A DNA stretch of 64,000 nt, taken from the NCBI GenBank assembly GCA_021296325.1, contig JAGWAR010000006.1:33572-97571 (forward strand), written 5' to 3'. Every line of letters starts with the position of its first letter. Positions within the stretch are counted from its first letter, which is position 1. Below are positions 1 to 64,000 of the stretch, one piece after another. The translations under genes were made by a program, and so were the position numbers. Source of the stretch: Alphaproteobacteria bacterium (lineage in GTDB: Bacteria; Pseudomonadota; Alphaproteobacteria; GCA-2746255). The notes under the pieces are model-generated. The model saw only the letters and a list, made by a program, of their open reading frames with translations, searched no databases and had not been told where the DNA came from.

Positions 1-172
1 TACTGGCATAACGAACCGGCTCGACGACGACGGGTGCCGGCGCGTCCATGCGCGCGCGCGCCGACACGGCTGCGTCACCGCCATCGCCGGAAAAGGCGAT
101 GTAAGCCGCAACAACGGCCACGACGGCAAGCCCCATAGCAGCAAGAATTTTTGTCTGTTTAGACAGTGACAT
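1..172 (-). CDS. N-terminus (partial) of a probable RND efflux periplasmic adaptor (membrane fusion protein)
   Basis: Manual translation from ATG at 172: MSLSKQTKILAAMGLAVVAVVAAYIAFSGDGG...APAPVVVEPVRYAS. Single TM segment followed by a PxPVxV segment typical of adaptor subunits; AAGGGG RBS; runs off the window edge. Confidence 0.5.
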   Translation of the reverse strand, partial: MSLSKQTKILAAMGLAVVAVVAAYIAFSGDGGDAAVSARARMDAPAPVVVEPVRYAS

Positions 173-292
173 AGCCCCTTTCAGGAAAAGGGAAGTCTTT
201 GAAAAAGCTGGCCCTAACACTCATAGGACGCCGCCCGGCTTCCTGCAATATGAATGCAGTCTAATGTGGCAAAACGGTGAAGGCCCCCGATT

Positions 293-985
293 TTAAGCGT
301 GGGAAAGCCCCGCCTTGCACTGCCCAGACCGGATCGACGTCTCCAGCGATTCCAGGTCTTTCATCTCATTGATATTGAAAAACGGGTCCATCCCGTCGTC
401 AGGAAACTCGGCAACGGCTTTCTTGAAATCGTTCTCCAACCGATAGACGGCGCGCAGACCTTCCCCGAACCGGCGGGCCAGCGGCTCGGCCAGTGCAAGC
501 GGCCAAAGCCCGACAACGGGATGCTCCCTGGCCCCGGATCCCGCGATGGCGTAGTCAGCATCCTTGGCAAGCAGGGTTTCGGCGAGACAGGCAACCAGGT
601 TGCGGGGAAGGCATGGCGTGTCACACGGAAAGGTCGCGATATGGGTAAAGTTATCAAGACGAAGGGCATGTTCCAGCCCGGCCAGCAGGCCGGCCATCGG
701 TCCCGCCTTTTCGCCATCGGGTAACAGCGGCAAATCCGGGATCACCGTCAGATTCCATTGCGCGAATTGCGAGGTAGCACCGTTGGCGTTGAGCACCAGG
801 CCGCCAACCTGATCATGCACACGTTCGAGGACATGATCCAGCAGAGGTTTTCCCGCCAGCCTGACAAAACATTTATTCGAAATGGCGGCATTGCCCGCCC
901 GCAGCCGGCGCGCATCCCCGCCGGCGAGAACCACCCCAAGGATGGCGGTACGATTGGGTATTGGCAAAGGCGCCGCCACGGACAT
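293..985 (-). CDS. mobA: Molybdenum cofactor guanylyltransferase
   Basis: GVVLAGG..RR, GPMAGL, PCDTP and FFNIN motifs; divergent from a Mo-bisPGD nitrate reductase cluster. Confidence 0.9.
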   Translation of the reverse strand: MSVAAPLPIPNRTAILGVVLAGGDARRLRAGNAAISNKCFVRLAGKPLLDHVLERVHDQVGGLVLNANGATSQFAQWNLTVIPDLPLLPDGEKAGPMAGLLAGLEHALRLDNFTHIATFPCDTPCLPRNLVACLAETLLAKDADYAIAGSGAREHPVVGLWPLALAEPLARRFGEGLRAVYRLENDFKKAVAEFPDDGMDPFFNINEMKDLESLETSIRSGQCKAGLSHA

Positions 986-1062
986 CGCATCACCATGAAG
1001 GTTTTTCTAACCAGCCGCCACGAAGAAAGCATGGGCGCCAGCGCTTATAATTTCTACGTTGG

Positions 1063-1079
1063 AGCTATGAAATTAGGCA
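1063..1079 (+). promoter_or_regulatory. NtrC-like enhancer site
   Basis: AGCTATGAAATTAGGCA, a 17-bp GC-N11-GC site about 65 bp upstream of a sigma54 promoter. Confidence 0.4.
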
Positions 1080-1142
1080 ATTTGTTTCATCGCCATCGAT
1101 CTTGATCGCGACAAACCGCCCGAAACCCTTTCCAGCCATGTC

Positions 1143-1158
1143 TGGCACGAATGCTGCA
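1143..1158 (+). promoter_or_regulatory. sigma54 (-24/-12) promoter of the porin gene
   Basis: TGGCAC-GAATG-CTGCA with exact GG-N10-GC spacing. Confidence 0.75.
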
Positions 1159-1229
1159 CTGCATAAATCACAACGGTGATGTGAGAATGCCGATTTCACC
1201 GCCGTCGCGGTGATCAAAAGGAGACATGC

Positions 1230-2480
1230 ATGGCAGCAACAAGAAAAAATAGCCGCCGTCTCGGCGGTGCTGGGCTAGCCCTGTTGGCTGGCGTCGCATT
1301 GACGGCCAACGGTGCGGCAGCACAATCGCCGACGGAAGCAACGGTGGCAAAGCCCCCCACTTTCACCCCGATCTTTGATGCGCGCCTGCGCTATGAAAGC
1401 GTCGATCAGGACGGCTTCGCGAAGGACGCGAACGCGGTGACCATGCGGCTCCGTTTCGGCCTTAAGAGCATGCAATACCATGGTTTTTCTTTCCTGGTGG
1501 AGGGTGAAACCGTCGAAGGGTTTAACGACAATTACAATTCCACCACGAATGGCCGCACAGCACTGCCGGTGGTGGCGGATCCCGACAGCGTGGAACTGAA
1601 TCAGGCGTATCTCGCTTATGCGGATACCGACATGGAAGCCGTAATCGGCCGCCAACGCATTATTTTCGACAACGCCCGCTTCGTGGGCAATGTGGGATGG
1701 CGCCAGAACGAACAAACCTTCGACGCGGCGCTTGGCGCGCTAAAAGCCGTGCCGGACCTCAAGTTGACCTACGTTTATATCGGCGCCGTCCAGCGCATCT
1801 TCAGCAACAGCAATCCGGCTGGAAAGTTCGACAGCGACAGCCACCTGGTCAATCTTCGTTATACCGGACTTCCAGACACCGTCCTTACGGGTTACGGCTA
1901 TTTGCTGGACCTGCAAGAGGCGCCGGCCGCCTCCACCGCAACCTATGGTCTGCGGGCAATAACCTCTATCCCCTTGAACGCCGATATTGCATTGGCACTG
2001 ACCGGCGAATACGCCTTCCAGACGGACTATGGCGACAATGCAGGCAACGTAGATTTACAATATTTCCTCGCCGCCATTGGCACAAAATACGCCGGCTTTG
2101 ACGTCTCGGCGACTTATGAAATCCTCGAAGGCGATGGCACCGTGGGCTTCGCCACCCCGCTTGCCACCCTGCATGCCTTTCAGGGCTGGGCCGACGTTTT
2201 CCTGACAACCCCCGTTTCCGGAATCGAAGACCGCTATACCCGTCTCGGATACACGTTTAACGGATTCGGGCCCTTCACCAAAATCGTAACGGCCGCGATC
2301 TATCACGCTTACGAGGCGGAACGCGGCAATGCCTCGCTTGGCGATGAAGTAAACCTGCTCGCCAAGGGCATTCTCGACTCGAACGTCTCCGTGACGCTGA
2401 AATACGCCACCTATGACGGCCCCTCCGGAGGACCAGCCAGCCGTGACAAGCTGTGGCTGCAAATTGATTACAAATTGTAG
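1230..2480 (+). CDS. Alginate-export-family outer membrane porin (nitrate-cluster associated)
   Basis: Signal peptide; RLRYESVDQ, GRQRI, RFVGNVGWRQNEQTFDA and FATPLATLHAFQGWADVF motifs; beta-barrel C-terminus YKL. Confidence 0.8.
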   Translation: MAATRKNSRRLGGAGLALLAGVALTANGAAAQSPTEATVAKPPTFTPIFDARLRYESVDQDGFAKDANAVTMRLRFGLKSMQYHGFSFLVEGETVEGFNDNYNSTTNGRTALPVVADPDSVELNQAYLAYADTDMEAVIGRQRIIFDNARFVGNVGWRQNEQTFDAALGALKAVPDLKLTYVYIGAVQRIFSNSNPAGKFDSDSHLVNLRYTGLPDTVLTGYGYLLDLQEAPAASTATYGLRAITSIPLNADIALALTGEYAFQTDYGDNAGNVDLQYFLAAIGTKYAGFDVSATYEILEGDGTVGFATPLATLHAFQGWADVFLTTPVSGIEDRYTRLGYTFNGFGPFTKIVTAAIYHAYEAERGNASLGDEVNLLAKGILDSNVSVTLKYATYDGPSGGPASRDKLWLQIDYKL

Positions 2481-2485
2481 GCCGC

Positions 2486-2552
2486 CGCCCATTAATCATG
2501 CGCCGCACAATTCTTAGGCAATGGCCCGGGCTACCCGCCAAAAATAGCAGCA
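2486..2552 (+). promoter_or_regulatory. Cluster of NtrC-like sites upstream of nrtA
   Basis: Three 17-bp GC-N11-GC sites: 2486-2502, 2504-2520 (CGCACAATTCTTAGGCA) and 2536-2552. Confidence 0.5.
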
Positions 2553-2602
2553 ATTCGGCCCTTTTTAGCGGAAAAGTTCCCAAGAATCCGCGGCGTTTGC
2601 CC

Positions 2603-2618
2603 TGGCACAATATGTGCA
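2603..2618 (+). promoter_or_regulatory. sigma54 promoter of the nrtA operon
   Basis: TGGCAC-AATAT-GTGCA with GG-N10-GC spacing. Confidence 0.75.
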
Positions 2619-2734
2619 CCGCAAAATGTAGGCGTACGGGCTTTTCCCGCACCGATTCCACGGGACACCCGGGGATCACCCACCGGGCCGTCCGCCTGAC
2701 GGGCGGCGTTGATGACAAGGAACGAGTTTGCTGA

Positions 2735-4177
2735 ATGATACCGAACGTTTTATTCCAGGTTACCCATGCCATTCAGCGCGCGCTTTGCGCGGCTTTTATC
2801 CTGGCCGTTGCCATCGGCACCTTCACGCCCCACAGCGTCCTTGCGGAAGACCGGTTCCCCGAAAAAGACGAGCTGAAGTTCGGGTTCATCAAACTGACCG
2901 ACATGGCACCTCTCGCCATTGCCTACGAAAAAGGATTTTTCGAAGACGAAGGACTTTACGTAACGCTCGAACCGCAAGCCAACTGGAAGGTGCTGCTCGA
3001 CCGTGTCATCACGGGTGAGCTGGATGGCGCCCACATGCTGGCGGGTCAACCGCTGGCAGCCACCATCGGCTACGGAACAAAGGCGCATATCATTACGCCC
3101 TTTTCCATGGACCTGAACGGGAACGGAATCACCGTCTCGAACGCGGTGTGGGAGATGATGAAGCCCAATCTCCCCAAAATGCCGGACGGCCGTCCCGCAC
3201 ACCCGATCAAGGCCGATTACCTGAAGCCGGTCATCGAAAAATTCAAGACCGAGGGACGCACCTTCAACATGGGCATGGTGTTCCCGGTCTCGACCCACAA
3301 CTACGAGCTGCGCTATTGGCTCGCGGCGGGCGGGATTCATCCCGGCTTCTATTCCCCAACAGACATTTCCGGACAGATTCAGGCGGAAGCCTTGCTTTCC
3401 GTGACGCCGCCGCCACAGATGCCGGCGACGCTCGAAGCGGGCACGATCTTCGGCTATTGCGTCGGCGAGCCCTGGAATCAGCAGGCCGTTTTCAAGGGCA
3501 TCGGCGTTCCGGTCATCACCGACTATGAAATTTGGAAAGACAATCCCGAAAAGGTTTTCGGCATCACGGCTGAGTTCGCGGAAAAATACCCCAATACCAC
3601 CCATGCGATTACCAAAGCCCTGATCCGAGCGGCCCAATGGCTTGACGAGAACAACAACGCAAACCGCATGGAAGCCGTCAAGATTTTGTCGCGCCCAGAA
3701 TACGTCGGCGCGGACGCCAAGGGTATTGCGAATTCGATGACCGGCACCTTCGAATACGAAAAAGGGGACAAGCGCGACGTTCCTGACTTCAACGTCTTCT
3801 TCCGCTACCACGCGACCTATCCCTACTACTCGGACGCCGTCTGGTATCTGACACAGATGCGCCGTTGGGGACAGATTGCCGACAGCAAGCCTGACTCCTG
3901 GTATGCAGAAATCGCCAAGAAAGTATACCGGCCGGATATTTACATCGAAGCGGCCAAGCGGCTCGTAGCAGAGGGGCACGTCAAGCAAGCGGACTTTCCG
4001 TGGGAAACGGATGGCTATCGCAAGCCGACCTCCGACTTTATCGATGGCATTGAATACAACGGCCGCAAACCGATCGCCTTTCTCTCGCACTTCCCGATCG
4101 GACTGAAGGATGGCCAAAGCGTTAGCAATAACGGCGTGAGCGGAGCCGCTCCCGCATCCGCGGAACCAGCTACATGA
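2735..4177 (+). CDS. nrtA: CmpA/NrtA-family nitrate ABC substrate-binding protein
   Basis: [23 protein letters not shown] and [10 protein letters not shown] motifs. Confidence 0.9.
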
Positions 4178-5250
4178 CAACGACCAGCACCCTGTCCCGC
4201 CCTTCAAGGGCCGAGCGCAATTCCCAGTGGCTGCTGCGGATAAACCGGATCAGCACCTATCTCAACATGCTCGGGCTCTCGTTTGTGGTCTCCATCCTTC
4301 GCGTCATAGCAGGCGAGGATCCCCGGCAGCAGTTTCTGGAGTTCTGGCGCGTGTTCGTGGTGCCACTGACGGGCATTCTCGCCTTTCTGTTTCTCTGGTC
4401 AGCGCTTGCACCGAAGGTCAACACCTCCCTTGGCGCAATTCCCGGCCCCGCCATGGTCTGGGAACAAACTGTCAATCTATGGAATGACCATGTGTCCGAG
4501 CGCCAAAAAGAAGTCGCGTTTTTGGAACGCCAGGAGGAACGCAACGCACAACTGGCGGAACAGGGCCACGAAGACCGCGTGAAACAGCGCGAATACACCG
4601 GCAAGCCCACCTACATCGATCAGATCTTCACCAGCCTGAAAACGGTGGCCCTAGGCTTTTTTGTGGCAACCCTCATCGCCGTTCCCCTGGGCATTATGTG
4701 CGGGCTTTCGCCGTTAATAAACGGCGCCCTGAATCCATTGATACAGATCTTCAAGCCCGTATCACCCCTGGCCTGGCTACCGATTGTGACCATGGTCGTT
4801 TCGGCGCTCTACATGAACGTAAGCGACAGCTTTCCGAAATCCTTGGTTATCTCGGCGCTGACCGTCACGCTTTGCTCGCTTTGGCCGACGCTCATCAACA
4901 CAACGCTTGGCGTGGCTTCCATTGATCGCGACCTGGTGAACGTGGGCCGCGTGCTTCAGCTTTCACAAATCACGACAATCCGCAAAGTGGTGCTGCCCTC
5001 GGCGTTGCCACTGATTTTTACGGGATTGAGACTGTCCCTCGGGGTCGGCTGGATGGTGCTGATCGCGGCCGAGATGCTGGCGCAAAACCCCGGTCTTGGA
5101 AAATTCGTCTGGGACGAATTCCAGAATGGTTCGTCCTCTTCACTTGCACGCATCATCGTTGCCGTGCTGACGATCGGCCTGATTGGCTTTTTGCTGGATC
5201 GGGTCATGTTCATGCTGCAAACGCTCTTTACCTACTCGACGCAACGTTAG
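4174..5250 (+). CDS. nrtB: Nitrate ABC transporter permease
   Basis: PVSPLAWLP and [13 protein letters not shown] motifs; multiple TM helices; ATGA overlap with nrtA. Confidence 0.9.
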
Positions 5251-5260
5251 GAAGGTCGAC

Positions 5261-6973
5261 ATGGCGTTTCTGGAACTCAAGGATGTGACAAAGGGTTACG
5301 GCGAACACGACGCCCGGTCAGAAGTCCTTGCCGACATCAATCTGGAGGTCGAGGAAGGCGAGTTCATCGCCATCGTCGGCTTTTCCGGCAGCGGCAAAAC
5401 AACGCTCATCTCTTCCATCGCAGGGCTTATCAAACCGGATAAAGGCACGGTCCGGGTCAAGGGCAGGTCCGTGACCGGGCCAGGACCGGATCGCGGGGTC
5501 GTTTTTCAGTCCTACTCGCTGATGCCGTGGCTCACCGTCTATGAAAACGTGCGCCTGGCCGTTGATGCGGTTTTTAAAAACCAGCCGCGCCAGGCGCGCG
5601 ATGCGCAATCCAGAAAATATATTGAGATGGTCGGCCTCAGCCACGCCGCGGACCGCCGGCCCGCCGAGCTTTCCGGAGGCATGCGCCAGCGTGTCGCGGT
5701 GGCGCGGGCCCTGGCAATGGACCCTGACGTGCTGCTGTTGGACGAGCCCCTTTCCGCCCTGGACGCGTTGACGCGCGCCAAGCTACAGGATGAAATCGAG
5801 GCGATCTGGGAGGGCAATAAAAAGACGGTCATCCTGATCACGAACGACGTGGACGAAGCCATTCTGCTGGCCGACCGGATCATCCCCCTCAATCCGGGGC
5901 CGCGGGCAACGCTGGGTCCAGCTTTCGAGGTGACGCTTCCCCGGCCCAGGGAGCGCGCAAGCATCAATCACAACCCGACCTTCAAGGCGTTACGCGCCCG
6001 CGTCACGAATTATCTGATGCAAATCGGCATGGATGCGAAGTCCAAGAACGAGGATAGCCTCCGCACCGCACCCAATGTCACGCCGATCAATCGGGACGAC
6101 CCGCCCCGAACCTATCGGCAGGCCGCCTCCTCACCCATCGAAAACAAATACGTCGAACTGTTCGAACTGAAGAAGATCTACCCAACGCCGAGAGGCCCGC
6201 TGACGGTGCTCGAAAATTTCTCCCTAACCATGGACAAGGGTGAATTTATTTCCCTGATCGGGCATTCCGGCTGCGGAAAATCGACCGTGCTTTCCATGGT
6301 TGCCGGACTGAACGAGATTTCTGGTGGCGGCGTCGTTCTCGACGGCCGTGAAATCTCCGGCGCCGGGCCGGACCGTGCCGTTGTCTTCCAGTCCCCGTCG
6401 CTGATGCCGTGGCTGACGGCTCGCGAAAATGTCGCCCTTGGCGTGGACAAGGTTTATCCAAAAGCGACGCCCGCCGAACGTCGGGAAGTCGTTGAATATT
6501 ACCTTGAACGCGTCGGGCTTTCCGACGCGATGCACAAACAGGCCGTCGAACTTTCAAACGGCATGAAGCAACGCGTCGGCATTGCGCGCGCCTTCGCCCT
6601 TTCGCCAAAGTTACTGCTGCTGGATGAGCCGTTCGGCATGCTCGACAGCCTGACCCGCTGGGAACTGCAGGAAGTCCTGATGGAGGTCTGGAAACGCACC
6701 CAGGTCACGGCCATTTGCGTAACCCACGACGTTGATGAGGCAATCCTGCTGGCCGACCGCATCGTGATGATGACGAATGGCCCGCGCGCCACCATCGGTG
6801 AAATTCTCGATGTCAATCTTCCCCGGCCACGCACCCGCGCCGCCCTATTGCAGCATCCGGATTATTACCAATACCGAGAAAAGGTCCTGACTTTCCTCGA
6901 GAAATACGAGCACGGGGCCGACCCCAAGCAAAAGCCCGCGGCTGAAAAGACCGCTCGGGCAGCCACAGCATGA
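5261..6973 (+). CDS. nrtC: Nitrate ABC ATP-binding protein with two fused ATPase domains
   Basis: Two Walker A motifs ([16 protein letters not shown]) and two signature/Walker B sets; ATG at 5261 after AGGAAGG. Confidence 0.85.
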
Positions 6974-6983
6974 GGGCAAGGCG

Positions 6984-9461
6984 ATGGCGGATGACATAAT
7001 CAACCTACCCAAACGAAAAAAACTGGTCGTGATCGGAAACGGCATGGCGCCCGGGCGCATGCTGGAGGCGCTGTTTAAACAAACGCCCTCCATCTACGAC
7101 GTCACCATTTTCAACGCCGAACCGCGGGTTAATTACGATCGTATCCTGTTGTCACTGGTTCTTTCCGGCGAAAAGTCCTACGCAGATATCGTCATCCACG
7201 ACGACGCCTGGTACGCCGAACACGACATCACGCTTTACAAAGGCAGAAAAGTCACAGCCATCGATCGCAACGCCAAACGGGTTATGGCGGAAGGCGGCAT
7301 TTCGGCTGCATATGACACCCTTGTCATCGCCATGGGTTCGTCTCCGGTCACCCTTCCGGTGCCGGGGGCGAACCTAGGGGGCGTTCTTGCCTATCGCGAC
7401 CTGGACGACGTCAACAACATGCTGGCTGCCGCCGAAAAAGGCGGGCGCGCTGTTGTCATCGGCGGCGGCCTGCTTGGGCTGGAAGCGGCCGCAGGGCTGC
7501 AGTCGCGAGGCATGCAGGTAACCATCGTACATCTCGGACCGACGTTGATGGAGCGTCAGCTCGACATGGCGGCGGGACACCTTCTTCGCAAATCGATCGA
7601 AGCGCGCGGTATTGCCGTCCGCACCGAGGCTCAGACCCAGGCCTTGCTGGAATCAAACGGCCACGTGCGCGCCGTGCAATTGGCCGACGGCACGGAACTG
7701 CCCGCCGACCTTGTCGTCATGGCCGTGGGCATCCGGCCAAACGCAAAGCTGGCTGAAGCTGCCGGTCTCGAAGTCAATCGCGGCATCGTCGTCAACGACC
7801 GGCTCTCCACCACCGATCCGAATATTTTTGCACTTGGCGAATGCGCCGAACATCGCAAAACCTGTTATGGCCTGGTCGCACCGCTTTACGAGATGGCCAA
7901 GGTTTTGGCGGGGAATCTCACCGGCAAAGAGGATACCTATCAAGGCTCGGTCACCGCGACGAAGCTAAAGGTAACCGGCATCGACCTGTTTTCCGCCGGG
8001 GATTTCACGGACAGCGAAGAACGCGAAGAGATCGTTCTGCGGGACGGGGCGCGTAGCCTATACCGCCGGCTGGTGCTGGAAGACGGCCGGGTCGTCGGGG
8101 CGGTCATGTATGGCGACACCTCCGACAGCGCCTGGTTCTTCGAGCTGATCAAGAACGGCACCGACATTGATGACATCCGTGAAACGCTGATTTTCGGCCC
8201 GAATTACGCGCGAGGTGCCCCTCAGGACCCTACGGCAGCCGTTGCAGCCTTGCCGGATGAGGCAGAAATCTGTGGCTGCAACGGCGTATGCAAACGCTCA
8301 ATCCTCGAATCGATCGCCGCGCATGGGATCGCGGATGTCGATGGCGTGCGCAAACACACAAAGGCCTCGGCATCCTGCGGTTCCTGCACCGGACTGGTCG
8401 AACAGCTTCTGAAACTGGAACTTGGCGAGACGTTCAATCCCGCGGCCGTCGCGCCCATGTGCGGATGCACGGCGCTCGGTCATGATGATGTCCGCCGCCT
8501 GATCCTGGCCAGGGAACTCAAGACCATTCCGGACGTCATGCAGGCCCTTGAATGGACCACCTCCTGCGGCTGCGCCAAATGCCGTCCGGCGCTTAACTAC
8601 TACCTGCTCGCCGCCTGGCCCGGCGAATACACGGACGACCCGCAGTCGCGCTTTATCAACGAGCGCGCGCACGCAAATATTCAGAAGAACGGCACCTACT
8701 CCGTCGTGCCGCGCATGTGGGGCGGCATCACGAACGCCAAGGAACTGCATGCCATTGCCGACGTGGTGGAGAAGTTCAATATCCCGACGGTCAAGGTTAC
8801 CGGCGGTCAGCGCATCGACCTGCTCGGCGTGAAAAAAGAAGACCTGCCGGCCGTGTGGGCGGATTTAAGCGCGGTTGGCCTCGTCTCCGGCCATGCCTAT
8901 GGCAAGGCGCTGCGCACGGTGAAGACCTGCGTGGGCACCGACTGGTGCCGATTCGGCACCCAGGATTCGACGGGACTCGGCATACGAATCGAACGCTTCA
9001 TGTGGGGCTCATGGACGCCCGCCAAGGTCAAAATGGCGGTATCCGGCTGTCCGCGCAATTGCGCCGAGGCAACCTGCAAGGACGTCGGCATCGTTTGCAT
9101 CGACTCTGGCTACGAAATTCATTTCGCTGGCGCCGCCGGGATGGACATCAAGGGCACGGAAGTGTTGGGGCACGCAAAAAGCGAGCAGGAAACCCTGGAA
9201 ATCGTCGTTGCGCTTGTCCAGCTCTACCGTGAACAGGGGCATTACCTCGAACGCATGTACAAATGGGCAAGACGGGTGGGCGTTGACACCATCCGCAACC
9301 TAGTCCTCGAGGACGAGAACCGCCGGGCTGATCTGTTTGAGCGTTTCGTCTACTCGCAAAAATTCTCGCAACACGATCCCTGGAGCGAACGGGCAAAGGG
9401 TGCCGAGGCGCACGAATTTCGCCCGATTGCCGACGTGTCCAACTTGCAGGCGGCGGAATGA
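6984..9461 (+). CDS. nirB: NAD(P)H assimilatory nitrite reductase large subunit
   Basis: GNGMA FAD motif, GGGLLGLEAA, two BFD-like Cys clusters, and siroheme/4Fe-4S ligands VKTCVGTDWC and SGCPRNC. Confidence 0.95.
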   Translation: MADDIINLPKRKKLVVIGNGMAPGRMLEALFKQTPSIYDVTIFNAEPRVNYDRILLSLVLSGEKSYADIVIHDDAWYAEHDITLYKGRKVTAIDRNAKRVMAEGGISAAYDTLVIAMGSSPVTLPVPGANLGGVLAYRDLDDVNNMLAAAEKGGRAVVIGGGLLGLEAAAGLQSRGMQVTIVHLGPTLMERQLDMAAGHLLRKSIEARGIAVRTEAQTQALLESNGHVRAVQLADGTELPADLVVMAVGIRPNAKLAEAAGLEVNRGIVVNDRLSTTDPNIFALGECAEHRKTCYGLVAPLYEMAKVLAGNLTGKEDTYQGSVTATKLKVTGIDLFSAGDFTDSEEREEIVLRDGARSLYRRLVLEDGRVVGAVMYGDTSDSAWFFELIKNGTDIDDIRETLIFGPNYARGAPQDPTAAVAALPDEAEICGCNGVCKRSILESIAAHGIADVDGVRKHTKASASCGSCTGLVEQLLKLELGETFNPAAVAPMCGCTALGHDDVRRLILARELKTIPDVMQALEWTTSCGCAKCRPALNYYLLAAWPGEYTDDPQSRFINERAHANIQKNGTYSVVPRMWGGITNAKELHAIADVVEKFNIPTVKVTGGQRIDLLGVKKEDLPAVWADLSAVGLVSGHAYGKALRTVKTCVGTDWCRFGTQDSTGLGIRIERFMWGSWTPAKVKMAVSGCPRNCAEATCKDVGIVCIDSGYEIHFAGAAGMDIKGTEVLGHAKSEQETLEIVVALVQLYREQGHYLERMYKWARRVGVDTIRNLVLEDENRRADLFERFVYSQKFSQHDPWSERAKGAEAHEFRPIADVSNLQAAE

Positions 9462-9802
9462 AGGAAGATCAGGACTGGGTGGATGTTGGCACGATCGAGG
9501 ACGTCCCGCCGCGAGGCGCCCGTCTCATCAAGGCTCCACAAGGGCCCGTTGCCCTGTTTCGTACCGCGGACGATGTGCTGTTCGCGCTCGACGACCGATG
9601 CCCCCATCGCGGCGGCCCGCTTTCCCAGGGCATCGTGCACGGCCATTGCGTCACCTGCCCACTTCATAACCTGGTGATCAACCTGGAAACCGGCAACACC
9701 CAGCAGCCCGAGGACGGCCGCGTTTCAAGCTATAAGGTTGAACAGCGAGACGGCCGCATACTTCTCAATCTGCGTGCGCTCCCCCATGAAGACATCGCCT
9801 GA
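9458..9802 (+). CDS. nirD: Nitrite reductase small (Rieske-type) subunit
   Basis: CPHRGGPL...CPLH Rieske motif; coupled to nirB. Confidence 0.92.
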   Translation: MKEDQDWVDVGTIEDVPPRGARLIKAPQGPVALFRTADDVLFALDDRCPHRGGPLSQGIVHGHCVTCPLHNLVINLETGNTQQPEDGRVSSYKVEQRDGRILLNLRALPHEDIA

Positions 9803-9805
9803 CCA

Positions 9806-12461
9806 ATGACTCCGGCCGCCACCCGGACAACGTGCCCATACTGCGGGGTTGGCTGTGGCGTGACAGCCCGCGCCGGAGCAGATGGCGCCATTGCCATCGA
9901 AGGGGATCCCGATCATCCCGCCAATCGGGGACGGCTGTGCTCGAAAGGCTCCGCCCTCGGAGAAACCCTCGCGTCAACCAGCCGTCTACTGCGCCCGCGC
10001 GTCGGGGGAAAGGATACGGATTGGGATACGGCGCTTTCGCATGTTGCCCGAGGATTGTCCGAAACGTGCGAGCGGCACGGGCCGGATGCAGTGGCATTTT
10101 ACGTTTCAGGACAATTACTTACCGAAGATTACTACGTCGCAAACAAGCTTCTGAAAGGATTCGTCGGAACCGCCAACATCGACACGAATTCCCGCCTTTG
10201 CATGGCGTCTTCCGTCGCCGGCCACAAGCGCGCCTTCGGAAGCGACACCGTACCGGGTTGTTACGAAGACCTGGAGCAGGCGGATCTCGTCGTTCTCGTC
10301 GGCTCCAACTTCGCCTGGTGCCATCCGGTGCTGTTTCAGCGGCTACAGGCGGCGCGCGCAGACCGCAACACGCGCATCGTTGTTATCGATCCGCGTCGGA
10401 CAGTTACGGCGGAATCGGCGGATTTTCACCTGTCCCTCGCCTCCGGGTCCGACGTCGCGCTTTTCAACGGGCTGCTTGCCTATCTCGCAAGCAACGGGGC
10501 CGCCGATTCCGATTACCTCGATTCTTACACCTCGGGATGTGCGGACACCCTTGAAACCGCCCGCCCTTTCAACATCGAAGAAGTGGCGCGTATCACGCAC
10601 CTCCCCCCCGACCAGATCAACGCCTTCTACGAGGCCTTTCTCAAAACCGAACGGGTCGTGACGGTTTACTCGCAGGGCGTCAACCAGTCGAGCGCCGGCT
10701 CGCATAAGGTCAACGCGCCTCTATACGGGCCGTATCGGACGTGCCGGCATGGGGCCTTTCTCGATCACCGGCCAGCCAAATGCGATGGGCGGTCGTGAGG
10801 TGGGCGGGCTGGCCAATCAGCTGGCGGCCCATATGGAAATCACGAACCCATCGCACCACGATCTCGTACGCCGTTTCTGGGACGCGCCGACGATGCCCGA
10901 ACGTCCAGGCATGAAGGCGGTTGACCTGTTCCGTGCGGTGGGGCGCGGTGAAGTAAAGGCTGTCTGGATCATGGCGACAAACCCCGTCGCCAGCCTACCC
11001 ATGGCCGAGACAGTCGCCGAGGCTCTGCGCACCTGCCCACTGGTCATATTGTCGGACGTCACGGACACCACGCGCACGGCCGCCATGGCCGACGTGCTGC
11101 TGCCCGCCGCGGGATGGGGAGAAAAGGACGGCACGGTCACCAATTCCGAACGGCGCATCTCGCGCCAACGCCCCTTTCTGCCGCCGCCCGGCGAGGCCCG
11201 CCCCGACTGGCAGATTGTCGCCCAGGTTGCACAGAAGATGAAATTCCGGGGTTTCGATTACCCAAACGCCGCCGCCGTCTTCCGCGAGCATGCCGCGCTT
11301 TCCGCCTTCGAAAACAACGGCACCAGGGATTTCGACATCGGCGGCCTCGCATCCCTGACGGACGAAGCCTATGACACCATGGAACCCGTCCAATGGCCCG
11401 TCCCCAAGGGCCGTCGCCAGGGCACGGCGCGGCTGTTTGGAAAAGGCGGATATTTCACGGCGACCGGCCGCGGTCATTTCGTGCCCACCCTCTTCCGCCC
11501 ACCGGCATCCACGCCAAGCGCGGGCTACCCCCTAGTCATGAACACGGGCCGTATCCGCGATCAATGGCACACGATGACACGGACCGGCATGGTGCCGCGG
11601 CTGCTTGTGCACACGGCCGAACCTTTCGTGGAGATACACCCCGAGGACGCGGCAGCGGCCGGCGTTGCACCAGCCACGCTGGCTTGCGTGGAAAGCCCCC
11701 ATGGCTGCCTGATTGCGCGCGTCCTTCCAACCTCGCGCCAGTCCCGCGGCACCGTCTTCGTGCCGATGCACTGGACGGCACCCTATGCCGCCTGCGCACA
11801 ACCGGATTCCCTGGTTGCCAATCACGTTGACCCGGTTTCGGGCCAGCCGGAACTCAAGCATACGCCCGTGCGGGTAACGCCCTATGCGGCGGCCTGGTAC
11901 GGCTACCTTGTGACGCGACGCCAGCCTCGGCTGGATGGTTTCGGTTACTGGGCGCTGGCGCTGGCGAAGGATGGCTGGCGCGCGGAACTTGCGGACAGGA
12001 CGGCTCCGGATTCCTTCCCACGTCTCGCACGCGCCCTGCTTGGCCTGGATGCAGACGACCCGGCGGCCGACGACGCCCTGCTCACCTACCACGACACGGC
12101 GGGCGGCGAGCACCGCTTCGCGCATTTCCGGGAAAACCGGTTCGAAGGCGCCCTGATGACGGCACCCCTGCCGGTGGCGGCCGGGCGGACATGGTTGGCC
12201 GACCAGCTCGGCGAAACGCTGTCGCAAACGGCGCGGCACCACGTTCTGGCCGGGCGGGCGGGAGCGGATTGCCCGGACCCGGGAGCCATCGTGTGTGCCT
12301 GTTTCGAAATCGGCATCCATCAGATTACGGACGCCATCGCGGCCGGCGCGACCAGCGTCGATGCCGTCGGCACCGCCGTGAAAGCAGGCATGAATTGCGG
12401 TTCGTGCCGCGCCGAGATCAACCGCATCCTGGCACAGACTGCGATCAAGCAGGCCGTCTAG
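9806..12461 (+). pseudogene. nasA: Assimilatory nitrate reductase catalytic subunit, split by a frameshift at about 10718
   Basis: N-half has TCPYCGVGC and NSRLCM; C-half has GQPNAMGGREVGG, TGRIRDQWHTMTRT and a C-terminal BFD domain. The frame changes between KVNA and LYTGRIG. Confidence 0.85.
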
Positions 12462-12469
12462 GCAACCGT

Positions 12470-13060
12470 CTCGGGCTGCACGATGGAGATCGAGCGCAGA
12501 ACGCCTGGCTGCTCCGTTTCTGTCCGGGCAACCTTGCCCTTGCCGTCAGGCTCCTCCGGCAAACCGGCATGAGGGCCGAGGAAGGCTTTTCCCTCGAGCA
12601 CGGCCAGTGTGACCTCAAGCGCCACGAGCGCCTGTTGCCGCGGACCAAGACGAACCGGCCGCGGGTGATACCGCTCGCCGATCCCCTGCTCGCCGACGCC
12701 GGTATCACGCTGAGTATCACACCCCGCCACCTTACCTCCCCCTTCGTGTTCTGGCACGGTGACGGAACCCGCTACCGCAACGTCGCCTCCCGGTTTGCCG
12801 AGATCATGCGCCGGGCCGAGCGTCAGGCCCTCGTCGAAAAGCGCCAGTTTCAACGCTTTCGCTGCCACGACCTGCGGCACAAGTTTGCGGTCGAATATCT
12901 GAAAAGCGGCGGCGATATTTACGCGCTCGCCCGTATCCTGGGGCACTCATCGGTCAAGACGACGGAAATCTATCTCGCCTGCACGAGCGAAGGTGTATCC
13001 CAAAAAGTATCACAGCAGCGGCGGTTTTCTCGGGCCGGTGAAGGCGAGATATCCATCTAA
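12470..13060 (+). pseudogene. 5'-truncated tyrosine recombinase/integrase remnant
   Basis: TGMR, TKT, HDLRH, LGH and TEIY catalytic motifs; no plausible start or N-terminal domains; ends 10 bp from the tRNA 3' end. Confidence 0.8.
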
Positions 13061-13070
13061 CGCATTGAAT

Positions 13071-13163
13071 TGGCGGAGGGAGAGGGATTCGAACCCTCGA
13101 TAGGGCTTTACACCCTATAACGGTTTAGCAAACCGCCGCCTTCAGCCACTCGGCCACCCCTCC
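13071..13163 (-). tRNA. tRNA-Ser(GCT)
   Basis: GGAGGGGTGGCCGAGTGG...GGTTT GCT AAACC..., long variable arm, GGTTCGAATCC T-loop, encoded CCA. Confidence 0.95.
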
Positions 13164-13199
13164 GGAACGGGAAAACGCGCAAACCGCGCCCGCAGCCGG

Positions 13200-13228
13200 G
13201 TTCTAGCGGCGGGGCCGAAGGCTGTCAA
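13200..13228 (-). promoter_or_regulatory. sigma70 promoter of tRNA-Ser
   Basis: TTGACA-17 bp-TAGAAC on the minus strand. Confidence 0.6.
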
Positions 13229-13415
13229 TGAAGTGCCCCCCGCGGAACCCTTAAAAAACCCTTGGTTTCCGGGCCTGCACGCCCGGTCCGGCGAAGCGCC
13301 TTGCCTCGCCTTCGTTTTCCGTTAACATTTCCGTATAAGGGGGGAGGCTATCCTCTAGGAAGACACAAAGAAACCGGCGTCGGCGGGCGTTGCCCGCTGC
13401 GGGAAAGGCTGGTGC

Positions 13416-13943
13416 ATGAGAAAGCGGATAGCAGGTTTTGCCCTGGCGGCCCTCTGCCTATGGGCCGTTACCGGCAATCAAACCTTTGCGGAAGAGCCGA
13501 GCGTGGCGGTCGCAAAGGCGGCGTCCGTGCGCGCGCTGCAATCCGAATTGATGGTGGCCGCCCTCGCCTGCCCCGGCGACCTCGGGGTTTCACTGGTCCG
13601 GAACTACAACCGTTTCGTCCGGCATTTCTCGCCCGCCCTCATCCGCAGCGCCAATACGCTTCGCACCCACTTCCGGACGACCTATGGCGCCGAACACGTG
13701 ATTCGTTTCGATTCTTTCCTGACCCGCCTTGCCAATCAGGCGTCCCTTAGCTCGATCCGCGAGGCGGCCTATTGTCAGGACCGCGCCCGGATGGTCGAGG
13801 CGGCGCTGGGCTTGAATGACGCCGACCTCGAAAGCTTCACGATCACGGCCTATGCGGCCTCGGCCGACCTCACCGGCGAAGAGTTATTCCCCTCCCACGC
13901 GACGCGCCTTGCCGCCCGCGAGGCGATCGAACGCGCCGAATAG
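13416..13943 (+). CDS. Exported hypothetical protein
   Basis: Signal peptide; LQSELMVAALAC...YNRF...FLTRLAN...C; codon usage like the core genes. Confidence 0.65.
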   Translation: MRKRIAGFALAALCLWAVTGNQTFAEEPSVAVAKAASVRALQSELMVAALACPGDLGVSLVRNYNRFVRHFSPALIRSANTLRTHFRTTYGAEHVIRFDSFLTRLANQASLSSIREAAYCQDRARMVEAALGLNDADLESFTITAYAASADLTGEELFPSHATRLAAREAIERAE

Positions 13944-13956
13944 GCCTCTTTCCGTT

Positions 13957-15066
13957 TTAAGGTAGTTGAATTTCGACCCGGCGGTTCCGGGGCTCGCGCA
14001 CATTGTCCGGCGTCGCGACAAGCGGGTCGTCCTCACCCCTGCCAAGTGTCACGATCTGATTGGCCGCCACCCCCTGACCAACCAGAAAATTTTTCACTGC
14101 TGCGGCCCGGCGTTCGGAAAGCCCCTGGTTGTATCCGCGCGAGCCGGAACGGTCCGCATGACCGGTCAGCTGAATGACGGTGGCGACGCCCTGTTTCGCG
14201 ACGGCCGCCGCCTCGGCCAGGATCTGAGCCGCATCCGGCCGTACGGCCGTCTGGTCCCAATCGAAGAAGACGAGGAAGGTCTGTGTCGTGCGGGGCGCCG
14301 GGGCCGGGCTGCCCTCGGCGACGCGGCGTTCGGCCGGCCGGGTAACGGCTGGAACCGGCGCCGGGGCCGAAGGCTGGGACTTCATGCCGGGTTCGGGACC
14401 GAAATGCCAGGTGAGGCCGAACAGGATCGAATGGTCCTCGACGCCGCTTTCGACGCTTTCATTGGCGGCCGTCACGAATTCCGGCCCGACCGTCGTCAGA
14501 TACCGGTAGTCCACATTGGCCGTAAGCCGGGGTGTGAGCGTGTGGCTTACGCCGAAAATCGCCTGATAGGCGAAAACGCTGTCGTCGCTATCGATCAGCA
14601 GCGTGCCGCCCTGCGTCACGCCGTTAAGCGAAACCTGTGCGGTGCCAAGGCCAAAACCCGCATACACACCCAAGAAGCGGTCCGGCGCAATTTCGGTTTT
14701 ATAAAAATCGTAGATGAAGTTCGCCGTCACGGTGCGGATCGATCGGTCCCCGCTCACGACTCCGGTACCGCCGATCAGGGCTTCGACGTCATTCTCGCGG
14801 TAGAGAAACTCGCCTTCGATACGGAACCCGTTGAAGTCATAGCCCACCGCCGCGCCGGCCAGATAACCGGACTTGAATTCGCTGGTGCGGTTGAAGGTGC
14901 TGCCCAACAGGCCGGTGATGGACTCCGGATCCGCATAGTTCCCGCCGCCCTGGGCGCGCACGTACCACGCTTCCTCGGCGGCGGCGCCGACCGGCGCCGC
15001 AACCGCAAGGACGAACAGAAGCACTGCACTTCCCGCTCGAAGACTCGGGAACTTCCTGTCAACCAC
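13957..15066 (-). CDS. OmpA-family protein (N-terminal beta-barrel plus C-terminal peptidoglycan-binding domain)
   Basis: Barrel strands, Pro/Ala linker, then GHADRSG..YNQGLSERRA..GRGE..NRRVEI. GTG start at 15066 inferred from a GGGAG RBS. Confidence 0.85.
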   Translation of the reverse strand: MVDRKFPSLRAGSAVLLFVLAVAAPVGAAAEEAWYVRAQGGGNYADPESITGLLGSTFNRTSEFKSGYLAGAAVGYDFNGFRIEGEFLYRENDVEALIGGTGVVSGDRSIRTVTANFIYDFYKTEIAPDRFLGVYAGFGLGTAQVSLNGVTQGGTLLIDSDDSVFAYQAIFGVSHTLTPRLTANVDYRYLTTVGPEFVTAANESVESGVEDHSILFGLTWHFGPEPGMKSQPSAPAPVPAVTRPAERRVAEGSPAPAPRTTQTFLVFFDWDQTAVRPDAAQILAEAAAVAKQGVATVIQLTGHADRSGSRGYNQGLSERRAAAVKNFLVGQGVAANQIVTLGRGEDDPLVATPDNVREPRNRRVEIQLP

Positions 15067-15134
15067 GGTAGGGTACTCCCATGAGGGTGAATGGCCCAAG
15101 ATAAGGGAAACCGGGGCAAAATGTCGAGGCCCAC

Positions 15135-15142
15135 GAGAACCG
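15135..15142 (+). repeat. 8-bp target site duplication (left copy)
   Basis: GAGAACCG, identical to 18937-18944. Confidence 0.9.
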
Positions 15143-15162
15143 GGTAGTGTCTCAGTTTGAAA
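15143..15162 (+). repeat. Terminal inverted repeat
   Basis: GGTAGTGTCTCAGTTTGAAA; contains the transposase stop codon. Confidence 0.92.
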
Positions 15163-16039
15163 TCTGGCGTTTCCTATAAGCCTTCGGCCTGCCCGGCTTC
15201 GGGGCGCGGGCGTCTATCAGACCCACGATCCATTCCATGTCATGCAGGGTATAGGAAATACCGGCTTCCATCGCCGGGGATATTCCGCCCAGCGCCTTGT
15301 GCTGACGGCAGAAATTATACCAGACAAAGTATAGCGCCAGCGCATGACAGTGGTTTTCGAATTTCTTGGAGAACGCATTGGTCAGCCTAGTAAATCGCCG
15401 CATGGACATCCGCATCGTCAGGTTCTGCCGCTCGACGTAGGATGTAGAGACGTGCTTGGGATCGGGCTTTCCCCGAAGACGGTCCTTTTTAACGCCATTG
15501 CAAACAGGCGGGCTATATCGCTTTTCGCTTTCTGGGGCTGTGCCGTACATCTTTACAAGCTGGGCATAATCAATACCCCTATCAGCAAACGCCCCGATCA
15601 CAGCATCCAGATAGGCATAATGCCCGTCGGTGGTTAGCTGGACGCGATTTGTTAGGCGACCCGCTACATCATCCATGAAGGCGTTTGCTAACTCGGAGTC
15701 CCGGCCACCGACCAGCCAAGAGACAATCAGCTTGCTATCGGCATCCAAAGCCGTCCACGTCCATACATCGCCCGCACCCTCTGGCGCGGCCTTCGCCGTG
15801 GGTACGTTCTTCGCCTTGGCGTAGGCAAAGCTCCAGATTTCATCGCACTGGACGCGCTTGGATTTAAGCCCGCGCACATGTTCGTCATGATAGGCCGCGC
15901 AAGCGTTCCCGGCATCCACCAACAATTTGGATACTGTATTGATGGAAACGCCCACCACGCGGCTGATGGACCGCATGGAAGACCCCTCGCAGAGCATGGA
16001 AAGGATTTGGATGCGCTTCTCTAGGGGCAATTTGTTCAT
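15152..16039 (-). CDS. IS1-family DDE transposase (single ORF)
   Basis: N-terminal HTH (SMRSISRVVGVSINTV); D in QCDEIW, D in TTDG, E in YVERQN; RRFTRLTNAFSKK. Confidence 0.9.
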   Translation of the reverse strand: MNKLPLEKRIQILSMLCEGSSMRSISRVVGVSINTVSKLLVDAGNACAAYHDEHVRGLKSKRVQCDEIWSFAYAKAKNVPTAKAAPEGAGDVWTWTALDADSKLIVSWLVGGRDSELANAFMDDVAGRLTNRVQLTTDGHYAYLDAVIGAFADRGIDYAQLVKMYGTAPESEKRYSPPVCNGVKKDRLRGKPDPKHVSTSYVERQNLTMRMSMRRFTRLTNAFSKKFENHCHALALYFVWYNFCRQHKALGGISPAMEAGISYTLHDMEWIVGLIDARAPKPGRPKAYRKRQISN

Positions 16040-16045
16040 GCCCCT

Positions 16046-16074
16046 ATTATCTGAACTTATATACTTAGCGTCAA
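16046..16074 (-). promoter_or_regulatory. sigma70 promoter of the transposase
   Basis: TTGACG-17 bp-GATAAT, 6 nt upstream of the ATG. Confidence 0.7.
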
Positions 16075-16084
16075 GTATTTTTGT

Positions 16085-17257
16085 TCACTTAAGGGTTGGT
16101 TCAATAATCGGGGGCTCTCCCATCGTAAGCGAACCCTTTTTAAGGTTGCACATGGCCTCAATGAAGCGTGGATTGATCTGGACAGCAGCTTTTAATCCGT
16201 CAGCAGTCATTTTGCCGCTCTCCGCTGCCAAATCGAATGCCCGAGTCAAAAGGCGTGGGCTCTCTAGGGGGATGAGTGACGGGTCATCTAGCGGCTCTTG
16301 TGTGCGCCACTTCCTGAAAGAAACCTGCTTACGCATATTCAAAATTTGGTTCTCATCGAAAATCCCAAGATCAGAACAACGGTAAATCATAGCTTGAATT
16401 GAAACACGCCATCGGCGTTTCAATTCCACAAATGCATCTAACCGTGGTGTAAATACTTCGTTGGGAAACGAGTGTTTTGGAAGTAGGAAAGCCCCAGCAA
16501 AACGATCCGCTTGTCTCTCTATTTCCTTTAAAAATGTCCTATCCTCAATTTCAGATGAATCAATATGTCGGTGCATCACCAAATGCCCAAGCTCGTGAGC
16601 AAGATCGAATCTAGTCCGCACCCCGGCCTTTTTCTCGGATGCCATAAAAATGAACGGACGTGGGCCATTCCAGAATGAAAACGCCTCTACATTTTCGCCA
16701 GCCATTTCATAGCGACAAGCAATGACACCATTCGATTCCAGCAGGGCCAATACATTAGAAATTGGCCCCAAACCAAGCCCCCAGTCTGAGCGAACCCGCT
16801 CTGCTATTTCGTCAATCCCATCTTCGCCAAAGTCAGCGTGGTCATATTGAGGAACCTTAACTGCCGGATAATTCACAAAGCGATCAAACGCCTTCGCCAC
16901 TTGCACAAACCAGCCAGCATAAGTGTCGCACGCCTCGCGCCGACGAGCGGTATCGGAGCCAAATTTGCGATAAAACCGTGTGGTCGATTGCCCGAATACA
17001 GGCTCATCTTCCGACGTAAAGAACCCCGGCGGCTGCTCAAGTGCAGAGACGAGCGCCGTAAAGGTTTCTGGATCGGGAAGTCTGTCCCCGCGCTCGAATT
17101 GCGAAATTGCTTGGCGCGTAACACCAATTCGGTCGCCCAATTCTTCCTGCGATAGGCGCAAAAACTTACGCGCATCCCTAACGCGCGCTGGAATCAAAAG
17201 CCGCCCACCACGATCAGGGCGGGCGGCTGGGAAATGGACGATGTTATTCGTTGTCAC
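16085..17257 (-). CDS. XRE HTH plus ImmA/IrrE zinc metallopeptidase (RmrA-like antitoxin candidate)
   Basis: LSQEELGDRIGVTRQAISQFERG HTH; RFDLAHELGH (HExxH); ERQADRFAGAFLLP. Confidence 0.88.
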   Translation of the reverse strand: MTTNNIVHFPAARPDRGGRLLIPARVRDARKFLRLSQEELGDRIGVTRQAISQFERGDRLPDPETFTALVSALEQPPGFFTSEDEPVFGQSTTRFYRKFGSDTARRREACDTYAGWFVQVAKAFDRFVNYPAVKVPQYDHADFGEDGIDEIAERVRSDWGLGLGPISNVLALLESNGVIACRYEMAGENVEAFSFWNGPRPFIFMASEKKAGVRTRFDLAHELGHLVMHRHIDSSEIEDRTFLKEIERQADRFAGAFLLPKHSFPNEVFTPRLDAFVELKRRWRVSIQAMIYRCSDLGIFDENQILNMRKQVSFRKWRTQEPLDDPSLIPLESPRLLTRAFDLAAESGKMTADGLKAAVQINPRFIEAMCNLKKGSLTMGEPPIIEPTLK

Positions 17258-17918
17258 GCCTTAGCCTGTCGATTTCTTCTTTAAGAGTCATCACCGCTTC
17301 AACGTCCGTTTCCTCCATCGGAACTTCCGACTGGGGAACCGAATGAGCCATCAACATCAAATTGGGCGACCTATGCTGAAACCCTTCAGAGTGGCGAGGG
17401 TGTGGAATCGCAAGGTGTGCGAAATCAAGCGTCTGATGGCCATGCAGCAGCAGAATGTGCGGCGCCCCATTCCATTCCCCTAAATCTTCCCGCATGAACT
17501 CCATGGAGATCTGGCTAGTTAGCCTTTTATTCCGGCGAAATTTTACGTCACGCGGCTGCTTGTCCGGATGGGCGACTTGGCTGATGGTTAACACAGAGTG
17601 GCTGAACAAAACTTCCAAGTAGCGGCCCGTCGGGCGTTCGAATAAACGCCAGCACCGATCAACACCGAACTGGCCCGAATCGACCAGCTTCTCGAACGCC
17701 AAATCGACCGCCCACTGAATGATCCGCCCTCGATTGGCCTTTGCGCTCTCTACGGAAAGAATGGGCTCTTTGTCTATGACAAGGCTTGCTGCCGCATAGG
17801 CTTGCTTCAGGGTAGTTGGAACAACCGCCCGACGAACAAGCGGAATCTGGTCGAGAAGAAACGCTTCAGAGAGTTCCAAGGAGGAGGCCCTTTCCGGGTT
17901 GCCGAAGTCAGTAGGCAA
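17244..17918 (-). CDS. Hypothetical protein (candidate toxin partner of XRE-ImmA)
   Basis: 224-aa ORF overlapping the ImmA start by 14 bp; the real start may be the TTG at 17879. Confidence 0.7.
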   Translation of the reverse strand: MPTDFGNPERASSLELSEAFLLDQIPLVRRAVVPTTLKQAYAAASLVIDKEPILSVESAKANRGRIIQWAVDLAFEKLVDSGQFGVDRCWRLFERPTGRYLEVLFSHSVLTISQVAHPDKQPRDVKFRRNKRLTSQISMEFMREDLGEWNGAPHILLLHGHQTLDFAHLAIPHPRHSEGFQHRSPNLMLMAHSVPQSEVPMEETDVEAVMTLKEEIDRLRRDNE

Positions 17919-17919
17919 C

Positions 17920-17948
17920 TATTTACGAAATTACCAGGTTTTTGTCAA
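17920..17948 (-). promoter_or_regulatory. sigma70 promoter of the two-gene cargo operon
   Basis: TTGACA-17 bp-TAAATA. Confidence 0.5.
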
Positions 17949-18184
17949 CTGCAAGATTTCCCCCATCGCTTGGCAGCCGCCTTCTTAGCGATCTCCGCCC
18001 GCTTCTTCTTGCTCAGGCTCTTGGCCCGCGCTTGGCCGCCCTTTTTCCCTAGGGCAACGGCGGCCTTGTTTTTGCCGTTCTCATCTACGCTATCTTCAAT
18101 CTCGCCCGTAGCGATCTTGGCAACCTTGACGGCGGCTCCAATCACATCGGCAGGGCGTTTCTCGCCTTTGGGGCCCTTAGGCAT
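17945..18184 (-). CDS. Small basic IS1-associated protein
   Basis: MPKGPKGEKRPADVIG...AVALGKKGGQARAKSLSKKKRAEIAKKAAAKRW; Lys/Ala-rich. Confidence 0.8.
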   Translation of the reverse strand: MPKGPKGEKRPADVIGAAVKVAKIATGEIEDSVDENGKNKAAVALGKKGGQARAKSLSKKKRAEIAKKAAAKRWGKSCS

Positions 18185-18390
18185 CAGGCGTCCACCTCAG
18201 AAATGATGGTGTAGCCTGCGGAAAGCGTGCCCGTGCCGGTCGCAGAAGGGCGGGACGGCTGCCAAGTGAAGCCCACAATGCGAACGTGGCCCTTACGCGT
18301 TGCGATGTTCTGCAAAACCTCGTTTAGATTGGAAATATCATCCCGTGCGGTATCTGCTTGGTACTTTTTAGCTTCAGCTCTTTCAGCCAT
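18184..18390 (-). CDS. Hypothetical 68-aa protein
   Basis: GAGG RBS; TGATG coupling to the 79-aa gene. Confidence 0.65.
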   Translation of the reverse strand: MAERAEAKKYQADTARDDISNLNEVLQNIATRKGHVRIVGFTWQPSRPSATGTGTLSAGYTIISEVDA

Positions 18391-18417
18391 AGTCGCTTCC
18401 TCATGTGCTTTCCGCTA

Positions 18418-18446
18418 AGCATATAGGGATTTAAGGCGTGCTGCAA
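18418..18446 (-). promoter_or_regulatory. sigma70 promoter of the 68-aa/79-aa operon
   Basis: TTGCAG-17 bp-TATGCT. Confidence 0.55.
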
Positions 18447-18497
18447 ACAGCAGCCTTTGGTATCTTTCTCACGTTCACAATTGATGGGGGATTAGCT

Positions 18498-18665
18498 ATG
18501 GCTAGAGTATCTCCTTTCCATAGTAAGAAGAATCCTGGCGTCTACCACGTTTGCTCAAATTGTACTGAGGGCAATAATATCGAACGTGAAAATAGAGCCT
18601 CCGGGACTGGGGGTGGGTCGCTTTGCCAGCGATGCAGCGAGCTACAGCGTTCGGGTAATTGTTAA
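18498..18665 (+). CDS. 55-aa Cys/His-rich mini-protein
   Basis: MARVSPFHSKKNPGVYHVCSNCTEGNNIE...LCQRC...C; GGGGGA RBS. Confidence 0.65.
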   Translation: MARVSPFHSKKNPGVYHVCSNCTEGNNIERENRASGTGGGSLCQRCSELQRSGNC

Positions 18666-18902
18666 CTCATTAATATGGTTTACGCGGGGGGCGGCCTCCA
18701 AGCGCTTGCAGTGATCCCAAATCAATTCGCCAAGAGTTGGGAGGCTGACCCCCCACTTTCGAGAAAGCCACTCAAATGTCATTCCGTTAGAGTGGATTTC
18801 CCAACACAGGATTTCGCCAAAGCTTTTTCCACATCCAGTCGGGCATGCCTCATATTGCTCGACAATTAATCGCCGTAGCCTTGTTAGGTGGGATTCCTCC
18901 AT
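18642..18902 (-). CDS. Hypothetical Cys-containing protein with an HTH-like segment
   Basis: MEESHL...CPTGC...TFEWLSRKWGVSLPTLGELIWDHC. Confidence 0.5.
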   Translation of the reverse strand: MEESHLTRLRRLIVEQYEACPTGCGKSFGEILCWEIHSNGMTFEWLSRKWGVSLPTLGELIWDHCKRLEAAPRVNHINELTITRTL

Positions 18903-18916
18903 GTCAACCGCCCGAT

Positions 18917-18936
18917 TTTCAAACTGAGACACTACC
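18917..18936 (-). repeat. Terminal inverted repeat
   Basis: TTTCAAACTGAGACACTACC, the exact reverse complement of 15143-15162. Confidence 0.92.
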
Positions 18937-18944
18937 GAGAACCG
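18937..18944 (+). repeat. 8-bp target site duplication (right copy)
   Basis: GAGAACCG. Confidence 0.9.
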
Positions 18945-18958
18945 GCCCCGGCCCCGCC

Positions 18959-20379
18959 TTATTCGGCCAGCTTCTTCTTCAGGATCTCGTTGACGAGTTT
19001 CGGGTTCGCCTTGCCCTGGGTCGCCTTCATCACCTGTTGCCGCCCTTGTAATCGGCCACTTTTTCGGCCTCGCCGGCCAACACCTGGGCGATCGCCGCCT
19101 CGATGGCGCCGGTATCCGTCACCTGGCGCAGGCCCTTTTCCTCGACGATGGCGGCGGCCGGCTTACCGGTCTCCACCATCTCGGCGAAGACATCTTTGGC
19201 GATCCGCCCCGAAATCGTGTCGTCCGCGATGAGGTCGACCAACCCGCCCAAATCCTCCGCCGAGACGGGCGAGGCCGTGACCGGAACGCCTTTCTTGTTG
19301 AGCGCGCCGAAAAGCTCGCCGATGACCCAGTTGGCGGCCAGTTTCGGGTCGCGGCCCTTCGCCACCTTCTCGTAATAGGCCGCATTCTCCTGCTCGGCGA
19401 CCAGCACGCCCGCATCGTACGGCTGAAGACTGTATTCGGTGATGAAGCGTTCCTTCTTGTCGTCGGGCAGCTCCGGCAAGGCGGCGCGCAGTTCCTCGAC
19501 GCAATCCTCGCTCAGGCGAAGCGGCAGCAAATCCGGGTCCGGGAAATAGCGGTAGTCATGCGCCTCTTCCTTTGACCGCATCGGGCGCGTCTCGCCCTTC
19601 GCCGAATCGAACAACCGCGTTTCCTGACGAATCGTGCCGCCGTCTTCCAGAAGGTCGACCTGACGGCGCGCCTCGTATTCGACGGCCTGCATGGCGAAGC
19701 GAACCGAATTCACGTTCTTGATTTCGCAGCGCGTGCCGTAAGGCTCGCCCGGCCGGCGCACGGAGACGTTCACGTCACAGCGCATCGAACCTTCTTCCAT
19801 GTTGCCGTCGCAGGTGCCGAGATAGCGCAGGATCGAGCGCAGCTTCCGAAGGTAAGCGCCAACCTCCTCCGATCCGCGCAAATCCGGCTCGGAAACGATT
19901 TCCATCAGCGCCACGCCGGCCCGGTTGAGGTCGACATAGGTCTGGTTCGGATGCTGGTCGTGGAGGCTCTTGCCGGCGTCCTGCTCCAGGTGCAACCGCG
20001 TGATGCCGACCGTGCGCGTCTTGCCGTCCGGCAGGTCGAGCAGCACCTCGCCCTTGCCCACGATCGGATGCGTCCATTGGGAAATCTGGTAGCCGGCCGG
20101 CAGGTCCGGGTAGAAATAGTTCTTGCGGTCGAAGATCGAGACCCGGTTGATCTCGGCCTTCAGCCCCAGCCCCGTGCGCACCGCCTGGCGGACGCATTCC
20201 CCGTTGATGACGGGCAGCATGCCCGGCATCGCCGCATCGACCAGCGAGACCTGGGTGTTTGGCTCGGCCCCGAAATCGGTCGGCGCGCCGGAGAAAAGCT
20301 TCGCCTTCGAGACGATTTGGGCGTGCACCTCGCAACCGATAACGATCTCCCATTCGCCGGTGGCCCCCTGAATGCCCAT
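18959..20379 (-). CDS. gatB: Asp/Glu-tRNA amidotransferase subunit B, with an apparent frameshifting deletion at 19036/19037
   Basis: [20 protein letters not shown] and YRYFPDPDL motifs. The tail [25 protein letters not shown] lies in another frame. Confidence 0.9.
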
Positions 20380-21842
20380 CACGCGCCCCTCTGGATGCCG
20401 GGCGCGGCCGCCTCCAGGGCGGCGGCGGCGCGCAGCAGGGTGGCCTCGTCGAAGGCGCGGCCGATCAACTGCAGGCCCAGGGGCAACCCGTCGGCCGACA
20501 GGCCGGCCGGCACTGACACGCCCGGCAGACCCGCCAGGCTCGCCGGCACCGTGAAGACGTCGTTCAGGTACATGGCGACGGGGTCATCTTCCTTTTCGCC
20601 GATCGGGAAGGCCGGCGTCGGCGTCGTCGGCGTGAGCAGCACGTCCACCTTGCCGAAGGCCTCTTCGAAATCGCGGGCGATCAGGGTCCGCACCTTCTGC
20701 GCCTTCAGGTAGTAGGCGTCGTAATAGCCGGCCGACAGCACATAGGCGCCGATCAGGATGCGGCGCCGGACTTCCCGGCCAAAGCCTTCGGCCCGTGTCT
20801 TCTTATACATGTCGTTGAGGTCCTCGCCTGCGACCCGAAGGCCGTAGCGGACCCCGTCATAGCGCGCCAGGTTCGACGACGCCTCCGCTGGCGCGATGAT
20901 GTAATAGGCGGGCAGTGCATATCTCGTGTGGGGCAGCGAAACGTCGACGATTTCCGCTCCTGCGTCTTTCAGCCAGACCTTGCCCTGCTCCCACAGGGCG
21001 GTGACTTCCTCCGCCATGCCATCGGCCTGGTATTCCTTCGGAATGCCGATTTTGAGCCCGCGGACGCCTTGCCCGAGGGCAGCCTCGAAGTCCGGGACCG
21101 GCACGTCGGCCGAGGTCGAATCCTTCGGGTCGAACCCCGCCATGGCGCCTAGCAGGATGGCGGCGTCGCGCACGCTACGGGCAAAGGGCCCAGCCTGGTC
21201 GAGCGAGGAAGCAAAGGCGACGATGCCCCAGCGCGAACAGCGTCCATAGGTGGGCTTCAGCCCGACGACGCCGCAGAAGGCGGCGGGTTGGCGGATCGAA
21301 CCGCCAGTGTCCGTCCCCGTCGCTCCCAGGCACAACCCCGCCGCCACGGCGGCGGCCGAGCCGCCGGAGGAACCGCCGGCCACCAGCGGCCGGTTGTCGC
21401 CCTCCCGCCGCCAGGGGTTCTCGGTCGGTCCGAAATGGCTCGTCGTCGTCGACGAGCCCATGGCGAATTCGTCCAGGTTCGTCTTGCCCATGGGCACGGC
21501 GCCGGCATCCCATAATTTCGCGGTGACCGTCGATTCGTAGGGCGGCACGAAACGGTCCAGGATGCGGGAGGCGGCGGTGGTGCGAATGCCTTCCGTGCAA
21601 AACAAATCCTTCACCGTGACCGGAATGCCTTCCAGCGCGCGGCCCTCGCCCTTGGCCAGACGCGCATCGGACGCCTTCGCGGCCGCAAGCGCCGCCTCCG
21701 GCGTCTCCGTGATGATGGCGTTGAGGCCACGGGCCGCCTCCACCGCCTGTACATGGGCGGCGACCAGTTCCTCGGCGCTGAATGCCTTCTTTCGAAGGCC
21801 GTCGCGCGCCTCGGCAAGGGAAAGATGGGTAAGCGCGGCCAT
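20379..21842 (-). CDS. gatA: Asp/Glu-tRNA amidotransferase subunit A
   Basis: Amidase signature [27 protein letters not shown]. Confidence 0.95.
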
Positions 21843-21848
21843 GAGCCC

Positions 21849-22136
21849 CTACTCGACGACCTTCGGAACCGTGAAGAAACCCGCCGTAGCTTCCGGCGCG
21901 TTGGCCAGGATCTTGTCGCGCTGGTCGCCTTCCGTCACCTCGTCCGCCCGGCGGCGCAATTCCATCGCGGCGACGGAGGCCATCGCTTCGACGTTTTCGG
22001 TGTCGACTTCCTCCAGCTGCTCGACAAAATCGAGAATTTTGGAAAGCTCTCCGGCCAAATCCTCGAGTTCTTCCTCGCCCACCCGAATACGGGCAAGCGA
22101 TGCGATGCCTGCCACGGTGGCCTTGTCCAGAGACAT
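21849..22136 (-). CDS. gatC: Asp/Glu-tRNA amidotransferase subunit C
   Basis: IASLARI...NAP...FFTVPKVVE; ATG at 22136. Confidence 0.92.
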   Translation of the reverse strand: MSLDKATVAGIASLARIRVGEEELEDLAGELSKILDFVEQLEEVDTENVEAMASVAAMELRRRADEVTEGDQRDKILANAPEATAGFFTVPKVVE

Positions 22137-22221
22137 GAGGTAAGTCTCTCCAGGTAAATGATCGGAATGCCTTGAAAACCGGGGCGTCCGGTGGAATATG
22201 GAGCGGAAGGTATCACCCGCT

Positions 22222-22704
22222 ATGGCGATCTGCAACCCTATGGAGCTTCGCGCACGCCTCGCCCCCGACGCGTGCCTGATCGGCCTCGACGTCGGCGAGA
22301 AAACGATCGGGATCGCATTCTCCGACCCTTCTTGCACGATCGCGACACCTTATGAGACGCTCCAGCGATCGAAATTTCGAGACGACGTTGAAAAGTTGAA
22401 AGCGCACATCGCCTCCCATCATGTCGGCGGCATCGTCGTCGGCCTGCCCATCAACATGAACGGAACGGAAGGTCCGCGTTGCCAATCGACGCGCGCCTTT
22501 GCCGACAATTTGCTGCAGGTCATCGACCTGCCGCTCGTCTTCTGGGACGAACGCCTGTCCACGGCCGCTGTGACGCGCACGCTTCTGGAGGCGGACCTCT
22601 CCCGCAAACGCCGCCGCGAAGTCGTCGACAAACTTGCCGCCGCATACATTCTGCAAGGTCTGCTCGATTCCTACGCCGCCCTCAAGAAAGAGGCCGGACC
22701 GTGA
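22222..22704 (+). CDS. ruvX: YqgF/RuvX pre-16S rRNA nuclease
   Basis: GLDVGEKTIGIA, WDERLST, VDKLAAAYILQ. Confidence 0.9.
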   Translation: MAICNPMELRARLAPDACLIGLDVGEKTIGIAFSDPSCTIATPYETLQRSKFRDDVEKLKAHIASHHVGGIVVGLPINMNGTEGPRCQSTRAFADNLLQVIDLPLVFWDERLSTAAVTRTLLEADLSRKRRREVVDKLAAAYILQGLLDSYAALKKEAGP

Positions 22705-23918
22705 CGGGCCCGCTTGCAGACGTCCGTATCCTGGATCTGACGCGCGTGCTGGCGGGACCTACCTGCACGCAGCTTCTGGGCGATTTCGGCGCCGACGTCA
22801 TCAAGATCGAACGGCCCGGCATCGGCGACGACACGCGGAAATGGGGGCCGCCCTACCTCAAGGACGCGGCCGGCAAGGAAACCTCCGAAAGCGCCTATTA
22901 CCTGAGCGCCAACCGCAACAAGCGTTCGGTGACGATCGACTTTGCGCAGCCCGAAGGCCAGGCCCTCGTGAAACGCCTTCTGGAAAAGTGCGACCTTCTT
23001 GTCGAAAACTTCAAGGGCGGCACATTAAAGAAATATGGCCTTGCCTTCGATCAGCTCCAGCCCGACTTCCCCGCCCTGATCTATTGCTCGATCTCCGGTT
23101 TCGGACAGACCGGACCTTACGCCCACCGGGCCGGCTACGACTACCTCGCCCAGGCCATGGGCGGATTGATGAGCATCACCGGCGAACCGGAGGGCGAGCC
23201 GGTCAAGGTCGGCATCGGCATCGCCGACATCATGGCCGGCATGTACGCGACCAGCGCCATCCTTGCCGCCCTTCACCGGCGCACCGAAACCGGCGAAGGG
23301 CAATCCATCGACGTCGGCCTGCTCGATTCCCAGGTCGCCTGGCTCACCTACGAAGGCCAGAACTACCTCACCTCCGGCCAGCTGCCGCAGCGGCGCGGCA
23401 ACGCGCATCCGAACATCGTCCCCTACCAAACCTTCGCGGCAGCCGACGGCTACTTCGTGCTGGCCGTCGGCAACGACCGCCAGTTTCAGAAATTCTGCGG
23501 CTTTGCGGGCTGCCCGGAGCTGGCCGAGGATCCGCGCTATCGGACGAATTCGAAGCGCATCGAAAACCGCCAGGAACTCGCCAGGATCCTAAGCGACGTG
23601 ATCGCGCAAAAGCCGATCAAATACTGGACGGAGGGGCTGGAAAAGCTGGGCGTGCCCTCCGGGCCCGTCAACGACATCCAGGGCGTTTTCGAGGACCCGC
23701 AGATCCGCCACCGCGCGATGAAGATCCGGATGCCCCATGCGCTCCGCTCGGACCCCCCGATCGACCTGATCGGCAATCCGGTCCACCTTTCGGGGACGCC
23801 CGTCTCCTATCGCCACCCGCCGCCCGTCCTCGGCCAGCACACCGACGAGATCCTGGCCGATCTGCTCGACATGCCCGAGGCCGAACGGGAAGCGTTGCGG
23901 GAAAAGGGTATTATCTAG
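22701..23918 (+). CDS. CaiB/BaiF family III CoA-transferase
   Basis: DLTRVLAGP, GADVIKIE, NRNKRS, GYDYLAQA; GTG start overlapping the ruvX stop. Confidence 0.9.
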   Translation: MTGPLADVRILDLTRVLAGPTCTQLLGDFGADVIKIERPGIGDDTRKWGPPYLKDAAGKETSESAYYLSANRNKRSVTIDFAQPEGQALVKRLLEKCDLLVENFKGGTLKKYGLAFDQLQPDFPALIYCSISGFGQTGPYAHRAGYDYLAQAMGGLMSITGEPEGEPVKVGIGIADIMAGMYATSAILAALHRRTETGEGQSIDVGLLDSQVAWLTYEGQNYLTSGQLPQRRGNAHPNIVPYQTFAAADGYFVLAVGNDRQFQKFCGFAGCPELAEDPRYRTNSKRIENRQELARILSDVIAQKPIKYWTEGLEKLGVPSGPVNDIQGVFEDPQIRHRAMKIRMPHALRSDPPIDLIGNPVHLSGTPVSYRHPPPVLGQHTDEILADLLDMPEAEREALREKGII

Positions 23919-23972
23919 GGCCTCCCCTCTTGCTTGCAGAAAGCGGGAAAGACGGCTTATAGTGGCGCTTTA

Positions 23973-24941
23973 ATGAACAAGATTGTCTCTAACACCTTCT
24001 TTCCCCACGGACATTTGCTGGGGATCGAGGGCCTTTTGGCGGGTGAGATTTCCTCTCTCCTCGACCTTTCCGAATCCCACGTCGAACAGAACCGTCAGGC
24101 CAACAAGAAGCGCCCGCTGCTGCAGGGCCGCACCGTCATCAATCTTTTCTTCGAAAGTTCGACCCGCACCCGGACCTCCTTCGAGCTTGCCTGCAAGCGC
24201 CTTGGCGCCGACGTGATCAACATGTCCGTCTCGACCAGCGCGATCAAGAAGGGCGAGACCTTGCTGGATACGGCGATGACCCTGAACGCGATGCACCCGG
24301 ACGTGCTGGTCGTGCGTCACCCCCATAGCGGCGCCGTCAAACTGCTTTCCGAAAAAGTCGCCTGCTCGGTGATCAATGCGGGCGACGGCAGCCACGAACA
24401 TCCGACCCAGGCGCTGCTTGACGCGCTGACCATTCGGCGGCGCAAGAAACGCCTGCAGGGATTGCGGGTCGCCATCTGCGGCGACGTGCTGCACAGCCGG
24501 GTTGCGCGGTCGAACATCCACCTGCTGAACACGATGGGCGCGAACGTCTGCGTCGTCGCCCCCGTCACCCTGCTGCCGATCGACATCGAACGCCTCGGTG
24601 TCGAAATCTTTCACGACATGGCGCAGGGCCTCAAGGGCTGCGACATCGTCATGATGCTGCGGCTGCAACGGGAACGGATGAACGGGAATTTCATCCCCTC
24701 GCTTCGGGAATATTTCCGCTTCTTCGGCCTCGACGCCGAAAAGCTGGCCAGCGCCAAGCCGGACGCGCTGATCATGCATCCGGGCCCCATGAACCGTGGC
24801 GTCGAGATCGACAGCGAAGTCGCCGACGACATCGCGCGCAGCGTTATTCACGAACAGGTCGAGATGGGTGTCGCGGTGCGAATGGCCTGCCTCGAAACCG
24901 TCATCCAGGCGGCTGAAACCAAAGGGAAAGCGGCGCCATGA
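23973..24941 (+). CDS. pyrB: Aspartate carbamoyltransferase catalytic subunit
   Basis: [26 protein letters not shown]. Confidence 0.95.
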
Positions 24942-26239
24942 CGGCAAAGAAAAACCGCACGGCTTACGTCAACGCCCGCCTGCTGGACCCGGCAAGCGGG
25001 CTCGACGCAAAAGGTGCCCTGCTCACGGAAGGGGGCGAGATTCTCGACCTCGGGCCGAAGCTGTTCGCCGACGGCGTGCCGGACGGCATCGAACGCATCG
25101 ACTGCCAGGGCCATTGCCTGGCGCCTGGCCTGATCGACGCCCGTGTGCAGTTGCGCGAGCCTGGCTACGAGCACAAGGAAACGATGACGACGGCAAGCCT
25201 TGCGGCGGCCTCCGGCGGCGTCACGACGATGCTGTGCCTGCCGAACACGGACCCCGTCATCGACGGGGTCGCCCTGGTCGAACTGGTCAAGCGCCGCGCC
25301 CTCGACGCCGGCCTTATCAACGTTCACCCCTACGCCGCGCTTACCCAGGGCCTCGGCGGCGAACAGATCACGGAAATGGGGCTGTTGGCCGAGGCCGGCG
25401 CCGTCGCCTTCACGGACGGCATTGCCACCGTCGCCAACGCGATGACCTTCCGCCGCGCCCTCGACTACGCGCGCACCTTCGATCTCCTGATCGTCCAGCA
25501 TCCGGAAGACCCGGCGCTGGCAAACGGCGGCGTCATGAACGAAGGCGAGCTTGCCACCCGCCTGGGCCTTGCCGGCATTCCCACCGCCGCCGAAACGATC
25601 CTGGTCGAGCGCGACCTGCGCCTGCTGGAACTGACCGGCGGGCGTTATCACGCGGCGCATCTCTCGACGGCGGACGCGATCGAAGCCGTGCGCCGGGCCA
25701 AGAAAAAAGGGTTGAACGTCACCTGCGAAACGGCGCCACCCTATTTCGCGTTGAACGAAACGGCGGTGGGCGATTACCGGACTTTTGCGAAACTTTCCCC
25801 GCCACTTCGCGACGAGACCGACCGCGAGGCCGTTATCGAAGGCCTGAAGGACGGCACGATTGATCTCATCGCAAGCGACCACGCGCCCCACGACCAGGAC
25901 AGCAAGCGGCTGCCCTTCGTGCAGGCCGAAAACGGTATCGTCGGTCTCGAGACCCTGTTGCCGCTGACGCTCGAGCTGGTTCACAACGGCTCGCTGCCGC
26001 TGCTTCGCGCGCTCGAAGCGGTGACGGTGGCGCCGGCGCGTGTCTTCCGCCTTGCCGGCGGCGTCCTGGCCAAGGGCAAGCCGGCCGATCTCGTGCTGTT
26101 CGACCTGGAGAAACCCTGGAAGATCGACGTCGAACGGTTCCGCAGCAAATCGAAGAATTCGCCCTTTGACGGCCGCCCCGTGCAAGGGGTCGTGCTGCGG
26201 ACGGTCGCCGCCGGGCAACCGGCCTTCGTTCAGGAGTAA
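24938..26239 (+). CDS. pyrC: Dihydroorotase / PyrC'-like ATCase-associated subunit
   Basis: LREPG, PNTDP, SDHAPH and SKNSPF motifs. The first metal motif reads DARVQ, lacking the His residues. Confidence 0.85.
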
Positions 26240-26241
26240 CC

Positions 26242-26862
26242 ATGGCGACGCTTGCGGAAATCGCGTCGGACCATCTGTTGCTGACGGCGGCAGCGGGCTA
26301 TTTGCTCGGCTCCATTCCCTTCGGGTTGCTGCTCACGCGCCTGACCGGCCGCGGCGAGCTTCGCAAGATCGGCTCCGGCAATATCGGGGCGACGAACGTG
26401 CTGCGCTCGGGCTCGAAGCTGCTGGCCCTGCTCACCCTGCTGCTGGACGCCGGCAAGGGGGCCTTGGCCGTCGGCATCGGGCTTGAATTCGGCTTTCCGG
26501 CCGCCATGATCGCGGGCGGCGGCGCCGTCCTTGGCCATCTCTTCCCGCCCTGGCTCGGCTTTCGCGGCGGCAAAGGCGTGGCGACGACCCTTGGCGTGCT
26601 GCTGACGCTGGCCTGGCCGGTCGGCCTCATCGCCTGCATCGTCTGGCTGCTGGTCGCAGCTCTCTTCCGCTATTCTTCCCTCGCCGCGCTGATCGCCATC
26701 GGCACGGCGCCACTTGCCGCCGTCTTCTTCGGCGACATCGCCTTCACCGCTTTCACCATCCTGATCGCTGGCATCGTGCTGCTTCGCCATCACGCGAACG
26801 TCCGGCGGCTGATCCGGGGAGAAGAATCCAGGATCGGACGTTCGACCGATGCAAAAGGCTGA
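26242..26862 (+). CDS. plsY: Glycerol-3-phosphate acyltransferase
   Basis: GSGNIGATN, GGKGVAT, RHHANV. Confidence 0.93.
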   Translation: MATLAEIASDHLLLTAAAGYLLGSIPFGLLLTRLTGRGELRKIGSGNIGATNVLRSGSKLLALLTLLLDAGKGALAVGIGLEFGFPAAMIAGGGAVLGHLFPPWLGFRGGKGVATTLGVLLTLAWPVGLIACIVWLLVAALFRYSSLAALIAIGTAPLAAVFFGDIAFTAFTILIAGIVLLRHHANVRRLIRGEESRIGRSTDAKG

Positions 26863-27989
26863 TGTCAGCCACGCCGCGAACGCTTGCCGATGAAGAACGC
26901 CTCGACTGGCTTCGCCTGATCCGAAGCGAGAACGTCGGCCCGGTCACCTTCTACAAGCTCCTTGAGGCCTATGGCACGGCGGCGGCGGCCCTTGAAGCGG
27001 CACCGAAGCTCGCCCGCCGGGGCGGCCGGCAGAAACCGATCGCGGTCTGCCCGAAGGAGGAAGCGTTGCGCGAGGTCGAGGCCCACGCGACGCATGGGAC
27101 GCGCCTGGTTGCCCTGGGCGAGCCCGACTACCCGGCCGAACTGGCCCACATTTACGACCCGCCACCGATCCTGAGCCTGCGCGGCCACGCCCATCTGTTT
27201 GAAAAGCCCGTCTTCGCCATCGTCGGCGCCCGCAACGCTTCGACGAACGGCCGGCGATTGACGGAACGGATCGCGGCCGATCTGGGAACGAACGGATTGG
27301 CGATCGCCTCGGGTCTTGCGCGCGGCATCGACACCTCAGCTCACGAAGGAAGCCTTGCCTCGGGTACCATTGCCGTTCAGGCTGGCGGCATCGACGTCCC
27401 CTACCCGCAGGAGAACGCGCCGCTCTACGAGCGGATCGCAAGCGAGGGGATCCTGCTTTCCGAACAGCCCTTCGGCACGACGCCCCAGGCCCGCCACTTC
27501 CCGCGGCGCAACCGCCTCATCTCCGGCGTCGCCCTTGGCGTGTTGATCGTCGAGGCGGCGCCGAAATCCGGCTCGCTGATCACGGCGCGGATGGCGCTGG
27601 AACAGGGCCGCGAGGTCTTTGCCGTGCCGGGCTCGCCGCTTGATCCGCGCGCGCAGGGGACGAATCACCTCCTGCGCCAGGGCGCCGTCCTCACCGAATC
27701 GGCAAAGGACATTCTGATGGCGCTGGAAGGCCGGTTGCGCCGGCCGCTCGAAGAGCGCAAAGCCTTGCCTATCAAGCCGCCCGCCGCCCCGCCGCCCAGT
27801 GAATCGGAAGTCGATGCAGCCCGCACGCAAGTGCTGGAAATGCTGGGTCCCTCACCAGTAATGGTTGACGAAGTCCTTCGACGATGCCAATTGTCACCCG
27901 CCGTTCTATCCACAGTTCTTCTCGAATTAGAGCTGGCAGGCCGCCTCGAACGCCATCCCGGTAATCAGGTCTCGTTGCTGTCTCTATAA
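26862..27989 (+). CDS. dprA: DNA processing protein DprA
   Basis: IVGARNAS, SGLARGID, FPRRNR, SGSLITA. Confidence 0.93.
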   Translation: MSATPRTLADEERLDWLRLIRSENVGPVTFYKLLEAYGTAAAALEAAPKLARRGGRQKPIAVCPKEEALREVEAHATHGTRLVALGEPDYPAELAHIYDPPPILSLRGHAHLFEKPVFAIVGARNASTNGRRLTERIAADLGTNGLAIASGLARGIDTSAHEGSLASGTIAVQAGGIDVPYPQENAPLYERIASEGILLSEQPFGTTPQARHFPRRNRLISGVALGVLIVEAAPKSGSLITARMALEQGREVFAVPGSPLDPRAQGTNHLLRQGAVLTESAKDILMALEGRLRRPLEERKALPIKPPAAPPPSESEVDAARTQVLEMLGPSPVMVDEVLRRCQLSPAVLSTVLLELELAGRLERHPGNQVSLLSL

Positions 27990-28034
27990 AGAGAGAACAG
28001 GGTTTTACCTTTTTTCGGCACGGGTTGAGGGCAT

Positions 28035-30635
28035 ATGAGCGTCGTTATCGTCGAATCGCCGGCCAAGGCAAAGACGATCAATAAATATCTCGGCAGCGAC
28101 TATGAAGTCATTGCGAGCTATGGCCACGTGCGCGACCTGCCGCCCAAGACGGGTTCCGTCCTCCCCGATGAGGACTTCGCCATGCGATGGGCCATCGGCT
28201 CGAAGTCCGAAGGGCGCGTGAAAGAGATCGCCAACGCCGTGAAGGGAACGAGTCACCTTTACCTGGCGACGGACCCCGACCGCGAAGGCGAGGCAATCGC
28301 GTGGCACATCCGCGAAGTGTTGCAGGAACGCGGCGTGCTGGAAAACGTCGAGGTGCATCGTGTCGTTTTCCACGAAATCACGAAGTCGGCCGTGCTGGAA
28401 GCTATGCAGCACCCACGCGACCTCGATCACAAACTGATCGAATCCTATCTGGCCCGCCGCGCGCTCGACTATCTGGTCGGCTTCACGCTTTCGCCGGTGC
28501 TATGGCGCAAGCTGCCCGGCAGCCGCTCGGCCGGCCGCGTGCAATCCGTGGCATTGCGCCTGATCTGCGAGCGGGAGGCCGAGATCGAGGTCTTCAAGCC
28601 CCGGGAATACTGGACGATCGAAGCCGCCTTCGAAACGGCGGCGGGCGACAAGGTCCCGGCCAAGCTTACCCAGCTCGACGGCGCAAAGATCGAGAAGTTC
28701 AGCCTCGAGACGGAGGCCGCGGCCAGGGCCGCGCTGGCCCGCCTGGAGCCCCAGGATTTTGCCGTCCAGCGCATCGAACGCAAACAGTCCCACCGCCATC
28801 CGCCGCCGCCCTTCACGACCTCGACCCTGCAGCAGGAAGCCTCCCGCAAGCTCGGCTTTTCCGCGAAGCACACGATGAGCGTCGCCCAACGCCTCTACGA
28901 AGGCCTCGACGTCGGCGGCGACACGGGCGGATTGATTACCTATATGCGAACCGACAGCGTGCAGATCGCCAAGGAAGCCGTCACCGGCGCCCGCGGCACG
29001 ATCGGTGACGAATACGGCAATTCCTACCTGCCGAAAGCGCCGCGCACCTATCGCAGCCACGCCAAGAACGCCCAGGAAGCCCACGAGGCGATTCGCCCGA
29101 CGAATTTCCGCCGCCGGCCGCAGGACATTGCCCGTTCGCTCAACCCGGACCAGGCAAAACTTTACGAACTCATCTGGAAACGCGCAATGGCAAGTCAGAT
29201 GTCGAGCGCGCTGCTCGACAACGTCGCCATCGACATCGAAGGGCCGGACGGCAAGGACGTCTTTCGCGCCACCGGCTCCGTCGTCGCCTTCGATGGATTC
29301 CTTAAACTCTATCAGGAAGGGCGCGACGAACCGAGCGAGGACGAGGAAAGCAAGGAACTTCCCAACGTTTCGGAAAAAGACCCGTTTCCGAAAAAACAGA
29401 TTCAACCGGAACAGCATTTCACCCAGCCGCCGCCGCGTTTTTCCGAAGCAAGCCTCGTGAAGCGACTCGAGGAACTCGGTATCGGCCGGCCTTCGACCTA
29501 TGCCTCGATCATTTCCGTGCTTCAGGACCGCGACTACGTCCGGCTTGAGAAGAAACGCTTCATCCCCGAGGATCGCGGCCGGCTGGTAACTTCCTTCCTC
29601 GCGAATTTCTTCCGGCGTTACGTCCAGTATCATTTCACGGCCGAGCTTGAAGACCAGCTCGACGACGTTTCCGAAGGACGCACGAACTGGAAACAGGTCC
29701 TGCACGACTTCTGGACGAAGTTCGAGGCTTCCGTCGGCGAAACGAAGGATTTGGCGATCAAGGACGTGCTCGACGCCCTGGATGAGGCCCTTGGCCCCCA
29801 CTTCTTCCCGCAGACGGACCCGAACGTCGATCCCCGCCGCTGCCCGGCCTGCAATCAGGGCCGGCTGGCCCTCAAGCTTGGCAAGTTCGGCGCCTTCGTC
29901 GGCTGCTCGACCTATCCGGACTGCACCTATACGCGCCAGCTGGCCGAGGGCCTGCAGGAAAACGGCGGCGGCGCCGTCCTCGAAGGCCCGGTCGAGCTTG
30001 GCCAGGACCCGGAAACCGGCGAGACGGTGAGCCTGCGCAAAGGCCCCTACGGCCTTTACCTGCAGCTTGGCGAGGCGAAGGAGAAAGGCGACAAGCCGAA
30101 GCGGGTATCCCTGCCGCCGGACCGTTCGCCGGACAATATCGAACTCGACTACGCGCTTCAGTTGCTGCGCCTGCCGCGCGAGGTGGGCAAGCATCCCGAG
30201 AACGGCGCGCCGATTCTGGCCGGCATCGGCCGGTATGGCCCCTATGTCCAGCACGAAAAGAATTATCGCTCGCTTCCCACCGTGGATGATGCGCTGACGA
30301 TTGGCCTCAACCGGGCCGTCGACCTGCTGGCGCAACCGGCCAAGCGCGGGCGGGCAGCCAGTGCGCTGCGTACCCTTGGCGACCACCCGGACAACGGAAA
30401 ACCCATCACCGTCCATGACGGCAGGTACGGCCCCTACGTAAAGCACGGCAGCACGAACGCAACCATTCCGAAGGGTAGCTCGCCGGAAACAATCACGCTG
30501 GAAGAGGCCCTGCCGCTGCTCGCCGCGCGCGAGGAAAGAAAAAAGAAGAAAAAGACATCGAAAACCCGTTCAAAAACTGCAAAGAAGAAGAAAGAAAAGA
30601 AGACGGAGACGGACGCGCCGGTTTCTTCCACGTAA
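28035..30635 (+). CDS. topA: DNA topoisomerase I
   Basis: VESPAKAK, DPDREGE, SAGRVQS, LITYMRTDS. Confidence 0.96.
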   Translation: MSVVIVESPAKAKTINKYLGSDYEVIASYGHVRDLPPKTGSVLPDEDFAMRWAIGSKSEGRVKEIANAVKGTSHLYLATDPDREGEAIAWHIREVLQERGVLENVEVHRVVFHEITKSAVLEAMQHPRDLDHKLIESYLARRALDYLVGFTLSPVLWRKLPGSRSAGRVQSVALRLICEREAEIEVFKPREYWTIEAAFETAAGDKVPAKLTQLDGAKIEKFSLETEAAARAALARLEPQDFAVQRIERKQSHRHPPPPFTTSTLQQEASRKLGFSAKHTMSVAQRLYEGLDVGGDTGGLITYMRTDSVQIAKEAVTGARGTIGDEYGNSYLPKAPRTYRSHAKNAQEAHEAIRPTNFRRRPQDIARSLNPDQAKLYELIWKRAMASQMSSALLDNVAIDIEGPDGKDVFRATGSVVAFDGFLKLYQEGRDEPSEDEESKELPNVSEKDPFPKKQIQPEQHFTQPPPRFSEASLVKRLEELGIGRPSTYASIISVLQDRDYVRLEKKRFIPEDRGRLVTSFLANFFRRYVQYHFTAELEDQLDDVSEGRTNWKQVLHDFWTKFEASVGETKDLAIKDVLDALDEALGPHFFPQTDPNVDPRRCPACNQGRLALKLGKFGAFVGCSTYPDCTYTRQLAEGLQENGGGAVLEGPVELGQDPETGETVSLRKGPYGLYLQLGEAKEKGDKPKRVSLPPDRSPDNIELDYALQLLRLPREVGKHPENGAPILAGIGRYGPYVQHEKNYRSLPTVDDALTIGLNRAVDLLAQPAKRGRAASALRTLGDHPDNGKPITVHDGRYGPYVKHGSTNATIPKGSSPETITLEEALPLLAAREERKKKKKTSKTRSKTAKKKKEKKTETDAPVSST

Positions 30636-30652
30636 CCCAACGGTCGAGGTCA

Positions 30653-32908
30653 GTGTCTACGCAGAAACGCCCGTCTGACAGTTTCCCGAGCGAAGACGAA
30701 ATCCTCGATTTCATCCGAGAAAGTTCCTCGCCTGTCGGCAAGCGTGAAATTTCGCGCGCCTTCCGGCTTTCCGGCAACGATCGCATCCGGCTCAAGGCAA
30801 CCCTGAAACAGATGATCGAGGAAGGTCGGATTGCGCGAACCGCAAGCCGGCTCCTTGTCATCCCGGAAGGCCTGCCGCCGGTGGCCGTGCTCGAAATCAC
30901 CGGCACGGATTCGGACGGCGAGGTCATGGCCCGGCCCCTTGCCTGGGAGGAATCGGAACCACCACCGGCGATCTACGTCGCCATGGAACGACGCGGCCGG
31001 GCGGCGCTGTGGCCGGGCGAGCGGATTCTCGCCCGCGTCCGGCAAACCCGGGACGGCGCTTACGCGGCGCGAATCGTCCGGCGCATTGGGGCGGCGCCGG
31101 ACCGCATCCTGGGCGTCCTCGAGGAAACCTCCGGCGGCCTGCAACTGGTGCCGACGGACCGCCGGCACAAACACGTATACGTCCTCAACCGCGGCGACCT
31201 CGGCGGCGCCCGCGCCGGCGAACTGGCCCTGGCCGAAGTCACCCACAGCTCGAGACGAACCCGCGAGGCCCGCATCGTCGAAACCTTCGGCCCCTCGGAT
31301 AAGCCCTCGGCCGTCAGCCTGATCGCCATCCAAAGCCACGACATCCCGACGGAGTTTGCGCCCGAAGCGCTGGCCCTCGCCAAACGGGCCACCGCCGCCG
31401 GGCTGGATGGCCGGCGCGACCTTCGCGACATTCCCCTGGTGACGATCGACGGCGCCAATGCCCGCGACTTCGATGACGCCGTCTGGGCGGAAGCCGACAG
31501 GGACCCGGCCAATCCCGGCGGCTGGCACCTGCTGGTCGCCATCGCTGACGTTGCCCACTACGTGCGCCCGGGCGATGCGCTCGACCGCACGGCCTATACG
31601 CGCGGCAATTCCGTCTATTTCCCGGATCGGGTCGTGCCGATGCTGCCGGAACAACTTTCCAACGGCTGGTGCTCGCTCAAGCCCGGCGAGGACCGGCCCT
31701 GTCTCGCAGCCCATCTCTGGATCGACCGCGAGGGCAAATTGCAGCGGCACGAATTCGTCCGTGGCCTGATGCGCTCGGCGGCGCGGCTCACCTACGAACA
31801 GGTCCAGCGGGCCGAGGACGGTTTTGCGGACGCGACGACGAAGCCGCTGCTCGATCCCGTGCTGAAGCCGCTTTACGGGGCGTATCTGGCACTGAAATCG
31901 GCCCGCGCCGAACGCGGCACGATCGAGCTTGACCTGCCGGACCGCGAGGTCGTGCTTGATGACACCGGCGAGCTTGTCACCATCCGCAGCGCCTCGCGTT
32001 TCGAGTCGCACCGCCTGATCGAGGAATACATGATCCTCGCCAACGTGGCCGCCGCCGAAACGCTTGAGAAACGCCGCGCGCCCTGCCTTTACCGCGTCCA
32101 CGACACGCCGCCCGAAAACAAGCTGGAACCGCTGCGGGAATTCCTAAGCTCGCTCAACATCCGGTTGGCCAAGGGCCAGGTACTGCGCCCGCACCACTTC
32201 AACCACATCCTGCACAAAGCGGCCGGCACGCCCTATGCGGAGATCATCAACCTCGTCGTGCTGCGCAGCCAGTCGAAGGCGGAATACGGCCCCGAAAATC
32301 ACGGCCATTTCGGGCTCGCCCTTCGCCGGTACTGCCACTTCACCTCGCCGATCCGCCGCTACGCGGATTTGATCGTGCACCGTTCGCTTATCCGCTCGCT
32401 CAACTTCGGGCCGGACGGCATCGCGGCGGAAACCGAATCGAAACTTGCCGACATCGGCGAGCATATCTCGCTCACGGAGCGCCGGGCCGAAACGGCCGAG
32501 CGGGACGCCATCGACCGCTACGCCACCCTGTATTTGAAGGACCGGGTCGGCGCCCAGTTCTCCGGCCAGATCGCCGGCGTGACGCGCTTCGGCCTTTTCA
32601 TCACCCTCGACGAAACCGGCGCCGACGGCTTTGTCCCCATCCGGACCCTAGGCTGGGAACGCTTCGTCCATGACGAGGTGCACCACCGCCTCACCGGCGA
32701 GCGAAGCGGCCTTACCTTTCGCCTCGGCGACCGGGTGCGGGTGCAGCTTGCCGAGGCGAACACGGCGACCGGCAGCCTGCTGTTCAAGCTCATCGAGGGG
32801 GGCGCGGTCGAAAAGGGGCGCGCGCGGGCCGCCAGGAGCCAAAAACCGCGGGCAAAGCACCCCCGCAGCGCCAGGAAAAGAAAGGCCCGGGCACGCCGAA
32901 AGCGCTAG
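30653..32908 (+). CDS. rnr: Ribonuclease R
   Basis: TIDGANARDFDDA, HFTSPIRRYAD, S1 domain, basic tail. Confidence 0.93.
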   Translation: MSTQKRPSDSFPSEDEILDFIRESSSPVGKREISRAFRLSGNDRIRLKATLKQMIEEGRIARTASRLLVIPEGLPPVAVLEITGTDSDGEVMARPLAWEESEPPPAIYVAMERRGRAALWPGERILARVRQTRDGAYAARIVRRIGAAPDRILGVLEETSGGLQLVPTDRRHKHVYVLNRGDLGGARAGELALAEVTHSSRRTREARIVETFGPSDKPSAVSLIAIQSHDIPTEFAPEALALAKRATAAGLDGRRDLRDIPLVTIDGANARDFDDAVWAEADRDPANPGGWHLLVAIADVAHYVRPGDALDRTAYTRGNSVYFPDRVVPMLPEQLSNGWCSLKPGEDRPCLAAHLWIDREGKLQRHEFVRGLMRSAARLTYEQVQRAEDGFADATTKPLLDPVLKPLYGAYLALKSARAERGTIELDLPDREVVLDDTGELVTIRSASRFESHRLIEEYMILANVAAAETLEKRRAPCLYRVHDTPPENKLEPLREFLSSLNIRLAKGQVLRPHHFNHILHKAAGTPYAEIINLVVLRSQSKAEYGPENHGHFGLALRRYCHFTSPIRRYADLIVHRSLIRSLNFGPDGIAAETESKLADIGEHISLTERRAETAERDAIDRYATLYLKDRVGAQFSGQIAGVTRFGLFITLDETGADGFVPIRTLGWERFVHDEVHHRLTGERSGLTFRLGDRVRVQLAEANTATGSLLFKLIEGGAVEKGRARAARSQKPRAKHPRSARKRKARARRKR

Positions 32909-32916
32909 AATGTGCC

Positions 32917-34437
32917 ATGGGCAAAAGCCATAAGAAGAAGTGGGGACCACCTCCTCCCTCTTCGGTGCTGGTGGTCGCCTCGCTTCTTTTTTCGGCCTGT
33001 GCGGCCGAACGGCCCCTTTCCGAAGTGCCCCCCGCCGACACGCCGGCCGCCGTCTTCGCGGCGGGGTATGGCGGCATCGTCGCCAAGTACATCGAGCCGA
33101 GAACGGCCCGCGAACTAGCGCTCGAAAGCCTCGAGGGCCTTGCCGATGCCGACCCGGCGCTGAACCTCAAGGTCCAGGGCCGCTTGCTTCGCTTGAGCCG
33201 GGACGACCGTCTGCTCCGCGTGGGCGTTGCGCCGCCGCCCCAAAGCATCGATGGCTGGGCCGACCTCAGCGCGGATTTTCTCGCCGTCTCCCTGGCTAAT
33301 CAGCCCGCCGGCGCCGATCGGGACGCCTTCATGGCGGCGATGTTCGATCGCGCGCTTGGCTCGCTCGACGAATATTCACGCTACGCCGCCGCGCCGCAGG
33401 CACAGCGCCAGCGCGAAAAACGCAAAGGCTATAGCGGCGTGGGCCTGCATGTGCACGCCTTCGAAGGGGTCGTGCTGGTGACGGACGTGATTCCGGGCAG
33501 TCCCGCCAACAAGGCCGGCATCCGAACCTCGGACGAATTGCTGAAAATCAACGGCCTTTCCGTCGACGGCCTCGACATCGATGACGTCCATGACTGGCTT
33601 CGCGGTCCTGTCAGCAGCCGGCTCGACCTTGTCCTGCGACGGCCGGATGCGGCCGAACCCTTCGAGGTGACGCTTCACCGCCGCCACATCTTCGCGCCCA
33701 CCGTCGAATACAAGCACCGCGATTCGATCGCCCACATCCAGCTCAGCGGCTTCAACCGCGACACCGCCCGCAGCCTCACCCGCCATTTGCAGAAGATCCC
33801 CGAAAAAACCGGCAAGCCGCTTCGGGGAATCGTGTTTGACCTGCGGGACAACCCCGGCGGCCTCATGGATCAGGCGATTGCCGTCGCCGACCTGTTCCTC
33901 GAATCGGACGGGATCATCTATACGCGCGGGCGGCATCCGAACAGCAGCCAGACTTATAGCGCCGCACCGGGCGATATCAGCGGCGGCGTCCCGATGGTCG
34001 TGCTGCTGAACGGCAAAAGCGCCTCTTCCGCCGAGATCGTGGCCGCCGCGCTTCAGACCCGGCATCGTGCGCTTGTCGTCGGCAGTCGGTCTTATGGCAA
34101 GGGCACCGTCCAGACGGTCATCCCCCTGCCGAACGGCGCTGAAATCACGCTTACCTGGTCGCTTCTCTACACGCCTTCCGGCGAGCCCCTGAACCAGCTC
34201 GGCGTCCTGCCGGACATCTGCACGGCGGGGCTGAAGGAAAAGGCGCCCAGCCCGCTGCGCGCACTGGCCGGCGGCAAATCCGCCGGAAAAACGGCCTGTC
34301 CCACCGCCCATGCGGAAAGCCCGCTGGACCTACCCATCGCCGAGGAACTTCTGGGAAACGCCGCCCTCTACGCAAGCTTGCTGCAGGAAACCCACGAGGA
34401 AATCGCCGCCACGGCCAAGCCGCCGCCCGGGAATTAG
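32917..34437 (+). CDS. S41 (CtpA-like) carboxy-terminal protease with PDZ domain
   Basis: DLRDNPGG, SASSAEIV (Ser), SYGKGTVQ (Lys); lipobox-like LFSAC. Confidence 0.85.
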   Translation: MGKSHKKKWGPPPPSSVLVVASLLFSACAAERPLSEVPPADTPAAVFAAGYGGIVAKYIEPRTARELALESLEGLADADPALNLKVQGRLLRLSRDDRLLRVGVAPPPQSIDGWADLSADFLAVSLANQPAGADRDAFMAAMFDRALGSLDEYSRYAAAPQAQRQREKRKGYSGVGLHVHAFEGVVLVTDVIPGSPANKAGIRTSDELLKINGLSVDGLDIDDVHDWLRGPVSSRLDLVLRRPDAAEPFEVTLHRRHIFAPTVEYKHRDSIAHIQLSGFNRDTARSLTRHLQKIPEKTGKPLRGIVFDLRDNPGGLMDQAIAVADLFLESDGIIYTRGRHPNSSQTYSAAPGDISGGVPMVVLLNGKSASSAEIVAAALQTRHRALVVGSRSYGKGTVQTVIPLPNGAEITLTWSLLYTPSGEPLNQLGVLPDICTAGLKEKAPSPLRALAGGKSAGKTACPTAHAESPLDLPIAEELLGNAALYASLLQETHEEIAATAKPPPGN

Positions 34438-34526
34438 GCCATCTCCCCTCCCCCCTTGACAGAACCCGTCCAGCGGCTAAGTTGGCGGCCCCGAAGCGGG
34501 ATCACGGCGTCCAGGGACCCTGAAAA

Positions 34527-34697
34527 ATGGCGAAATCGAAGAACACGGTTCTGATCAAGCTCGCGAGTACGGCCGACACCGGCTATTACTATCTGCGCAA
34601 GAAGAACCCGAAAAAACTGACCGAAAAGATCGAACTCAAGAAGTACGATCCCGTCGCCCGCAAACACGTTCTTTTCAAGGAAACGAAGTTGAAATAG
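34527..34697 (+). CDS. rpmG: 50S ribosomal protein L33 (absent from the ORF track)
   Basis: Manual translation [22 protein letters not shown]...[19 protein letters not shown]; TTGACA at 34456 upstream. Confidence 0.95.
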
Positions 34698-34725
34698 GCC
34701 GGCCCTCCCGGCCTGCCCGTTTATG

Positions 34726-34749
34726 ACCGCCTGCGGGCGGTTTTTTATT
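34726..34749 (+). terminator. Rho-independent terminator after rpmG
   Basis: ACCGCC-TGCG-GGCGGT hairpin followed by a T-run. Confidence 0.8.
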
Positions 34750-34763
34750 AGCCGGACTTGCGA

Positions 34764-36173
34764 CTAGGCAAAACGCTCTATGTCGCTCTCGTCGTCCTCG
34801 TCGTCCAGCACCCACACCTTGTTGCGTCCCAATTCCTTGGCCTTGTACATGGCGTGGTCGGCCCGCTTGAGCAGCGCCTCGGCCGTATCGGTCGGGCCGG
34901 TAATCTGGGCGCAGCCAAGACTCACGGTAACGGGGATGCGCTCGCCCCCGCTTACGACGATCGGAAGATCGGAAAGTCTGGCGCGGACACGCTCGGCCGT
35001 TGCCCGCACGAACTGCATCGAACAGTCCGGCATGACGACGACGAATTCCTCTCCGCCCAAGCGTGTAACCAGATCAAAGCTTCGGACGTTGTCGCGGACA
35101 CGTTTCGCCACTTCTTTCAGGACGTCGTCGCCCGTCGCATGACCGTAGCGGTCGTTCACGTCCTTGAAGTGATCGATATCGACCATGATGACGGTCAGAT
35201 CCTTCATGTCATGGATGGCTTCCTGCATCATCCGGGGCAAATGGGTCTCCAGGTACCGCCGGTTGTAGAGACCGGAAAGGCTGTCCGTGATCGCCATCGC
35301 CAGCGTGTCACGGTAGTCGCTGTTCAACCGGTCCTGGTAACGCCGGTGACGGACCTGCGTGCGGCTACGCAGGATAAGCTCGCTGGTCTCGATGGGACGG
35401 ACCAGGTAGTCGTTGACGCCAAGCTCGAACGCTTTTGCCAGAATTTCTTCTTCACGCTCCTCGACGAGGACAAGGATCGGCAGGTTGCGAAGCTCTTCGC
35501 GTGCCCGCAACTGGGCAACCAGCCTTAGCGAATCCTCTTTCAGCAGGTCCAGGCTCAGGATGACGATCTCGTAGGAATCTTCCAGCGCCGAATCGATCGC
35601 GACCGTGCCGTCTTCGAACACGGCCACGTCGTCGTCCATCCGGGTCTGCAGGATTTCCCGGATATGGCTGGCACTGTCCGCGTTGTCCTCGATCAAAAGC
35701 ACGCTTGCCTTGCTGGCATCCTCTCTGGCAATGGCCGGGATGCCGTATTCAAGGCCGAGCTGTTCATAGGTTTCCGCCCGGCTCTGGAAGGCGTCCATCA
35801 TCATCTTGAGGCGCGTCAGGTTGCGTACCCGTGCCAGCAATGCCTTGTCGTTGACCGGTTTTGTCAGAAAGTCGTCGGCGCCCGCCTCAAGCCCCTGAAT
35901 GCGATCCTTCGATTCGCTCAACGCCGTTACGATGACGATCGGGATATGGGGGGTTTTCGGATTCGATTTTACCTTCTCGCAGACCTCGAAACCGCTCATG
36001 CCAGGCATCATGACATCCAACAGCACGATGTCGGGCGCCTCCTTCTCGATCCGCTCGAGCGCGGAGGGGCCGTCTTCCGCCGTCATGACCTCGAAATATT
36101 CGCTTGAAAGGCGCGCTTCCAGCAACTTTACGTTGGCCGGCATGTCATCGACGATTAGGACGCGTGCAGTCAT
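34764..36173 (-). CDS. pleD: PleD response regulator diguanylate cyclase
   Basis: REC-REC-GGEEF architecture, RSFD I-site, downstream of divK. Confidence 0.92.
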   Translation of the reverse strand: MTARVLIVDDMPANVKLLEARLSSEYFEVMTAEDGPSALERIEKEAPDIVLLDVMMPGMSGFEVCEKVKSNPKTPHIPIVIVTALSESKDRIQGLEAGADDFLTKPVNDKALLARVRNLTRLKMMMDAFQSRAETYEQLGLEYGIPAIAREDASKASVLLIEDNADSASHIREILQTRMDDDVAVFEDGTVAIDSALEDSYEIVILSLDLLKEDSLRLVAQLRAREELRNLPILVLVEEREEEILAKAFELGVNDYLVRPIETSELILRSRTQVRHRRYQDRLNSDYRDTLAMAITDSLSGLYNRRYLETHLPRMMQEAIHDMKDLTVIMVDIDHFKDVNDRYGHATGDDVLKEVAKRVRDNVRSFDLVTRLGGEEFVVVMPDCSMQFVRATAERVRARLSDLPIVVSGGERIPVTVSLGCAQITGPTDTAEALLKRADHAMYKAKELGRNKVWVLDDEDDESDIERFA

Positions 36174-36187
36174 ATTGCCCCGTTGTC

Positions 36188-36553
36188 CTAGCTTAAGACC
36201 TTCTGGATGGTTTGCAGAAAGTGGGGGACTGAAATCGGTTTTGCGATATAGGCCTCGCAGCCACCTTCCCGGATTTTTTCTTCGTCACCCTTCATCGCAA
36301 AGGCGGTAACCGCGATGACGGGAATCGATTTCAGGTCCATGTCTTCCTTGATCTGTTTTGTAATGGCCAGACCGGAGACTTCCGGCAACTGAATGTCCAT
36401 CAGCACGAGATCGGGCCGTTCCTTGCGTACGATCTCCAGCGCCTCGTAACCGTCTTTCGTCTGCAACGTGCGATAGCCGTTCGCCACCAGAAGATCTTGG
36501 AAGAGCTTCATGTTCAATTCGTTGTCTTCAACGATCAGGATGGTCTTCGGCAT
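36188..36553 (-). CDS. divK: Single-domain response regulator DivK
   Basis: [41 protein letters not shown]. Confidence 0.92.
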
Positions 36554-36595
36554 CGCCTGAATCCTTGTTTGTCCCCTAGGTCTTAAACCGGGATG

Positions 36596-36611
36596 GTTAG
36601 CATATTGTTAA
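36596..36611 (-). promoter_or_regulatory. CtrA-like box upstream of divK
   Basis: TTAA-N7-CTAAC on the minus strand. Confidence 0.55.
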
Positions 36612-36678
36612 GCTTTTTCGCCCCGCCGGCCGGTTTGGCCCGGCCGATTCCGCCAAAAACGGCGGAAGCCTTGGGGTT

Positions 36679-37497
36679 CTAGCAGTCAGGCTGGGGCAGC
36701 CAGTCGATCCGCTCGAGCGTCCCGATAATCGTGAAATCCCCATGATCGAAGACCATGCGCTCGGCGATGCCGGACTCCAGCAGGCGAATGCTGATTTCGA
36801 CTTCCGGCACGGCATCGCCGGTGCCGAAGGGAAAATAAGCCAGCCGCATCGGCCAGCCGCGCTCGCCGGCCAGCCGGCCAAGGCTTGCCTCCCCTTCCGC
36901 CGGCTTGGCGATGAAGGGCTTTCCGATGAAGGCGTTGACGTCGTACAGGCCGTCCACCTTCGTCCCGTCATAGAGGGGCGCCTCGTAAATCTGCGTGCCG
37001 GCCTCGGCCTGTTCCAGCAGGCCAAGCAAATGCTCGGTCGGAAAACGGACGGATGCCGGCAGGGCGAGGCTCGTTTTCGACGGCTTCGAGAAGGTGACGC
37101 GGCCCGCCTCTCCCCGCGCCGGGAAAGTCGCCCGGCCAAGCAGCTCTTCCTGGATCTGCCCGTTGCTTCGGTGCACGTAATTGAAGTGAAACTGCAACCC
37201 GTCGCGGGATTCCCAGCTCGTATAGTGTACGTCGGCCAGGAATTCGTCGCCCCGGCTGTTCAGCAGGACCAGCCGCGTGCCCTGCACGGATTCCCATCCT
37301 TCGCAGGATTCGGTCAGCTCCATGACCATGCCGCCGTTGGCGTCGACGATCTGGCTGGTGTTCTTTACCTCGCCGATTGCGGCCGAGTAATAGGCACGGT
37401 GCGAAGCAAGCTTCGTCCCCGCCAGGGTTTCCTGGAAAGGAAACAGCACGAACAGCAGCAAAAGAACGGGAATGCCTTCCCGACGGACCGTCACCAC
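36679..37497 (-). CDS. eipB: Cell envelope integrity protein EipB (DUF1849)
   Basis: LASHRAYY, CEGW, SWESRDG, FPTEH, WPMRLAYF, C-terminal Cys; GTG start inferred. Confidence 0.8.
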   Translation of the reverse strand: MVTVRREGIPVLLLLFVLFPFQETLAGTKLASHRAYYSAAIGEVKNTSQIVDANGGMVMELTESCEGWESVQGTRLVLLNSRGDEFLADVHYTSWESRDGLQFHFNYVHRSNGQIQEELLGRATFPARGEAGRVTFSKPSKTSLALPASVRFPTEHLLGLLEQAEAGTQIYEAPLYDGTKVDGLYDVNAFIGKPFIAKPAEGEASLGRLAGERGWPMRLAYFPFGTGDAVPEVEISIRLLESGIAERMVFDHGDFTIIGTLERIDWLPQPDC

Positions 37498-37619
37498 GCG
37501 CCTGATCTCCCGTTTCGCCGCCCCTTGAGGCGGGCGGCAAGAAGGTGCCACCCGGAAATTTTTACCCCCTTCGCCGGCGAAGGGCAATCATAACCTATTC
37601 TTTTTACGTGATTTTTTCT

Positions 37620-37635
37620 TGGCATGGGGCTTGCT
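37620..37635 (+). promoter_or_regulatory. sigma54 promoter of the GGDEF gene
   Basis: TGGCAT-GGGGC-TTGCT. Confidence 0.7.
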
Positions 37636-37688
37636 TTCTTAAACCTAGCTATCCGCCATTACGGGTGCACAAAGGAACAAGAACGATT

Positions 37689-38441
37689 ATGACGACGGCG
37701 AAACTGCAATCCGAAACGACGGGCGAAAGATTCCCGGCAAGGAATCTCGCGCAAGGCAAGGGGCCGAAACCTGAGCTTGGCCTGCCCATGGCGAAGCGCC
37801 TGCAGCCGTGGGAAGACCGCCTCCGGGGCGTGAGCCAGCTGACCCTGCTGGAACAGGCCCTGCGGATGGCGTCCGACGCCGAACGCCGGCTGGCCGCCCA
37901 GGCCGACCGCATCGCCCGGCTCGAAGTGCTGACGATGACGGACGAATTGACTGGGCTCCTCAACCGCCGCGGCTTCGACGCCCAGCTCGGCCGCGCACTG
38001 GCCACGGTCAACCGAAACGGATCGACCGGCATCCTGGCCATTTCCGACGTCGACAACTTCAAGGCCATCAACGATCACTACGGCCATCCGATCGGGGACG
38101 AGGTTCTGCGCGAACTCGCCCGGCGGATCCTGGCCAATGTGCGCGAAACGGACTACGTCGCCCGGATCGGCGGCGACGAATTTGCCGTGCTGATGGTTGA
38201 AACGGGCATTGCCTACGGCATGCGCCGGATCAATGCCTTGAGCCAGTTGATCGGGCGCAGCGTCGTAACCCTGAACGGTCATCGCATTCCGGTCCATGTC
38301 AGCTTCGGGATCGAATCCTTCGGTCCGGGCGACCGCAAAAAGGATCTAATCAGCCGGGCCGATGCCGCCATGTTCGACAACAAGCGGCGCAAGCCGGCCA
38401 CCTCCAGTGCGCCAAGCGCATCGCTTGCCGGCAACCGCTAG
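37689..38441 (+). CDS. Diguanylate cyclase (coiled-coil plus GGDEF)
   Basis: DELTGLLNRR, RETD I-site, GGDEF; ATG at 37689 after AAGGA. Confidence 0.88.
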   Translation: MTTAKLQSETTGERFPARNLAQGKGPKPELGLPMAKRLQPWEDRLRGVSQLTLLEQALRMASDAERRLAAQADRIARLEVLTMTDELTGLLNRRGFDAQLGRALATVNRNGSTGILAISDVDNFKAINDHYGHPIGDEVLRELARRILANVRETDYVARIGGDEFAVLMVETGIAYGMRRINALSQLIGRSVVTLNGHRIPVHVSFGIESFGPGDRKKDLISRADAAMFDNKRRKPATSSAPSASLAGNR

Positions 38442-39154
38442 CCCGCCTTTTCACAATTCAGCCCGACCCCCTCGACGCCGCACAGCTGCACGCGCCAAGG
38501 ATGCGCCACGCCGGCCGCCTCCAGCCGCGTTCGCGCCGCCTCGATCTCGGTTTCCTCATAGGGGCCCGCCACCACCCGGTAGTAGCGCTCGCCGTTCAGG
38601 AAGACGCTCACGATATAGGGGGAATGGGCCGCGTAGCGTTCAGCCACCTGCACCGCGTTGGTGCGGAAGCGATAGCTGCCAAGGGCGAGAAAGGTGGCCG
38701 TGACCCCGGGCGCGCCCGGATAGACCCAGCGCCGCTCCGCCGGCATGGGCGGGCCAAGCGCGGCGATTTCTTCCTTCTCCTCCGGCGCTTCCGGCTGCGA
38801 AGGCGACACCGTTTCGACCGGTGGCGTCACGGATTCCTCGGACGCCGCCGGTGTCTCGACAAGGTTGATCGGCGCCGCCGCGCCCTCAAAGGCGCGTGTC
38901 TGTTCCGTCCCTTCCTCCGCGCGGCAGATGCTTTCACCCTGCACGGCCCGGTAAAGGGCGCAATCCTCCTGGGCCGCGAACGAGATAGCGTGATCGGAAA
39001 CGGCGCGCCCGCTCACCGCGTAGGACATGCCGTCCGCGGCCAGGCTCGCCACCGTCACGGCGGGCGGCAGGGCGCACCCGGCGGCCAGGAACGGCAGGGT
39101 CATCGCCGCTGCCATGCCCACCGTTCGGCCGATTCGTTTCGCCATTCCGTCCAT
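38438..39154 (-). CDS. SPOR-domain lipoprotein
   Basis: Lipobox LAAGC; C-terminal LGSY..RTNA..YYRVVAGPY SPOR-like domain; start uncertain. Confidence 0.7.
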   Translation of the reverse strand: MDGMAKRIGRTVGMAAAMTLPFLAAGCALPPAVTVASLAADGMSYAVSGRAVSDHAISFAAQEDCALYRAVQGESICRAEEGTEQTRAFEGAAAPINLVETPAASEESVTPPVETVSPSQPEAPEEKEEIAALGPPMPAERRWVYPGAPGVTATFLALGSYRFRTNAVQVAERYAAHSPYIVSVFLNGERYYRVVAGPYEETEIEAARTRLEAAGVAHPWRVQLCGVEGVGLNCEKAG

Positions 39155-39198
39155 CCGACTCCACCATCGAGGCTGCGCCCAAGCGTAGCGAGTGGCGC

Positions 39199-39213
39199 TT
39201 AACGTCTCGTTAA
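39199..39213. promoter_or_regulatory. CtrA box upstream of the SPOR gene
   Basis: Exact TTAA-CGTCTCG-TTAA (TTAA-N7-TTAA). Confidence 0.65.
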
Positions 39214-39262
39214 GAATTAGCTCTAAGTTCAAGTGAATAAAGATAAAATCCCTGCCGTCCGG

Positions 39263-41044
39263 CTAGGATTTCTTGGGCGGCGGAACGACGCGCAGATGCA
39301 GTTCTGCAAGCCGTTCCTTCGTCACCGGCGCCGGCGCCTGCATCAGGGGGTCCTGGGCGTGCTGGTTCATCGGGAACAGGATGACCTCGCGGATGTTCGG
39401 CTCCCCGGCCAGCAACATGACGATGCGGTCGAGCCCCGGCGCCACGCCCCCATGGGGCGGCGCTCCGAATTTCAGCGCGTTCAGCATGCCGCCGAAGCGC
39501 GATTCGACCTCCTCCTGGGGGTAACCGGCAATGGCGAAGGCCTTGTACATGATTTCCGGCAGGTGGTTCCGGATGGCGCCGCTCGAAAGCTCGACCCCGT
39601 TGCAGACGATGTCATACTGGTAGGCCTTGATGCGAAGGGGGTCCTCCTTCTCCAGCGCCTCCAGCCCCCCTTGCGGCATCGAAAAGGGGTTGTGGCTGAA
39701 CTCGACCTTCCCCGTTTCCTCGTCCAGCTGATAGAGCGGGTAGTCGGTGATCCAGCAGAACCGGAAGGCGCCCTTCTCCAGCAGCGCCAAATCGTGACCG
39801 AGCTTGTCCCGGACGACGCCGGCGAACTTGGCCGAGGCCGCCCTCGAATCGCAAACGAAGAAAAGGGCATCGCCATCCTTGACGCCGGCCGTCTCGCGTA
39901 AAATTTCAAGGCGCGCCGCATCCAGGAACTTGGCGATCGGCCCCTTCGCCGCTCCTTCCTCGAACACGATGTAGCCAAGGCCCGCCGCGCCCTCTTCCCG
40001 TGCCCATTCGTTCAGCTTGTCGAAGAAGCTGCGCGGCCGCGAAGCGGTGTCGGGGCCGGGGATGGCGCGCACGACGCTGCCCTTCGCGATGGCGCCGGCG
40101 AAAATCTTGAAGTCCGAGCCCTGAAAGGCCTCCGTCACGTCGAAGACGCGCAACGGGTTGCGCAAATCTGGCTTGTCCGTGCCGAAACGCTCAATCGCCT
40201 CCTCATAGGGGATCTGCGGAAACGGCAGCGGGGTCACCGAACGGCCATCGGCGAATTCCTCGAACAGGTCATGCAGCACCGGCGCAACGGCCTCGAAGAC
40301 GTCCTCCTGGGTCACGAAGGACATCTCGATGTCGAGCTGGTAGAACTCGCCGGGCGATCGGTCGGCGCGTGCGTCCTCGTCACGAAAGCAGGGCGCGATC
40401 TGAAAGTAACGGTCGAACCCGGCCACCATCAGAAGCTGCTTGTATTGCTGGGGCGCCTGGGGAAGCGCATAGAAACAACCCGGATGAAGCCGGCTTGGCA
40501 CCAGATAGTCGCGCGCGCCCTCCGGCGAGCTTGACGTCAGGATCGGCGTCTGGAATTCCGTGAAGCCGGCTTCCGTCATGCGGCGGCGCAGGCTGGTGAC
40601 GATCGCCGTGCGAAGCAGCATGTTCGCGTGCACCTTTTCCCGGCGCAGGTCGAGGAAACGGTATTTGAGGCGCGTCTCTTCGGGGTAATCCATCTCGCTG
40701 TTAACCTGCAGCGGCAGCATGTCAGCCATTGCCTGAACGGTGACGTCCTCGATGCGGACCTCGACGTCACCGGTGGGCAGTTCCGGGTTCACCGTATCTT
40801 CGGTGCGCGCCACAACCTTGCCGGTGACGGTGATGACGCTTTCCACACGCGCCTCCTCGGCGATCCGAAAGATCGGGCTCGTCGTCTCGATGACGCATTG
40901 GGAAAGCCCGTAATTGTCGCGCAGGTCGATAAAAAGCAGGCTGCCATGGTCGCGCTTGCGGTGGATCCAGCCGGAAAGCCGGACCGTCTCGCCCACATGG
41001 GAGGGCCGCAGATCGTTGCAGGTATGGGTTCGGTATGGGTGCAT
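39263..41044 (-). CDS. aspS: Aspartate--tRNA(Asp/Asn) ligase
   Basis: [29 protein letters not shown]. Confidence 0.96.
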
Positions 41045-41227
41045 CATCCTCCGTCTCCGGTGCCGGAGACTATACCATCGGCAAGTTTTCGGCGCTTCCC
41101 GCGAACCCGGCCGCGACGGCGGGAACAGCGCATAAAACAATCTAGCTTGTCAAGGCGTCTCGATCACCCTTGACGACGGCAAGGGACTCCGCTTTCGCCG
41201 ATACCCGTTTCCGTGTATAGCTCGCCC

Positions 41228-42379
41228 ATGCAGGTGATCACCGACACGGCCTCGCTCTCCAGGCTCTGCAAGCATCTCTCTACGGCCCAATACATCACCG
41301 TCGATACGGAATTCATCCGCGAGAAAACCTACTGGCCCAGGCTCTGTCTCGCCCAGGTGGCCGGTCAGGACGAAGTGGCGGCGATCGACCCCTTGGCGGC
41401 GGGGCTTGAGCTCGACCCGTTCCTCGAGCTGCTGGCCAACAAAAACGTGCTCAAGGTGTTCCACGCCGCCCGTCAGGACGTCGAAATTTTCTACCATCTG
41501 AACGGGACCATCCCCAACCCGCTGTTCGATACCCAGATCGCGGCGATGGCCTGCGGTTTCGGCGATTCGATCGCCTACGAAACCCTCGTCCGGCGATTGG
41601 CGAACGCCCGCATCGACAAGGCGCAACGCTTCACGGATTGGTCGCACCGCCCCCTGACCAAGAAGCAGCTCGAATATGCGCTCGCCGACGTCACCCATCT
41701 GCGCATCGTCTATGAAAAGCTCCACGCCAAGCTGAAAGCGACGAAACGGATGGGCTGGCTGGAAAGCGAGATGACCATCCTCACGGACCCCGCCACCTAC
41801 TGCTCCGAGCCGGAAGATGCGTGGCGCCGGCTGAAGACACGGAACGCCAACCGGCGCTTCCTCGGCACCGTCCGCGAAATCGCCGCCCTGCGGGAAAGGA
41901 TGGCCCAGGAACAGGACGTACCGCGCAACCGGGTCCTGCGCGACGACGCCATCCTCGAAATCGCCGCCCAGCAGCCGGAAGACCAGGACGATCTCCGCCG
42001 CTGCCGGGGGATCGGCAAGGCGGCCGAAAACCGTCTCGGCGAAGCCATTCTCGCCGCCGTCAAGACCGCCCGCGGCCTGCCCGAGGCGGCGCTGCCGCCC
42101 CAGCCAAAAACGCCGGGCAAGCCCGGCGGCATCGGCCCGACGGTCGATCTTCTGAAGGTGCTGCTCAAGATGAAATGCGAGGAGCACTCCGTCGCCCAGA
42201 AGCTCATCGCCACCAGCGAGGAGATCGAGCGGATCGCCGCCGACGACGAGGCCGACGTGCCGGCCCTGCGCGGCTGGCGGCGGGAGGTCTTCGGCGCCGC
42301 GGCGCTCGACCTGAAACACGGAAAGATCGCGCTGGCCATCGAGAAGGGGCAGGTGCGCCTCACCCCTGCGAAGGGCTAG
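41228..42379 (+). CDS. rnd: Ribonuclease D
   Basis: VDTEFIREKTYWP, FDTQIAA, DWSHRPL, YALADV, HRDC domain. Confidence 0.93.
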   Translation: MQVITDTASLSRLCKHLSTAQYITVDTEFIREKTYWPRLCLAQVAGQDEVAAIDPLAAGLELDPFLELLANKNVLKVFHAARQDVEIFYHLNGTIPNPLFDTQIAAMACGFGDSIAYETLVRRLANARIDKAQRFTDWSHRPLTKKQLEYALADVTHLRIVYEKLHAKLKATKRMGWLESEMTILTDPATYCSEPEDAWRRLKTRNANRRFLGTVREIAALRERMAQEQDVPRNRVLRDDAILEIAAQQPEDQDDLRRCRGIGKAAENRLGEAILAAVKTARGLPEAALPPQPKTPGKPGGIGPTVDLLKVLLKMKCEEHSVAQKLIATSEEIERIAADDEADVPALRGWRREVFGAAALDLKHGKIALAIEKGQVRLTPAKG

Positions 42380-43047
42380 TTCTCGCCTCCCAGAACCTCG
42401 CGAACGAACGGCACGGTGACACGGCGCCGGCGCGCCAGGGCTTCCTGGTCAAGCGCCTCGACGGTGGCGCGCGCCGTAGCGAAGGAGCGCTCGATCCGGC
42501 TTAAGAGATAGGCGATCACCTCTTCCCCGACGCCGATCTGGCGATCGTTGAAAAGCTTGACCAGCACGGCGGCAAAGAGCCGGTCATCGGGAGGGCCCAT
42601 GCGCACGGCCGGCAGCGCCACCAGGCGCGAGCGCAAATCCGCCAGCGCGATGGTCCAGCGCGCCGGCGCCTCCCGCTCCGTCAGAAGCAGATGCCCCTTC
42701 CGTTCGGCCAGCACGTTGTAAAGGTGAAACAGCGCGCTTTCGTCACAGCCCGCGCCCGCCCCTTCGACGATGCAGGCCTTCGCCTCCTTCAGGATTTCGC
42801 GGGGCTCGACCCCGCCAAGCGCTTTCGCCTCCACCAGCGGCGCACCGCTTTTCGCCTGCCAGACATGGGCCAGATGCGTCTTGCCGCACCCCGCCGGCCC
42901 GCACAGCACCAGGCCCTGCCCCGGCCAATCCGGCCAGCGGTCGATCCAGGCGACGGCCGCCTCGTTCGAAGGCGCGATCAGGAAATCCTCGTCCCCGAAG
43001 GCCGTGCGGTGGCCAAGGTCGAGCGGAAGCTGCAGGGCACCGGTCAC
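42376..43047 (-). CDS. hda: DnaA regulatory inactivator HdaA
   Basis: QLPLDL clamp-binding motif, GPAGCGKT, DLRSRL. Confidence 0.85.
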   Translation of the reverse strand: MTGALQLPLDLGHRTAFGDEDFLIAPSNEAAVAWIDRWPDWPGQGLVLCGPAGCGKTHLAHVWQAKSGAPLVEAKALGGVEPREILKEAKACIVEGAGAGCDESALFHLYNVLAERKGHLLLTEREAPARWTIALADLRSRLVALPAVRMGPPDDRLFAAVLVKLFNDRQIGVGEEVIAYLLSRIERSFATARATVEALDQEALARRRRVTVPFVREVLGGEN

Positions 43048-44096
43048 GATCTGCCCGAATAGTAGTCGCTCGCCAGGTAGCGTTCGATCCCGAACCGGGC
43101 CATGACCCCGATGACCGCCGCGACCGGCACCGCCAGCAACAGCCCCAGGAAACCGCCGACGGCGGCCCCGGCAAACAGCGCGAAGATAACCCAGACCGGG
43201 TGCAGCCCGACCCGTTCGCCGACCAGCTTCGGCGTCACGAAGTTTCCCTCGATCACCTGCCCGGCGAGAAAGATGCCGCCGACGATCGCCACCGGCAGCC
43301 AGTCCGAGAACTGGAGCAGTGCCAGCGTCATGCCGATGGCAAACCCGATCAGCATGCCAAAATAGGGAATGAACGAAAGCAATCCCGTTCCCAAACCGAC
43401 GATCAGTCCGAAATCAAGACCGGCCAGCGTCAACCCGATGCCGTAGAAAAGTCCCAGCAGGACGCAAACCGTTGCCTGGCCACGGATGAAGCCGGCTAGC
43501 GTACGGTCGATTTCCCGAAGCTGCGCCCGGATGACGCCGGCCTGCGCCTGCGGCAGCCAGCCGTTCACCCGCGCCACGATCCGGTCCCAGTCGCGCAGCA
43601 GATAGAAGATGACGATCGGCGTCACCAACAGCAGCGAGATCAGGTTGAAAATCGCGACCCCGCCACTGAACAGGCTGCCGGCAAGGCTGCCCACCAGGCC
43701 CAGCACCTTGCCCGCCTCGGCGCCGGCCGCAGCTTCCAGCTTGCCCACCATCTCCGGCGAAAGGCCCGCGAACAGATTGGTCAGGTACGGCACCAGCGTC
43801 TCGCGGATTTCCTGCAAATAACCCGGGACACGTTCGGCAAAGGTCGCAATCTGGTTTTCCAGAACCGGCCAGAACAACAGGAAGAAGACAAGGATGAGCA
43901 CGTAGAAGCCGAACATGGCCAGAATCGCCGCCAGCGTCCGCGAACGCACCAGTGCCTCGAGGCGGTCGGCCACCGGGTCGAGAAAATAGGCGACGCCCAG
44001 CCCCACCACGAAAGGCAGCAGGATATCCCGGAAGAGAAAGAGAAATGCGAGGACAAGAAGGGTCGCAACGCCCCAGAACCGAAGCGATCTGGCCAT
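43044..44096 (-). CDS. AI-2E/PerM family transporter
   Basis: FIRGQ, FIPYFG, PKLVGERVGLHP. Confidence 0.88.
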   Translation of the reverse strand: MARSLRFWGVATLLVLAFLFLFRDILLPFVVGLGVAYFLDPVADRLEALVRSRTLAAILAMFGFYVLILVFFLLFWPVLENQIATFAERVPGYLQEIRETLVPYLTNLFAGLSPEMVGKLEAAAGAEAGKVLGLVGSLAGSLFSGGVAIFNLISLLLVTPIVIFYLLRDWDRIVARVNGWLPQAQAGVIRAQLREIDRTLAGFIRGQATVCVLLGLFYGIGLTLAGLDFGLIVGLGTGLLSFIPYFGMLIGFAIGMTLALLQFSDWLPVAIVGGIFLAGQVIEGNFVTPKLVGERVGLHPVWVIFALFAGAAVGGFLGLLLAVPVAAVIGVMARFGIERYLASDYYSGRS

Positions 44097-44102
44097 TGGA
44101 TT

Positions 44103-44654
44103 CTACTCCTCCGATTCGGCCGCGCGCTGCGACCAGACGACAAGATAACACCCGCCCGAAAACAGGATCGACACCGCGACGAAATAGATAAGAAGTTCCG
44201 TCAAGGCAGCGACGGGAAGTTCAAGCCCGAGCCCGGCCAGAACGAACCCCGCCAGAAGAATCTGCGCCAGCGTGTTGAGCTTGCCGCTCAACAGCGGCTG
44301 CATCCGCAACTGGTTGGTCAGGCCCTGGAACACCATGGCGCCGCCGACGATGACCGCGTCCCGGAAAACGGCCAGCGTCACCAGCCACATCGGCAGATGT
44401 CCCTCCAGGCCGAGCACAATATAGACCCCCATCAACAGCGCCTTGTCCGCAATCGGATCGAGATAGGCGCCAAGGGTCGTGCGGGAATTCAACCGCTTGG
44501 CAATGAAGCCGTCGACGCCGTCCGAAAAGCTCGCCACGAGAAAAAGCCAGAAGGCGGTGGTGAAGGCCTGCTCCAGCAGCAGCCACAGCGTCAACGGCAC
44601 GGCAAGCAGTCGGAACAGACTAATGACGTTGGGGATGGTGGCCACGCCGTTCAT
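44103..44654 (-). CDS. CDP-alcohol phosphatidyltransferase
   Basis: PNVISLFR; SDGVDGFIAK...GAYLDPIADK. Confidence 0.88.
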   Translation of the reverse strand: MNGVATIPNVISLFRLLAVPLTLWLLLEQAFTTAFWLFLVASFSDGVDGFIAKRLNSRTTLGAYLDPIADKALLMGVYIVLGLEGHLPMWLVTLAVFRDAVIVGGAMVFQGLTNQLRMQPLLSGKLNTLAQILLAGFVLAGLGLELPVAALTELLIYFVAVSILFSGGCYLVVWSQRAAESEE

Positions 44655-44676
44655 GATCGGATTTTCCCGCGTTCCT

Positions 44677-45819
44677 TCACGGCGCGCCCGGCGCGCTTTC
44701 CGCGCCTTCCCCCAGCTTCAGGACAAGCGCCTGCCCACCCTGATAGGGCTGGAAGGAAAGGACGAGATCGCTTTGCAGAAGCGCCCGCTGTAGCTGCATG
44801 CCACCCCCCTGGAACCTGAGCCGGACCCGCGCCTCTTCGCGGGAAAGGTAGACGAGCCGGCTTTCGAGGACGGAGGGGATGCGCTCCAGGCGCTTTTCGA
44901 TTTTTAGCCAATCCTCCAGTCCCCGCAACGGGATAACCACCGTTACCTCGCCCTCATCCCCCGACTGCAGGAGATTGTCAAGTTTCCAGCTTTCCTCGAT
45001 GCGGTGCAGGGTCTGCTCGACCGCCTGGCGCAGCAGCTCCTTTATGGATTCGCCGCCGGTCCCCACGAAACTCGCCACGTATACGTCGCCCCAGGCACCG
45101 GCGCCATAGCGGCTCAGGCTCAAATAGACGGCCGGCAGGTTGAAGATGGTGTCCGTCGTCGAACGGACCTGGGCGACGAGGGTGGCCGTTGCCTCGTAGC
45201 GCTTCGAAATCGTGGCCAGGCGGTCCTGATCGCCAAGGGCGGCCTGCGCCGCGTCGATGGCGGTAACGTCCTCAAGGTCGCCAAGCGGAAGCACGAATGG
45301 CACCAACCCGTCGCGTGGCGTTTGCGCCACCCATGTCTCGCGCCAGGGATTCGGGTCGCGCCATAACATGCGCTCCTCGCCGGAATCGAAAACCGGCAGC
45401 ACCAGCACCGGCTTGCTGCGGGTCGTCGCATAGGGAATTTCATGCAACTGAAGCAGGTTCAGGAATGCCTCGCCCTTGAAATGAACCGTCAGCTTGGCGA
45501 GGTAGCGAATCCCGGACGTCTTTTCGTCGCGCACCTCGAAGGACCGTACCAGATTGGCGACGTCGTCCGGTTTGACTTCCGGCAGGCGAATACGGTCCTG
45601 GCGCAGCGTCAGCCGATTGAACAGACGCAGGAAGGCCTCGTACTGGCCCTCGGCAAGGGCCACCTTGCGCGCCTCGTCGGCGGTACGGGCCGTGGCGTCG
45701 ACGGCCACGTCTTCCACGGTAAAGACATCCGCCGAGGCGGTGTGCGCCGTGACGGAAAAACCAAGCGCGACGGCGACCGCGAAAGCGGCCGCAAGGCGCC
45801 GAGTCGGACAAAGGGCCAT
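44677..45819 (-). CDS. DUF2066 family exported protein
   Basis: Signal peptide; VDATA..AR..A, NPWRETW, PLGDLED; conserved position divergent from purM. Confidence 0.75.
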
Positions 45820-45903
45820 TGCAAACCGTCGGCGATCAAGTATCTTCAGCGTCACAAGGCATGCTCAATTTCACCTACTATTACTATCACGGGCGGAACG
45901 GCC

Positions 45904-46968
45904 ATTAACAGCCGCACGTATAAAGGGGCAGGTGTCGATATCGAGGCCGGTGCGGCCCTCGTCGAAGCGATCAAACCGCTTGCCGGCGAAACCGCCCGGA
46001 AGGGAATCCTCGGTGGCCTGGGTGGATTTGGCGGCCTTTTCGACCTGAAGGCCGCCGGCTTTTGCGACCCCCTCCTCGTCGCGGCGACGGACGGGGTGGG
46101 CACGAAGCTCCGCATTGCCATCGCCAGCGGACACCACGAAACGATCGGGATTGACCTTGTCGCGATGTGCGTGAACGACATCGTCGTTCAGGGCGCCCAG
46201 CCGCTTTTCTTTCTCGATTATTTCGCCACCGGTCGCCTCGACGTCGAAACCGCGAAACGCGTGCTCGGCGGCATCGCGAAAGGCTGCACCGAGGCGGGCT
46301 GCGCGCTGATCGGCGGCGAGACCGCCGAGATGCCCGACATGTACGGCGAGGCCGATTACGACCTTGCCGGCTTTGCCGTCGGCGCCGTCGAACGGCCTCG
46401 CCTGATCACCGGCGAGACGGTAGCGGCCGGCGACGTCGTGCTCGGCCTGCAATCGAACGGGTTGCATTCGAACGGCTTCTCTCTCGTCCGCCAGATCGTC
46501 GCGGATGCAAAACTTGCCTTCGGCGACGCCTGCCCCTTCGACGAAAGCCGAAGCCTCGGCGAAGCCCTGCTGCAACCGACCCGGATCTACGTGAAAAGCG
46601 TGCTGGACGCGCTCGACAACGGAAAGATAAAGGCGCTTGCCCATATCACCGGCGGCGGATTGGTCGAAAACATCCCGCGCGTCCTGCCCGCAGGCCTCAC
46701 CGCCGACATCGACGCCACCGCCTGGCCCTACCCGGCCCTGTTCCGCTGGCTGGCCAAAACGGGCGGGGTGCCGACCGCCGAAATGGCGCGCACGTTCAAC
46801 TGCGGGATCGGCATGGTGGCGATCGTCGCGCCGGAAGGCGCCGACGCGGTGGCCGCCCGGCTTCGGGAAGGCGGCGAGATCGTCCACGCAATCGGTCGCA
46901 TCGCCAAGGGCCGGGACGGGCCGGCAACCGTCCGGCTGAAAGGGATTGAAACGGCATGGATCGGGTAA
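45904..46968 (+). CDS. purM: Phosphoribosylformylglycinamidine cyclo-ligase (apparent ATT start)
   Basis: [44 protein letters not shown]. Confidence 0.92.
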
Positions 46969-47615
46969 GGGTCGGCGTCCTCATCTCCGGGCGCGGCAGC
47001 AATCTCGAGGCCCTGATGGCGGCTGCCAGGGCCCCCGACTACCCGGCCGAGATCGTGCTCGTCATCTCGAACGTCGCCGGGGCCAAGGGACTCGACCTTG
47101 CCACGCGCGCCGGCATCCCGACCCGGGTGATCTCCCACAAGGACTTCCCGGACCGCGCCGCCTTCGACGCGGCCCTCGACACGGCCCTGCGGGAAGCCGG
47201 TGCCACGCTCGTCTGCCTGGCCGGCTTCATGCGCCTGCTTGGCGAAAAATTCGCCGAGGACTGGCGGGACCGGGTCCTCAACATTCACCCCTCGCTGCTG
47301 CCCGCTTTTCCCGGCCTCGATACCCACCGCAAGGTGCTGGAGGCCGGCGTCAAGATCAGCGGCTGCACGGTGCACATTGTGCGCCCGGAACTCGACGACG
47401 GGCCCATTCTCGTCCAGGCGGCGGTGCCCGTCGCCGAGGGCGACACGCCCGAGTCGCTGGCGGCACGCATCCTCGAGTTGGAACCTCAATGCTACCCGCT
47501 GGCGCTTCGCCTGCTGGCTTCCGGCCAGGTCCGCATCCAGGGCAGGCGGGCAAGCCTTGCGGCCGCGTCTGCCGGAACCGGCCTCGTGAACCCGGCCGGG
47601 CCCAAGCGGCCCTAG
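46956..47615 (+). CDS. purN: Phosphoribosylglycinamide formyltransferase
   Basis: [27 protein letters not shown]. Confidence 0.93.
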
Positions 47616-47714
47616 CCTGCGGGCCCATGCCCGAGGGTGTTCCCATAATCGGGATTCTGCGCTATATCAGCGGTCGAACCTGACCGCAGTTTTTCAAGCG
47701 AAGGAGCGGATTTG

Positions 47715-47837
47715 ATGGCCGACGATCATAACCTGCAATCCCACAAGGACACGTGGAGCGGCTTCCTGAAACTGATCTGGGTCTCGGCCGCCTTTACGGC
47801 CATCCTGTTGAGCCTGATGGCCTATTTTCTGGTCTAA
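47715..47837 (+). CDS. aa3-type cytochrome c oxidase subunit IV-like small membrane protein (absent from the ORF track)
   Basis: Manual translation MADDHNLQSHKDTWSGFLKLIWVSAAFTAILLSLMAYFLV; H..TW.GF plus a TM helix; AAGGAG RBS. Confidence 0.7.
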   Translation: MADDHNLQSHKDTWSGFLKLIWVSAAFTAILLSLMAYFLV

Positions 47838-47849
47838 TTTCCCCTACCC

Positions 47850-48272
47850 CTAGCCGACGACTTCATCCTCGCTGAAGAAGAAGGCGATTTCCTTCTCGGC
47901 ATTTTCCAGCGAGTCCGACCCGTGGACGGAATTTGCCTCGATCGATTCGGCGAATTCCTTGCGGATCGTCCCCGGCGCCGCCTCGGCCGGGTTTGTCGCC
48001 CCCATCACCTCGCGATTGCGCGCCACGGCGTTCTCACCTTCAAGAACCTGCACGACGACGGGACCGGACGTCATGAAGGTGCAGAGGTCGTCGAAGAAGG
48101 GACGCTCGGCATGCACCGCGTAAAAGCCTTCCGCCCGCTCCCGCGTCAGCCGAATGCGTTTCTGGGCGACGATGCGAAGTCCTGCCTCTTCAAGCATGGC
48201 GTTGACCCGGCCGGTCAGGTTGCGGCGCGTAGCATCCGGTTTGATGATGGAAAGCGTGCGTTCAATGGCCAT
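47850..48272 (-). CDS. ndk: Nucleoside diphosphate kinase
   Basis: [25 protein letters not shown]. Confidence 0.95.
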
Positions 48273-48277
48273 GCTTC

Positions 48278-48730
48278 TCAGGTCTCCTTCTTTTCCCAGC
48301 CGCCACTCGACGTCTGTTGCCAGTAGATAAGTTCGTGGCCTTCCTCCCGGTAGCGGCGCCACCGCTCGCGCGCGGCGTTAACGGCATCCGGATCCTGGCC
48401 ATTGAAAAGTTCGAGACAGCGCTCGTATTCCCCCATGCGGGCGGACGCCATGTCGTCCGTCAGCACCAGAACGGAAGCCGCGTTCGGGTTCTCGTCCTCG
48501 GTCGTCAGCCACACCGGCTGGTCGGCCGCGTGGCCGTCCTGACGGCTGCCATGGGGCAGGAAGGCATGGGGCGGCGACACCCAGAGGGCAGCGTTCAGCG
48601 CCTCGACCCGCTCCTCGGAACCGGCCAGCACAACGGCCCTCGCCTGATTCGCAAGCACCTTCTCGAGAAGCTGCGTCAGTGCCTGCTCCAGCGTACTTCG
48701 CTCGAGATGGTAGAAGTTGATCGCCGTCAT
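48278..48730 (-). CDS. holC: DNA polymerase III chi subunit
   Basis: FYHL, LW...[13 protein letters not shown]. Confidence 0.9.
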
Positions 48731-48743
48731 TCTGCGAAGGTGT

Positions 48744-50249
48744 CTACCTTCCTTCGTAATTGTCCGCAACGAAACGATTCAAAAGGCGCACGCCGAATCC
48801 GGTGCCCCCTTTCGGCACGGTCGGTTTCTTCCGGTTCGACCACGTCACGCCGGCGATATCGATATGGGCCCACGGAATGTCTTGGATGTAGCGCTTCACG
48901 AACTGGGCCGCCGTGCTGCTGCCGGCGCCGCGGCCGGAACCGACGTTCTTCATGTCGGCAATGTCGGAGTCGATGTCCTTGTCATAGGCGTCATCCAGCG
49001 GCATCCGCCACAAACGCTCGCCCTCCTGCTCGCCGGCCTTGGCCAGCTTGGCGGCAAGCTTGTCGTCCGTCGAGAAAAGCCCGGCGAACTCCGCTCCCAA
49101 CGCCACGATGATGGCGCCGGTCAGCGTGGCAAGATCGACGATAACTTTCGGCTTGAAGCGATTCTGGCAATACCAGAGCGCGTCCGCCAGCACGAGTCGG
49201 CCTTCCGCGTCCGTGTTGATGACCTCGACCGTCTGGCCGGACATGGAGGTGACGACGTCGCCCGGCCGCTGCGCGGTTCCCGATGGCATGTTCTCGACCA
49301 GCCCGATGACGCCGACGGCGTTTACCCGTGCCTTGCGGGCGGCCAACGCGCGAAGCACGCCCAGTACGACGGCGGACCCGCCCATGTCCCACTTCATGTC
49401 CTCCATATGGGCGGAGGGCTTGATCGAAATGCCGCCGCTGTCGAAGGTGACGCCCTTGCCGACGAAGGCGACCGGAGCCTTGTCCTTGGCCCGTTTGGTG
49501 GCCCCCTGCCAGCGCAGCACGACGAGACGGGGCTTGCGCACGCTGCCCTGGGCGACGCCCAGCAACGCCCCCATGCCGAGCTTGCGCATATCCGCCTCGT
49601 CCAGAACCTCGACCCGGACGCCCAGGCGACGAAGTTTGAGCGCCTCGCGCGCCAGCGTTTCCGGGTAGATGACGTTGGCCGGTTCCGAAACGAGGTCGCG
49701 CGTGAAAAAGACGCCCTCGGCGATCTCCGCCAGCGGCTCGTAGCGCCGTCGCGCCTGGGCAGCGCCCTTCACCTGGAGGGAAAGCTGCTCAAGCGACGGT
49801 TTTCCGTTGGTGTTTTTCTTCTTCCGGTACTTGTCGAAACGGTAACTGCTCAAATAGGCGCCATAGGCGATGCTGGCGGCAATCTCCGGCGCGCGCAGCC
49901 GGCAGCCGGTCGGCCGGTCGACAAGCACGACACCATGCCTTTCCTTCGCCGCATTGACCTGCCCGGCGATCTCCCCGCCGAGATTCTGGCACTCGGTTTC
50001 GGAAAGCCCCTTCGCATCGCCGAGACCGATCAGGACGATCTGGTTCGCCGGAACGTTCTGAGGCGCCACGATCTTCAACGCCTGTTTTCGCTTGCCTTCG
50101 AAATGGCCGCTCTTGATGGCGCGCCGGATGAGGCCGCCGCCTTCCTTGTCGAGACTGGCGGCAGCCGGGCCCAGGCGGTTGCCTTCGGGCACGCCGATGA
50201 CGATGGCGCCGGCCTTGGATGAACGTGACTCGGAAAAATCGATTTTCAT
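48744..50249 (-). CDS. pepA: Leucyl aminopeptidase
   Basis: [25 protein letters not shown]. Confidence 0.95.
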
Positions 50250-50451
50250 GAACGGGCCCCTCCCGACTCCGCAATCAAGGGGTTTGTACGCGTGTGCCCC
50301 TTACTCTACCGATCCACGAGCCAAAGAAAAGCGGGTTGTCCGCTTGGCGCACCCGGCGCCAAAAGGTACTCGTCCCTTCCATAACTGTCCGGAAAACAGT
50401 AAAGAATGCCTGTCCGGCTCGGGATGACAGGACTATAATCCGGCTCGAAGC

Positions 50452-51582
50452 ATGAGAAAAATCGCCTTTCTTTATGTCCTTCGCCAACTTGCCTGGGGGA
50501 CGGCGCTCGTTTGCGTGGGCCTCACCTGCGTCATTTGGCTGACCCAGTCGCTTCGCTTCGTCGACCTGATCGTCAACCGCGGCATTGATCTGGCGGCCTT
50601 TGCCTCGCTGACCCTGCATCTGCTGCCGACCTATCTCATCATCGTCATCCCGATCGCGTTGTTTGCCTCCGTGCTGTTCACCTACAACAAGCTGATCGTG
50701 GACAGCGAATTGATCGTGCTGCGCGCGGCGGGACTGCGGCCGCAAACCCTGGCGGGACCCGCCATCGTGCTTGCGCTCATGCTGACGGTTCTTTGCTACA
50801 GCATCACGCTTTACTTCCTTCCCCACTCGTATCGGGAATTCAAGGACCTTCAATTCCTGTTCCGGCACACCCACTCCGCCGTCCTGCTAAGGGAAGGCGT
50901 TTTCAATTCCCTGGGTGAAGGACTTACCGTCTATGTGCGCGAGCGCGCCGGCAATGGCGAACTCTTTGGCATTCTCATGCACGACAGCCGCGACCCGGAA
51001 CAGTCCGTCACGATCATGGCCGAGCATGGCAAATTCGTGCGAACGGATACCGGCCCCAAGGTCATCTTGATCAACGGCAACCGCCAGGAAGTCGACGACG
51101 CGACGTCGCGCCTGCAGCTTCTCTACTTCGACCGCTACACGGTCGATCTGGGCGACCTCGGGCAGGCCCCCGGCTACCGCTGGCGGGAGCCACGCGAACG
51201 CTACCTGCCAGAACTCTTCTTCCCGGAAAGCTCCTATGACGATCAGAACAACAAGGGCAAACTGATTGCCGAAGGGCACCAGCGGCTGATTTCGCCCTTC
51301 TACAACCTTTCCTTCCTGTTCCTCGCGCTGGCCTGCTTGCTCTCCGGCGACTTCAACCGGCGCGGACAGGCCATGCGCATTCTCACGGCGGTCGGCCTGG
51401 CGATCGCCGTTCAGTTCCTCGGCGTCGGCCTGAACAACCTGGCCGCGAAAATGCCGGTGACGATTCCATTGATGTACCTGAACGCCCTCTTGCCCATCGC
51501 CTTCGGTTACCACGTGCTGGCGACGGGAGGCCTTCGCAAACGGCCGATCCCGGCGGCCGAACAGGAACCGCGGGCCGGATAG
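50452..51582 (+). CDS. lptF: LPS export ABC permease LptF
   Basis: WLTQSLRF, DSELIVLRAAG; synteny. Confidence 0.88.
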   Translation: MRKIAFLYVLRQLAWGTALVCVGLTCVIWLTQSLRFVDLIVNRGIDLAAFASLTLHLLPTYLIIVIPIALFASVLFTYNKLIVDSELIVLRAAGLRPQTLAGPAIVLALMLTVLCYSITLYFLPHSYREFKDLQFLFRHTHSAVLLREGVFNSLGEGLTVYVRERAGNGELFGILMHDSRDPEQSVTIMAEHGKFVRTDTGPKVILINGNRQEVDDATSRLQLLYFDRYTVDLGDLGQAPGYRWREPRERYLPELFFPESSYDDQNNKGKLIAEGHQRLISPFYNLSFLFLALACLLSGDFNRRGQAMRILTAVGLAIAVQFLGVGLNNLAAKMPVTIPLMYLNALLPIAFGYHVLATGGLRKRPIPAAEQEPRAG

Positions 51583-51590
51583 GAGAAGCG

Positions 51591-52685
51591 GTGCAAGTTT
51601 CAGCCACACTTTCGCGTTATATCGGCCGGCAGTTTCTGTACGGGTTTCTGGCCGTGCTGGTTTTGCTGATCACGCTCACCCTGTTCATCGACATCATCGA
51701 GCTGCTGCGGCGCTCGGCCGTTCGCGAGGCCGTCACGATGGGTGACGTTTTCGGGATGGCACTCCTGAAGATGCCAGAAATGGCCCAGGAGGTAACGCCG
51801 TTCGCCATCCTGTTCAGCGGCTTGTTCATCTTCTGGCGTCTTGCACGAAGCCATGAGCTTGTCGTCATCCGGGGCGCTGGCATTTCCGCCTGGCAATTCC
51901 TGCTGCCGGTGCTGGTCGTCGCGATCGGGGTTGGGATCTTCAAGATCACGGTATTCAGCCCGCTCGCATCCACCATGCTTTCCCGCTACGAACTTCTGGA
52001 AAACAAACTGCTGCGCGGACGCTCGAGCCTGCTTGCCGTCTCCTCTTCCGGCCTTTGGCTGCGCCAGGCGAACGAAAACGACCAATCGGTCATTCATGCG
52101 CAGCACATCTCCCAGAACGACATGTCGTTGCAGGACGTCACCATTTTCCTTTTCGAAGGCGCGGACCGTTTTGCAAGCCGCATCGATGCCAAGTCGGCGC
52201 GTCTGCAAAAAGGCCACTGGCAGCTGGAAGAGGCATGGCTTACCTCGCCGGATCACCCGGCGAAATTCGCCGGCAGCCACCGCGTCAAAACGGACCTCAC
52301 CCTTGAAAAAATTCAGGACAGCTTCGCCTCGCCGGAAACGCTGTCCTTCTGGGAACTGCCGGTCTTCATCGATACGCTGGAAAAAGCCGGCTTTTCCGCC
52401 CGGCGCCACCGGATGCACTGGCATTCCCTGCTGGCCGAGCCCCTGCTTTTCTGCTCGATGGTGCTGATTGCCGCCACCTTCATGCTCCGGCGCAACCGCA
52501 CGACGAACAACGCGGCGCTGATTGCGATGGCGGCGATGGCGGGGTTCCTGCTTTTCTTCCTTTCGGACCTCGTGCACGCGCTTGGCCTTTCGGAAAAACT
52601 GCCCGTCATCCTGGCCGCCTGGACACCGGCGGGGGTTACCACGCTGCTGGCGCTTGCCATGCTGCTTCACCTTGAGGATGGCTAG
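51591..52685 (+). CDS. lptG: LPS export ABC permease LptG
   Basis: ELVVIRGAGISAWQF, C-terminal LLHLEDG. Confidence 0.88.
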   Translation: MQVSATLSRYIGRQFLYGFLAVLVLLITLTLFIDIIELLRRSAVREAVTMGDVFGMALLKMPEMAQEVTPFAILFSGLFIFWRLARSHELVVIRGAGISAWQFLLPVLVVAIGVGIFKITVFSPLASTMLSRYELLENKLLRGRSSLLAVSSSGLWLRQANENDQSVIHAQHISQNDMSLQDVTIFLFEGADRFASRIDAKSARLQKGHWQLEEAWLTSPDHPAKFAGSHRVKTDLTLEKIQDSFASPETLSFWELPVFIDTLEKAGFSARRHRMHWHSLLAEPLLFCSMVLIAATFMLRRNRTTNNAALIAMAAMAGFLLFFLSDLVHALGLSEKLPVILAAWTPAGVTTLLALAMLLHLEDG

Positions 52686-52690
52686 GCGTC

Positions 52691-54871
52691 ATGCGCCGGC
52701 TGGGTCTCGCTAGTCTGGTTTTTTGTTGGTCGCTTGGTCTCGGGCTCGCGACGCCCGGCCTTGGTGCGGAAACGGAAAGCGGCACCGAAAGTGGTGGGGA
52801 AACCCCGATCCTGCTGCGCGCCGACGAGGTGCGCCATGACGAAGAGCACGACGTCCTCATCGCCCACGGCAACGTGGAAATCACCCAGGGGGCCCGCGTG
52901 CTTCTGGCCGACACGGTGACCTACAACCAGCGCGCCGATCTCCTCAGCGCCTCCGGCAACGTCGTTCTGATGGAACCCACCGGCGAAGTCGCCTTCGCCG
53001 ATTACATGACGCTGACCGACGACATGCGGGAAGGCGTCGTTCGCCACATCCATATTCTTATGGAGGACGATTCGCGGCTCGCCGCCGTCTCCGGCACGCG
53101 CAAGAAAGGCGTCTTCTCCGAATTCCAAAAGGCCGTGTTCTCGCCCTGCGATTTGTGCAAGGAGGACCCGACCCGCGCGCCCCTGTGGCAGCTGAAATCG
53201 ATGAGCGTCGCCCACGACCAGAACGCCCGGGAAATCGAATACAAGGACGCCTTCTTTGAATTCTTCGGTGTCCCCCTGCTCTACACGCCCTACCTTTCCC
53301 ACCCCGACCCCACCGTGAAGCGGCGAAGCGGCCTGCTGGCCCCAAGCTATGGCAGCTCGACCGAGCTCGGGCTGCGGGCGCAGGTGCCCTACTACTTCAA
53401 CATCGCGCCCGACAAGGACGCGACCTTCGCCCCCATCTTTACCTCGAAGGAAGGGGTCGTCCTGGCCGGCGAGTATCGCCAGCACTTCACCGACGGCGAA
53501 GTCTCCATCGCCGGCAGCATCACCGAGGTCGACGAGCGCCAGGGCGGCGTGGTCGTCCCTGGCCAGAAGGAAATCCGCGGCCACGTGAACGGCAAGGCCC
53601 GCTTCGACCTCGACCCGACCTGGCGAACCGGTCTCGACGTCTTCCGCTCGACGGACGACACCTACCTTCGGCGCTACGACCTGTGCAGCGAGGACACGCT
53701 CACGACACATGCCTTTCTCGAAGGGTTCCGCGGCCGCAATTACGCTTCGGTGAACACCTATCTCTTCCAGGGCCTGCGCGAAACGGACGACCCCGACGAA
53801 ACGCCCCTCATCCTGCCCATGATCGACTACCGGCATGTCGGCAAGGCGGACCGGCATGGCGCCCGCTGGAGCCTGGACGCCAACGTGCTTTCGCTTACCC
53901 GCAAGGAAGGTGCCGACAGCCACCGGCTGTCCGTCAAGCCGGGCTGGCAGCTTGCCCACACGGCGGACGCGGGCTACGTGACGACGCTTTCGGCTTCGCT
54001 GCAGATGGACGGCTATTTGAGCAACGACGTCACCGACCCGACCGACCCCGGCGGCGAGCTGCGGGACGGCTTCGCCGGGCGCGCCCACCCGCAGGTCATG
54101 CTGGACTGGCGCTACCCCTTCATTCGGGAAGACGGCGAGGCGCACCAGATGATCGAGCCGATCATCACCGTCGTCGCCGCCCCCAATGGCGGCAATTCGG
54201 CGAAAATCTCCAACGAGGACGGCCAGAACTTCGAATTCGACACGACGAACCTGCTGAGCGCCAACCGCTTCACCGGCCTCGACCGGGTCGAGGGAGGCCA
54301 GCGGGTGAATTACGGGCTCAAGCTCGGCGTCTTCGGCGCCGGCGGCGGCAGCACGTCCATCTTCTTCGGCCAGAGCTTCCGGCTTCGGGACGACACCACC
54401 TTCCTTCCGGGGTCCGGCCTGGAACACAACCTTTCCGACTTCGTCGGCGAGGTCGAAGTCTCCCCCATCAGCGACCTTAACGTGATTTACCGCTCCCGCC
54501 TCAACAAGGACGACCTCCTGGCCGAGCGCAGCGAGCTGGAATTCGGGGCCGGGCCGCCCGCCCTCCACGTCGACGTCAACTACTTCTTCATCCGCGGCTC
54601 GCCCACGAACCCGGAATTTGGCGATCGCGAAGAGCTGACCACGGCAATTCGCTCGAAAATAACGAAAAACTGGCTGCTGACGGCCTCGAACCGGCGGGAT
54701 TTCGAGCTCGACGACACGCTCTACTGGAGCGCCGGCATCGGCTATGCCGACGAATGCATCGATCTCCTGTTCAGTTTCACCCGCAGCTTCACCCAGGACC
54801 GGGACGTGAAGCCGGCCAACGTCTTTTTCCTTCGCATTATTCTCAAACACCTTGGAGAAGTGGCCCTCTGA
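52691..54871 (+). CDS. lptD: LPS assembly protein LptD
   Basis: AHGNVEI, FSPCDLC, RRSGLLAP, NRFTGLDRVEGG. Confidence 0.9.
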   Translation: MRRLGLASLVFCWSLGLGLATPGLGAETESGTESGGETPILLRADEVRHDEEHDVLIAHGNVEITQGARVLLADTVTYNQRADLLSASGNVVLMEPTGEVAFADYMTLTDDMREGVVRHIHILMEDDSRLAAVSGTRKKGVFSEFQKAVFSPCDLCKEDPTRAPLWQLKSMSVAHDQNAREIEYKDAFFEFFGVPLLYTPYLSHPDPTVKRRSGLLAPSYGSSTELGLRAQVPYYFNIAPDKDATFAPIFTSKEGVVLAGEYRQHFTDGEVSIAGSITEVDERQGGVVVPGQKEIRGHVNGKARFDLDPTWRTGLDVFRSTDDTYLRRYDLCSEDTLTTHAFLEGFRGRNYASVNTYLFQGLRETDDPDETPLILPMIDYRHVGKADRHGARWSLDANVLSLTRKEGADSHRLSVKPGWQLAHTADAGYVTTLSASLQMDGYLSNDVTDPTDPGGELRDGFAGRAHPQVMLDWRYPFIREDGEAHQMIEPIITVVAAPNGGNSAKISNEDGQNFEFDTTNLLSANRFTGLDRVEGGQRVNYGLKLGVFGAGGGSTSIFFGQSFRLRDDTTFLPGSGLEHNLSDFVGEVEVSPISDLNVIYRSRLNKDDLLAERSELEFGAGPPALHVDVNYFFIRGSPTNPEFGDREELTTAIRSKITKNWLLTASNRRDFELDDTLYWSAGIGYADECIDLLFSFTRSFTQDRDVKPANVFFLRIILKHLGEVAL

Positions 54872-54989
54872 TCCCTATAATTCGGGGGCCGGGCAACGCT
54901 GCCTCTTTACCGGACGGCCGGTCGAACGGTAAAAAGTCCTGCGGATGACGGGCTTAGATCAAAACAACGTGCATAACCTTCGAAAGCAT

Positions 54990-56267
54990 ATGCGATTCTT
55001 TCTTCTCGTCGCGTTCCTGACGGCGCTGGCGTTTCCAACCGCTCAGGCGGCGGAATCACAGCGGATCGCCGCCGTCGTCAACGAGGACGCCATTTCCGAC
55101 TTCGACCTCGAGGCGCGTATGCGGCTGATCGCCTATACAGCGAACCTGCGCGGCTCGCAGGAAATTCTCCGCCGGATGATGCCGGAAATCCTGCGCGCCC
55201 TGATCGACGAGAAACTGAAGATTCAGGAAGCGGCGCGCCTCGAAATCACCATCGACGACGAAGAGATGGAAGCGGCCAAGCGGCGCATCGAAAGCCGCAA
55301 CGGCATCCCGGACGGCAGCCTGAACGACACGCTGGCAACGGAAGGCATCCCCGCCTCCACGGTCACCTCGCAGATTCGGGCGGCCCTTGCCTGGGAGAAA
55401 ATCGTTCGCCGGCGGCTTTACCCGCGGATCAACGTCAGCAAGGACGAGGTCGACGAACAAATGGTCCGCCTGCAGCAGTTCGAGGGGGCGCCGGAATATC
55501 TGGTATCGGAGATTTTCCTTGAGGTTGAGAACCAGGACCACGAGGACGCCGCCTACCAGACCATCAAGCGGGCAAGCGACGAGGCGCGCGCCGACCTCAA
55601 GGCCCCCGAAAGCGAAGTCGAGCCCAAGTTTCTCCGTCTCGCCCGGCAGTTCTCCCAGGGGGTGACGGCGCTTTCCGGCGGCGATCTCGGCTGGGTCCGT
55701 CAGGGACAGCTGAAGCCGGCCGTCGATCAGGCCCTGCCGCAAATGGAGGTTGGCGCCATCTCGGACCCGATCCGTTCGGAGGAGGGCTACCACGTCCTCT
55801 GGCTGCGCGATCGGCGCAAGATCGGTGAAACGGGAGAAATGGACACCATCAGCCTGAGCCAGATTCTGTTTCCGCTGCCGCCGAATGCGGGCCCCAACGA
55901 CGTGGATGCCGCCATGACCCGGGCGCGGAACGAAGGGGCAAGCGTCAGCGGCTGCGTTGCGATGAACCGCCTGGCCGAAGTCCTGGGCACGCCCATGTCC
56001 GGCAATTTGGGCACGGTCGAGATCGGCCAACTGACGCCGAAACTGCGCGACGCCGTCAAGGACCTTCCCATCGGGGTTGCCAGCGAACCGATCCAATCGG
56101 AAGCCGGCGTGCACCTGATGATGGTGTGTGACCGCCCCGATGTGACCAGTCCGGTCAACGACCGCCACCAGGTTCAACTGAACCTGACGATGGAAAAGCT
56201 GGATCTCCTTTCGCGCCGCTACCTCCGCGACCTTCGCCGCACGGCCTTCGTAGACATTCGCTTATGA
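54990..56267 (+). CDS. surA: SurA-like peptidyl-prolyl isomerase/chaperone
   Basis: IAAVVNE, GGDLGWV, YLRDLRRTAFVD; lptD-surA-pdxA synteny. Confidence 0.85.
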   Translation: MRFFLLVAFLTALAFPTAQAAESQRIAAVVNEDAISDFDLEARMRLIAYTANLRGSQEILRRMMPEILRALIDEKLKIQEAARLEITIDDEEMEAAKRRIESRNGIPDGSLNDTLATEGIPASTVTSQIRAALAWEKIVRRRLYPRINVSKDEVDEQMVRLQQFEGAPEYLVSEIFLEVENQDHEDAAYQTIKRASDEARADLKAPESEVEPKFLRLARQFSQGVTALSGGDLGWVRQGQLKPAVDQALPQMEVGAISDPIRSEEGYHVLWLRDRRKIGETGEMDTISLSQILFPLPPNAGPNDVDAAMTRARNEGASVSGCVAMNRLAEVLGTPMSGNLGTVEIGQLTPKLRDAVKDLPIGVASEPIQSEAGVHLMMVCDRPDVTSPVNDRHQVQLNLTMEKLDLLSRRYLRDLRRTAFVDIRL

Positions 56268-57283
56268 CCGCCGCGGCCGACCGCCTGCCGCTGGCGCTCA
56301 CGATGGGGGAACCGGCAGGTATCGGCGGCGAGATTGCCCTGAAGGCCTGGGCAAACCATCGCGCGAACCTTCCCGCCTTTTTCCTGATCGACGACCCGGC
56401 CCGGCTGGAACGCATCGCCGGCGATTGCGGCCTCGACGTCGCGCTCTGCCCGATCGGTGGCCCTGCCGAGGCGGTGGACGCCTTCCCGAAGGCCCTGCCC
56501 GTCCTTCCCCAGCCGATCCCGAAGCCAACGGCCCCCGGCAAGCCGGCGGCGGAAAACGTGCCCGCCGTCCTCGACGCGATCCGCCGCGCCGTCGAGTGCG
56601 TCCGGACCGGCTTGGCCGCGGCGCTCGTCACCAACCCCATCCACAAGCACAGCCTCCAGGCGGCGGGCGTGACCTATCCCGGCCACACGGAATATCTGGC
56701 CCATCTCGCCGGCGGCGGCGCCCAGTCGGTCATGCTGCTGGCCATCGACACGCTTCGGGTCGTCCCCGTCACCGTGCACGAGCCCCTTCGCACCGTCGCC
56801 AATCACCTGACCCGGGAACGCATCGTCCTTTGCGGGCGCATCACGGCGGAAGGATTGCAACGCGATTTCGGAATCGCCCACCCCCGCCTTGCCGTCGCCG
56901 CCCTGAACCCCCATGCCGGCGAGGCGGGCGCGCTTGGCCATGAGGAGGAAACCATCATCGCGCCGGCCATTGCCGACCTTGCCGAACTCGGCATCGCCGC
57001 CACCGGCCCGCATCCCGCCGACACCCTGTTTCATGCCAGCGCGCGCGACGCTTACGACGCCGTCCTTTGCATGTATCACGACCAAGCGCTGATCCCCTTG
57101 AAGACGATCGATTTCGCAGGCGGGGTCAACGTGACGCTTGGCCTTCCCTTCGTCCGCACCTCGCCGGACCACGGCACCGCCTTCGGGATCGCCGGCCAGG
57201 GCATCGCCGACGAAACCAGCCTCGTTGCCGCCCTTCGCCTTGCCGATGCCATCGCCGCCCGCCGCCAGGCCACGCCCCGATGA
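56264..57283 (+). CDS. pdxA: 4-hydroxythreonine-4-phosphate dehydrogenase
   Basis: GEPAGIG, GHTEYL, NPHAGE, MYHDQ, RTSPDHGTA. Confidence 0.95.
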   Translation: MTAAADRLPLALTMGEPAGIGGEIALKAWANHRANLPAFFLIDDPARLERIAGDCGLDVALCPIGGPAEAVDAFPKALPVLPQPIPKPTAPGKPAAENVPAVLDAIRRAVECVRTGLAAALVTNPIHKHSLQAAGVTYPGHTEYLAHLAGGGAQSVMLLAIDTLRVVPVTVHEPLRTVANHLTRERIVLCGRITAEGLQRDFGIAHPRLAVAALNPHAGEAGALGHEEETIIAPAIADLAELGIAATGPHPADTLFHASARDAYDAVLCMYHDQALIPLKTIDFAGGVNVTLGLPFVRTSPDHGTAFGIAGQGIADETSLVAALRLADAIAARRQATPR

Positions 57284-58119
57284 CGGACGCCGACGCCCGG
57301 CCGCCCTTGCGCGACGTGATCCGGCGCCACGGCCTCGGTGCCGAGCGGCGGCTGGGCCAGCATTTCCTGCTCGACCGGAACCTGACCAACAAGATCGCCG
57401 GCGCCGCCACCGGCCTGGACGCCGCCTCCGTCATCGAGATCGGCCCCGGTCCGGGTGGCCTCACCCGCGCGCTGCTGGACGCCGGCGCCAGGGAGGTCGT
57501 GGCGGTCGAGCTTGATTCGCGCTGCGTGCCGGCGCTGGAAGAACTCGCCGGCGAAAGCGGCGGACGCCTGCGCGTGATCGAGGGCGACGCACTGACGATG
57601 GATCTGGCCGAACTTGCACCACCGCCCTGGCGCATCGTTGCCAACCTCCCCTACAACGTCGCCACGCCGCTGCTTCTGAAGTGGCTCTACGCGGCGGACC
57701 AGGTGGAGGAAATGGTCCTCACCTTCCAGAAGGAGGTGGCGGCCCGCCTCACCGCCAAGCCGCGCTCGAAGGCCTATGGGCGGCTTTCCGTCATCGCCCA
57801 GCGACAGATGGAAGTGACGCACCTCTTCGATATCGGCCCCAAGGCCTTCGTGCCGCCGCCGAAGGTTTCCTCCACCGTGCTTCGTCTGCGCCCGCGCCCA
57901 CAGCCGCTGACGCCGGACGCGCTTGCCTGGCTGGCCCGGACCACCCGGGCGGCCTTCGGACAGCGGCGCAAGATGCTGCGCGCGAGCCTGCAATCGCTTG
58001 GGGTGGAGACGGAGGCACTGATCCGGGAGGCGGGCGTTCCGCCGACGGCCCGCGCCGAGGAATTGACGGTCGAGGCCTTCTGCACGCTGGCGCGCACGCT
58101 CGCCGAACGCAACGGCTAG
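57280..58119 (+). CDS. rsmA: 16S rRNA dimethyladenosine transferase
   Basis: LGQHFL, EIGPGPG, ANLPYN, FGQRRKML. Confidence 0.95.
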   Translation: MTDADARPPLRDVIRRHGLGAERRLGQHFLLDRNLTNKIAGAATGLDAASVIEIGPGPGGLTRALLDAGAREVVAVELDSRCVPALEELAGESGGRLRVIEGDALTMDLAELAPPPWRIVANLPYNVATPLLLKWLYAADQVEEMVLTFQKEVAARLTAKPRSKAYGRLSVIAQRQMEVTHLFDIGPKAFVPPPKVSSTVLRLRPRPQPLTPDALAWLARTTRAAFGQRRKMLRASLQSLGVETEALIREAGVPPTARAEELTVEAFCTLARTLAERNG

Positions 58120-58751
58120 CTTTCGCGCAAGCCCTGAACGAAATGCCCGAGTCCCACCCGGCGCGCCCGGCGCAGCCGTTCGGCCTTCAGGATGCTGCAA
58201 ATCGCCTCGACACTGGCTGCGACGTCGTCGTTGACGACCACGTAGTCGAATTCCTCCCAGTGGCTGATCTCGTCGGCCGCCCGGGCCATTCGCGCCGCGA
58301 CGACCTCTTCGCTGTCCTGGGCACGGTTGTGAAGCCGGCGGTTCAGCTCTTCCGTCGAAGGCGGCAGGATGAACACGCTGACCAGGTCACCGTCGCCGGC
58401 GTCGCGCAGTTGCCGGTTGCCCTGCCAGTCGATGTCGAACAGCAAATCCCTGCCCGCCTTCAGGCTTGCTTCCACGGCCTCTTTCGGCGTGCCGTAGGCA
58501 TGGCCGAAAACCTCGGCGTGTTCGAGAAAGGCGCCCTCCGCAACCATGCGGTTGAAGGCTTCCAGATTCACGAAGTGGTAGTCCTTGCCATCCGTCTCGC
58601 CCGGCCGTTTCGGCCGGGTCGTGTAGGAAACGGACATCGCGATTCCCGGGTCACGCTGAAGCAGCGCATGGGCGATCGTCGTCTTTCCCGCCCCGGACGG
58701 CGAGGAAATCACCAGCATCAATCCACGGCGGGGGATTTCCGGCTTCGGCAT
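58116..58751 (-). CDS. gmk: Guanylate kinase
   Basis: SSPSGAGKT, TTRPKRPGE, DIDWQG. Confidence 0.95.
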   Translation of the reverse strand: MPKPEIPRRGLMLVISSPSGAGKTTIAHALLQRDPGIAMSVSYTTRPKRPGETDGKDYHFVNLEAFNRMVAEGAFLEHAEVFGHAYGTPKEAVEASLKAGRDLLFDIDWQGNRQLRDAGDGDLVSVFILPPSTEELNRRLHNRAQDSEEVVAARMARAADEISHWEEFDYVVVNDDVAASVEAICSILKAERLRRARRVGLGHFVQGLRES

Positions 58752-58976
58752 GTCGGCTACATATCCGCAATCCACCGTCCCGGCAAGGACTTCGTGCGCC
58801 GCGACCGACGCCCCGCAAGGATCGGGGAATAAGTTGAAATTCCTCCGGTTTTCAAGCCCGCGGGCGACCCGGCAACACGGGCTGGAAAAGCGGGGGCATC
58901 CATTGGCATAATGGAAGAAATGGGGACGCCTATCGGCGCGGCTCCAAGAAAATGTTGTTCAGGAGAGGAAATCCAG

Positions 58977-60080
58977 ATGCAAATTACTGCTGCGATTGCA
59001 CGCGAGCCCAACAAGCCCTTCGCGGTTGAGAAAATCGAACTCGATGAGAATATCCGGGATGACGAGGTGCTGGTCCGCGTCGTCGCCGCCGGCATGTGCC
59101 ACACGGATATCGTCTGCCGCGATCAGTATTACCCGGTTCCTCTCCCCTTCGTTCCTGGCCACGAGGGTTCCGGCGTCGTCGAGGCCGTCGGCAAGGGCGT
59201 TACGAAAGTGGCCCCCGGCGATCACGTCGTGCTTACCTTCAACTTTTGCGGTGCCTGCCCGAGTTGTCAGGAAGGCGACCCCGGCTATTGTCACAGCCTC
59301 TTCGGCTACAATTTTGGCGGCGCGCGGCCAAGCGACGGCTCGGGCACGCTGAGCAAGAACGGCGAGCTTATCCACGGCTATTTCTTCAGCCAGTCCTCCT
59401 TCGGGGAACGCGCGATCGCGACGGAACGCAACGTCGTAAAGGTGCGTGACGATGCGCCGCTGGAACTGCTCGGCCCACTCGGCTGCGGCATCCAGACGGG
59501 GGCCGGCGGCGTCATGAATTCGCTGCATCCGCGCGCCGGCAGCAGCATCGCGGTTTTCGGTGCCGGCGGCGTGGGCCTGAGCGCGATCATGGCCGCCGTC
59601 GTCGTCGGTTGCACGACGATCATTTCGGTCGACGTAAAGCCGGGCCGGCTGAAACTCGCCAAGGAACTGGGCGCCACCCACACGATCGACGCCTCGAAGG
59701 GCAACGCGGTCGAGGAAATTCAGAAGATCACCGGCGGCGGCGCCAATTACACCCTGGAGACGACGGCCCTGCCCCAAGTGCTGCGTCAATGTGTCGATTC
59801 GCTAACGCTCCGCGGTGTTTGCGGTGTCATCGGCGCCGCGCCCCTTGGCACGGAGGTTTCGCTCGACATGAACAGCATCATGTTCGGGCGCACGATCCGT
59901 GGCATCATCGAGGGCGACAGCGTGCCGGACATCTTCATCCCGCGAATGGTTGATCTCTTCATGCAGGGACGCTTCCCCATCGACAAGCTGATGAAGAAGT
60001 ACCCGCTCGACAAAATCAACGACGCGGTGGCGGATTCGGAAAAAGGCACGACGATCAAACCGATTCTGATGATGTCGTAA
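58977..60080 (+). CDS. Zn-dependent aryl/benzyl alcohol dehydrogenase-like enzyme
   Basis: CHTD, GHEGSG, structural Zn C..C..C.......C, GPLGCGIQTGAG, IIEGDSVP. Confidence 0.85.
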   Translation: MQITAAIAREPNKPFAVEKIELDENIRDDEVLVRVVAAGMCHTDIVCRDQYYPVPLPFVPGHEGSGVVEAVGKGVTKVAPGDHVVLTFNFCGACPSCQEGDPGYCHSLFGYNFGGARPSDGSGTLSKNGELIHGYFFSQSSFGERAIATERNVVKVRDDAPLELLGPLGCGIQTGAGGVMNSLHPRAGSSIAVFGAGGVGLSAIMAAVVVGCTTIISVDVKPGRLKLAKELGATHTIDASKGNAVEEIQKITGGGANYTLETTALPQVLRQCVDSLTLRGVCGVIGAAPLGTEVSLDMNSIMFGRTIRGIIEGDSVPDIFIPRMVDLFMQGRFPIDKLMKKYPLDKINDAVADSEKGTTIKPILMMS

Positions 60081-60107
60081 GGCATTCGTCCGTTCTGGAC
60101 GGATAAG

Positions 60108-60138
60108 GCGGCCATGAAGGGATCCCCTTCATGGCCGC
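60108..60138. terminator. 14-bp hairpin between convergent adh and mltG
   Basis: GCGGCCATGAAGGG-ATC-CCCTTCATGGCCGC. Confidence 0.65.
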
Positions 60139-60150
60139 AATCGTTTTGCG

Positions 60151-61119
60151 CTACTTCTGAAGCCGCTTCCAGCGCCGGACGTTCTTCCGGTGCTCCTTCA
60201 GGGTGCGGGCGAAGACATGGCCGCCGCTGCCGTCGGCGACGAAGTAAAGCTCGTCCGTTTCAAGCGGGCGCATCACGGCCTCGATGGCGGCCCGGCCCGG
60301 ATTGGCGATCGGGCCCGGCGGAAACCCGCGGACGCGATAGGTGTTGTAGGGATCGTCGGTCTCGAGATCGGCCTGGGTCAACGGCCGGTCGAGCCGGCCC
60401 TCTTTCGACAGCGCGTAAACGACGGTCGGGTCCGACTGCAGGCGCATGCCCCGCTTCAGCCGGTTGAGAAAGACGGCGGCGATCCGCGGGCGTTCTTCCG
60501 GCAACGCCGTTTCCCGCTCGACGATCGAGGCCAGGATCAATGCCTCTTGCGCCGAATCGAGCGGCAGGCCTTCCGCGCGCGCCGCCCACGACGACGCCAG
60601 CGTCTCGGCCATGGCGCGTTGCATCCGCGCGATCATCGAATCCCGCGTCTCGCCCCACACATAGGCATAGGTTTCCGGCAACAGCGTGCCTTCCGGCGGC
60701 GACGCCGTGATCGCGCCCTCCAGCCCTTCCGCTTCCCGGATCAGCGCCAGCACGGCAGCCGTCGTCAGCCCCTCGGCCACCGTAAGTCGGCGCAGCACGG
60801 CCTCGCCCCGAACCAGGGTGTCCATCACCCCGTGGGGCGAAACGAAAGCCGGAAAGGCGTATTCGCCGGCCCGCAGCGCGCGGTCCTCGCCGGAAAGCCG
60901 CACGCCCAGCCGGAAAAGAAAGCCATTGCCGAGAACGCCGGCCGCCTCAAGACGGCGCGTCACCGCCGCCATCCCCTCGCCCTTCGGGATGAGAAGCCGG
61001 ACCGGCTCGCGCAACGGGCCCGGCTGATGAAACCGGTCGATGCCATAGGCGACAACGCCGCCCAGGGCCAAAACAAGGATAAGAAGGATAAGCCCAGCTC
61101 GGAGCAGGATGCGCCCCAT
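60151..61119 (-). CDS. mltG: Endolytic transglycosylase MltG
   Basis: EGTLLPETY, LASIVERET, LQSDPT, YNTY, PPGPIANPG. Confidence 0.93.
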   Translation of the reverse strand: MGRILLRAGLILLILVLALGGVVAYGIDRFHQPGPLREPVRLLIPKGEGMAAVTRRLEAAGVLGNGFLFRLGVRLSGEDRALRAGEYAFPAFVSPHGVMDTLVRGEAVLRRLTVAEGLTTAAVLALIREAEGLEGAITASPPEGTLLPETYAYVWGETRDSMIARMQRAMAETLASSWAARAEGLPLDSAQEALILASIVERETALPEERPRIAAVFLNRLKRGMRLQSDPTVVYALSKEGRLDRPLTQADLETDDPYNTYRVRGFPPGPIANPGRAAIEAVMRPLETDELYFVADGSGGHVFARTLKEHRKNVRRWKRLQK

Positions 61120-61135
61120 GGGCAATGCGTTCCGC

Positions 61136-62395
61136 TTAACCCGCCGCCGAAAAGATCAGCGACGCATTCGTTCCGCCGAAACCGAAGGAATTCGAAAGCA
61201 CGGCCTTTACTTCCCGTTCCTTCGCCTCGTGCGGCACGAGATCCATGTCACAGCCTTCCGACGGATTTTCGAGATTAAGGGTCGGCGGCACGATGCCGTC
61301 CCGCATGGCGAGAATCGAGAAGATCGCCTCCGTGCTGCCCGCCGCCCCCAGCAGATGCCCGATCGACGACTTCGTGGACGACATGGACACCTTGTTGGCG
61401 GCGTTGCCGAAGAGGCGTTTGACCGCGCTATGCTCAATCTCGTCGCCAAGCGGCGTCGACGTGCCGTGGGCGTTGATGTAGTCGATGTCCTCGGGCTCCA
61501 TCTTCGCGCTCTTCAGCGCGTTGCGCATCGCCCGATAGGCACCGGAACCGTCCTCAGCCGGCGCCGTCACGTGATGGGCGTCGCCCGACATGCCGTACCC
61601 GACAAACTCCGCGTATATCGTCGCGCCGCGTTTCTTCGCGTGCTCGTATTCCTCCAGCACGACGACAGCGGCCCCTTCGCCGATGACGAAGCCGTCCCGG
61701 TCCTTGTCCCACGGGCGGGACGCCTTCTCCGGGGTCTCGTTGAAATGGGTGGAAAGGGCGCGCGCCGCCGCGAATCCCGCGACCCCGATCCGGCAGACGG
61801 CCGCTTCGGTGCCGCCGGCGACCATGACGTCGGCGTCTTCGCGCTGAATCATGCGGGCCGCGTCCCCGATCGCGTGCGCGCCCGTCGAACAGGCGGTAAC
61901 GACGGCGTGGTTCGGCCCGGTAAAGCCGTAACGGATCGAAACGTGGCCGGAAACCAGGTTGATCAGGGACGCCGGGATGAAGAAGGGGCTGATGCGCCGG
62001 GCGCCCTTTTCGTGCAGGGTAATGGAGGTGTTGTAGATGTGTTGAAGCCCGCCGATACCGGACCCGATCAAGACGCCGGTGCGCTCGCGGTCCTCGCCCC
62101 CCTCCGGTTTCCAGCCCGAATGCTCGACCGCCTGGGTCGCTGCCGCGACTCCATAGACGATGAAGTCGTCAACCTTGCGTTGTTCTTTTGGCTCCATCCA
62201 ATCATCGGGGTTGAATTCGCCCGGCCCGGTGCCGGCTGGAACGAGGCCCGCGATCTTCGAAGAAAGATCCGAAACGTCAAAAGTATCGATTTTGCGGATA
62301 CCGGATTCGCCTTTGACAAGACGCTGCCACGTGACGTCCACCCCGCACCCAAGGGGGGTGAGCAACCCCATTCCGGTAACGACAACCCGTCTCAT
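61136..62395 (-). CDS. fabF: 3-oxoacyl-ACP synthase II
   Basis: TACSTG, NAHGTST, GHLLGAAG, SFGFGGTN. Confidence 0.95.
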   Translation of the reverse strand: MRRVVVTGMGLLTPLGCGVDVTWQRLVKGESGIRKIDTFDVSDLSSKIAGLVPAGTGPGEFNPDDWMEPKEQRKVDDFIVYGVAAATQAVEHSGWKPEGGEDRERTGVLIGSGIGGLQHIYNTSITLHEKGARRISPFFIPASLINLVSGHVSIRYGFTGPNHAVVTACSTGAHAIGDAARMIQREDADVMVAGGTEAAVCRIGVAGFAAARALSTHFNETPEKASRPWDKDRDGFVIGEGAAVVVLEEYEHAKKRGATIYAEFVGYGMSGDAHHVTAPAEDGSGAYRAMRNALKSAKMEPEDIDYINAHGTSTPLGDEIEHSAVKRLFGNAANKVSMSSTKSSIGHLLGAAGSTEAIFSILAMRDGIVPPTLNLENPSEGCDMDLVPHEAKEREVKAVLSNSFGFGGTNASLIFSAAG

Positions 62396-62470
62396 GCTGA
62401 GCGATTTTTCCGCTCTGACGATCCAGGTGAACGATGCAACACGACGATCACCCGCTGGGATCCGAGCCTA

Positions 62471-62707
62471 TTACGATTCCGAGTTTTCGATAAAGTCGAC
62501 AGCATCTTTGATGGTGACAATCTTTTCCGCCACGTCGTCCGGAATCTCGACGTCGAATTCCTCCTCGAACGCCATGACCAACTCAACCGTATCCAGGCTG
62601 TCCGCACCGAGGTCATCAATGAAACTCGCGTTGCTAACGACTTTACCTTCATCGACACCAAGATGTTCAACGACGATTTTCTTCACGCGTTCCGCGACGT
62701 CACTCAT
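62471..62707 (-). CDS. acpP: Acyl carrier protein
   Basis: [14 protein letters not shown]. Confidence 0.96.
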
Positions 62708-62821
62708 TTCGACTTTTCCTTCGGAAGGTTCATTCAGATTCGGGTGTTAAATAAGGGAATTGCGTCGTTCGTAACACACTTTCCTGCCCTTTGCCAGCAC
62801 CGGCTAGACGGCGCATATCGG

Positions 62822-63559
62822 CTATATCATGGCCATCCCGCCGTTGATGTGCAAGGTCTGGCCAGTGACGTAGCCGGCCTCGTCGCTGGCCAAAAAGACG
62901 ACACCCGAGGCGACGTCTTCGGGGTTTCCCAAGCGGCCATTCGGTATCCGCTCGAGCAGTTTTTCCTTCTGGGCTTGCGCAAGCGCATCCGTCATGGCGG
63001 TCACGATGAAGCCCGGCGCAATGCAATTGACCGTGATGCCGCGTGAGGCAACTTCGACCGCCAGCGACTTCGACATGCCGATCATGCCGGCCTTTGACGC
63101 GGCATAGTTTGCCTGGCCGGGATTACCGGTGACACCGACGATCGAGGTGATGTTGACGATGCGCCCGAAGCGTTCCTTCATCATCCCGCGCAGGCAGGCG
63201 CGGCTCAACCGGAAGGCCGCCGTCAGATTCACGTCCAGCACCTCTTGCCACTCCTCGTCCTTCATCCGCATCATAAGATTGTCGCGGGTAAGGCCTGCGT
63301 TGTTGACGAGGATGTCGATCCGCCCCATCCGCTCCGCTGCCGCCTTGGCGAGCCGGTCCACCCCGTCCGGGTCGCCAAGATCGGCGACGATGACGTGGGC
63401 GCGCTCGCCCAGTTCCTTGGCAAGCGCTTCCAGCGCGTCCCGGCGCGTCCCCGAAAGGGCGACGGTGGCGCCGGCATCGGCCAGCGCACGGGCAACGGCG
63501 CCGCCGATCCCACCCGAAGCCCCCGTCACGAGTGCGTTTTTCCCGGTGAGATCAAACAT
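62822..63559 (-). CDS. fabG: 3-oxoacyl-ACP reductase
   Basis: TGASGGIG, NNAGLTRD, YAASK. Confidence 0.95.
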   Translation of the reverse strand: MFDLTGKNALVTGASGGIGGAVARALADAGATVALSGTRRDALEALAKELGERAHVIVADLGDPDGVDRLAKAAAERMGRIDILVNNAGLTRDNLMMRMKDEEWQEVLDVNLTAAFRLSRACLRGMMKERFGRIVNITSIVGVTGNPGQANYAASKAGMIGMSKSLAVEVASRGITVNCIAPGFIVTAMTDALAQAQKEKLLERIPNGRLGNPEDVASGVVFLASDEAGYVTGQTLHINGGMAMI

Positions 63560-63569
63560 CGTCCTCTCC

Positions 63570-64000
63570 TTATTTCAGGCTCGCCAAAAAGGCGTCCACG
63601 TCCGCCGGCGTGCCGACCGCAATGGACTGAAGCTCCCGGTCGATCCGGCGGGCAAGACCGCTCAACACCTTGCCAGCCCCAACCTCGACCAGCGCCGTAA
63701 CGCCCAGTGCCTGCATGCCAAGCACCGATTCCCGCCAGCGCACCATGCCCGTGACCTGCTCCACCAGAAGCTTGCGGATGGTTTCCGGGTCGCTGACGGC
63801 CTTCGCCGTCACGTTTGCCATCAATGGCACAACCGGCGGCGCAATGGAAACGTCGGCAAGGGCTTCCCGCATCCGCTCGGCCGCGGGCTGCATCAGCGGG
63901 CAATGGAAGGGCGCGCTGACCGGCAGGCGCACGCTTTTCTTCGCACCCCGCTCGGTGGCAAGCGCGATGGCGCGCTCGACCGCCGCCACGCTGCCGCTGA
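63570..64000 (-). CDS. fabD: Malonyl CoA-ACP transacylase (partial, C-terminus)
   Basis: VSAPFHCPLM, VRWRES, EVGAGKVL. Confidence 0.92.
   Translation of the reverse strand, partial: SGSVAAVERAIALATERGAKKSVRLPVSAPFHCPLMQPAAERMREALADVSIAPPVVPLMANVTAKAVSDPETIRKLLVEQVTGMVRWRESVLGMQALGVTALVEVGAGKVLSGLARRIDRELQSIAVGTPADVDAFLASLK

Follow-up and report, generated by a model that had tools for sequence, protein, structure and literature searches.

A 3.8-kb IS1-like transposon in an alphaproteobacterial genome encloses a predicted RosmerTA toxin-antitoxin pair

How much DNA moves with the transposase gene that lies between an OmpA-like gene and gatB in an Alphaproteobacteria bacterium, and what does that DNA carry? 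We analysed a 64-kb stretch of the genome (64,000 nucleotides, hereafter the window), in which ORFs were taken mechanically as the longest ORFs. The transposon occupies 3794 bp (15143-18936) and is bounded by terminal inverted repeats: the 20-mer GGTAGTGTCTCAGTTTGAAA at the transposase end returns at the opposite end as its reverse complement (100% complementary), with 3754 nt between the arms. With up to three mismatches allowed, this 20-mer matches the window at those two places only, and it had no match in 100 shuffles. Directly adjoining the outer ends of both repeats is an exact 8-bp target-site duplication, GAGAACCG; as the 8-mer is not rare in the window (3 matches against 3.5 expected), the evidence is its placement at both junctions and not its mere occurrence. 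Both ends read GGTAGTG and fit GGnnnTG. The G+C content of the element is 52.4% (rmrA 50.4%, transposase gene 55.2%), that of the 5 kb on either side 64.1% and 64.7%, and the interior lies about 12 points below both flanks throughout; the insertion site is the short spacer between the OmpA-like gene (13957-15099, minus strand) and gatB. We conclude that the transposon is intact and bounded at both termini. The perfect repeats, the exact duplication, the AT-richer interior and a single-ORF DDE transposase whose stop codon (15152-15154) falls inside one repeat had all been reported in a first-pass annotation, and each was found as described; its warning that annotating the transposase alone would miss the extent is borne out by a 3794-bp unit that far exceeds the transposase gene.

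Table 1 Coordinates of the transposon and its features in the window.
Feature	Position	Strand	Remark
Left target-site duplication copy, GAGAACCG	15135..15142	.	Abuts outer end of repeat
Terminal inverted repeat, transposase end (IRR by IS convention)	15143..15162	+	
DDE transposase, 295 aa, single ORF, N-terminal helix-turn-helix	15152..16039	-	Stop codon inside left repeat
Putative transposase promoter with dyad operator	16040..16090	-	Promoter scan: TTGACG, 17 nt, GATAAT
RmrA, predicted RosmerTA antitoxin, 390 aa	16085..17257	-	XRE helix-turn-helix and M78/ImmA-type zinc peptidase; HExxH present
RmrT, predicted RosmerTA toxin, 211 aa from TTG at 17879	17244..17879	-	PADLOC
F1, core 79-aa gene; small, basic, three predicted helices	17945..18184	-	Homologues in 75/75 elements
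68-aa ORF, variable small-gene slot	18184..18390	-	Stop overlaps F1 start
Second palindrome copy, GTGCTT-N6-AAGCAT	18405..18422	.	Ahead of 68-aa/F1 operon
55-aa Cys-rich ORF (CxxC ... CxxC)	18498..18665	+	Opposite strand; good ribosome-binding site
86-aa conserved hypothetical protein, ATG at 18902	18642..18902	-	281 homologues
Terminal inverted repeat, cargo end (IRL)	18917..18936	-	
Right target-site duplication copy, GAGAACCG	18937..18944	.	Abuts outer end of repeat

Terminal repeats of the IS1 family begin GGnnnTG (ISfinder), and its target duplications measure 8-9 bp. Classical IS1 has two overlapping ORFs joined by a -1 frameshift, single-ORF subgroups of the ISAcma3 type also exist, and the IS1 transposase carries an N-terminal zinc finger followed by a helix-turn-helix. 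In the window's element no two-ORF frameshift arrangement was found; the single 295-aa ORF has its own ATG and promoter, Pfam HTH_38 matches residues 4-40, and the N-terminus shows neither a CxxC pair nor a zinc finger. NCBIfam IS1 (NF033558) was the best of all IS models, with 63.4 bits over residues 8-145 from profile position 44 onwards, below its cut-off of 100, and Pfam DDE_Tnp_IS1 (PF03400) passed its cut-off of 24.1 by a margin of 1.6 (25.7 bits), covering residues 198-237 only. Homologues are publicly annotated as 'IS1 family transposase', and for transposases outside the clade that carry this annotation, identity is 24-32%. Membership in the IS1 family is marginal by HMM but consistent. 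Accordingly, in the first-pass designation of an IS1-family transporter IS, the transporter part is strongly supported by the relatives described below, while IS1 stands as the closest family by HMM and homologue annotation, though marginally so.

At least 590 relatives were confirmed, the best 80 of which were fetched, and 83 related elements were examined, the closest sharing 76% transposase identity with the window's. Both repeats (up to five mismatches to the window's 20-mer) are present in 75 of the 83, and one relative has a truncated repeat. The 8-bp duplication is perfect in 64 of these 75 elements, and no two of the 64 share the same sequence; it has a single mismatch in 5, and the other 6 show five or more mismatches and lack a duplication. 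That so many relatives bear their own perfect duplication indicates that the whole unit moves, cargo included, as the first-pass annotation had proposed. Three further plasmid copies (L001, L002 and L085) also show perfect duplications. The family repeat consensus equals the window's 20-mer plus a T at position 21, and positions 1, 2, 6 and 7 are 99-100% conserved at both ends of the 75 elements; these terminal repeats of about 21 bp are nearly identical although the transposases are only 63-76% identical. Elements range from 2256 to 7478 bp with at least 1081 bp between IRL and the transposase start, and no bare IS of about 1 kb occurs among the 75. Because the search for repeats took the window's own copy as its query and covered the best 80 of at least 590 relatives, the statement 'always with cargo' applies to this clade. 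Within that scope, the element very probably belongs, in intact form, to a large clade of IS1-related transporter IS that, among the closest relatives compared, never occur without extra genes.

The backbone has a fixed order: IRL, a palindrome promoter, F1, another promoter bearing that palindrome, the transposase and IRR. Variable DNA is limited to slots upstream of F1, between F1 and the promoter of the transposase, and downstream of the transposase; in the window's copy, rmrT followed by rmrA fills the main slot and the 68-aa ORF the slot before F1. At the transposase promoter the palindrome reads ATACTT-N6-AAGTAT (16061-16078), nested within outer TGAAC/GTTCA arms, and the palindrome pattern has exactly 2 matches in the window against 0.13 expected. 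With up to two mismatches it lies within 60 nt of the transposase ATG in 45/75 relatives, with TTGAC at -45 to -26 in 57/75. The palindrome also lies between IRL and F1 in 50/73 relatives, where the median distance to the outer end is 66 nt; the window's copy, at about 515 nt, is the furthest of all. The dyad at the transposase promoter folds better than 198 of 200 shuffles, and the RNA fold of the second palindrome is no better than shuffles (z +0.6). Since the -10 element ends 6 nt upstream of the ATG, the transposase mRNA would be leaderless or nearly so, and a dimeric regulator, either F1 or the transposase's own helix-turn-helix, may bind the shared palindrome and thereby couple expression of both operons.

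In 74 of the 75 elements F1 takes the form of a short ORF that precedes the cargo on the same strand. Its alignment (A1) shows invariant R10, D13, G49, R53, R62, A70 and R73; the AlphaFold2 model has a pLDDT of 77, no relative was found in PDB or Foldseek, and no IS1 model or other Pfam or NCBIfam model matches. One F1 homologue is annotated 'histone H1'. Its presence in all 75 elements, whatever their cargo, argues that F1 belongs to the backbone and would not itself be cargo. A role as regulator is a guess from its position and universality.

Four other readings of these data deserve weighing. It is hardly credible that the mobile unit is just the transposase gene of about 1 kb with its near repeat, the far repeat being a leftover and the genes between them trapped chromosomal or island DNA. 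The window alone would permit this, as it holds one transposase and one repeat pair, no second copy of the element, and GAGAACCG elsewhere at chance frequency; yet the duplication adjoins both outer ends, the lowered G+C runs through the whole interior, no element shorter than 2256 bp was found, and the perfect duplications of the 64 relatives span whole units at 64 different sites. Whole-unit duplications and the absence of bare copies among the relatives examined contradict it. A fixed element, no longer mobile and kept because the toxin-antitoxin pair makes its loss costly, we regard as unlikely. It would suit the single copy in the 64 kb, with no sister or polymorphic site seen, a G+C still different from the host's and, with the closest relative at only 76% transposase identity, the lack of documented recent spread; against it, neither the 20-bp repeats nor the 8-bp duplication shows a mismatch, and the transposase ORF and its promoter are intact. 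At least 97% of the 75 relatives have D66, D138, E203 and R210; the window's transposase has all four and indeed keeps every residue conserved to that degree. Given these perfect repeats, duplication and residues, a recent insertion that is still mobile is plausible.

The other two readings touch the family and F1. IS1 and IS1595 are regarded as related, and ISNwi1-type IS1595 members with passenger genes also give 8-bp duplications and cover the element's length; a single-ORF transposase, the 8-bp duplication and a weak NCBIfam IS1595 match (19 bits, cut-off 75, residues 3-145) would agree with placement there. We nevertheless consider it highly unlikely that the element is such an IS1595 passenger carrier, since NCBIfam IS1 scores 63 bits to those 19, Pfam DDE_Tnp_IS1 exceeds its cut-off, the homologues are annotated as IS1 family and the ends fit GGnnnTG. 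Neither DDE_Tnp_IS1595 nor Zn_ribbon_IS1595 of Pfam matches the window's transposase; a genuine IS1595 transposase, nested inside the relative L037, gives 1e-38 and 3e-9 with these two models. It is possible, if on the unlikely side, that F1 stands outside the transposition machinery, as a nucleoid-associated or silencing protein or a cargo accessory (co-regulator or antidote) inherited once and kept by the clade. F1 is Lys/Ala-rich; in public records its relatives go by 'histone H1' or 'RNA-binding protein'; the motif at its C-terminus is found again at the beginning of P63C-domain cargo proteins, which fell into its cluster, and in PHROG 2384; and the transposase has a helix-turn-helix of its own. 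However, F1 is kept in 75/75 elements while each neighbouring gene is exchanged, is invariably encoded close to IRL on the same strand as the transposase, and is among only three blocks conserved between close pairs, which is backbone behaviour; that behaviour fits a transposition regulator and a cargo silencer alike.

The two large cargo genes went unrecognised in the first-pass annotation. PADLOC RmrA (PDLC03952) aligns residues 2-390 of the downstream product with profile positions 2-395 of 395 (E 2e-180); Pfam HTH_3 and Peptidase_M78 each score above cut-off, and PHROG 2439 matches. For its partner, PADLOC RmrT (PDLC03938) covers residues 17-224 (E 2.2e-88) of the longest ORF, which begins at 17918 (224 aa); the RmrT protein in the Atlas begins at residue 14, and no Pfam family matches. 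With rmrT upstream and a 14-nt overlap between them, the two genes are predicted to form one functional unit, a RosmerTA toxin-antitoxin/phage-defence pair. For other RosmerTA members, two reports (10.1101/2022.05.11.491447; PMC10440598) cover toxicity, neutralisation and phage protection, and an architecture in which RmrA, a helix-turn-helix with a zinc peptidase, adjoins RmrT of unknown fold. The window's pair has this same architecture and nothing in the pair itself is different. What differs is the context inside a 3.8-kb IS1-like transposon, of which our literature search found no description. RmrA would hold RmrT in check, with the toxin released once the element is lost or a phage infects the cell, so that the cargo could both stabilise the transposon and pay the host through abortive-infection defence.

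Across the elements compared the cargo varies around an F1 that is always there, which is what the comparison of same-repeat elements suggested by the first-pass annotation brought out. RmrA-type cargo occurs in 16/75 elements. At least one PADLOC match beyond helix-turn-helix proteins was obtained in 30 of the 74 other elements and none in the cargo of 44/74, so defence cargo is a tendency and not a rule; other cargo includes Panacea antitoxins, P63C proteins, an SDH-type protease, STAND ATPases and Gp49-like toxins. Mapped on the transposase tree, cargo class requires 54 changes (shuffled mean 55.6; minimum possible 28), and cargo is scattered at random on the tree. Close pairs of elements are built of mosaic blocks. 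In the mechanism we propose, the transposase would bind the repeats and insert the entire 3.8 kb through an 8-bp staggered cut, and co-resident elements would exchange cargo by recombination in the conserved modules. It is a distinctly unlikely, more far-reaching reading that the clade is a defence and toxin-antitoxin shuttle with its own exchange platform, F1 and the identical palindromes regulating transposition and marking the boundaries of site-directed, and not merely homologous, swaps. Were it true, these 2-7-kb elements would serve bacterial immunity as a transposon-borne counterpart of integron cassettes.

With IS1 of Escherichia coli and its family the element shares a DDE transposase that IS1 models match marginally, GGnnnTG ends, an 8-bp target duplication and a small gene reading inward beside IRL, the place that insA holds in IS1 and F1 holds here. 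F1 has no detected relationship to InsA, however, the classical frameshift and zinc finger are missing, the transposase has its own promoter and start, and 1.1-6.6 kb separate IRL from the transposase start with no bare form among the 75. The transporter IS (tIS) concept (PMC3129680, PMC9330008, PMC7986276) covers IS1595 and other families. Common to tIS and the window's element are one IS-type transposase and one repeat pair enclosing genes unrelated to transposition, and here the whole unit is flanked by the target duplication. Here, though, cargo carriage is obligate throughout the clade and one accessory gene, F1, is universal; the cargo occupies defined slots, and its turnover is fast enough to leave it random with respect to the transposase tree. 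Tn3 elements are larger, with a different transposase plus resolvase and 5-bp duplications, whereas this unit measures 2.3-7.5 kb and uses an IS1-like enzyme. In Tn3-family transposons, toxin-antitoxin pairs beside the transposition genes are proposed to stabilise invasion, according to one report (PMC7157771). A toxin-antitoxin module inside the transposon, adjoining the transposition genes, is shared with the present element. Integron cassettes and P2/P4 prophage hot spots resemble the clade in having conserved flanks around highly variable defence-type genes; here a transposon is the carrier, its cargo flanked by a small gene and a promoter, with no integrase, attC-like site or phage gene.

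The count of six passenger genes in the first-pass annotation needs revision, as the 79-aa gene is backbone, the two large genes make one RosmerTA unit, and the 68-aa and 55-aa ORFs have few relatives. The roughly 450 bp adjoining IRL, with the 86-aa gene and the 55-aa ORF, is absent from all 74 other elements compared. The 86-aa gene is real, a conserved hypothetical: its product has 281 homologues (E <= 0.001), which among the 120 listed share 66-80% identity and carry no functional name, and C33, H37, H64, C65 and H76 are invariant. Read as the longest ORF, the gene begins within the repeat, with a GTG at 18932; AlphaFold2 predicts four helices (pLDDT 89.5), and no PDB fold matched significantly (best E = 1). 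The 68-aa ORF has one non-self homologue by word search (70% identity, on 31 contigs) and matches weakly the ORF at the same position in the relative L009 (32% identity, E 2e-7); some ORF fills this slot in 47/73 relatives, mostly without detected similarity to one another. The 55-aa ORF, to which no Pfam, NCBIfam or PADLOC family could be assigned, has tblastn matches of 40-57% identity in 12 plasmid records from Bradyrhizobium, Mesorhizobium, Arthrobacter and Curtobacterium, where its relatives stand alone, in other contexts only.

The first-pass annotation had described perfect inverted repeats, an 8-bp duplication, a transposase stop inside one repeat and AT-richer content, and each of these was confirmed at the positions collected in the table below. 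The repeat has two matches in the 64-kb window at up to three mismatches, which are the pair alone, and none in 100 shuffles. As a bare 8-mer the duplicated target occurs three times in the window against 3.5 expected, the frequency of chance, and its weight therefore rests on its placement at both junctions. The G+C content is 52.4% in the 3794-bp element versus 64.1% and 64.7% in its flanks, and the neighbours are an OmpA-like gene on one side and gatB on the other. Rfam over positions 11000-23000 returned tRNA alone, with two further matches below gathering score, both outside the element. We consider it likely that this is a genuine, intact and probably mobile transporter insertion sequence (IS), a category that passages of earlier work treat as established (PMC3129680, PMC9330008, PMC7986276).

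Features of the 3794-bp element in the window
Feature	Position	Strand	Description
Target-site duplication	15135-15142 and 18937-18944		8 bp, GAGAACCG; abuts the outer ends of both repeats
Inverted repeat at transposase end (IRR)	15143-15162		GGTAGTGTCTCAGTTTGAAA
Inverted repeat at cargo end (IRL)	18917-18936		Exact reverse complement of IRR
Transposase ORF	15152-16039	minus	295 aa; sole long ORF at left end; stop within repeat
RmrA (antitoxin)	16085-17257		390 aa; PADLOC RmrA match end to end, E 2e-180
RmrT (toxin)			224-aa ORF upstream of RmrA; PADLOC RmrT match, E 2.2e-88
F1	17945-18184	minus	79 aa
55-aa Cys-rich ORF	18498-18665		Correct frame begins at 18498
86-aa protein	18642-18902		281 homologues at E <= 0.001

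The transposase carries an N-terminal helix-turn-helix (Pfam, residues 4-40) and a DDE_Tnp_IS1 match at residues 198-237 (25.7 bits; cut-off 24.1). The best IS model was NCBIfam IS1, with 63 bits over residues 8-145, under its 100-bit cut-off, and the IS1595 model gave 19 bits. The ends of the window's element (GGTAGTG) and its 8-bp duplication agree with those of IS1 elements; both the two-ORF frameshift and the zinc finger of IS1 are missing from this transposase. A plasmid search retrieved four full-length relatives at 59-69% identity, and transposases annotated as IS1 family in cyanobacteria and Deinococcus, one of them labelled ISAcma3 family, share 24-32%. In an alignment of 75 relatives at least 97% have D66, D138, E203 and R210, and no residue with that degree of conservation is missing from the window's copy. 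We read the transposase as a putative member of a distinct clade inside or beside IS1. Our literature search found no described IS1-like clade that combines obligate carriage, one universal small accessory gene and fixed slots whose cargo is rich in toxin-antitoxin and defence genes and shuffled randomly relative to the transposase, and no mention of ISMhu11; ISfinder may already list members.

Scanning genomes with the transposase confirmed at least 590 relatives, and the best 80 of them, at 63-76% identity, were examined. These 80 are mostly from Alphaproteobacteria, with some records titled as other phyla and many metagenome bins. The plasmid search added two elements bearing the window's repeat (0-1 mismatch) and 8-bp duplications of their own: a 4224-bp element on a Hoeflea plasmid (L001) with the same RmrT/RmrA type, and a 2634-bp element on an Acidiphilium plasmid with different cargo. 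Together with the window these loci gave a sample of 83, of which 75 retain the two repeats with no more than five mismatches to those of the window. Among the rest, five (L006, L011, L013, L018 and L079) are without IRL and have a contig start just 60-1558 nt upstream of the transposase, so that a contig cut could account for the loss; the L026 contig ends 18 nt past the transposase. The repeat at the transposase end of L005 (~10870-10890) is reduced to its inner 13 nt, and that copy is thus probably immobile. For the incomplete pair of L025 we saw no explanation.

Perfect 8-bp duplications flank 64 of the 75 complete elements, each different and without strong consensus; five have one mismatch and six have five or more. 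Of two plasmid copies found later, L085 (3370 bp) has a perfect duplication and L086 (3125 bp) has none. The relatives' own duplications show that it is the whole unit that moves. Element lengths run from 2256 to 7478 bp (median 3220), and since IRL always lies at least 1081 bp from the transposase start, the 75 include no bare IS. In some relatives the load is unusual. L037 has a nested IS1595-family transposase (10927-11877), and L046 spans 7.5 kb (3414-10891), with several large ORFs of unknown kind and without a matching duplication. In L062 the transposase is followed by a 967-aa Eco57I-like methylase-type protein (11079-13979). Where cargo comes after the transposase, as on the Hoeflea plasmid (L001, 3075-3680), it is the last cargo gene and not the transposase that ends at the TGA in the repeat; this stop is part of the conserved repeat sequence.

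The variable DNA of the 75 elements falls in three places: a main slot that separates F1 from the transposase promoter, the stretch after the transposase, and a position just before F1. By our own grouping, with names from family matches, the commonest main-slot cargo is of RmrA type (16 elements), followed by P63C (11), a DUF6941 trio (5), Panacea antitoxin pairs (4), PD-Lambda-2_B-like genes (4), SDH-type protease (3), HEC-04 ATPase (3), two unnamed families (3 each), PDC-S13 (2), STAND ATPase (2) and Gp49-like (2); 17 are unique. The DNA after the transposase exceeds 150 bp in 35 of 75 elements and is at most 45 bp in 32, and a small ORF, mostly without detected similarity among elements, stands just before F1 in 47/73. 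PADLOC was run at 1e-5 on every cargo ORF of 100 aa or more in the 74 other elements (190 ORFs); 30 elements gave at least one match beyond a bare helix-turn-helix and 44 gave none.

We asked whether cargo type tracks transposase lineage, using a quick maximum-likelihood tree of the 75 transposases with all rows kept. This was rejected: cargo class requires 54 changes on the tree versus a shuffled-label mean of 55.6, the minimum possible being 28. Differing cargo also lies beside near-identical transposases in the pairs L072/L075, L020/L060, L051/L077 and L043/L061. At the DNA level such pairs share three conserved blocks with no match in between, namely IRL with about 80-97 bp, F1 without its last 15-30 nt, and the transposase with 39-50 nt of promoter. 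Cargo reshuffling in this family outpaces divergence of its own transposase. L019 (2983 bp) and L062 (6242 bp), two different elements that differ in cargo, come from contigs binned into a single metagenome-assembled genome; provided this bin is sound, they co-reside, as an exchange of cargo through recombination would require. For Tn3, toxin-antitoxin pairs within transposition modules have been described (PMC7157771).

The window's own main-slot cargo is a RosmerTA pair. RmrA contains HTH_3 and Peptidase_M78 domains (Pfam), and because RmrT in the Atlas begins at residue 14, its start is probably the TTG at 17879. Passages of PMC10440598 report that RmrA-type antitoxins partner diverse toxins, and that one phage-borne RmrT causes membrane depolarisation and confers protection from some coliphages. 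The RmrA of the window shares 49-51% identity with the two others of its subtype and 27-35% with the remaining thirteen, and the transposases of the RmrA-type carriers are 65-73% identical to the window's. RosmerTA was thus either acquired on more than one occasion or evolves far faster than the backbone.

Clustering of mechanical ORFs (at least 40 aa, blastp E < 1e-6) over the 75 elements left only two universal real families, the transposase and F1, each in 75/75. In 74 of them F1 lies close to IRL as a short ORF in the orientation of the transposase, L059 being the exception. It is present in the plasmid elements L001 and L002, although tblastn of F1 against plasmids gave no match, a search that its low-complexity filter made uninformative. 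Its invariant residues are R10, D13, G49, R53, R62, A70 and R73, and its model has three predicted helices (pLDDT 77). F1 matched no Pfam or NCBIfam family and Foldseek returned 0 matches; the best PDB profile match, release factor 1 at E 0.81, was taken as chance. Automatic naming labels Atlas clusters of F1 'RNA-binding protein' or 'histone H1', among others, and the latter name is also given to the homologue in L085 (46% identity). The C-terminal motif of F1 also opens P63C-domain cargo proteins, which clustered with it. As a universal accessory protein, F1 is worth study.

Upstream of the transposase ATG we found a promoter, TTGACG and GATAAT separated by 17 nt. With its -10 element ending 6 nt short of the ATG, the mRNA is predicted to have no leader or almost none. 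A palindrome encloses the -35 element; its family form is ATGCTT-N6-AAGCAT, and the window's form, ATACTT-N6-AAGTAT, is nested within outer TGAAC/GTTCA arms. This dyad folds better than 198/200 shuffles. At up to two mismatches the palindrome occurs within 60 nt of the transposase ATG in 45/75 elements and between IRL and F1 in 50/73 (median 66 nt from the end), with 19 matches in the rest of the elements (211 kb). The window has two occurrences of the pattern and no more, one at the transposase promoter and one at the F1 operon, versus 0.13 expected. An RNA hairpin at the F1-operon copy found no support (z +0.6; 145/200 shuffles fold as well). The simplest reading of this conserved DNA would be one dimeric regulator common to both palindromes, for which F1 and the transposase's own helix-turn-helix are candidates.

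The genes for the 86-aa and 55-aa proteins lie in a further, fourth location, bounded by IRL and the F1-operon palindrome, and ORF clustering found them in 0/74 other elements. Among the 120 listed of the 281 homologues of the 86-aa protein, identity is 66-80% and none is functionally named. It contains invariant Cys and His residues, and it has a confident four-helix model (pLDDT 89.5) without a significant structural relative, the best fold matches being helix-turn-helix domains at E >= 1; tblastn against plasmids and phages gave no match. The 55-aa ORF matched no Pfam, NCBIfam or PADLOC family, and tblastn against plasmids found relatives in 12 plasmid records (40-57% identity), alone and unannotated in both records inspected. 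Plasmids of symbiosis size in Bradyrhizobium and Mesorhizobium, and plasmids of actinobacteria, carry this small Cys-rich family, with L083 and L084 among its loci. A 68-aa ORF has one non-self homologue and a weak match to an ORF in the same position of the related element L009.

Public annotation shows these elements as a solitary 'IS1 family transposase' with 'hypothetical' or 'histone H1' genes next to it, and therefore both the unit and its cargo are invisible. The family, with at least 590 members mostly in alphaproteobacterial genomes and plasmids, moves toxin-antitoxin and phage-defence genes in 2-7 kb packages. Its slot contents are a simple source of new defence candidates, and it offers a small natural system on how addiction modules help transposon persistence.

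Several further features were seen in the window outside the element. The frame of gatB (19030-20382, minus) ends early, at 19030, and the conserved C-terminal tail continues in another frame down to 18960. This points to a putative frameshift or small deletion ~95 bp from IRL, which may be genuine or an indel of the assembly. The Pfam GatB_Yqey match extends no further than position 116 of the 148-position profile. A nitrate-reductase-like molybdopterin oxidoreductase, named from translations alone, is split at 9806-12461 (plus) between two reading frames, with the ORFs 9806-10798 and 10749-12461 overlapping; as a second apparent frameshift in the window, it makes assembly indel errors possible. 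An Rfam match to a plastid 3'UTR family antisense to the tRNA-Ser gene (13074-13128, plus; 55.9 bits versus a gathering score of 68) was taken as an artefact of tRNA-like sequence. Abutting tRNA-Ser(gct) (13071-13163), the ORF at 12191-13060 contains, from its translation alone, an apparent C-terminal part of a tyrosine recombinase, and looks like what is left of an integrative element lying 2 kb away from the transposon.

Follow-up and report, generated by a model that had tools for sequence, protein, structure and literature searches.

Introduction

Two overlapping genes in the 64,000-nucleotide stretch of alphaproteobacterial DNA analysed here (the window) raise the question of whether an insertion sequence (IS) has mobilised a new kind of toxin together with its antitoxin. 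The first-pass annotation had read them in this way, as a RosmerTA-like toxin-antitoxin (TA) pair with an unrecognised toxin, perhaps of a new family, carried as cargo by an IS1 element. The locus is very probably a RosmerTA-type TA module, with rmrT as the toxin gene and rmrA as the gene of an HTH/Zn-peptidase antitoxin, and integral cargo of a 3,794-bp IS1-family transporter IS that was inserted as one unit. The RosmerTA system itself is known, and it is the vehicle that is the interesting part.

The rmrT and rmrA genes

17244..17879, minus strand: rmrT, putative toxin gene, 211 aa, TTG start (PADLOC RmrT model PDLC03938, homologue lengths, structure model with pLDDT 88.7)
16085..17257, minus strand: rmrA, putative antitoxin/repressor gene, 390 aa, GTG start, with XRE-HTH, M78 (ImmA/IrrE) Zn-peptidase and C-terminal domain (Pfam, PADLOC)

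The open reading frames and the Pfam domains agree with the two genes as annotated at first, one of ~211-224 aa and one for an XRE-HTH/HExxH peptidase. Both lie on the minus strand, and in the list of open reading frames of the window the 3′ end of rmrT and the 5′ end of rmrA share 14 bp (17244-17257). The rmrT frame in its longest form runs over 17244..17918 and gives 224 aa, likewise from a TTG codon. This longer form was rejected, and we place the start at TTG 17879, since the homologues have 211-213 aa and TTG 17918 lies within the promoter/operator. In RmrA, residues 27-78 match Pfam HTH_3 (E 7.2e-12) and residues 181-295 match Peptidase_M78/IrrE (E 1.8e-21). An alignment of 21 relatives, the window copy included, has H221, E222 and H225 of the HExxH motif unchanged in all 21.

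A comparison with PADLOC had been suggested as a check, and was made with single HMMs (PADLOC-DB v2 models) and not with the system caller. RmrT matches PDLC03938 over the full length, covering positions 5-213 of the 215 in the model (E 2.2e-88), and two more RmrT models, PDLC03933 (E 3e-15) and PDLC03940 (E 1.3e-10), and RmrT models are matched by all 80 of 80 diverse relatives. RmrA matches PDLC03952 (E 2e-180, positions 2-395 of 395) and 13 further RmrA models. Since RmrT matches PDLC03938 and its partner matches PDLC03952, the pair is, judged by its sequence, a member of the known RosmerTA type and not a new toxin family. The RosmerTA-type pairing of an HTH/Zn-peptidase antitoxin with a neighbouring toxin-family gene, proposed from the start, is thereby upheld, and the proposal of a new family has to be given up, the toxin being already in the catalogues of defence systems.

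The toxin had also been called unrecognised, and this holds for the general libraries but not for PADLOC: RmrT has no family match in Pfam, NCBIfam or PHROGs. Pfam gave three single-member matches at chance level among the 80 relatives and nothing else, and sequence searches of the PDB with two RmrT profiles gave no match at E<=10. The ESM Atlas places RmrT in unnamed clusters only, and 12% of one cluster, at rank 24, carries DUF5986. A tblastn search of phages with RmrT matched a single record, which is sequence of a Zymomonas plasmid.

Searching with the RmrT profile yielded 24 related loci, and RmrA lies directly downstream of RmrT in every one of them, so the linkage asked about in the first-pass annotation is fully conserved. 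Of these loci 21 are intact; one in-frame stop interrupts L016, a contig end cuts off L020, and L024 is decayed. The identities of RmrT and RmrA co-vary across nine elements (Mantel r 0.95, p 0.0002). The defence-island context of the loci is mixed: among 13 loci without transposase, only about five have another PADLOC match no more than 6 kb away (E<=1e-8), part of these being generic.

The mobile element

15135..15142: target-site duplication GAGAACCG, left copy, identical to 18937-18944
15143..15162: terminal inverted repeat at the transposase end, GGTAGTGTCTCAGTTTGAAA, 20 nt, 100% complementary to the other end
15152..16039, minus strand: tnp, putative IS1-family DDE transposase, 295 aa, single ORF, N-terminal HTH (Pfam, NCBIfam, homologues)
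16046..16078, minus strand: promoter-like site of tnp, TTGACG-17-GATAAT, overlapping the palindrome ATACTT-N6-AAGTAT at 16061-16078 (scanner, 10/12 matches)
17945..18184, minus strand: orf79, Lys/Ala-rich, 79 aa, element backbone gene with its stop codon inside the rmrTA -35 (homologues)
18184..18390, minus strand: orf68, small ORF that shares an ATGA with the start of orf79 (ORF list)
18405..18422: tnp-promoter palindrome, second copy, minus-strand reading ATGCTTAGCGGAAAGCAC, ahead of the ribosome-binding site of orf68 (pattern search)
18436..18916: extra segment of ~480 bp, specific to the window copy, with orf96 (18642-18932, minus strand) and a Cys-rich 75-aa ORF (18438-18665, plus strand)
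18917..18936: terminal inverted repeat at the orf79 end, 20 nt, perfect partner of 15143-15162
18937..18944: target-site duplication GAGAACCG, right copy, 8-bp direct repeat

The element (15143-18936) sits between an OmpA-like gene and gatB and holds the transposase, the rmrT-rmrA pair and small ORFs. Its GC content is 52% as against about 59-70% in the flanks, and the 20-nt inverted repeat has two matches in the window and none in 100 shuffles. That the pair lies on the IS was a claim of the first-pass annotation, and it is confirmed by the perfect repeats and the 8-bp duplication of GAGAACCG. The reading of the pair as cargo of an IS1 element is supported by these and by the recurrence of the arrangement in 8 of the 24 genome loci and on one plasmid.

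The transposase reaches 25.7 bits against Pfam DDE_Tnp_IS1, just above the cut-off of 24.1, and its homologues, 59-69% identical, are annotated as “IS1 family transposase” by RefSeq and JGI. Against NCBIfam transpos_IS1 it scores 63.4 bits, below the cut-off of 100. In ISfinder, the IS1 family includes a subgroup whose members are long.

Of the 13 delimited elements 12 have a homologue of orf79, irrespective of cargo, which rules out that orf79 is part of the TA module; the copy in L027 is annotated “histone H1”, and orf79 has no match in Pfam, NCBIfam or PADLOC. For orf68 there is a weak homologue in the equivalent position in L027 (33% identity, E 3e-5). A homologue of the extra segment is absent from every other locus compared, and orf96 has no match in PHROGs, Pfam, PADLOC or NCBIfam, nor the Cys-rich ORF in PHROGs. 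The palindrome ATGCTT-N6-AAGCAT (<=2 mismatches) stands ~40 nt before tnp in nine of the ten RosmerTA-bearing elements, and sister elements also have the tnp-type palindrome close to their outer repeat, in the homologous position.

Sister elements and their cargo

In the eight loci and on the plasmid, which is from Hoeflea, the pair lies between the same repeats with the same IS1-family transposase, always in the order orf79-rmrT-rmrA-tnp and at insertion sites that are unrelated to each other. Thirteen elements could be delimited, and the 8-bp duplication is perfect in eight, near-perfect in three and lacking in two of them; these single-transposase elements span 2.6-4.3 kb. The cargo slot holds RosmerTA in ten, a figure that is biased as nine of those elements were found by the RmrT search, a PD-Lambda-2_B-like HTH-peptidase pair in two (E 2e-49 and 4e-40 for the PD-Lambda-2_B-like protein) and an SDH-type serine protease pair in one. 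A search of plasmids by the transposase is free of this bias, and found cargo in four of four complete elements and RosmerTA in one of the four. Some sister elements have a second cargo, namely MazF, a dCTP-deaminase-like protein or a TIR-like protein (a weak TIR-effector match). The phylogenies of cargo and transposase agree weakly (Mantel r 0.30-0.42, compared with 0.95 for RmrT and RmrA), and a strict co-divergence of the two is thus ruled out.

We tentatively suggest, as a quite possible reading of these comparisons, that a widespread alphaproteobacterial IS1-family lineage is a miniature defence shuttle. It would consist of a fixed backbone, made up of the GGTAGTGTCTCAGTTTGAAA repeats, the H1-like protein, the transposase and two promoters sharing one palindrome, and of a slot with alternative peptidase-centred TA or defence modules. 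Our search of the literature gave no paper on an IS1-family element carrying RosmerTA, and the name ISMhu11 was not met either.

The pair could also be mainly an addiction or stabilisation module, so that upon loss of the IS or the replicon the labile antitoxin would be gone, RmrT would kill the cell and the element would persist. We find this conceivable, if somewhat doubtful. It would agree with the place of the pair inside the transposable unit in 10 of the 13 delimited elements, with the classical TA toxins in sister elements, as the PemK/MazF toxin in L011 (E 1.2e-21), and with the several element copies that are plasmid-borne. In L004, L010 and L012 a lone outer repeat is kept and the transposase is absent, so the TA has outlived the transposase there. 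The decayed copies in L016 and L024 show however that the module can be lost, other cargo of the sister elements points to defence (the PD-Lambda-2_B-like and dCTP-deaminase-like proteins and the weak TIR-effector match), and passages in two papers report phage defence by other RosmerTA members (10.1101/2022.05.11.491447; PMC10440598). Addiction and defence do not exclude each other.

The predicted complex and the predicted fold of RmrT

The complex of RmrT and RmrA was predicted with a score of 0.71 (runs 0.00, 0.76 and 0.71) against 0.15 for the best control, from input alignments that were own-built and not of the calibrated kind. Of 157 solved complexes 116 come up to this mark, as do 2 of 215 mismatched pairs. 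Agreement between the runs is at least 0% of contacts, with a pLDDT of at least 71 for the partner. The predicted interface joins RmrT 184-200 to RmrA 126-131, 161-177, 263, 266-267, 282 and 335-347, and the HExxH residues are not among its residues. The modelling supports binding of RmrT to RmrA, presumably by way of the conserved C-terminal segment 184-200 of RmrT.

RmrT is modelled as a compact helix-plus-sheet domain (pLDDT 79.9 and 88.7 in the two models). Foldseek, also suggested as a check for the upstream protein, was run twice against the PDB and also against BFVD and gave no match at E<=0.001, so the models point to an RmrT superfamily with a confident predicted fold and no solved relative. 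What the search did give is a weak list enriched in PD-(D/E)XK proteins. RmrT may accordingly be imagined as a divergent PD-(D/E)XK-fold nuclease that degrades nucleic acid once released, but we think this unlikely. The weak lists, from two models and two libraries with probabilities of 0.1-0.47, are mostly of this kind (Cas4/ACE1, SSO0001, R.SwaI, SPARDA, AddB/AdnAB, CinB, Hjc, RecU and phage proteins), and the topology of the model, a helix, then three strands, a helix and more strands, would suit it. The query-normalised TM-scores are however 0.34 or lower, none of the 80 relatives matches a Pfam nuclease family, and the near-invariant residues of these relatives (Y28, P109, R110, R115, H146, G147, F153 and P159) are not the acidic D...(D/E)xK set. 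This motif was not seen on the strands of the model either, and conservation across the 80 relatives rules out a canonical PD-(D/E)XK active site in RmrT.

Regulation and proposed working of the pair

17920..17948, minus strand: putative rmrTA promoter, -35 TTGACA (17948->17943), 17-nt spacer, -10 TAAATA (17925->17920) (read from the sequence)
17898..17919: palindrome GTTGCC-N10-GGCAAC directly 3′ of the -10, candidate RmrA operator (pattern search)

The consensus promoter scanner did not call the rmrTA promoter, because its -10 matches just 3/6. A TTGACA is found at the equivalent place upstream of RmrT in 23 of the 24 loci, the exception being the truncated L016, and such conservation exceeds chance; the promoter of its own that had been ascribed to the pair, with TTGACA at 17943-17948, is well founded in this respect. 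The exact form GTTGC-N12-GCAAC of the palindrome is present at the equivalent place in 15 of the 24 loci, and L021-L023 have the symmetric variant CTTGC..GCAAG. Searching the window for the operator palindrome gave one match, and at least one match was obtained in 41 of 100 shuffles, so that this search alone is not significant.

We hypothesize that the pair works in the following way. It would be transcribed from its own TTGACA promoter, which is present and conserved, and RmrA dimers would bind at the transcription start, on the GGTTGC-N-GCAACC palindrome, a role that its position and conservation suggest, and in this way repress their own operon. RmrA is predicted to keep RmrT inactive by a direct grip on RmrT 184-200. 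To judge from the family, a phage-borne or stress signal might then remove or inactivate RmrA, possibly through its own peptidase as in ImmA/ImmR-type switches, and the freed RmrT might arrest the cell, with the result that the infection is aborted or that cells losing the element are killed. Because the pair lies within the inverted repeats it would be moved by every transposition, and the host may then gain a defence and the element a module that resists deletion.

It is very improbable that RmrA is primarily the stress switch of the element, a fused repressor-protease of the ImmR/ImmA kind whose derepressed operon would read into tnp, so that phage attack or DNA damage triggers transposition and RmrT is an accessory: in ten of ten RosmerTA-bearing elements tnp does follow rmrA immediately and in the same direction (gap 45-60 bp), 16040-16084 between them holds no convincing terminator, and ImmA-type peptidases cleave HTH repressors and so induce mobile elements, as stated in passages of PMC10440598, but tnp has its own conserved promoter-like site, whose palindrome is unlike the rmrTA operator and common to the outer-end promoter and thus points to a regulatory circuit of its own, those 3 of 13 elements that have other cargo carry it on the strand opposite to tnp, RmrT-RmrA pairs stand without a transposase in 16 of the 24 loci, and the cargo and transposase phylogenies agree poorly, as given above.

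Comparison with known systems

RosmerTA has been described as a Zn-peptidase antitoxin with a toxin of unknown function that gave phage defence, and according to the same source, of which we draw on passages, RosmerTA with rmrA deleted could not be transformed (Millman et al. 2022, 10.1101/2022.05.11.491447). The pair in the window resembles it in the two-gene layout, in the antitoxin with HTH and M78 Zn-peptidase, in the full-length match to an RmrT HMM and in the toxin-first order, which is common in this group (58% of cases according to a passage of PMC10440598), and differs in being fixed cargo of an IS1-family element, a context that was not found in the literature searched. A phage-borne RosmerTA, from Gordonia phage Kita, is reported in passages of Ernits et al. 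(2023, PMC10440598) to be toxic, neutralised and defensive. The antitoxin type is the same, an ImmA-like protease (node D25 in that paper). The Kita toxin (D5), as characterised there, depolarises membranes and has a predicted membrane-localised C-terminus, whereas the RmrT of the window is modelled as a compact domain of helices and sheet; and the Kita complex is stated in the same passages to have resisted prediction, whereas RmrT-RmrA passes the mark of the predictor.

ImmR/ImmA of ICEBs1 and IrrE-type switches, as presented in parts of the same paper (PMC10440598), likewise combine an M78 peptidase with an XRE-HTH on a mobile element and are a precedent for derepression controlled by a protease, but in RmrA the HTH and the peptidase are fused in one chain, and the partner is a toxin.

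The element has the features of the transporter insertion sequence (tIS), a concept that we take from passages in PMC7986276 and PMC9330008, and of the IS1 family: one DDE transposase, short inverted repeats at the ends, a target duplication of 8 bp, and passenger genes enclosed by the repeats. It departs from them in its defence/TA cargo, which occupies a conserved slot between the H1-like backbone gene and tnp and varies among sister elements. Tn7-like transposons with defence cargo (Benler et al. 2021, PMC8649781) are also vehicles for defence systems, but they are large, multi-gene and site-targeting, in contrast to an element of 2.6-4.3 kb with one transposase.

Conclusions

For a poorly understood system, the predicted grip of RmrA on the C-terminal segment of RmrT, together with the conserved candidate operator over the promoter, offers a concrete model. 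If the shuttle reading is true, the cargo may serve the IS as an addiction module as well, and if it is true and the lineage has not been described before, a single-transposase IS would spread anti-phage systems besides large transposons, phages and islands. The recurrence of an IS1-type element with a swappable slot points to very small transposons as the means by which Alphaproteobacteria of soil and water exchange defence and TA modules among their chromosomes and plasmids.

Gene pair and family assignment

The pair is encoded on the minus strand of the window, as follows:
17244-17879, minus: rmrT, putative toxin gene, 211 aa from the preferred TTG start
16085-17257, minus: rmrA, putative antitoxin gene, 390 aa from a GTG start

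As listed, the rmrT ORF covers 17244-17918 (224 aa from a TTG). Since all close homologues of RmrT are 211-213 aa long and the TTG at 17918 falls within the promoter/operator region, we rejected that codon and read the TTG at 17879 as the true start; the database protein P0001 is identical to the resulting 211-aa form. The two genes overlap by 14 bp, and RmrA contains an XRE-type HTH (HTH_3, residues 27-78, E 7.2e-12) and an M78/IrrE peptidase domain (residues 181-295, E 1.8e-21). The first-pass annotation had described a two-gene operon with such an overlap, a TTGACA box and an HTH-peptidase partner, and this holds to the coordinate.

Its further suggestion of a new toxin family did not survive the comparison with PADLOC, where both proteins find their match. 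RmrT matches the profile model PDLC03938 (E 2.2e-88, model positions 5-213 of 215) and, more weakly, two further RmrT models, and RmrA matches PDLC03952 over its whole length (E 2e-180) as well as 13 other RmrA models. Searched with a profile, 1.84 billion representative proteins yielded 269 relatives of RmrT (E<=0.001), nearly all of them stand-alone and about 210-230 aa long. In a diverse set of 80 such relatives, PDLC03938 and PDLC03933 each matched 80 and PDLC03940 matched 79, which by profile similarity places the toxin in the main catalogued RmrT superfamily. Pfam, NCBIfam and PHROGs hold no model for RmrT, and this is why it looked unfamiliar. The pair is thus a further member of the known, catalogued RosmerTA system. 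In the description of that system, a Zn-peptidase antitoxin is joined by a toxin whose function is unknown; the system is defensive in E. coli, and an rmrA deletion is reported as not obtainable (10.1101/2022.05.11.491447). RmrA has also been presented as an ImmA-type hub antitoxin whose partners are diverse RmrTs with a fold in common, and a phage-borne member has been validated (PMC10440598).

Linkage and predicted structure

The RmrT-profile scan, with one genome per species, gave 24 loci, mostly from Alphaproteobacteria and three from Acidobacteriota-type MAGs; two of the loci, L022 and L023, are duplicate copies in one MAG. The linkage is kept throughout, with rmrA immediately behind rmrT in 24 of 24, intact in 21, with one in-frame stop in L016, cut by the contig end in L020, and in L024 present, like rmrT, only as a remnant. 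The HExxH residues H221, E222 and H225 are invariant in all 21 aligned RmrA sequences, which suggests that the peptidase is probably active throughout the subtype. Across nine elements, RmrT identities between pairs of elements rise and fall closely with those of RmrA (Mantel r 0.95, p 0.0002), as would be expected of interacting partners.

Binding is also supported by the predicted complex, made from our own alignments (A2 for RmrA, 21 rows; A1 for RmrT, 44 rows); its three runs scored 0.00, 0.76 and 0.71, a median of 0.71 against 0.15 for the best control. Solved complexes attain this mark in 116 of 157 cases and mismatched pairs in 2 of 215, a calibration that is only rough here because our own alignments were used. 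The contact agreement of the runs was at least 0% and the partner pLDDT at least 71. The confident interface on RmrT is predicted at residues 184-200, a stretch with little order in the monomer model that holds the invariant E189, T191 and D192. It faces RmrA residues 126-131 and 161-177, rich in invariant positions (L161, G164, P165, S167, N168, L172, E174 and G177), with further contacts at 263, 266-267, 282 and 335-347. The HExxH residues are absent from these named contacts, and the prediction is therefore silent on RmrT as a substrate of the peptidase.

The AlphaFold models of RmrT from A1 (pLDDT 79.9, pTM 0.72) and from the 80-sequence alignment A3 (pLDDT 88.7, pTM 0.85) agree on the layout:
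residues 2-67: N-terminal helical bundle
residues 74-79, 86-91 and 96-102: first three strands
residues 113-121: helix, followed by a disordered loop
residues 141-170: three further strands
residues 191-209: C-terminal helix

Foldseek searches of the models against PDB and BFVD gave no match at E<=0.001, and the weaker matches were conspicuously rich in restriction-endonuclease-like (PD-(D/E)XK) proteins, with low TM-scores. Near-invariant in the superfamily are Y28, P109, R110, R115, H146, G147, F153 and P159, among which the canonical acidic/lysine motif of PD-(D/E)XK proteins does not appear. Given the low TM-scores and these non-canonical positions, a divergent nuclease-like effector is kept only as a lead, and a doubtful one.

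Promoter and candidate operator

Two sites can be read from the sequence 5' of rmrT:
17948-17920, minus: promoter, -35 TTGACA (17948-17943), 17-nt spacer, -10 TAAATA (17925-17920)
17898-17919: candidate operator palindrome, directly after the -10

The consensus promoter scanner did not list this promoter, because its -10 is weak; the comparison across loci shows that it is real, with TTGACA found 5' of rmrT in 23 of the 24 (the exception is the truncated L016) as part of a conserved block, GGTTGACAAA - about 12 nt - TTTTCGnATnnGGTTGC - N - GCAACC. The exact palindrome GTTGC-N12-GCAAC occurs in 15 of 24 loci. Taken alone, the window palindrome is not significant (at least one match in 41 of 100 shuffles), and its weight comes from position and arm sequence being conserved while the spacer varies, a pattern more in keeping with an operator bound by protein than with an RNA hairpin. 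We infer that the HTH of RmrA binds it and autorepresses the operon. In the Acidobacteriota-type loci L021-L023 both arms shift symmetrically, to CTTGC...GCAAG, a change that fits co-evolution of operator and repressor.

The IS1-type element and its cargo slot

A perfect 20-nt inverted repeat (two matches in the window, none in shuffles) brackets 3,794 bp inserted between an OmpA-like gene and gatB, with the 8-bp direct repeat GAGAACCG on both sides and a GC content of 52% against roughly 59-70% around it. In minus-strand order it contains:
18917-18936: outer repeat, with its TTGACA
18436-18916: copy-specific segment of roughly 480 bp, up to the first palindrome, holding orf96, HTH-like on visual inspection, and a Cys-rich 75-aa plus-strand ORF with two CxxC pairs
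17945-18390: orf68 and orf79, overlapping each other in ATGA
then rmrT, followed by rmrA
after rmrA: IS1-family transposase, 295 aa, its stop within the other repeat
15143-15162: other repeat

The copy-specific segment has no homologue in the other loci; orf96 has no family in PHROGs, Pfam, PADLOC or NCBIfam, and the Cys-rich ORF none in PHROGs. Elsewhere in the window, at 12191-13163, an incomplete tyrosine integrase (Phage_integrase domain, E 1.4e-22), which keeps the catalytic part alone (ORF residues 115-263), abuts tRNA-Ser(GCT) (13071-13163) on the opposite strand and looks like what is left of an island that had integrated at the tRNA.

That the pair rides on an IS, as first proposed, is confirmed by these repeats and the duplication, and by their recurrence: eight of the 24 loci have a related transposase (58-72% identity) 45-60 bp behind rmrA, with a frameshift in the L015 and L016 copies, and the same terminal repeats bracket all eight. 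A lone degenerate outer repeat is retained in L004, L010 and L012. Two copies have decayed: L016 (5977-8684) has an rmrT cut short at the outer repeat, a stop in rmrA, a frameshifted transposase gene and no target duplication, and in L024 (6001-6552) fragments of rmrT and rmrA alone follow orf79. The module is thus not irreversibly fixed.

A tblastn search with the transposase, unbiased as to cargo, against 72,556 plasmid records gave five records; four of these have a complete element, in each case with cargo. A Hoeflea plasmid has RosmerTA, arranged as in the window. The other three are:
L026, Acidiphilium, NZ_CP041717.1 2848-5481: same repeats, orf79 and transposase; on the opposite strand a 68-aa ORF and an SDH-type ClpP-like serine protease (PF01972, E 3e-21)
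L027, Mesorhizobium loti, CP050295.1 2796-6165: opposite-strand HTH + M78 protein matching PADLOC PD-Lambda-2_B (E 2e-49) and an uncharacterised 151-159-aa protein
L028, Methylocapsa, NZ_CP136863.1 2776-5900: the same two kinds of protein (PD-Lambda-2_B, E 4e-40)

The 151-159-aa proteins are 32% identical, and the cargo of L027 and L028 may be another peptidase-antitoxin/toxin pair. The L026 insertion adjoins an Xre/RES toxin-antitoxin pair. Some RosmerTA-bearing elements hold a second cargo inside their repeats:
L011, 8768-9154: PemK/MazF toxin (E 1.2e-21), no obvious antitoxin called
L014, 4690-5277: dCTP-deaminase-like protein (E 1.7e-31)
L015, 6987-7829: weak TIR-effector match (E 1.6e-8)
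L025, 2078-2913: weak PD-T4-9_A match (E 7.7e-6), 78-aa ORF upstream

The 13 delimited elements measure 2,634-4,300 bp, and their target duplications are perfect in eight, one base off in three and absent in two (L016 and L028). Twelve of the 13 have the Lys/Ala-rich orf79, which one record labels 'histone H1', whatever their cargo; this distribution rules it out as a toxin-antitoxin component and marks it as a backbone gene. It may be a DNA-binding accessory or regulator of the element, possibly binding the palindrome ATGCTT-N6-AAGCAT, which occurs twice (up to 2 mismatches) in 9 of 10 RosmerTA-bearing elements, one copy covering the -35 of a promoter-like site of the transposase gene (TTGACG-17-GATAAT in the window) and the other near the outer repeat, 5' of the first ORF.

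Between cargo and transposase the identities show only weak agreement (Mantel r 0.42 and 0.30). Refilling of the slot, or recombination, is the probable history rather than strict co-inheritance. The RosmerTA carriers are a subset of a very large transposase clade, in which at least 8,000 clusters score E<=1e-30 and every named one is an 'IS1 family transposase'. In the literature searched, no IS1-family transporter IS with RosmerTA or a defence cargo slot is described; the nearest papers include those on the tIS concept (PMC7986276, PMC9330008) and a study of Tn7-like transposon cargo (PMC8649781). Novelty of the IS1-type vehicle is plausible.

Possible roles in defence and addiction

About five of the 13 loci that lack the transposase have another PADLOC match (E<=1e-8) within 6 kb:
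L002: full-length retron-type RT-protease
L009: type IIG R-M fragment
L013 and L017: mad3/AriA-like ATPases
L022: DrmD

These neighbours point to defence, suggestively rather than strongly, and the Methylocapsa element adjoins a Shedu nuclease and an AAA-ATPase/UvrD pair. That rmrTA is mainly an addiction module is a possible but less likely reading, in keeping with its place inside a mobile element. It is very unlikely that RmrA is a transposition switch. The paired ATGCTT-N6-AAGCAT palindromes suggest that the element as a whole has a regulatory circuit of its own, apart from the RmrA operator. Defence of the host and addiction to the element are considered compatible roles for the pair.
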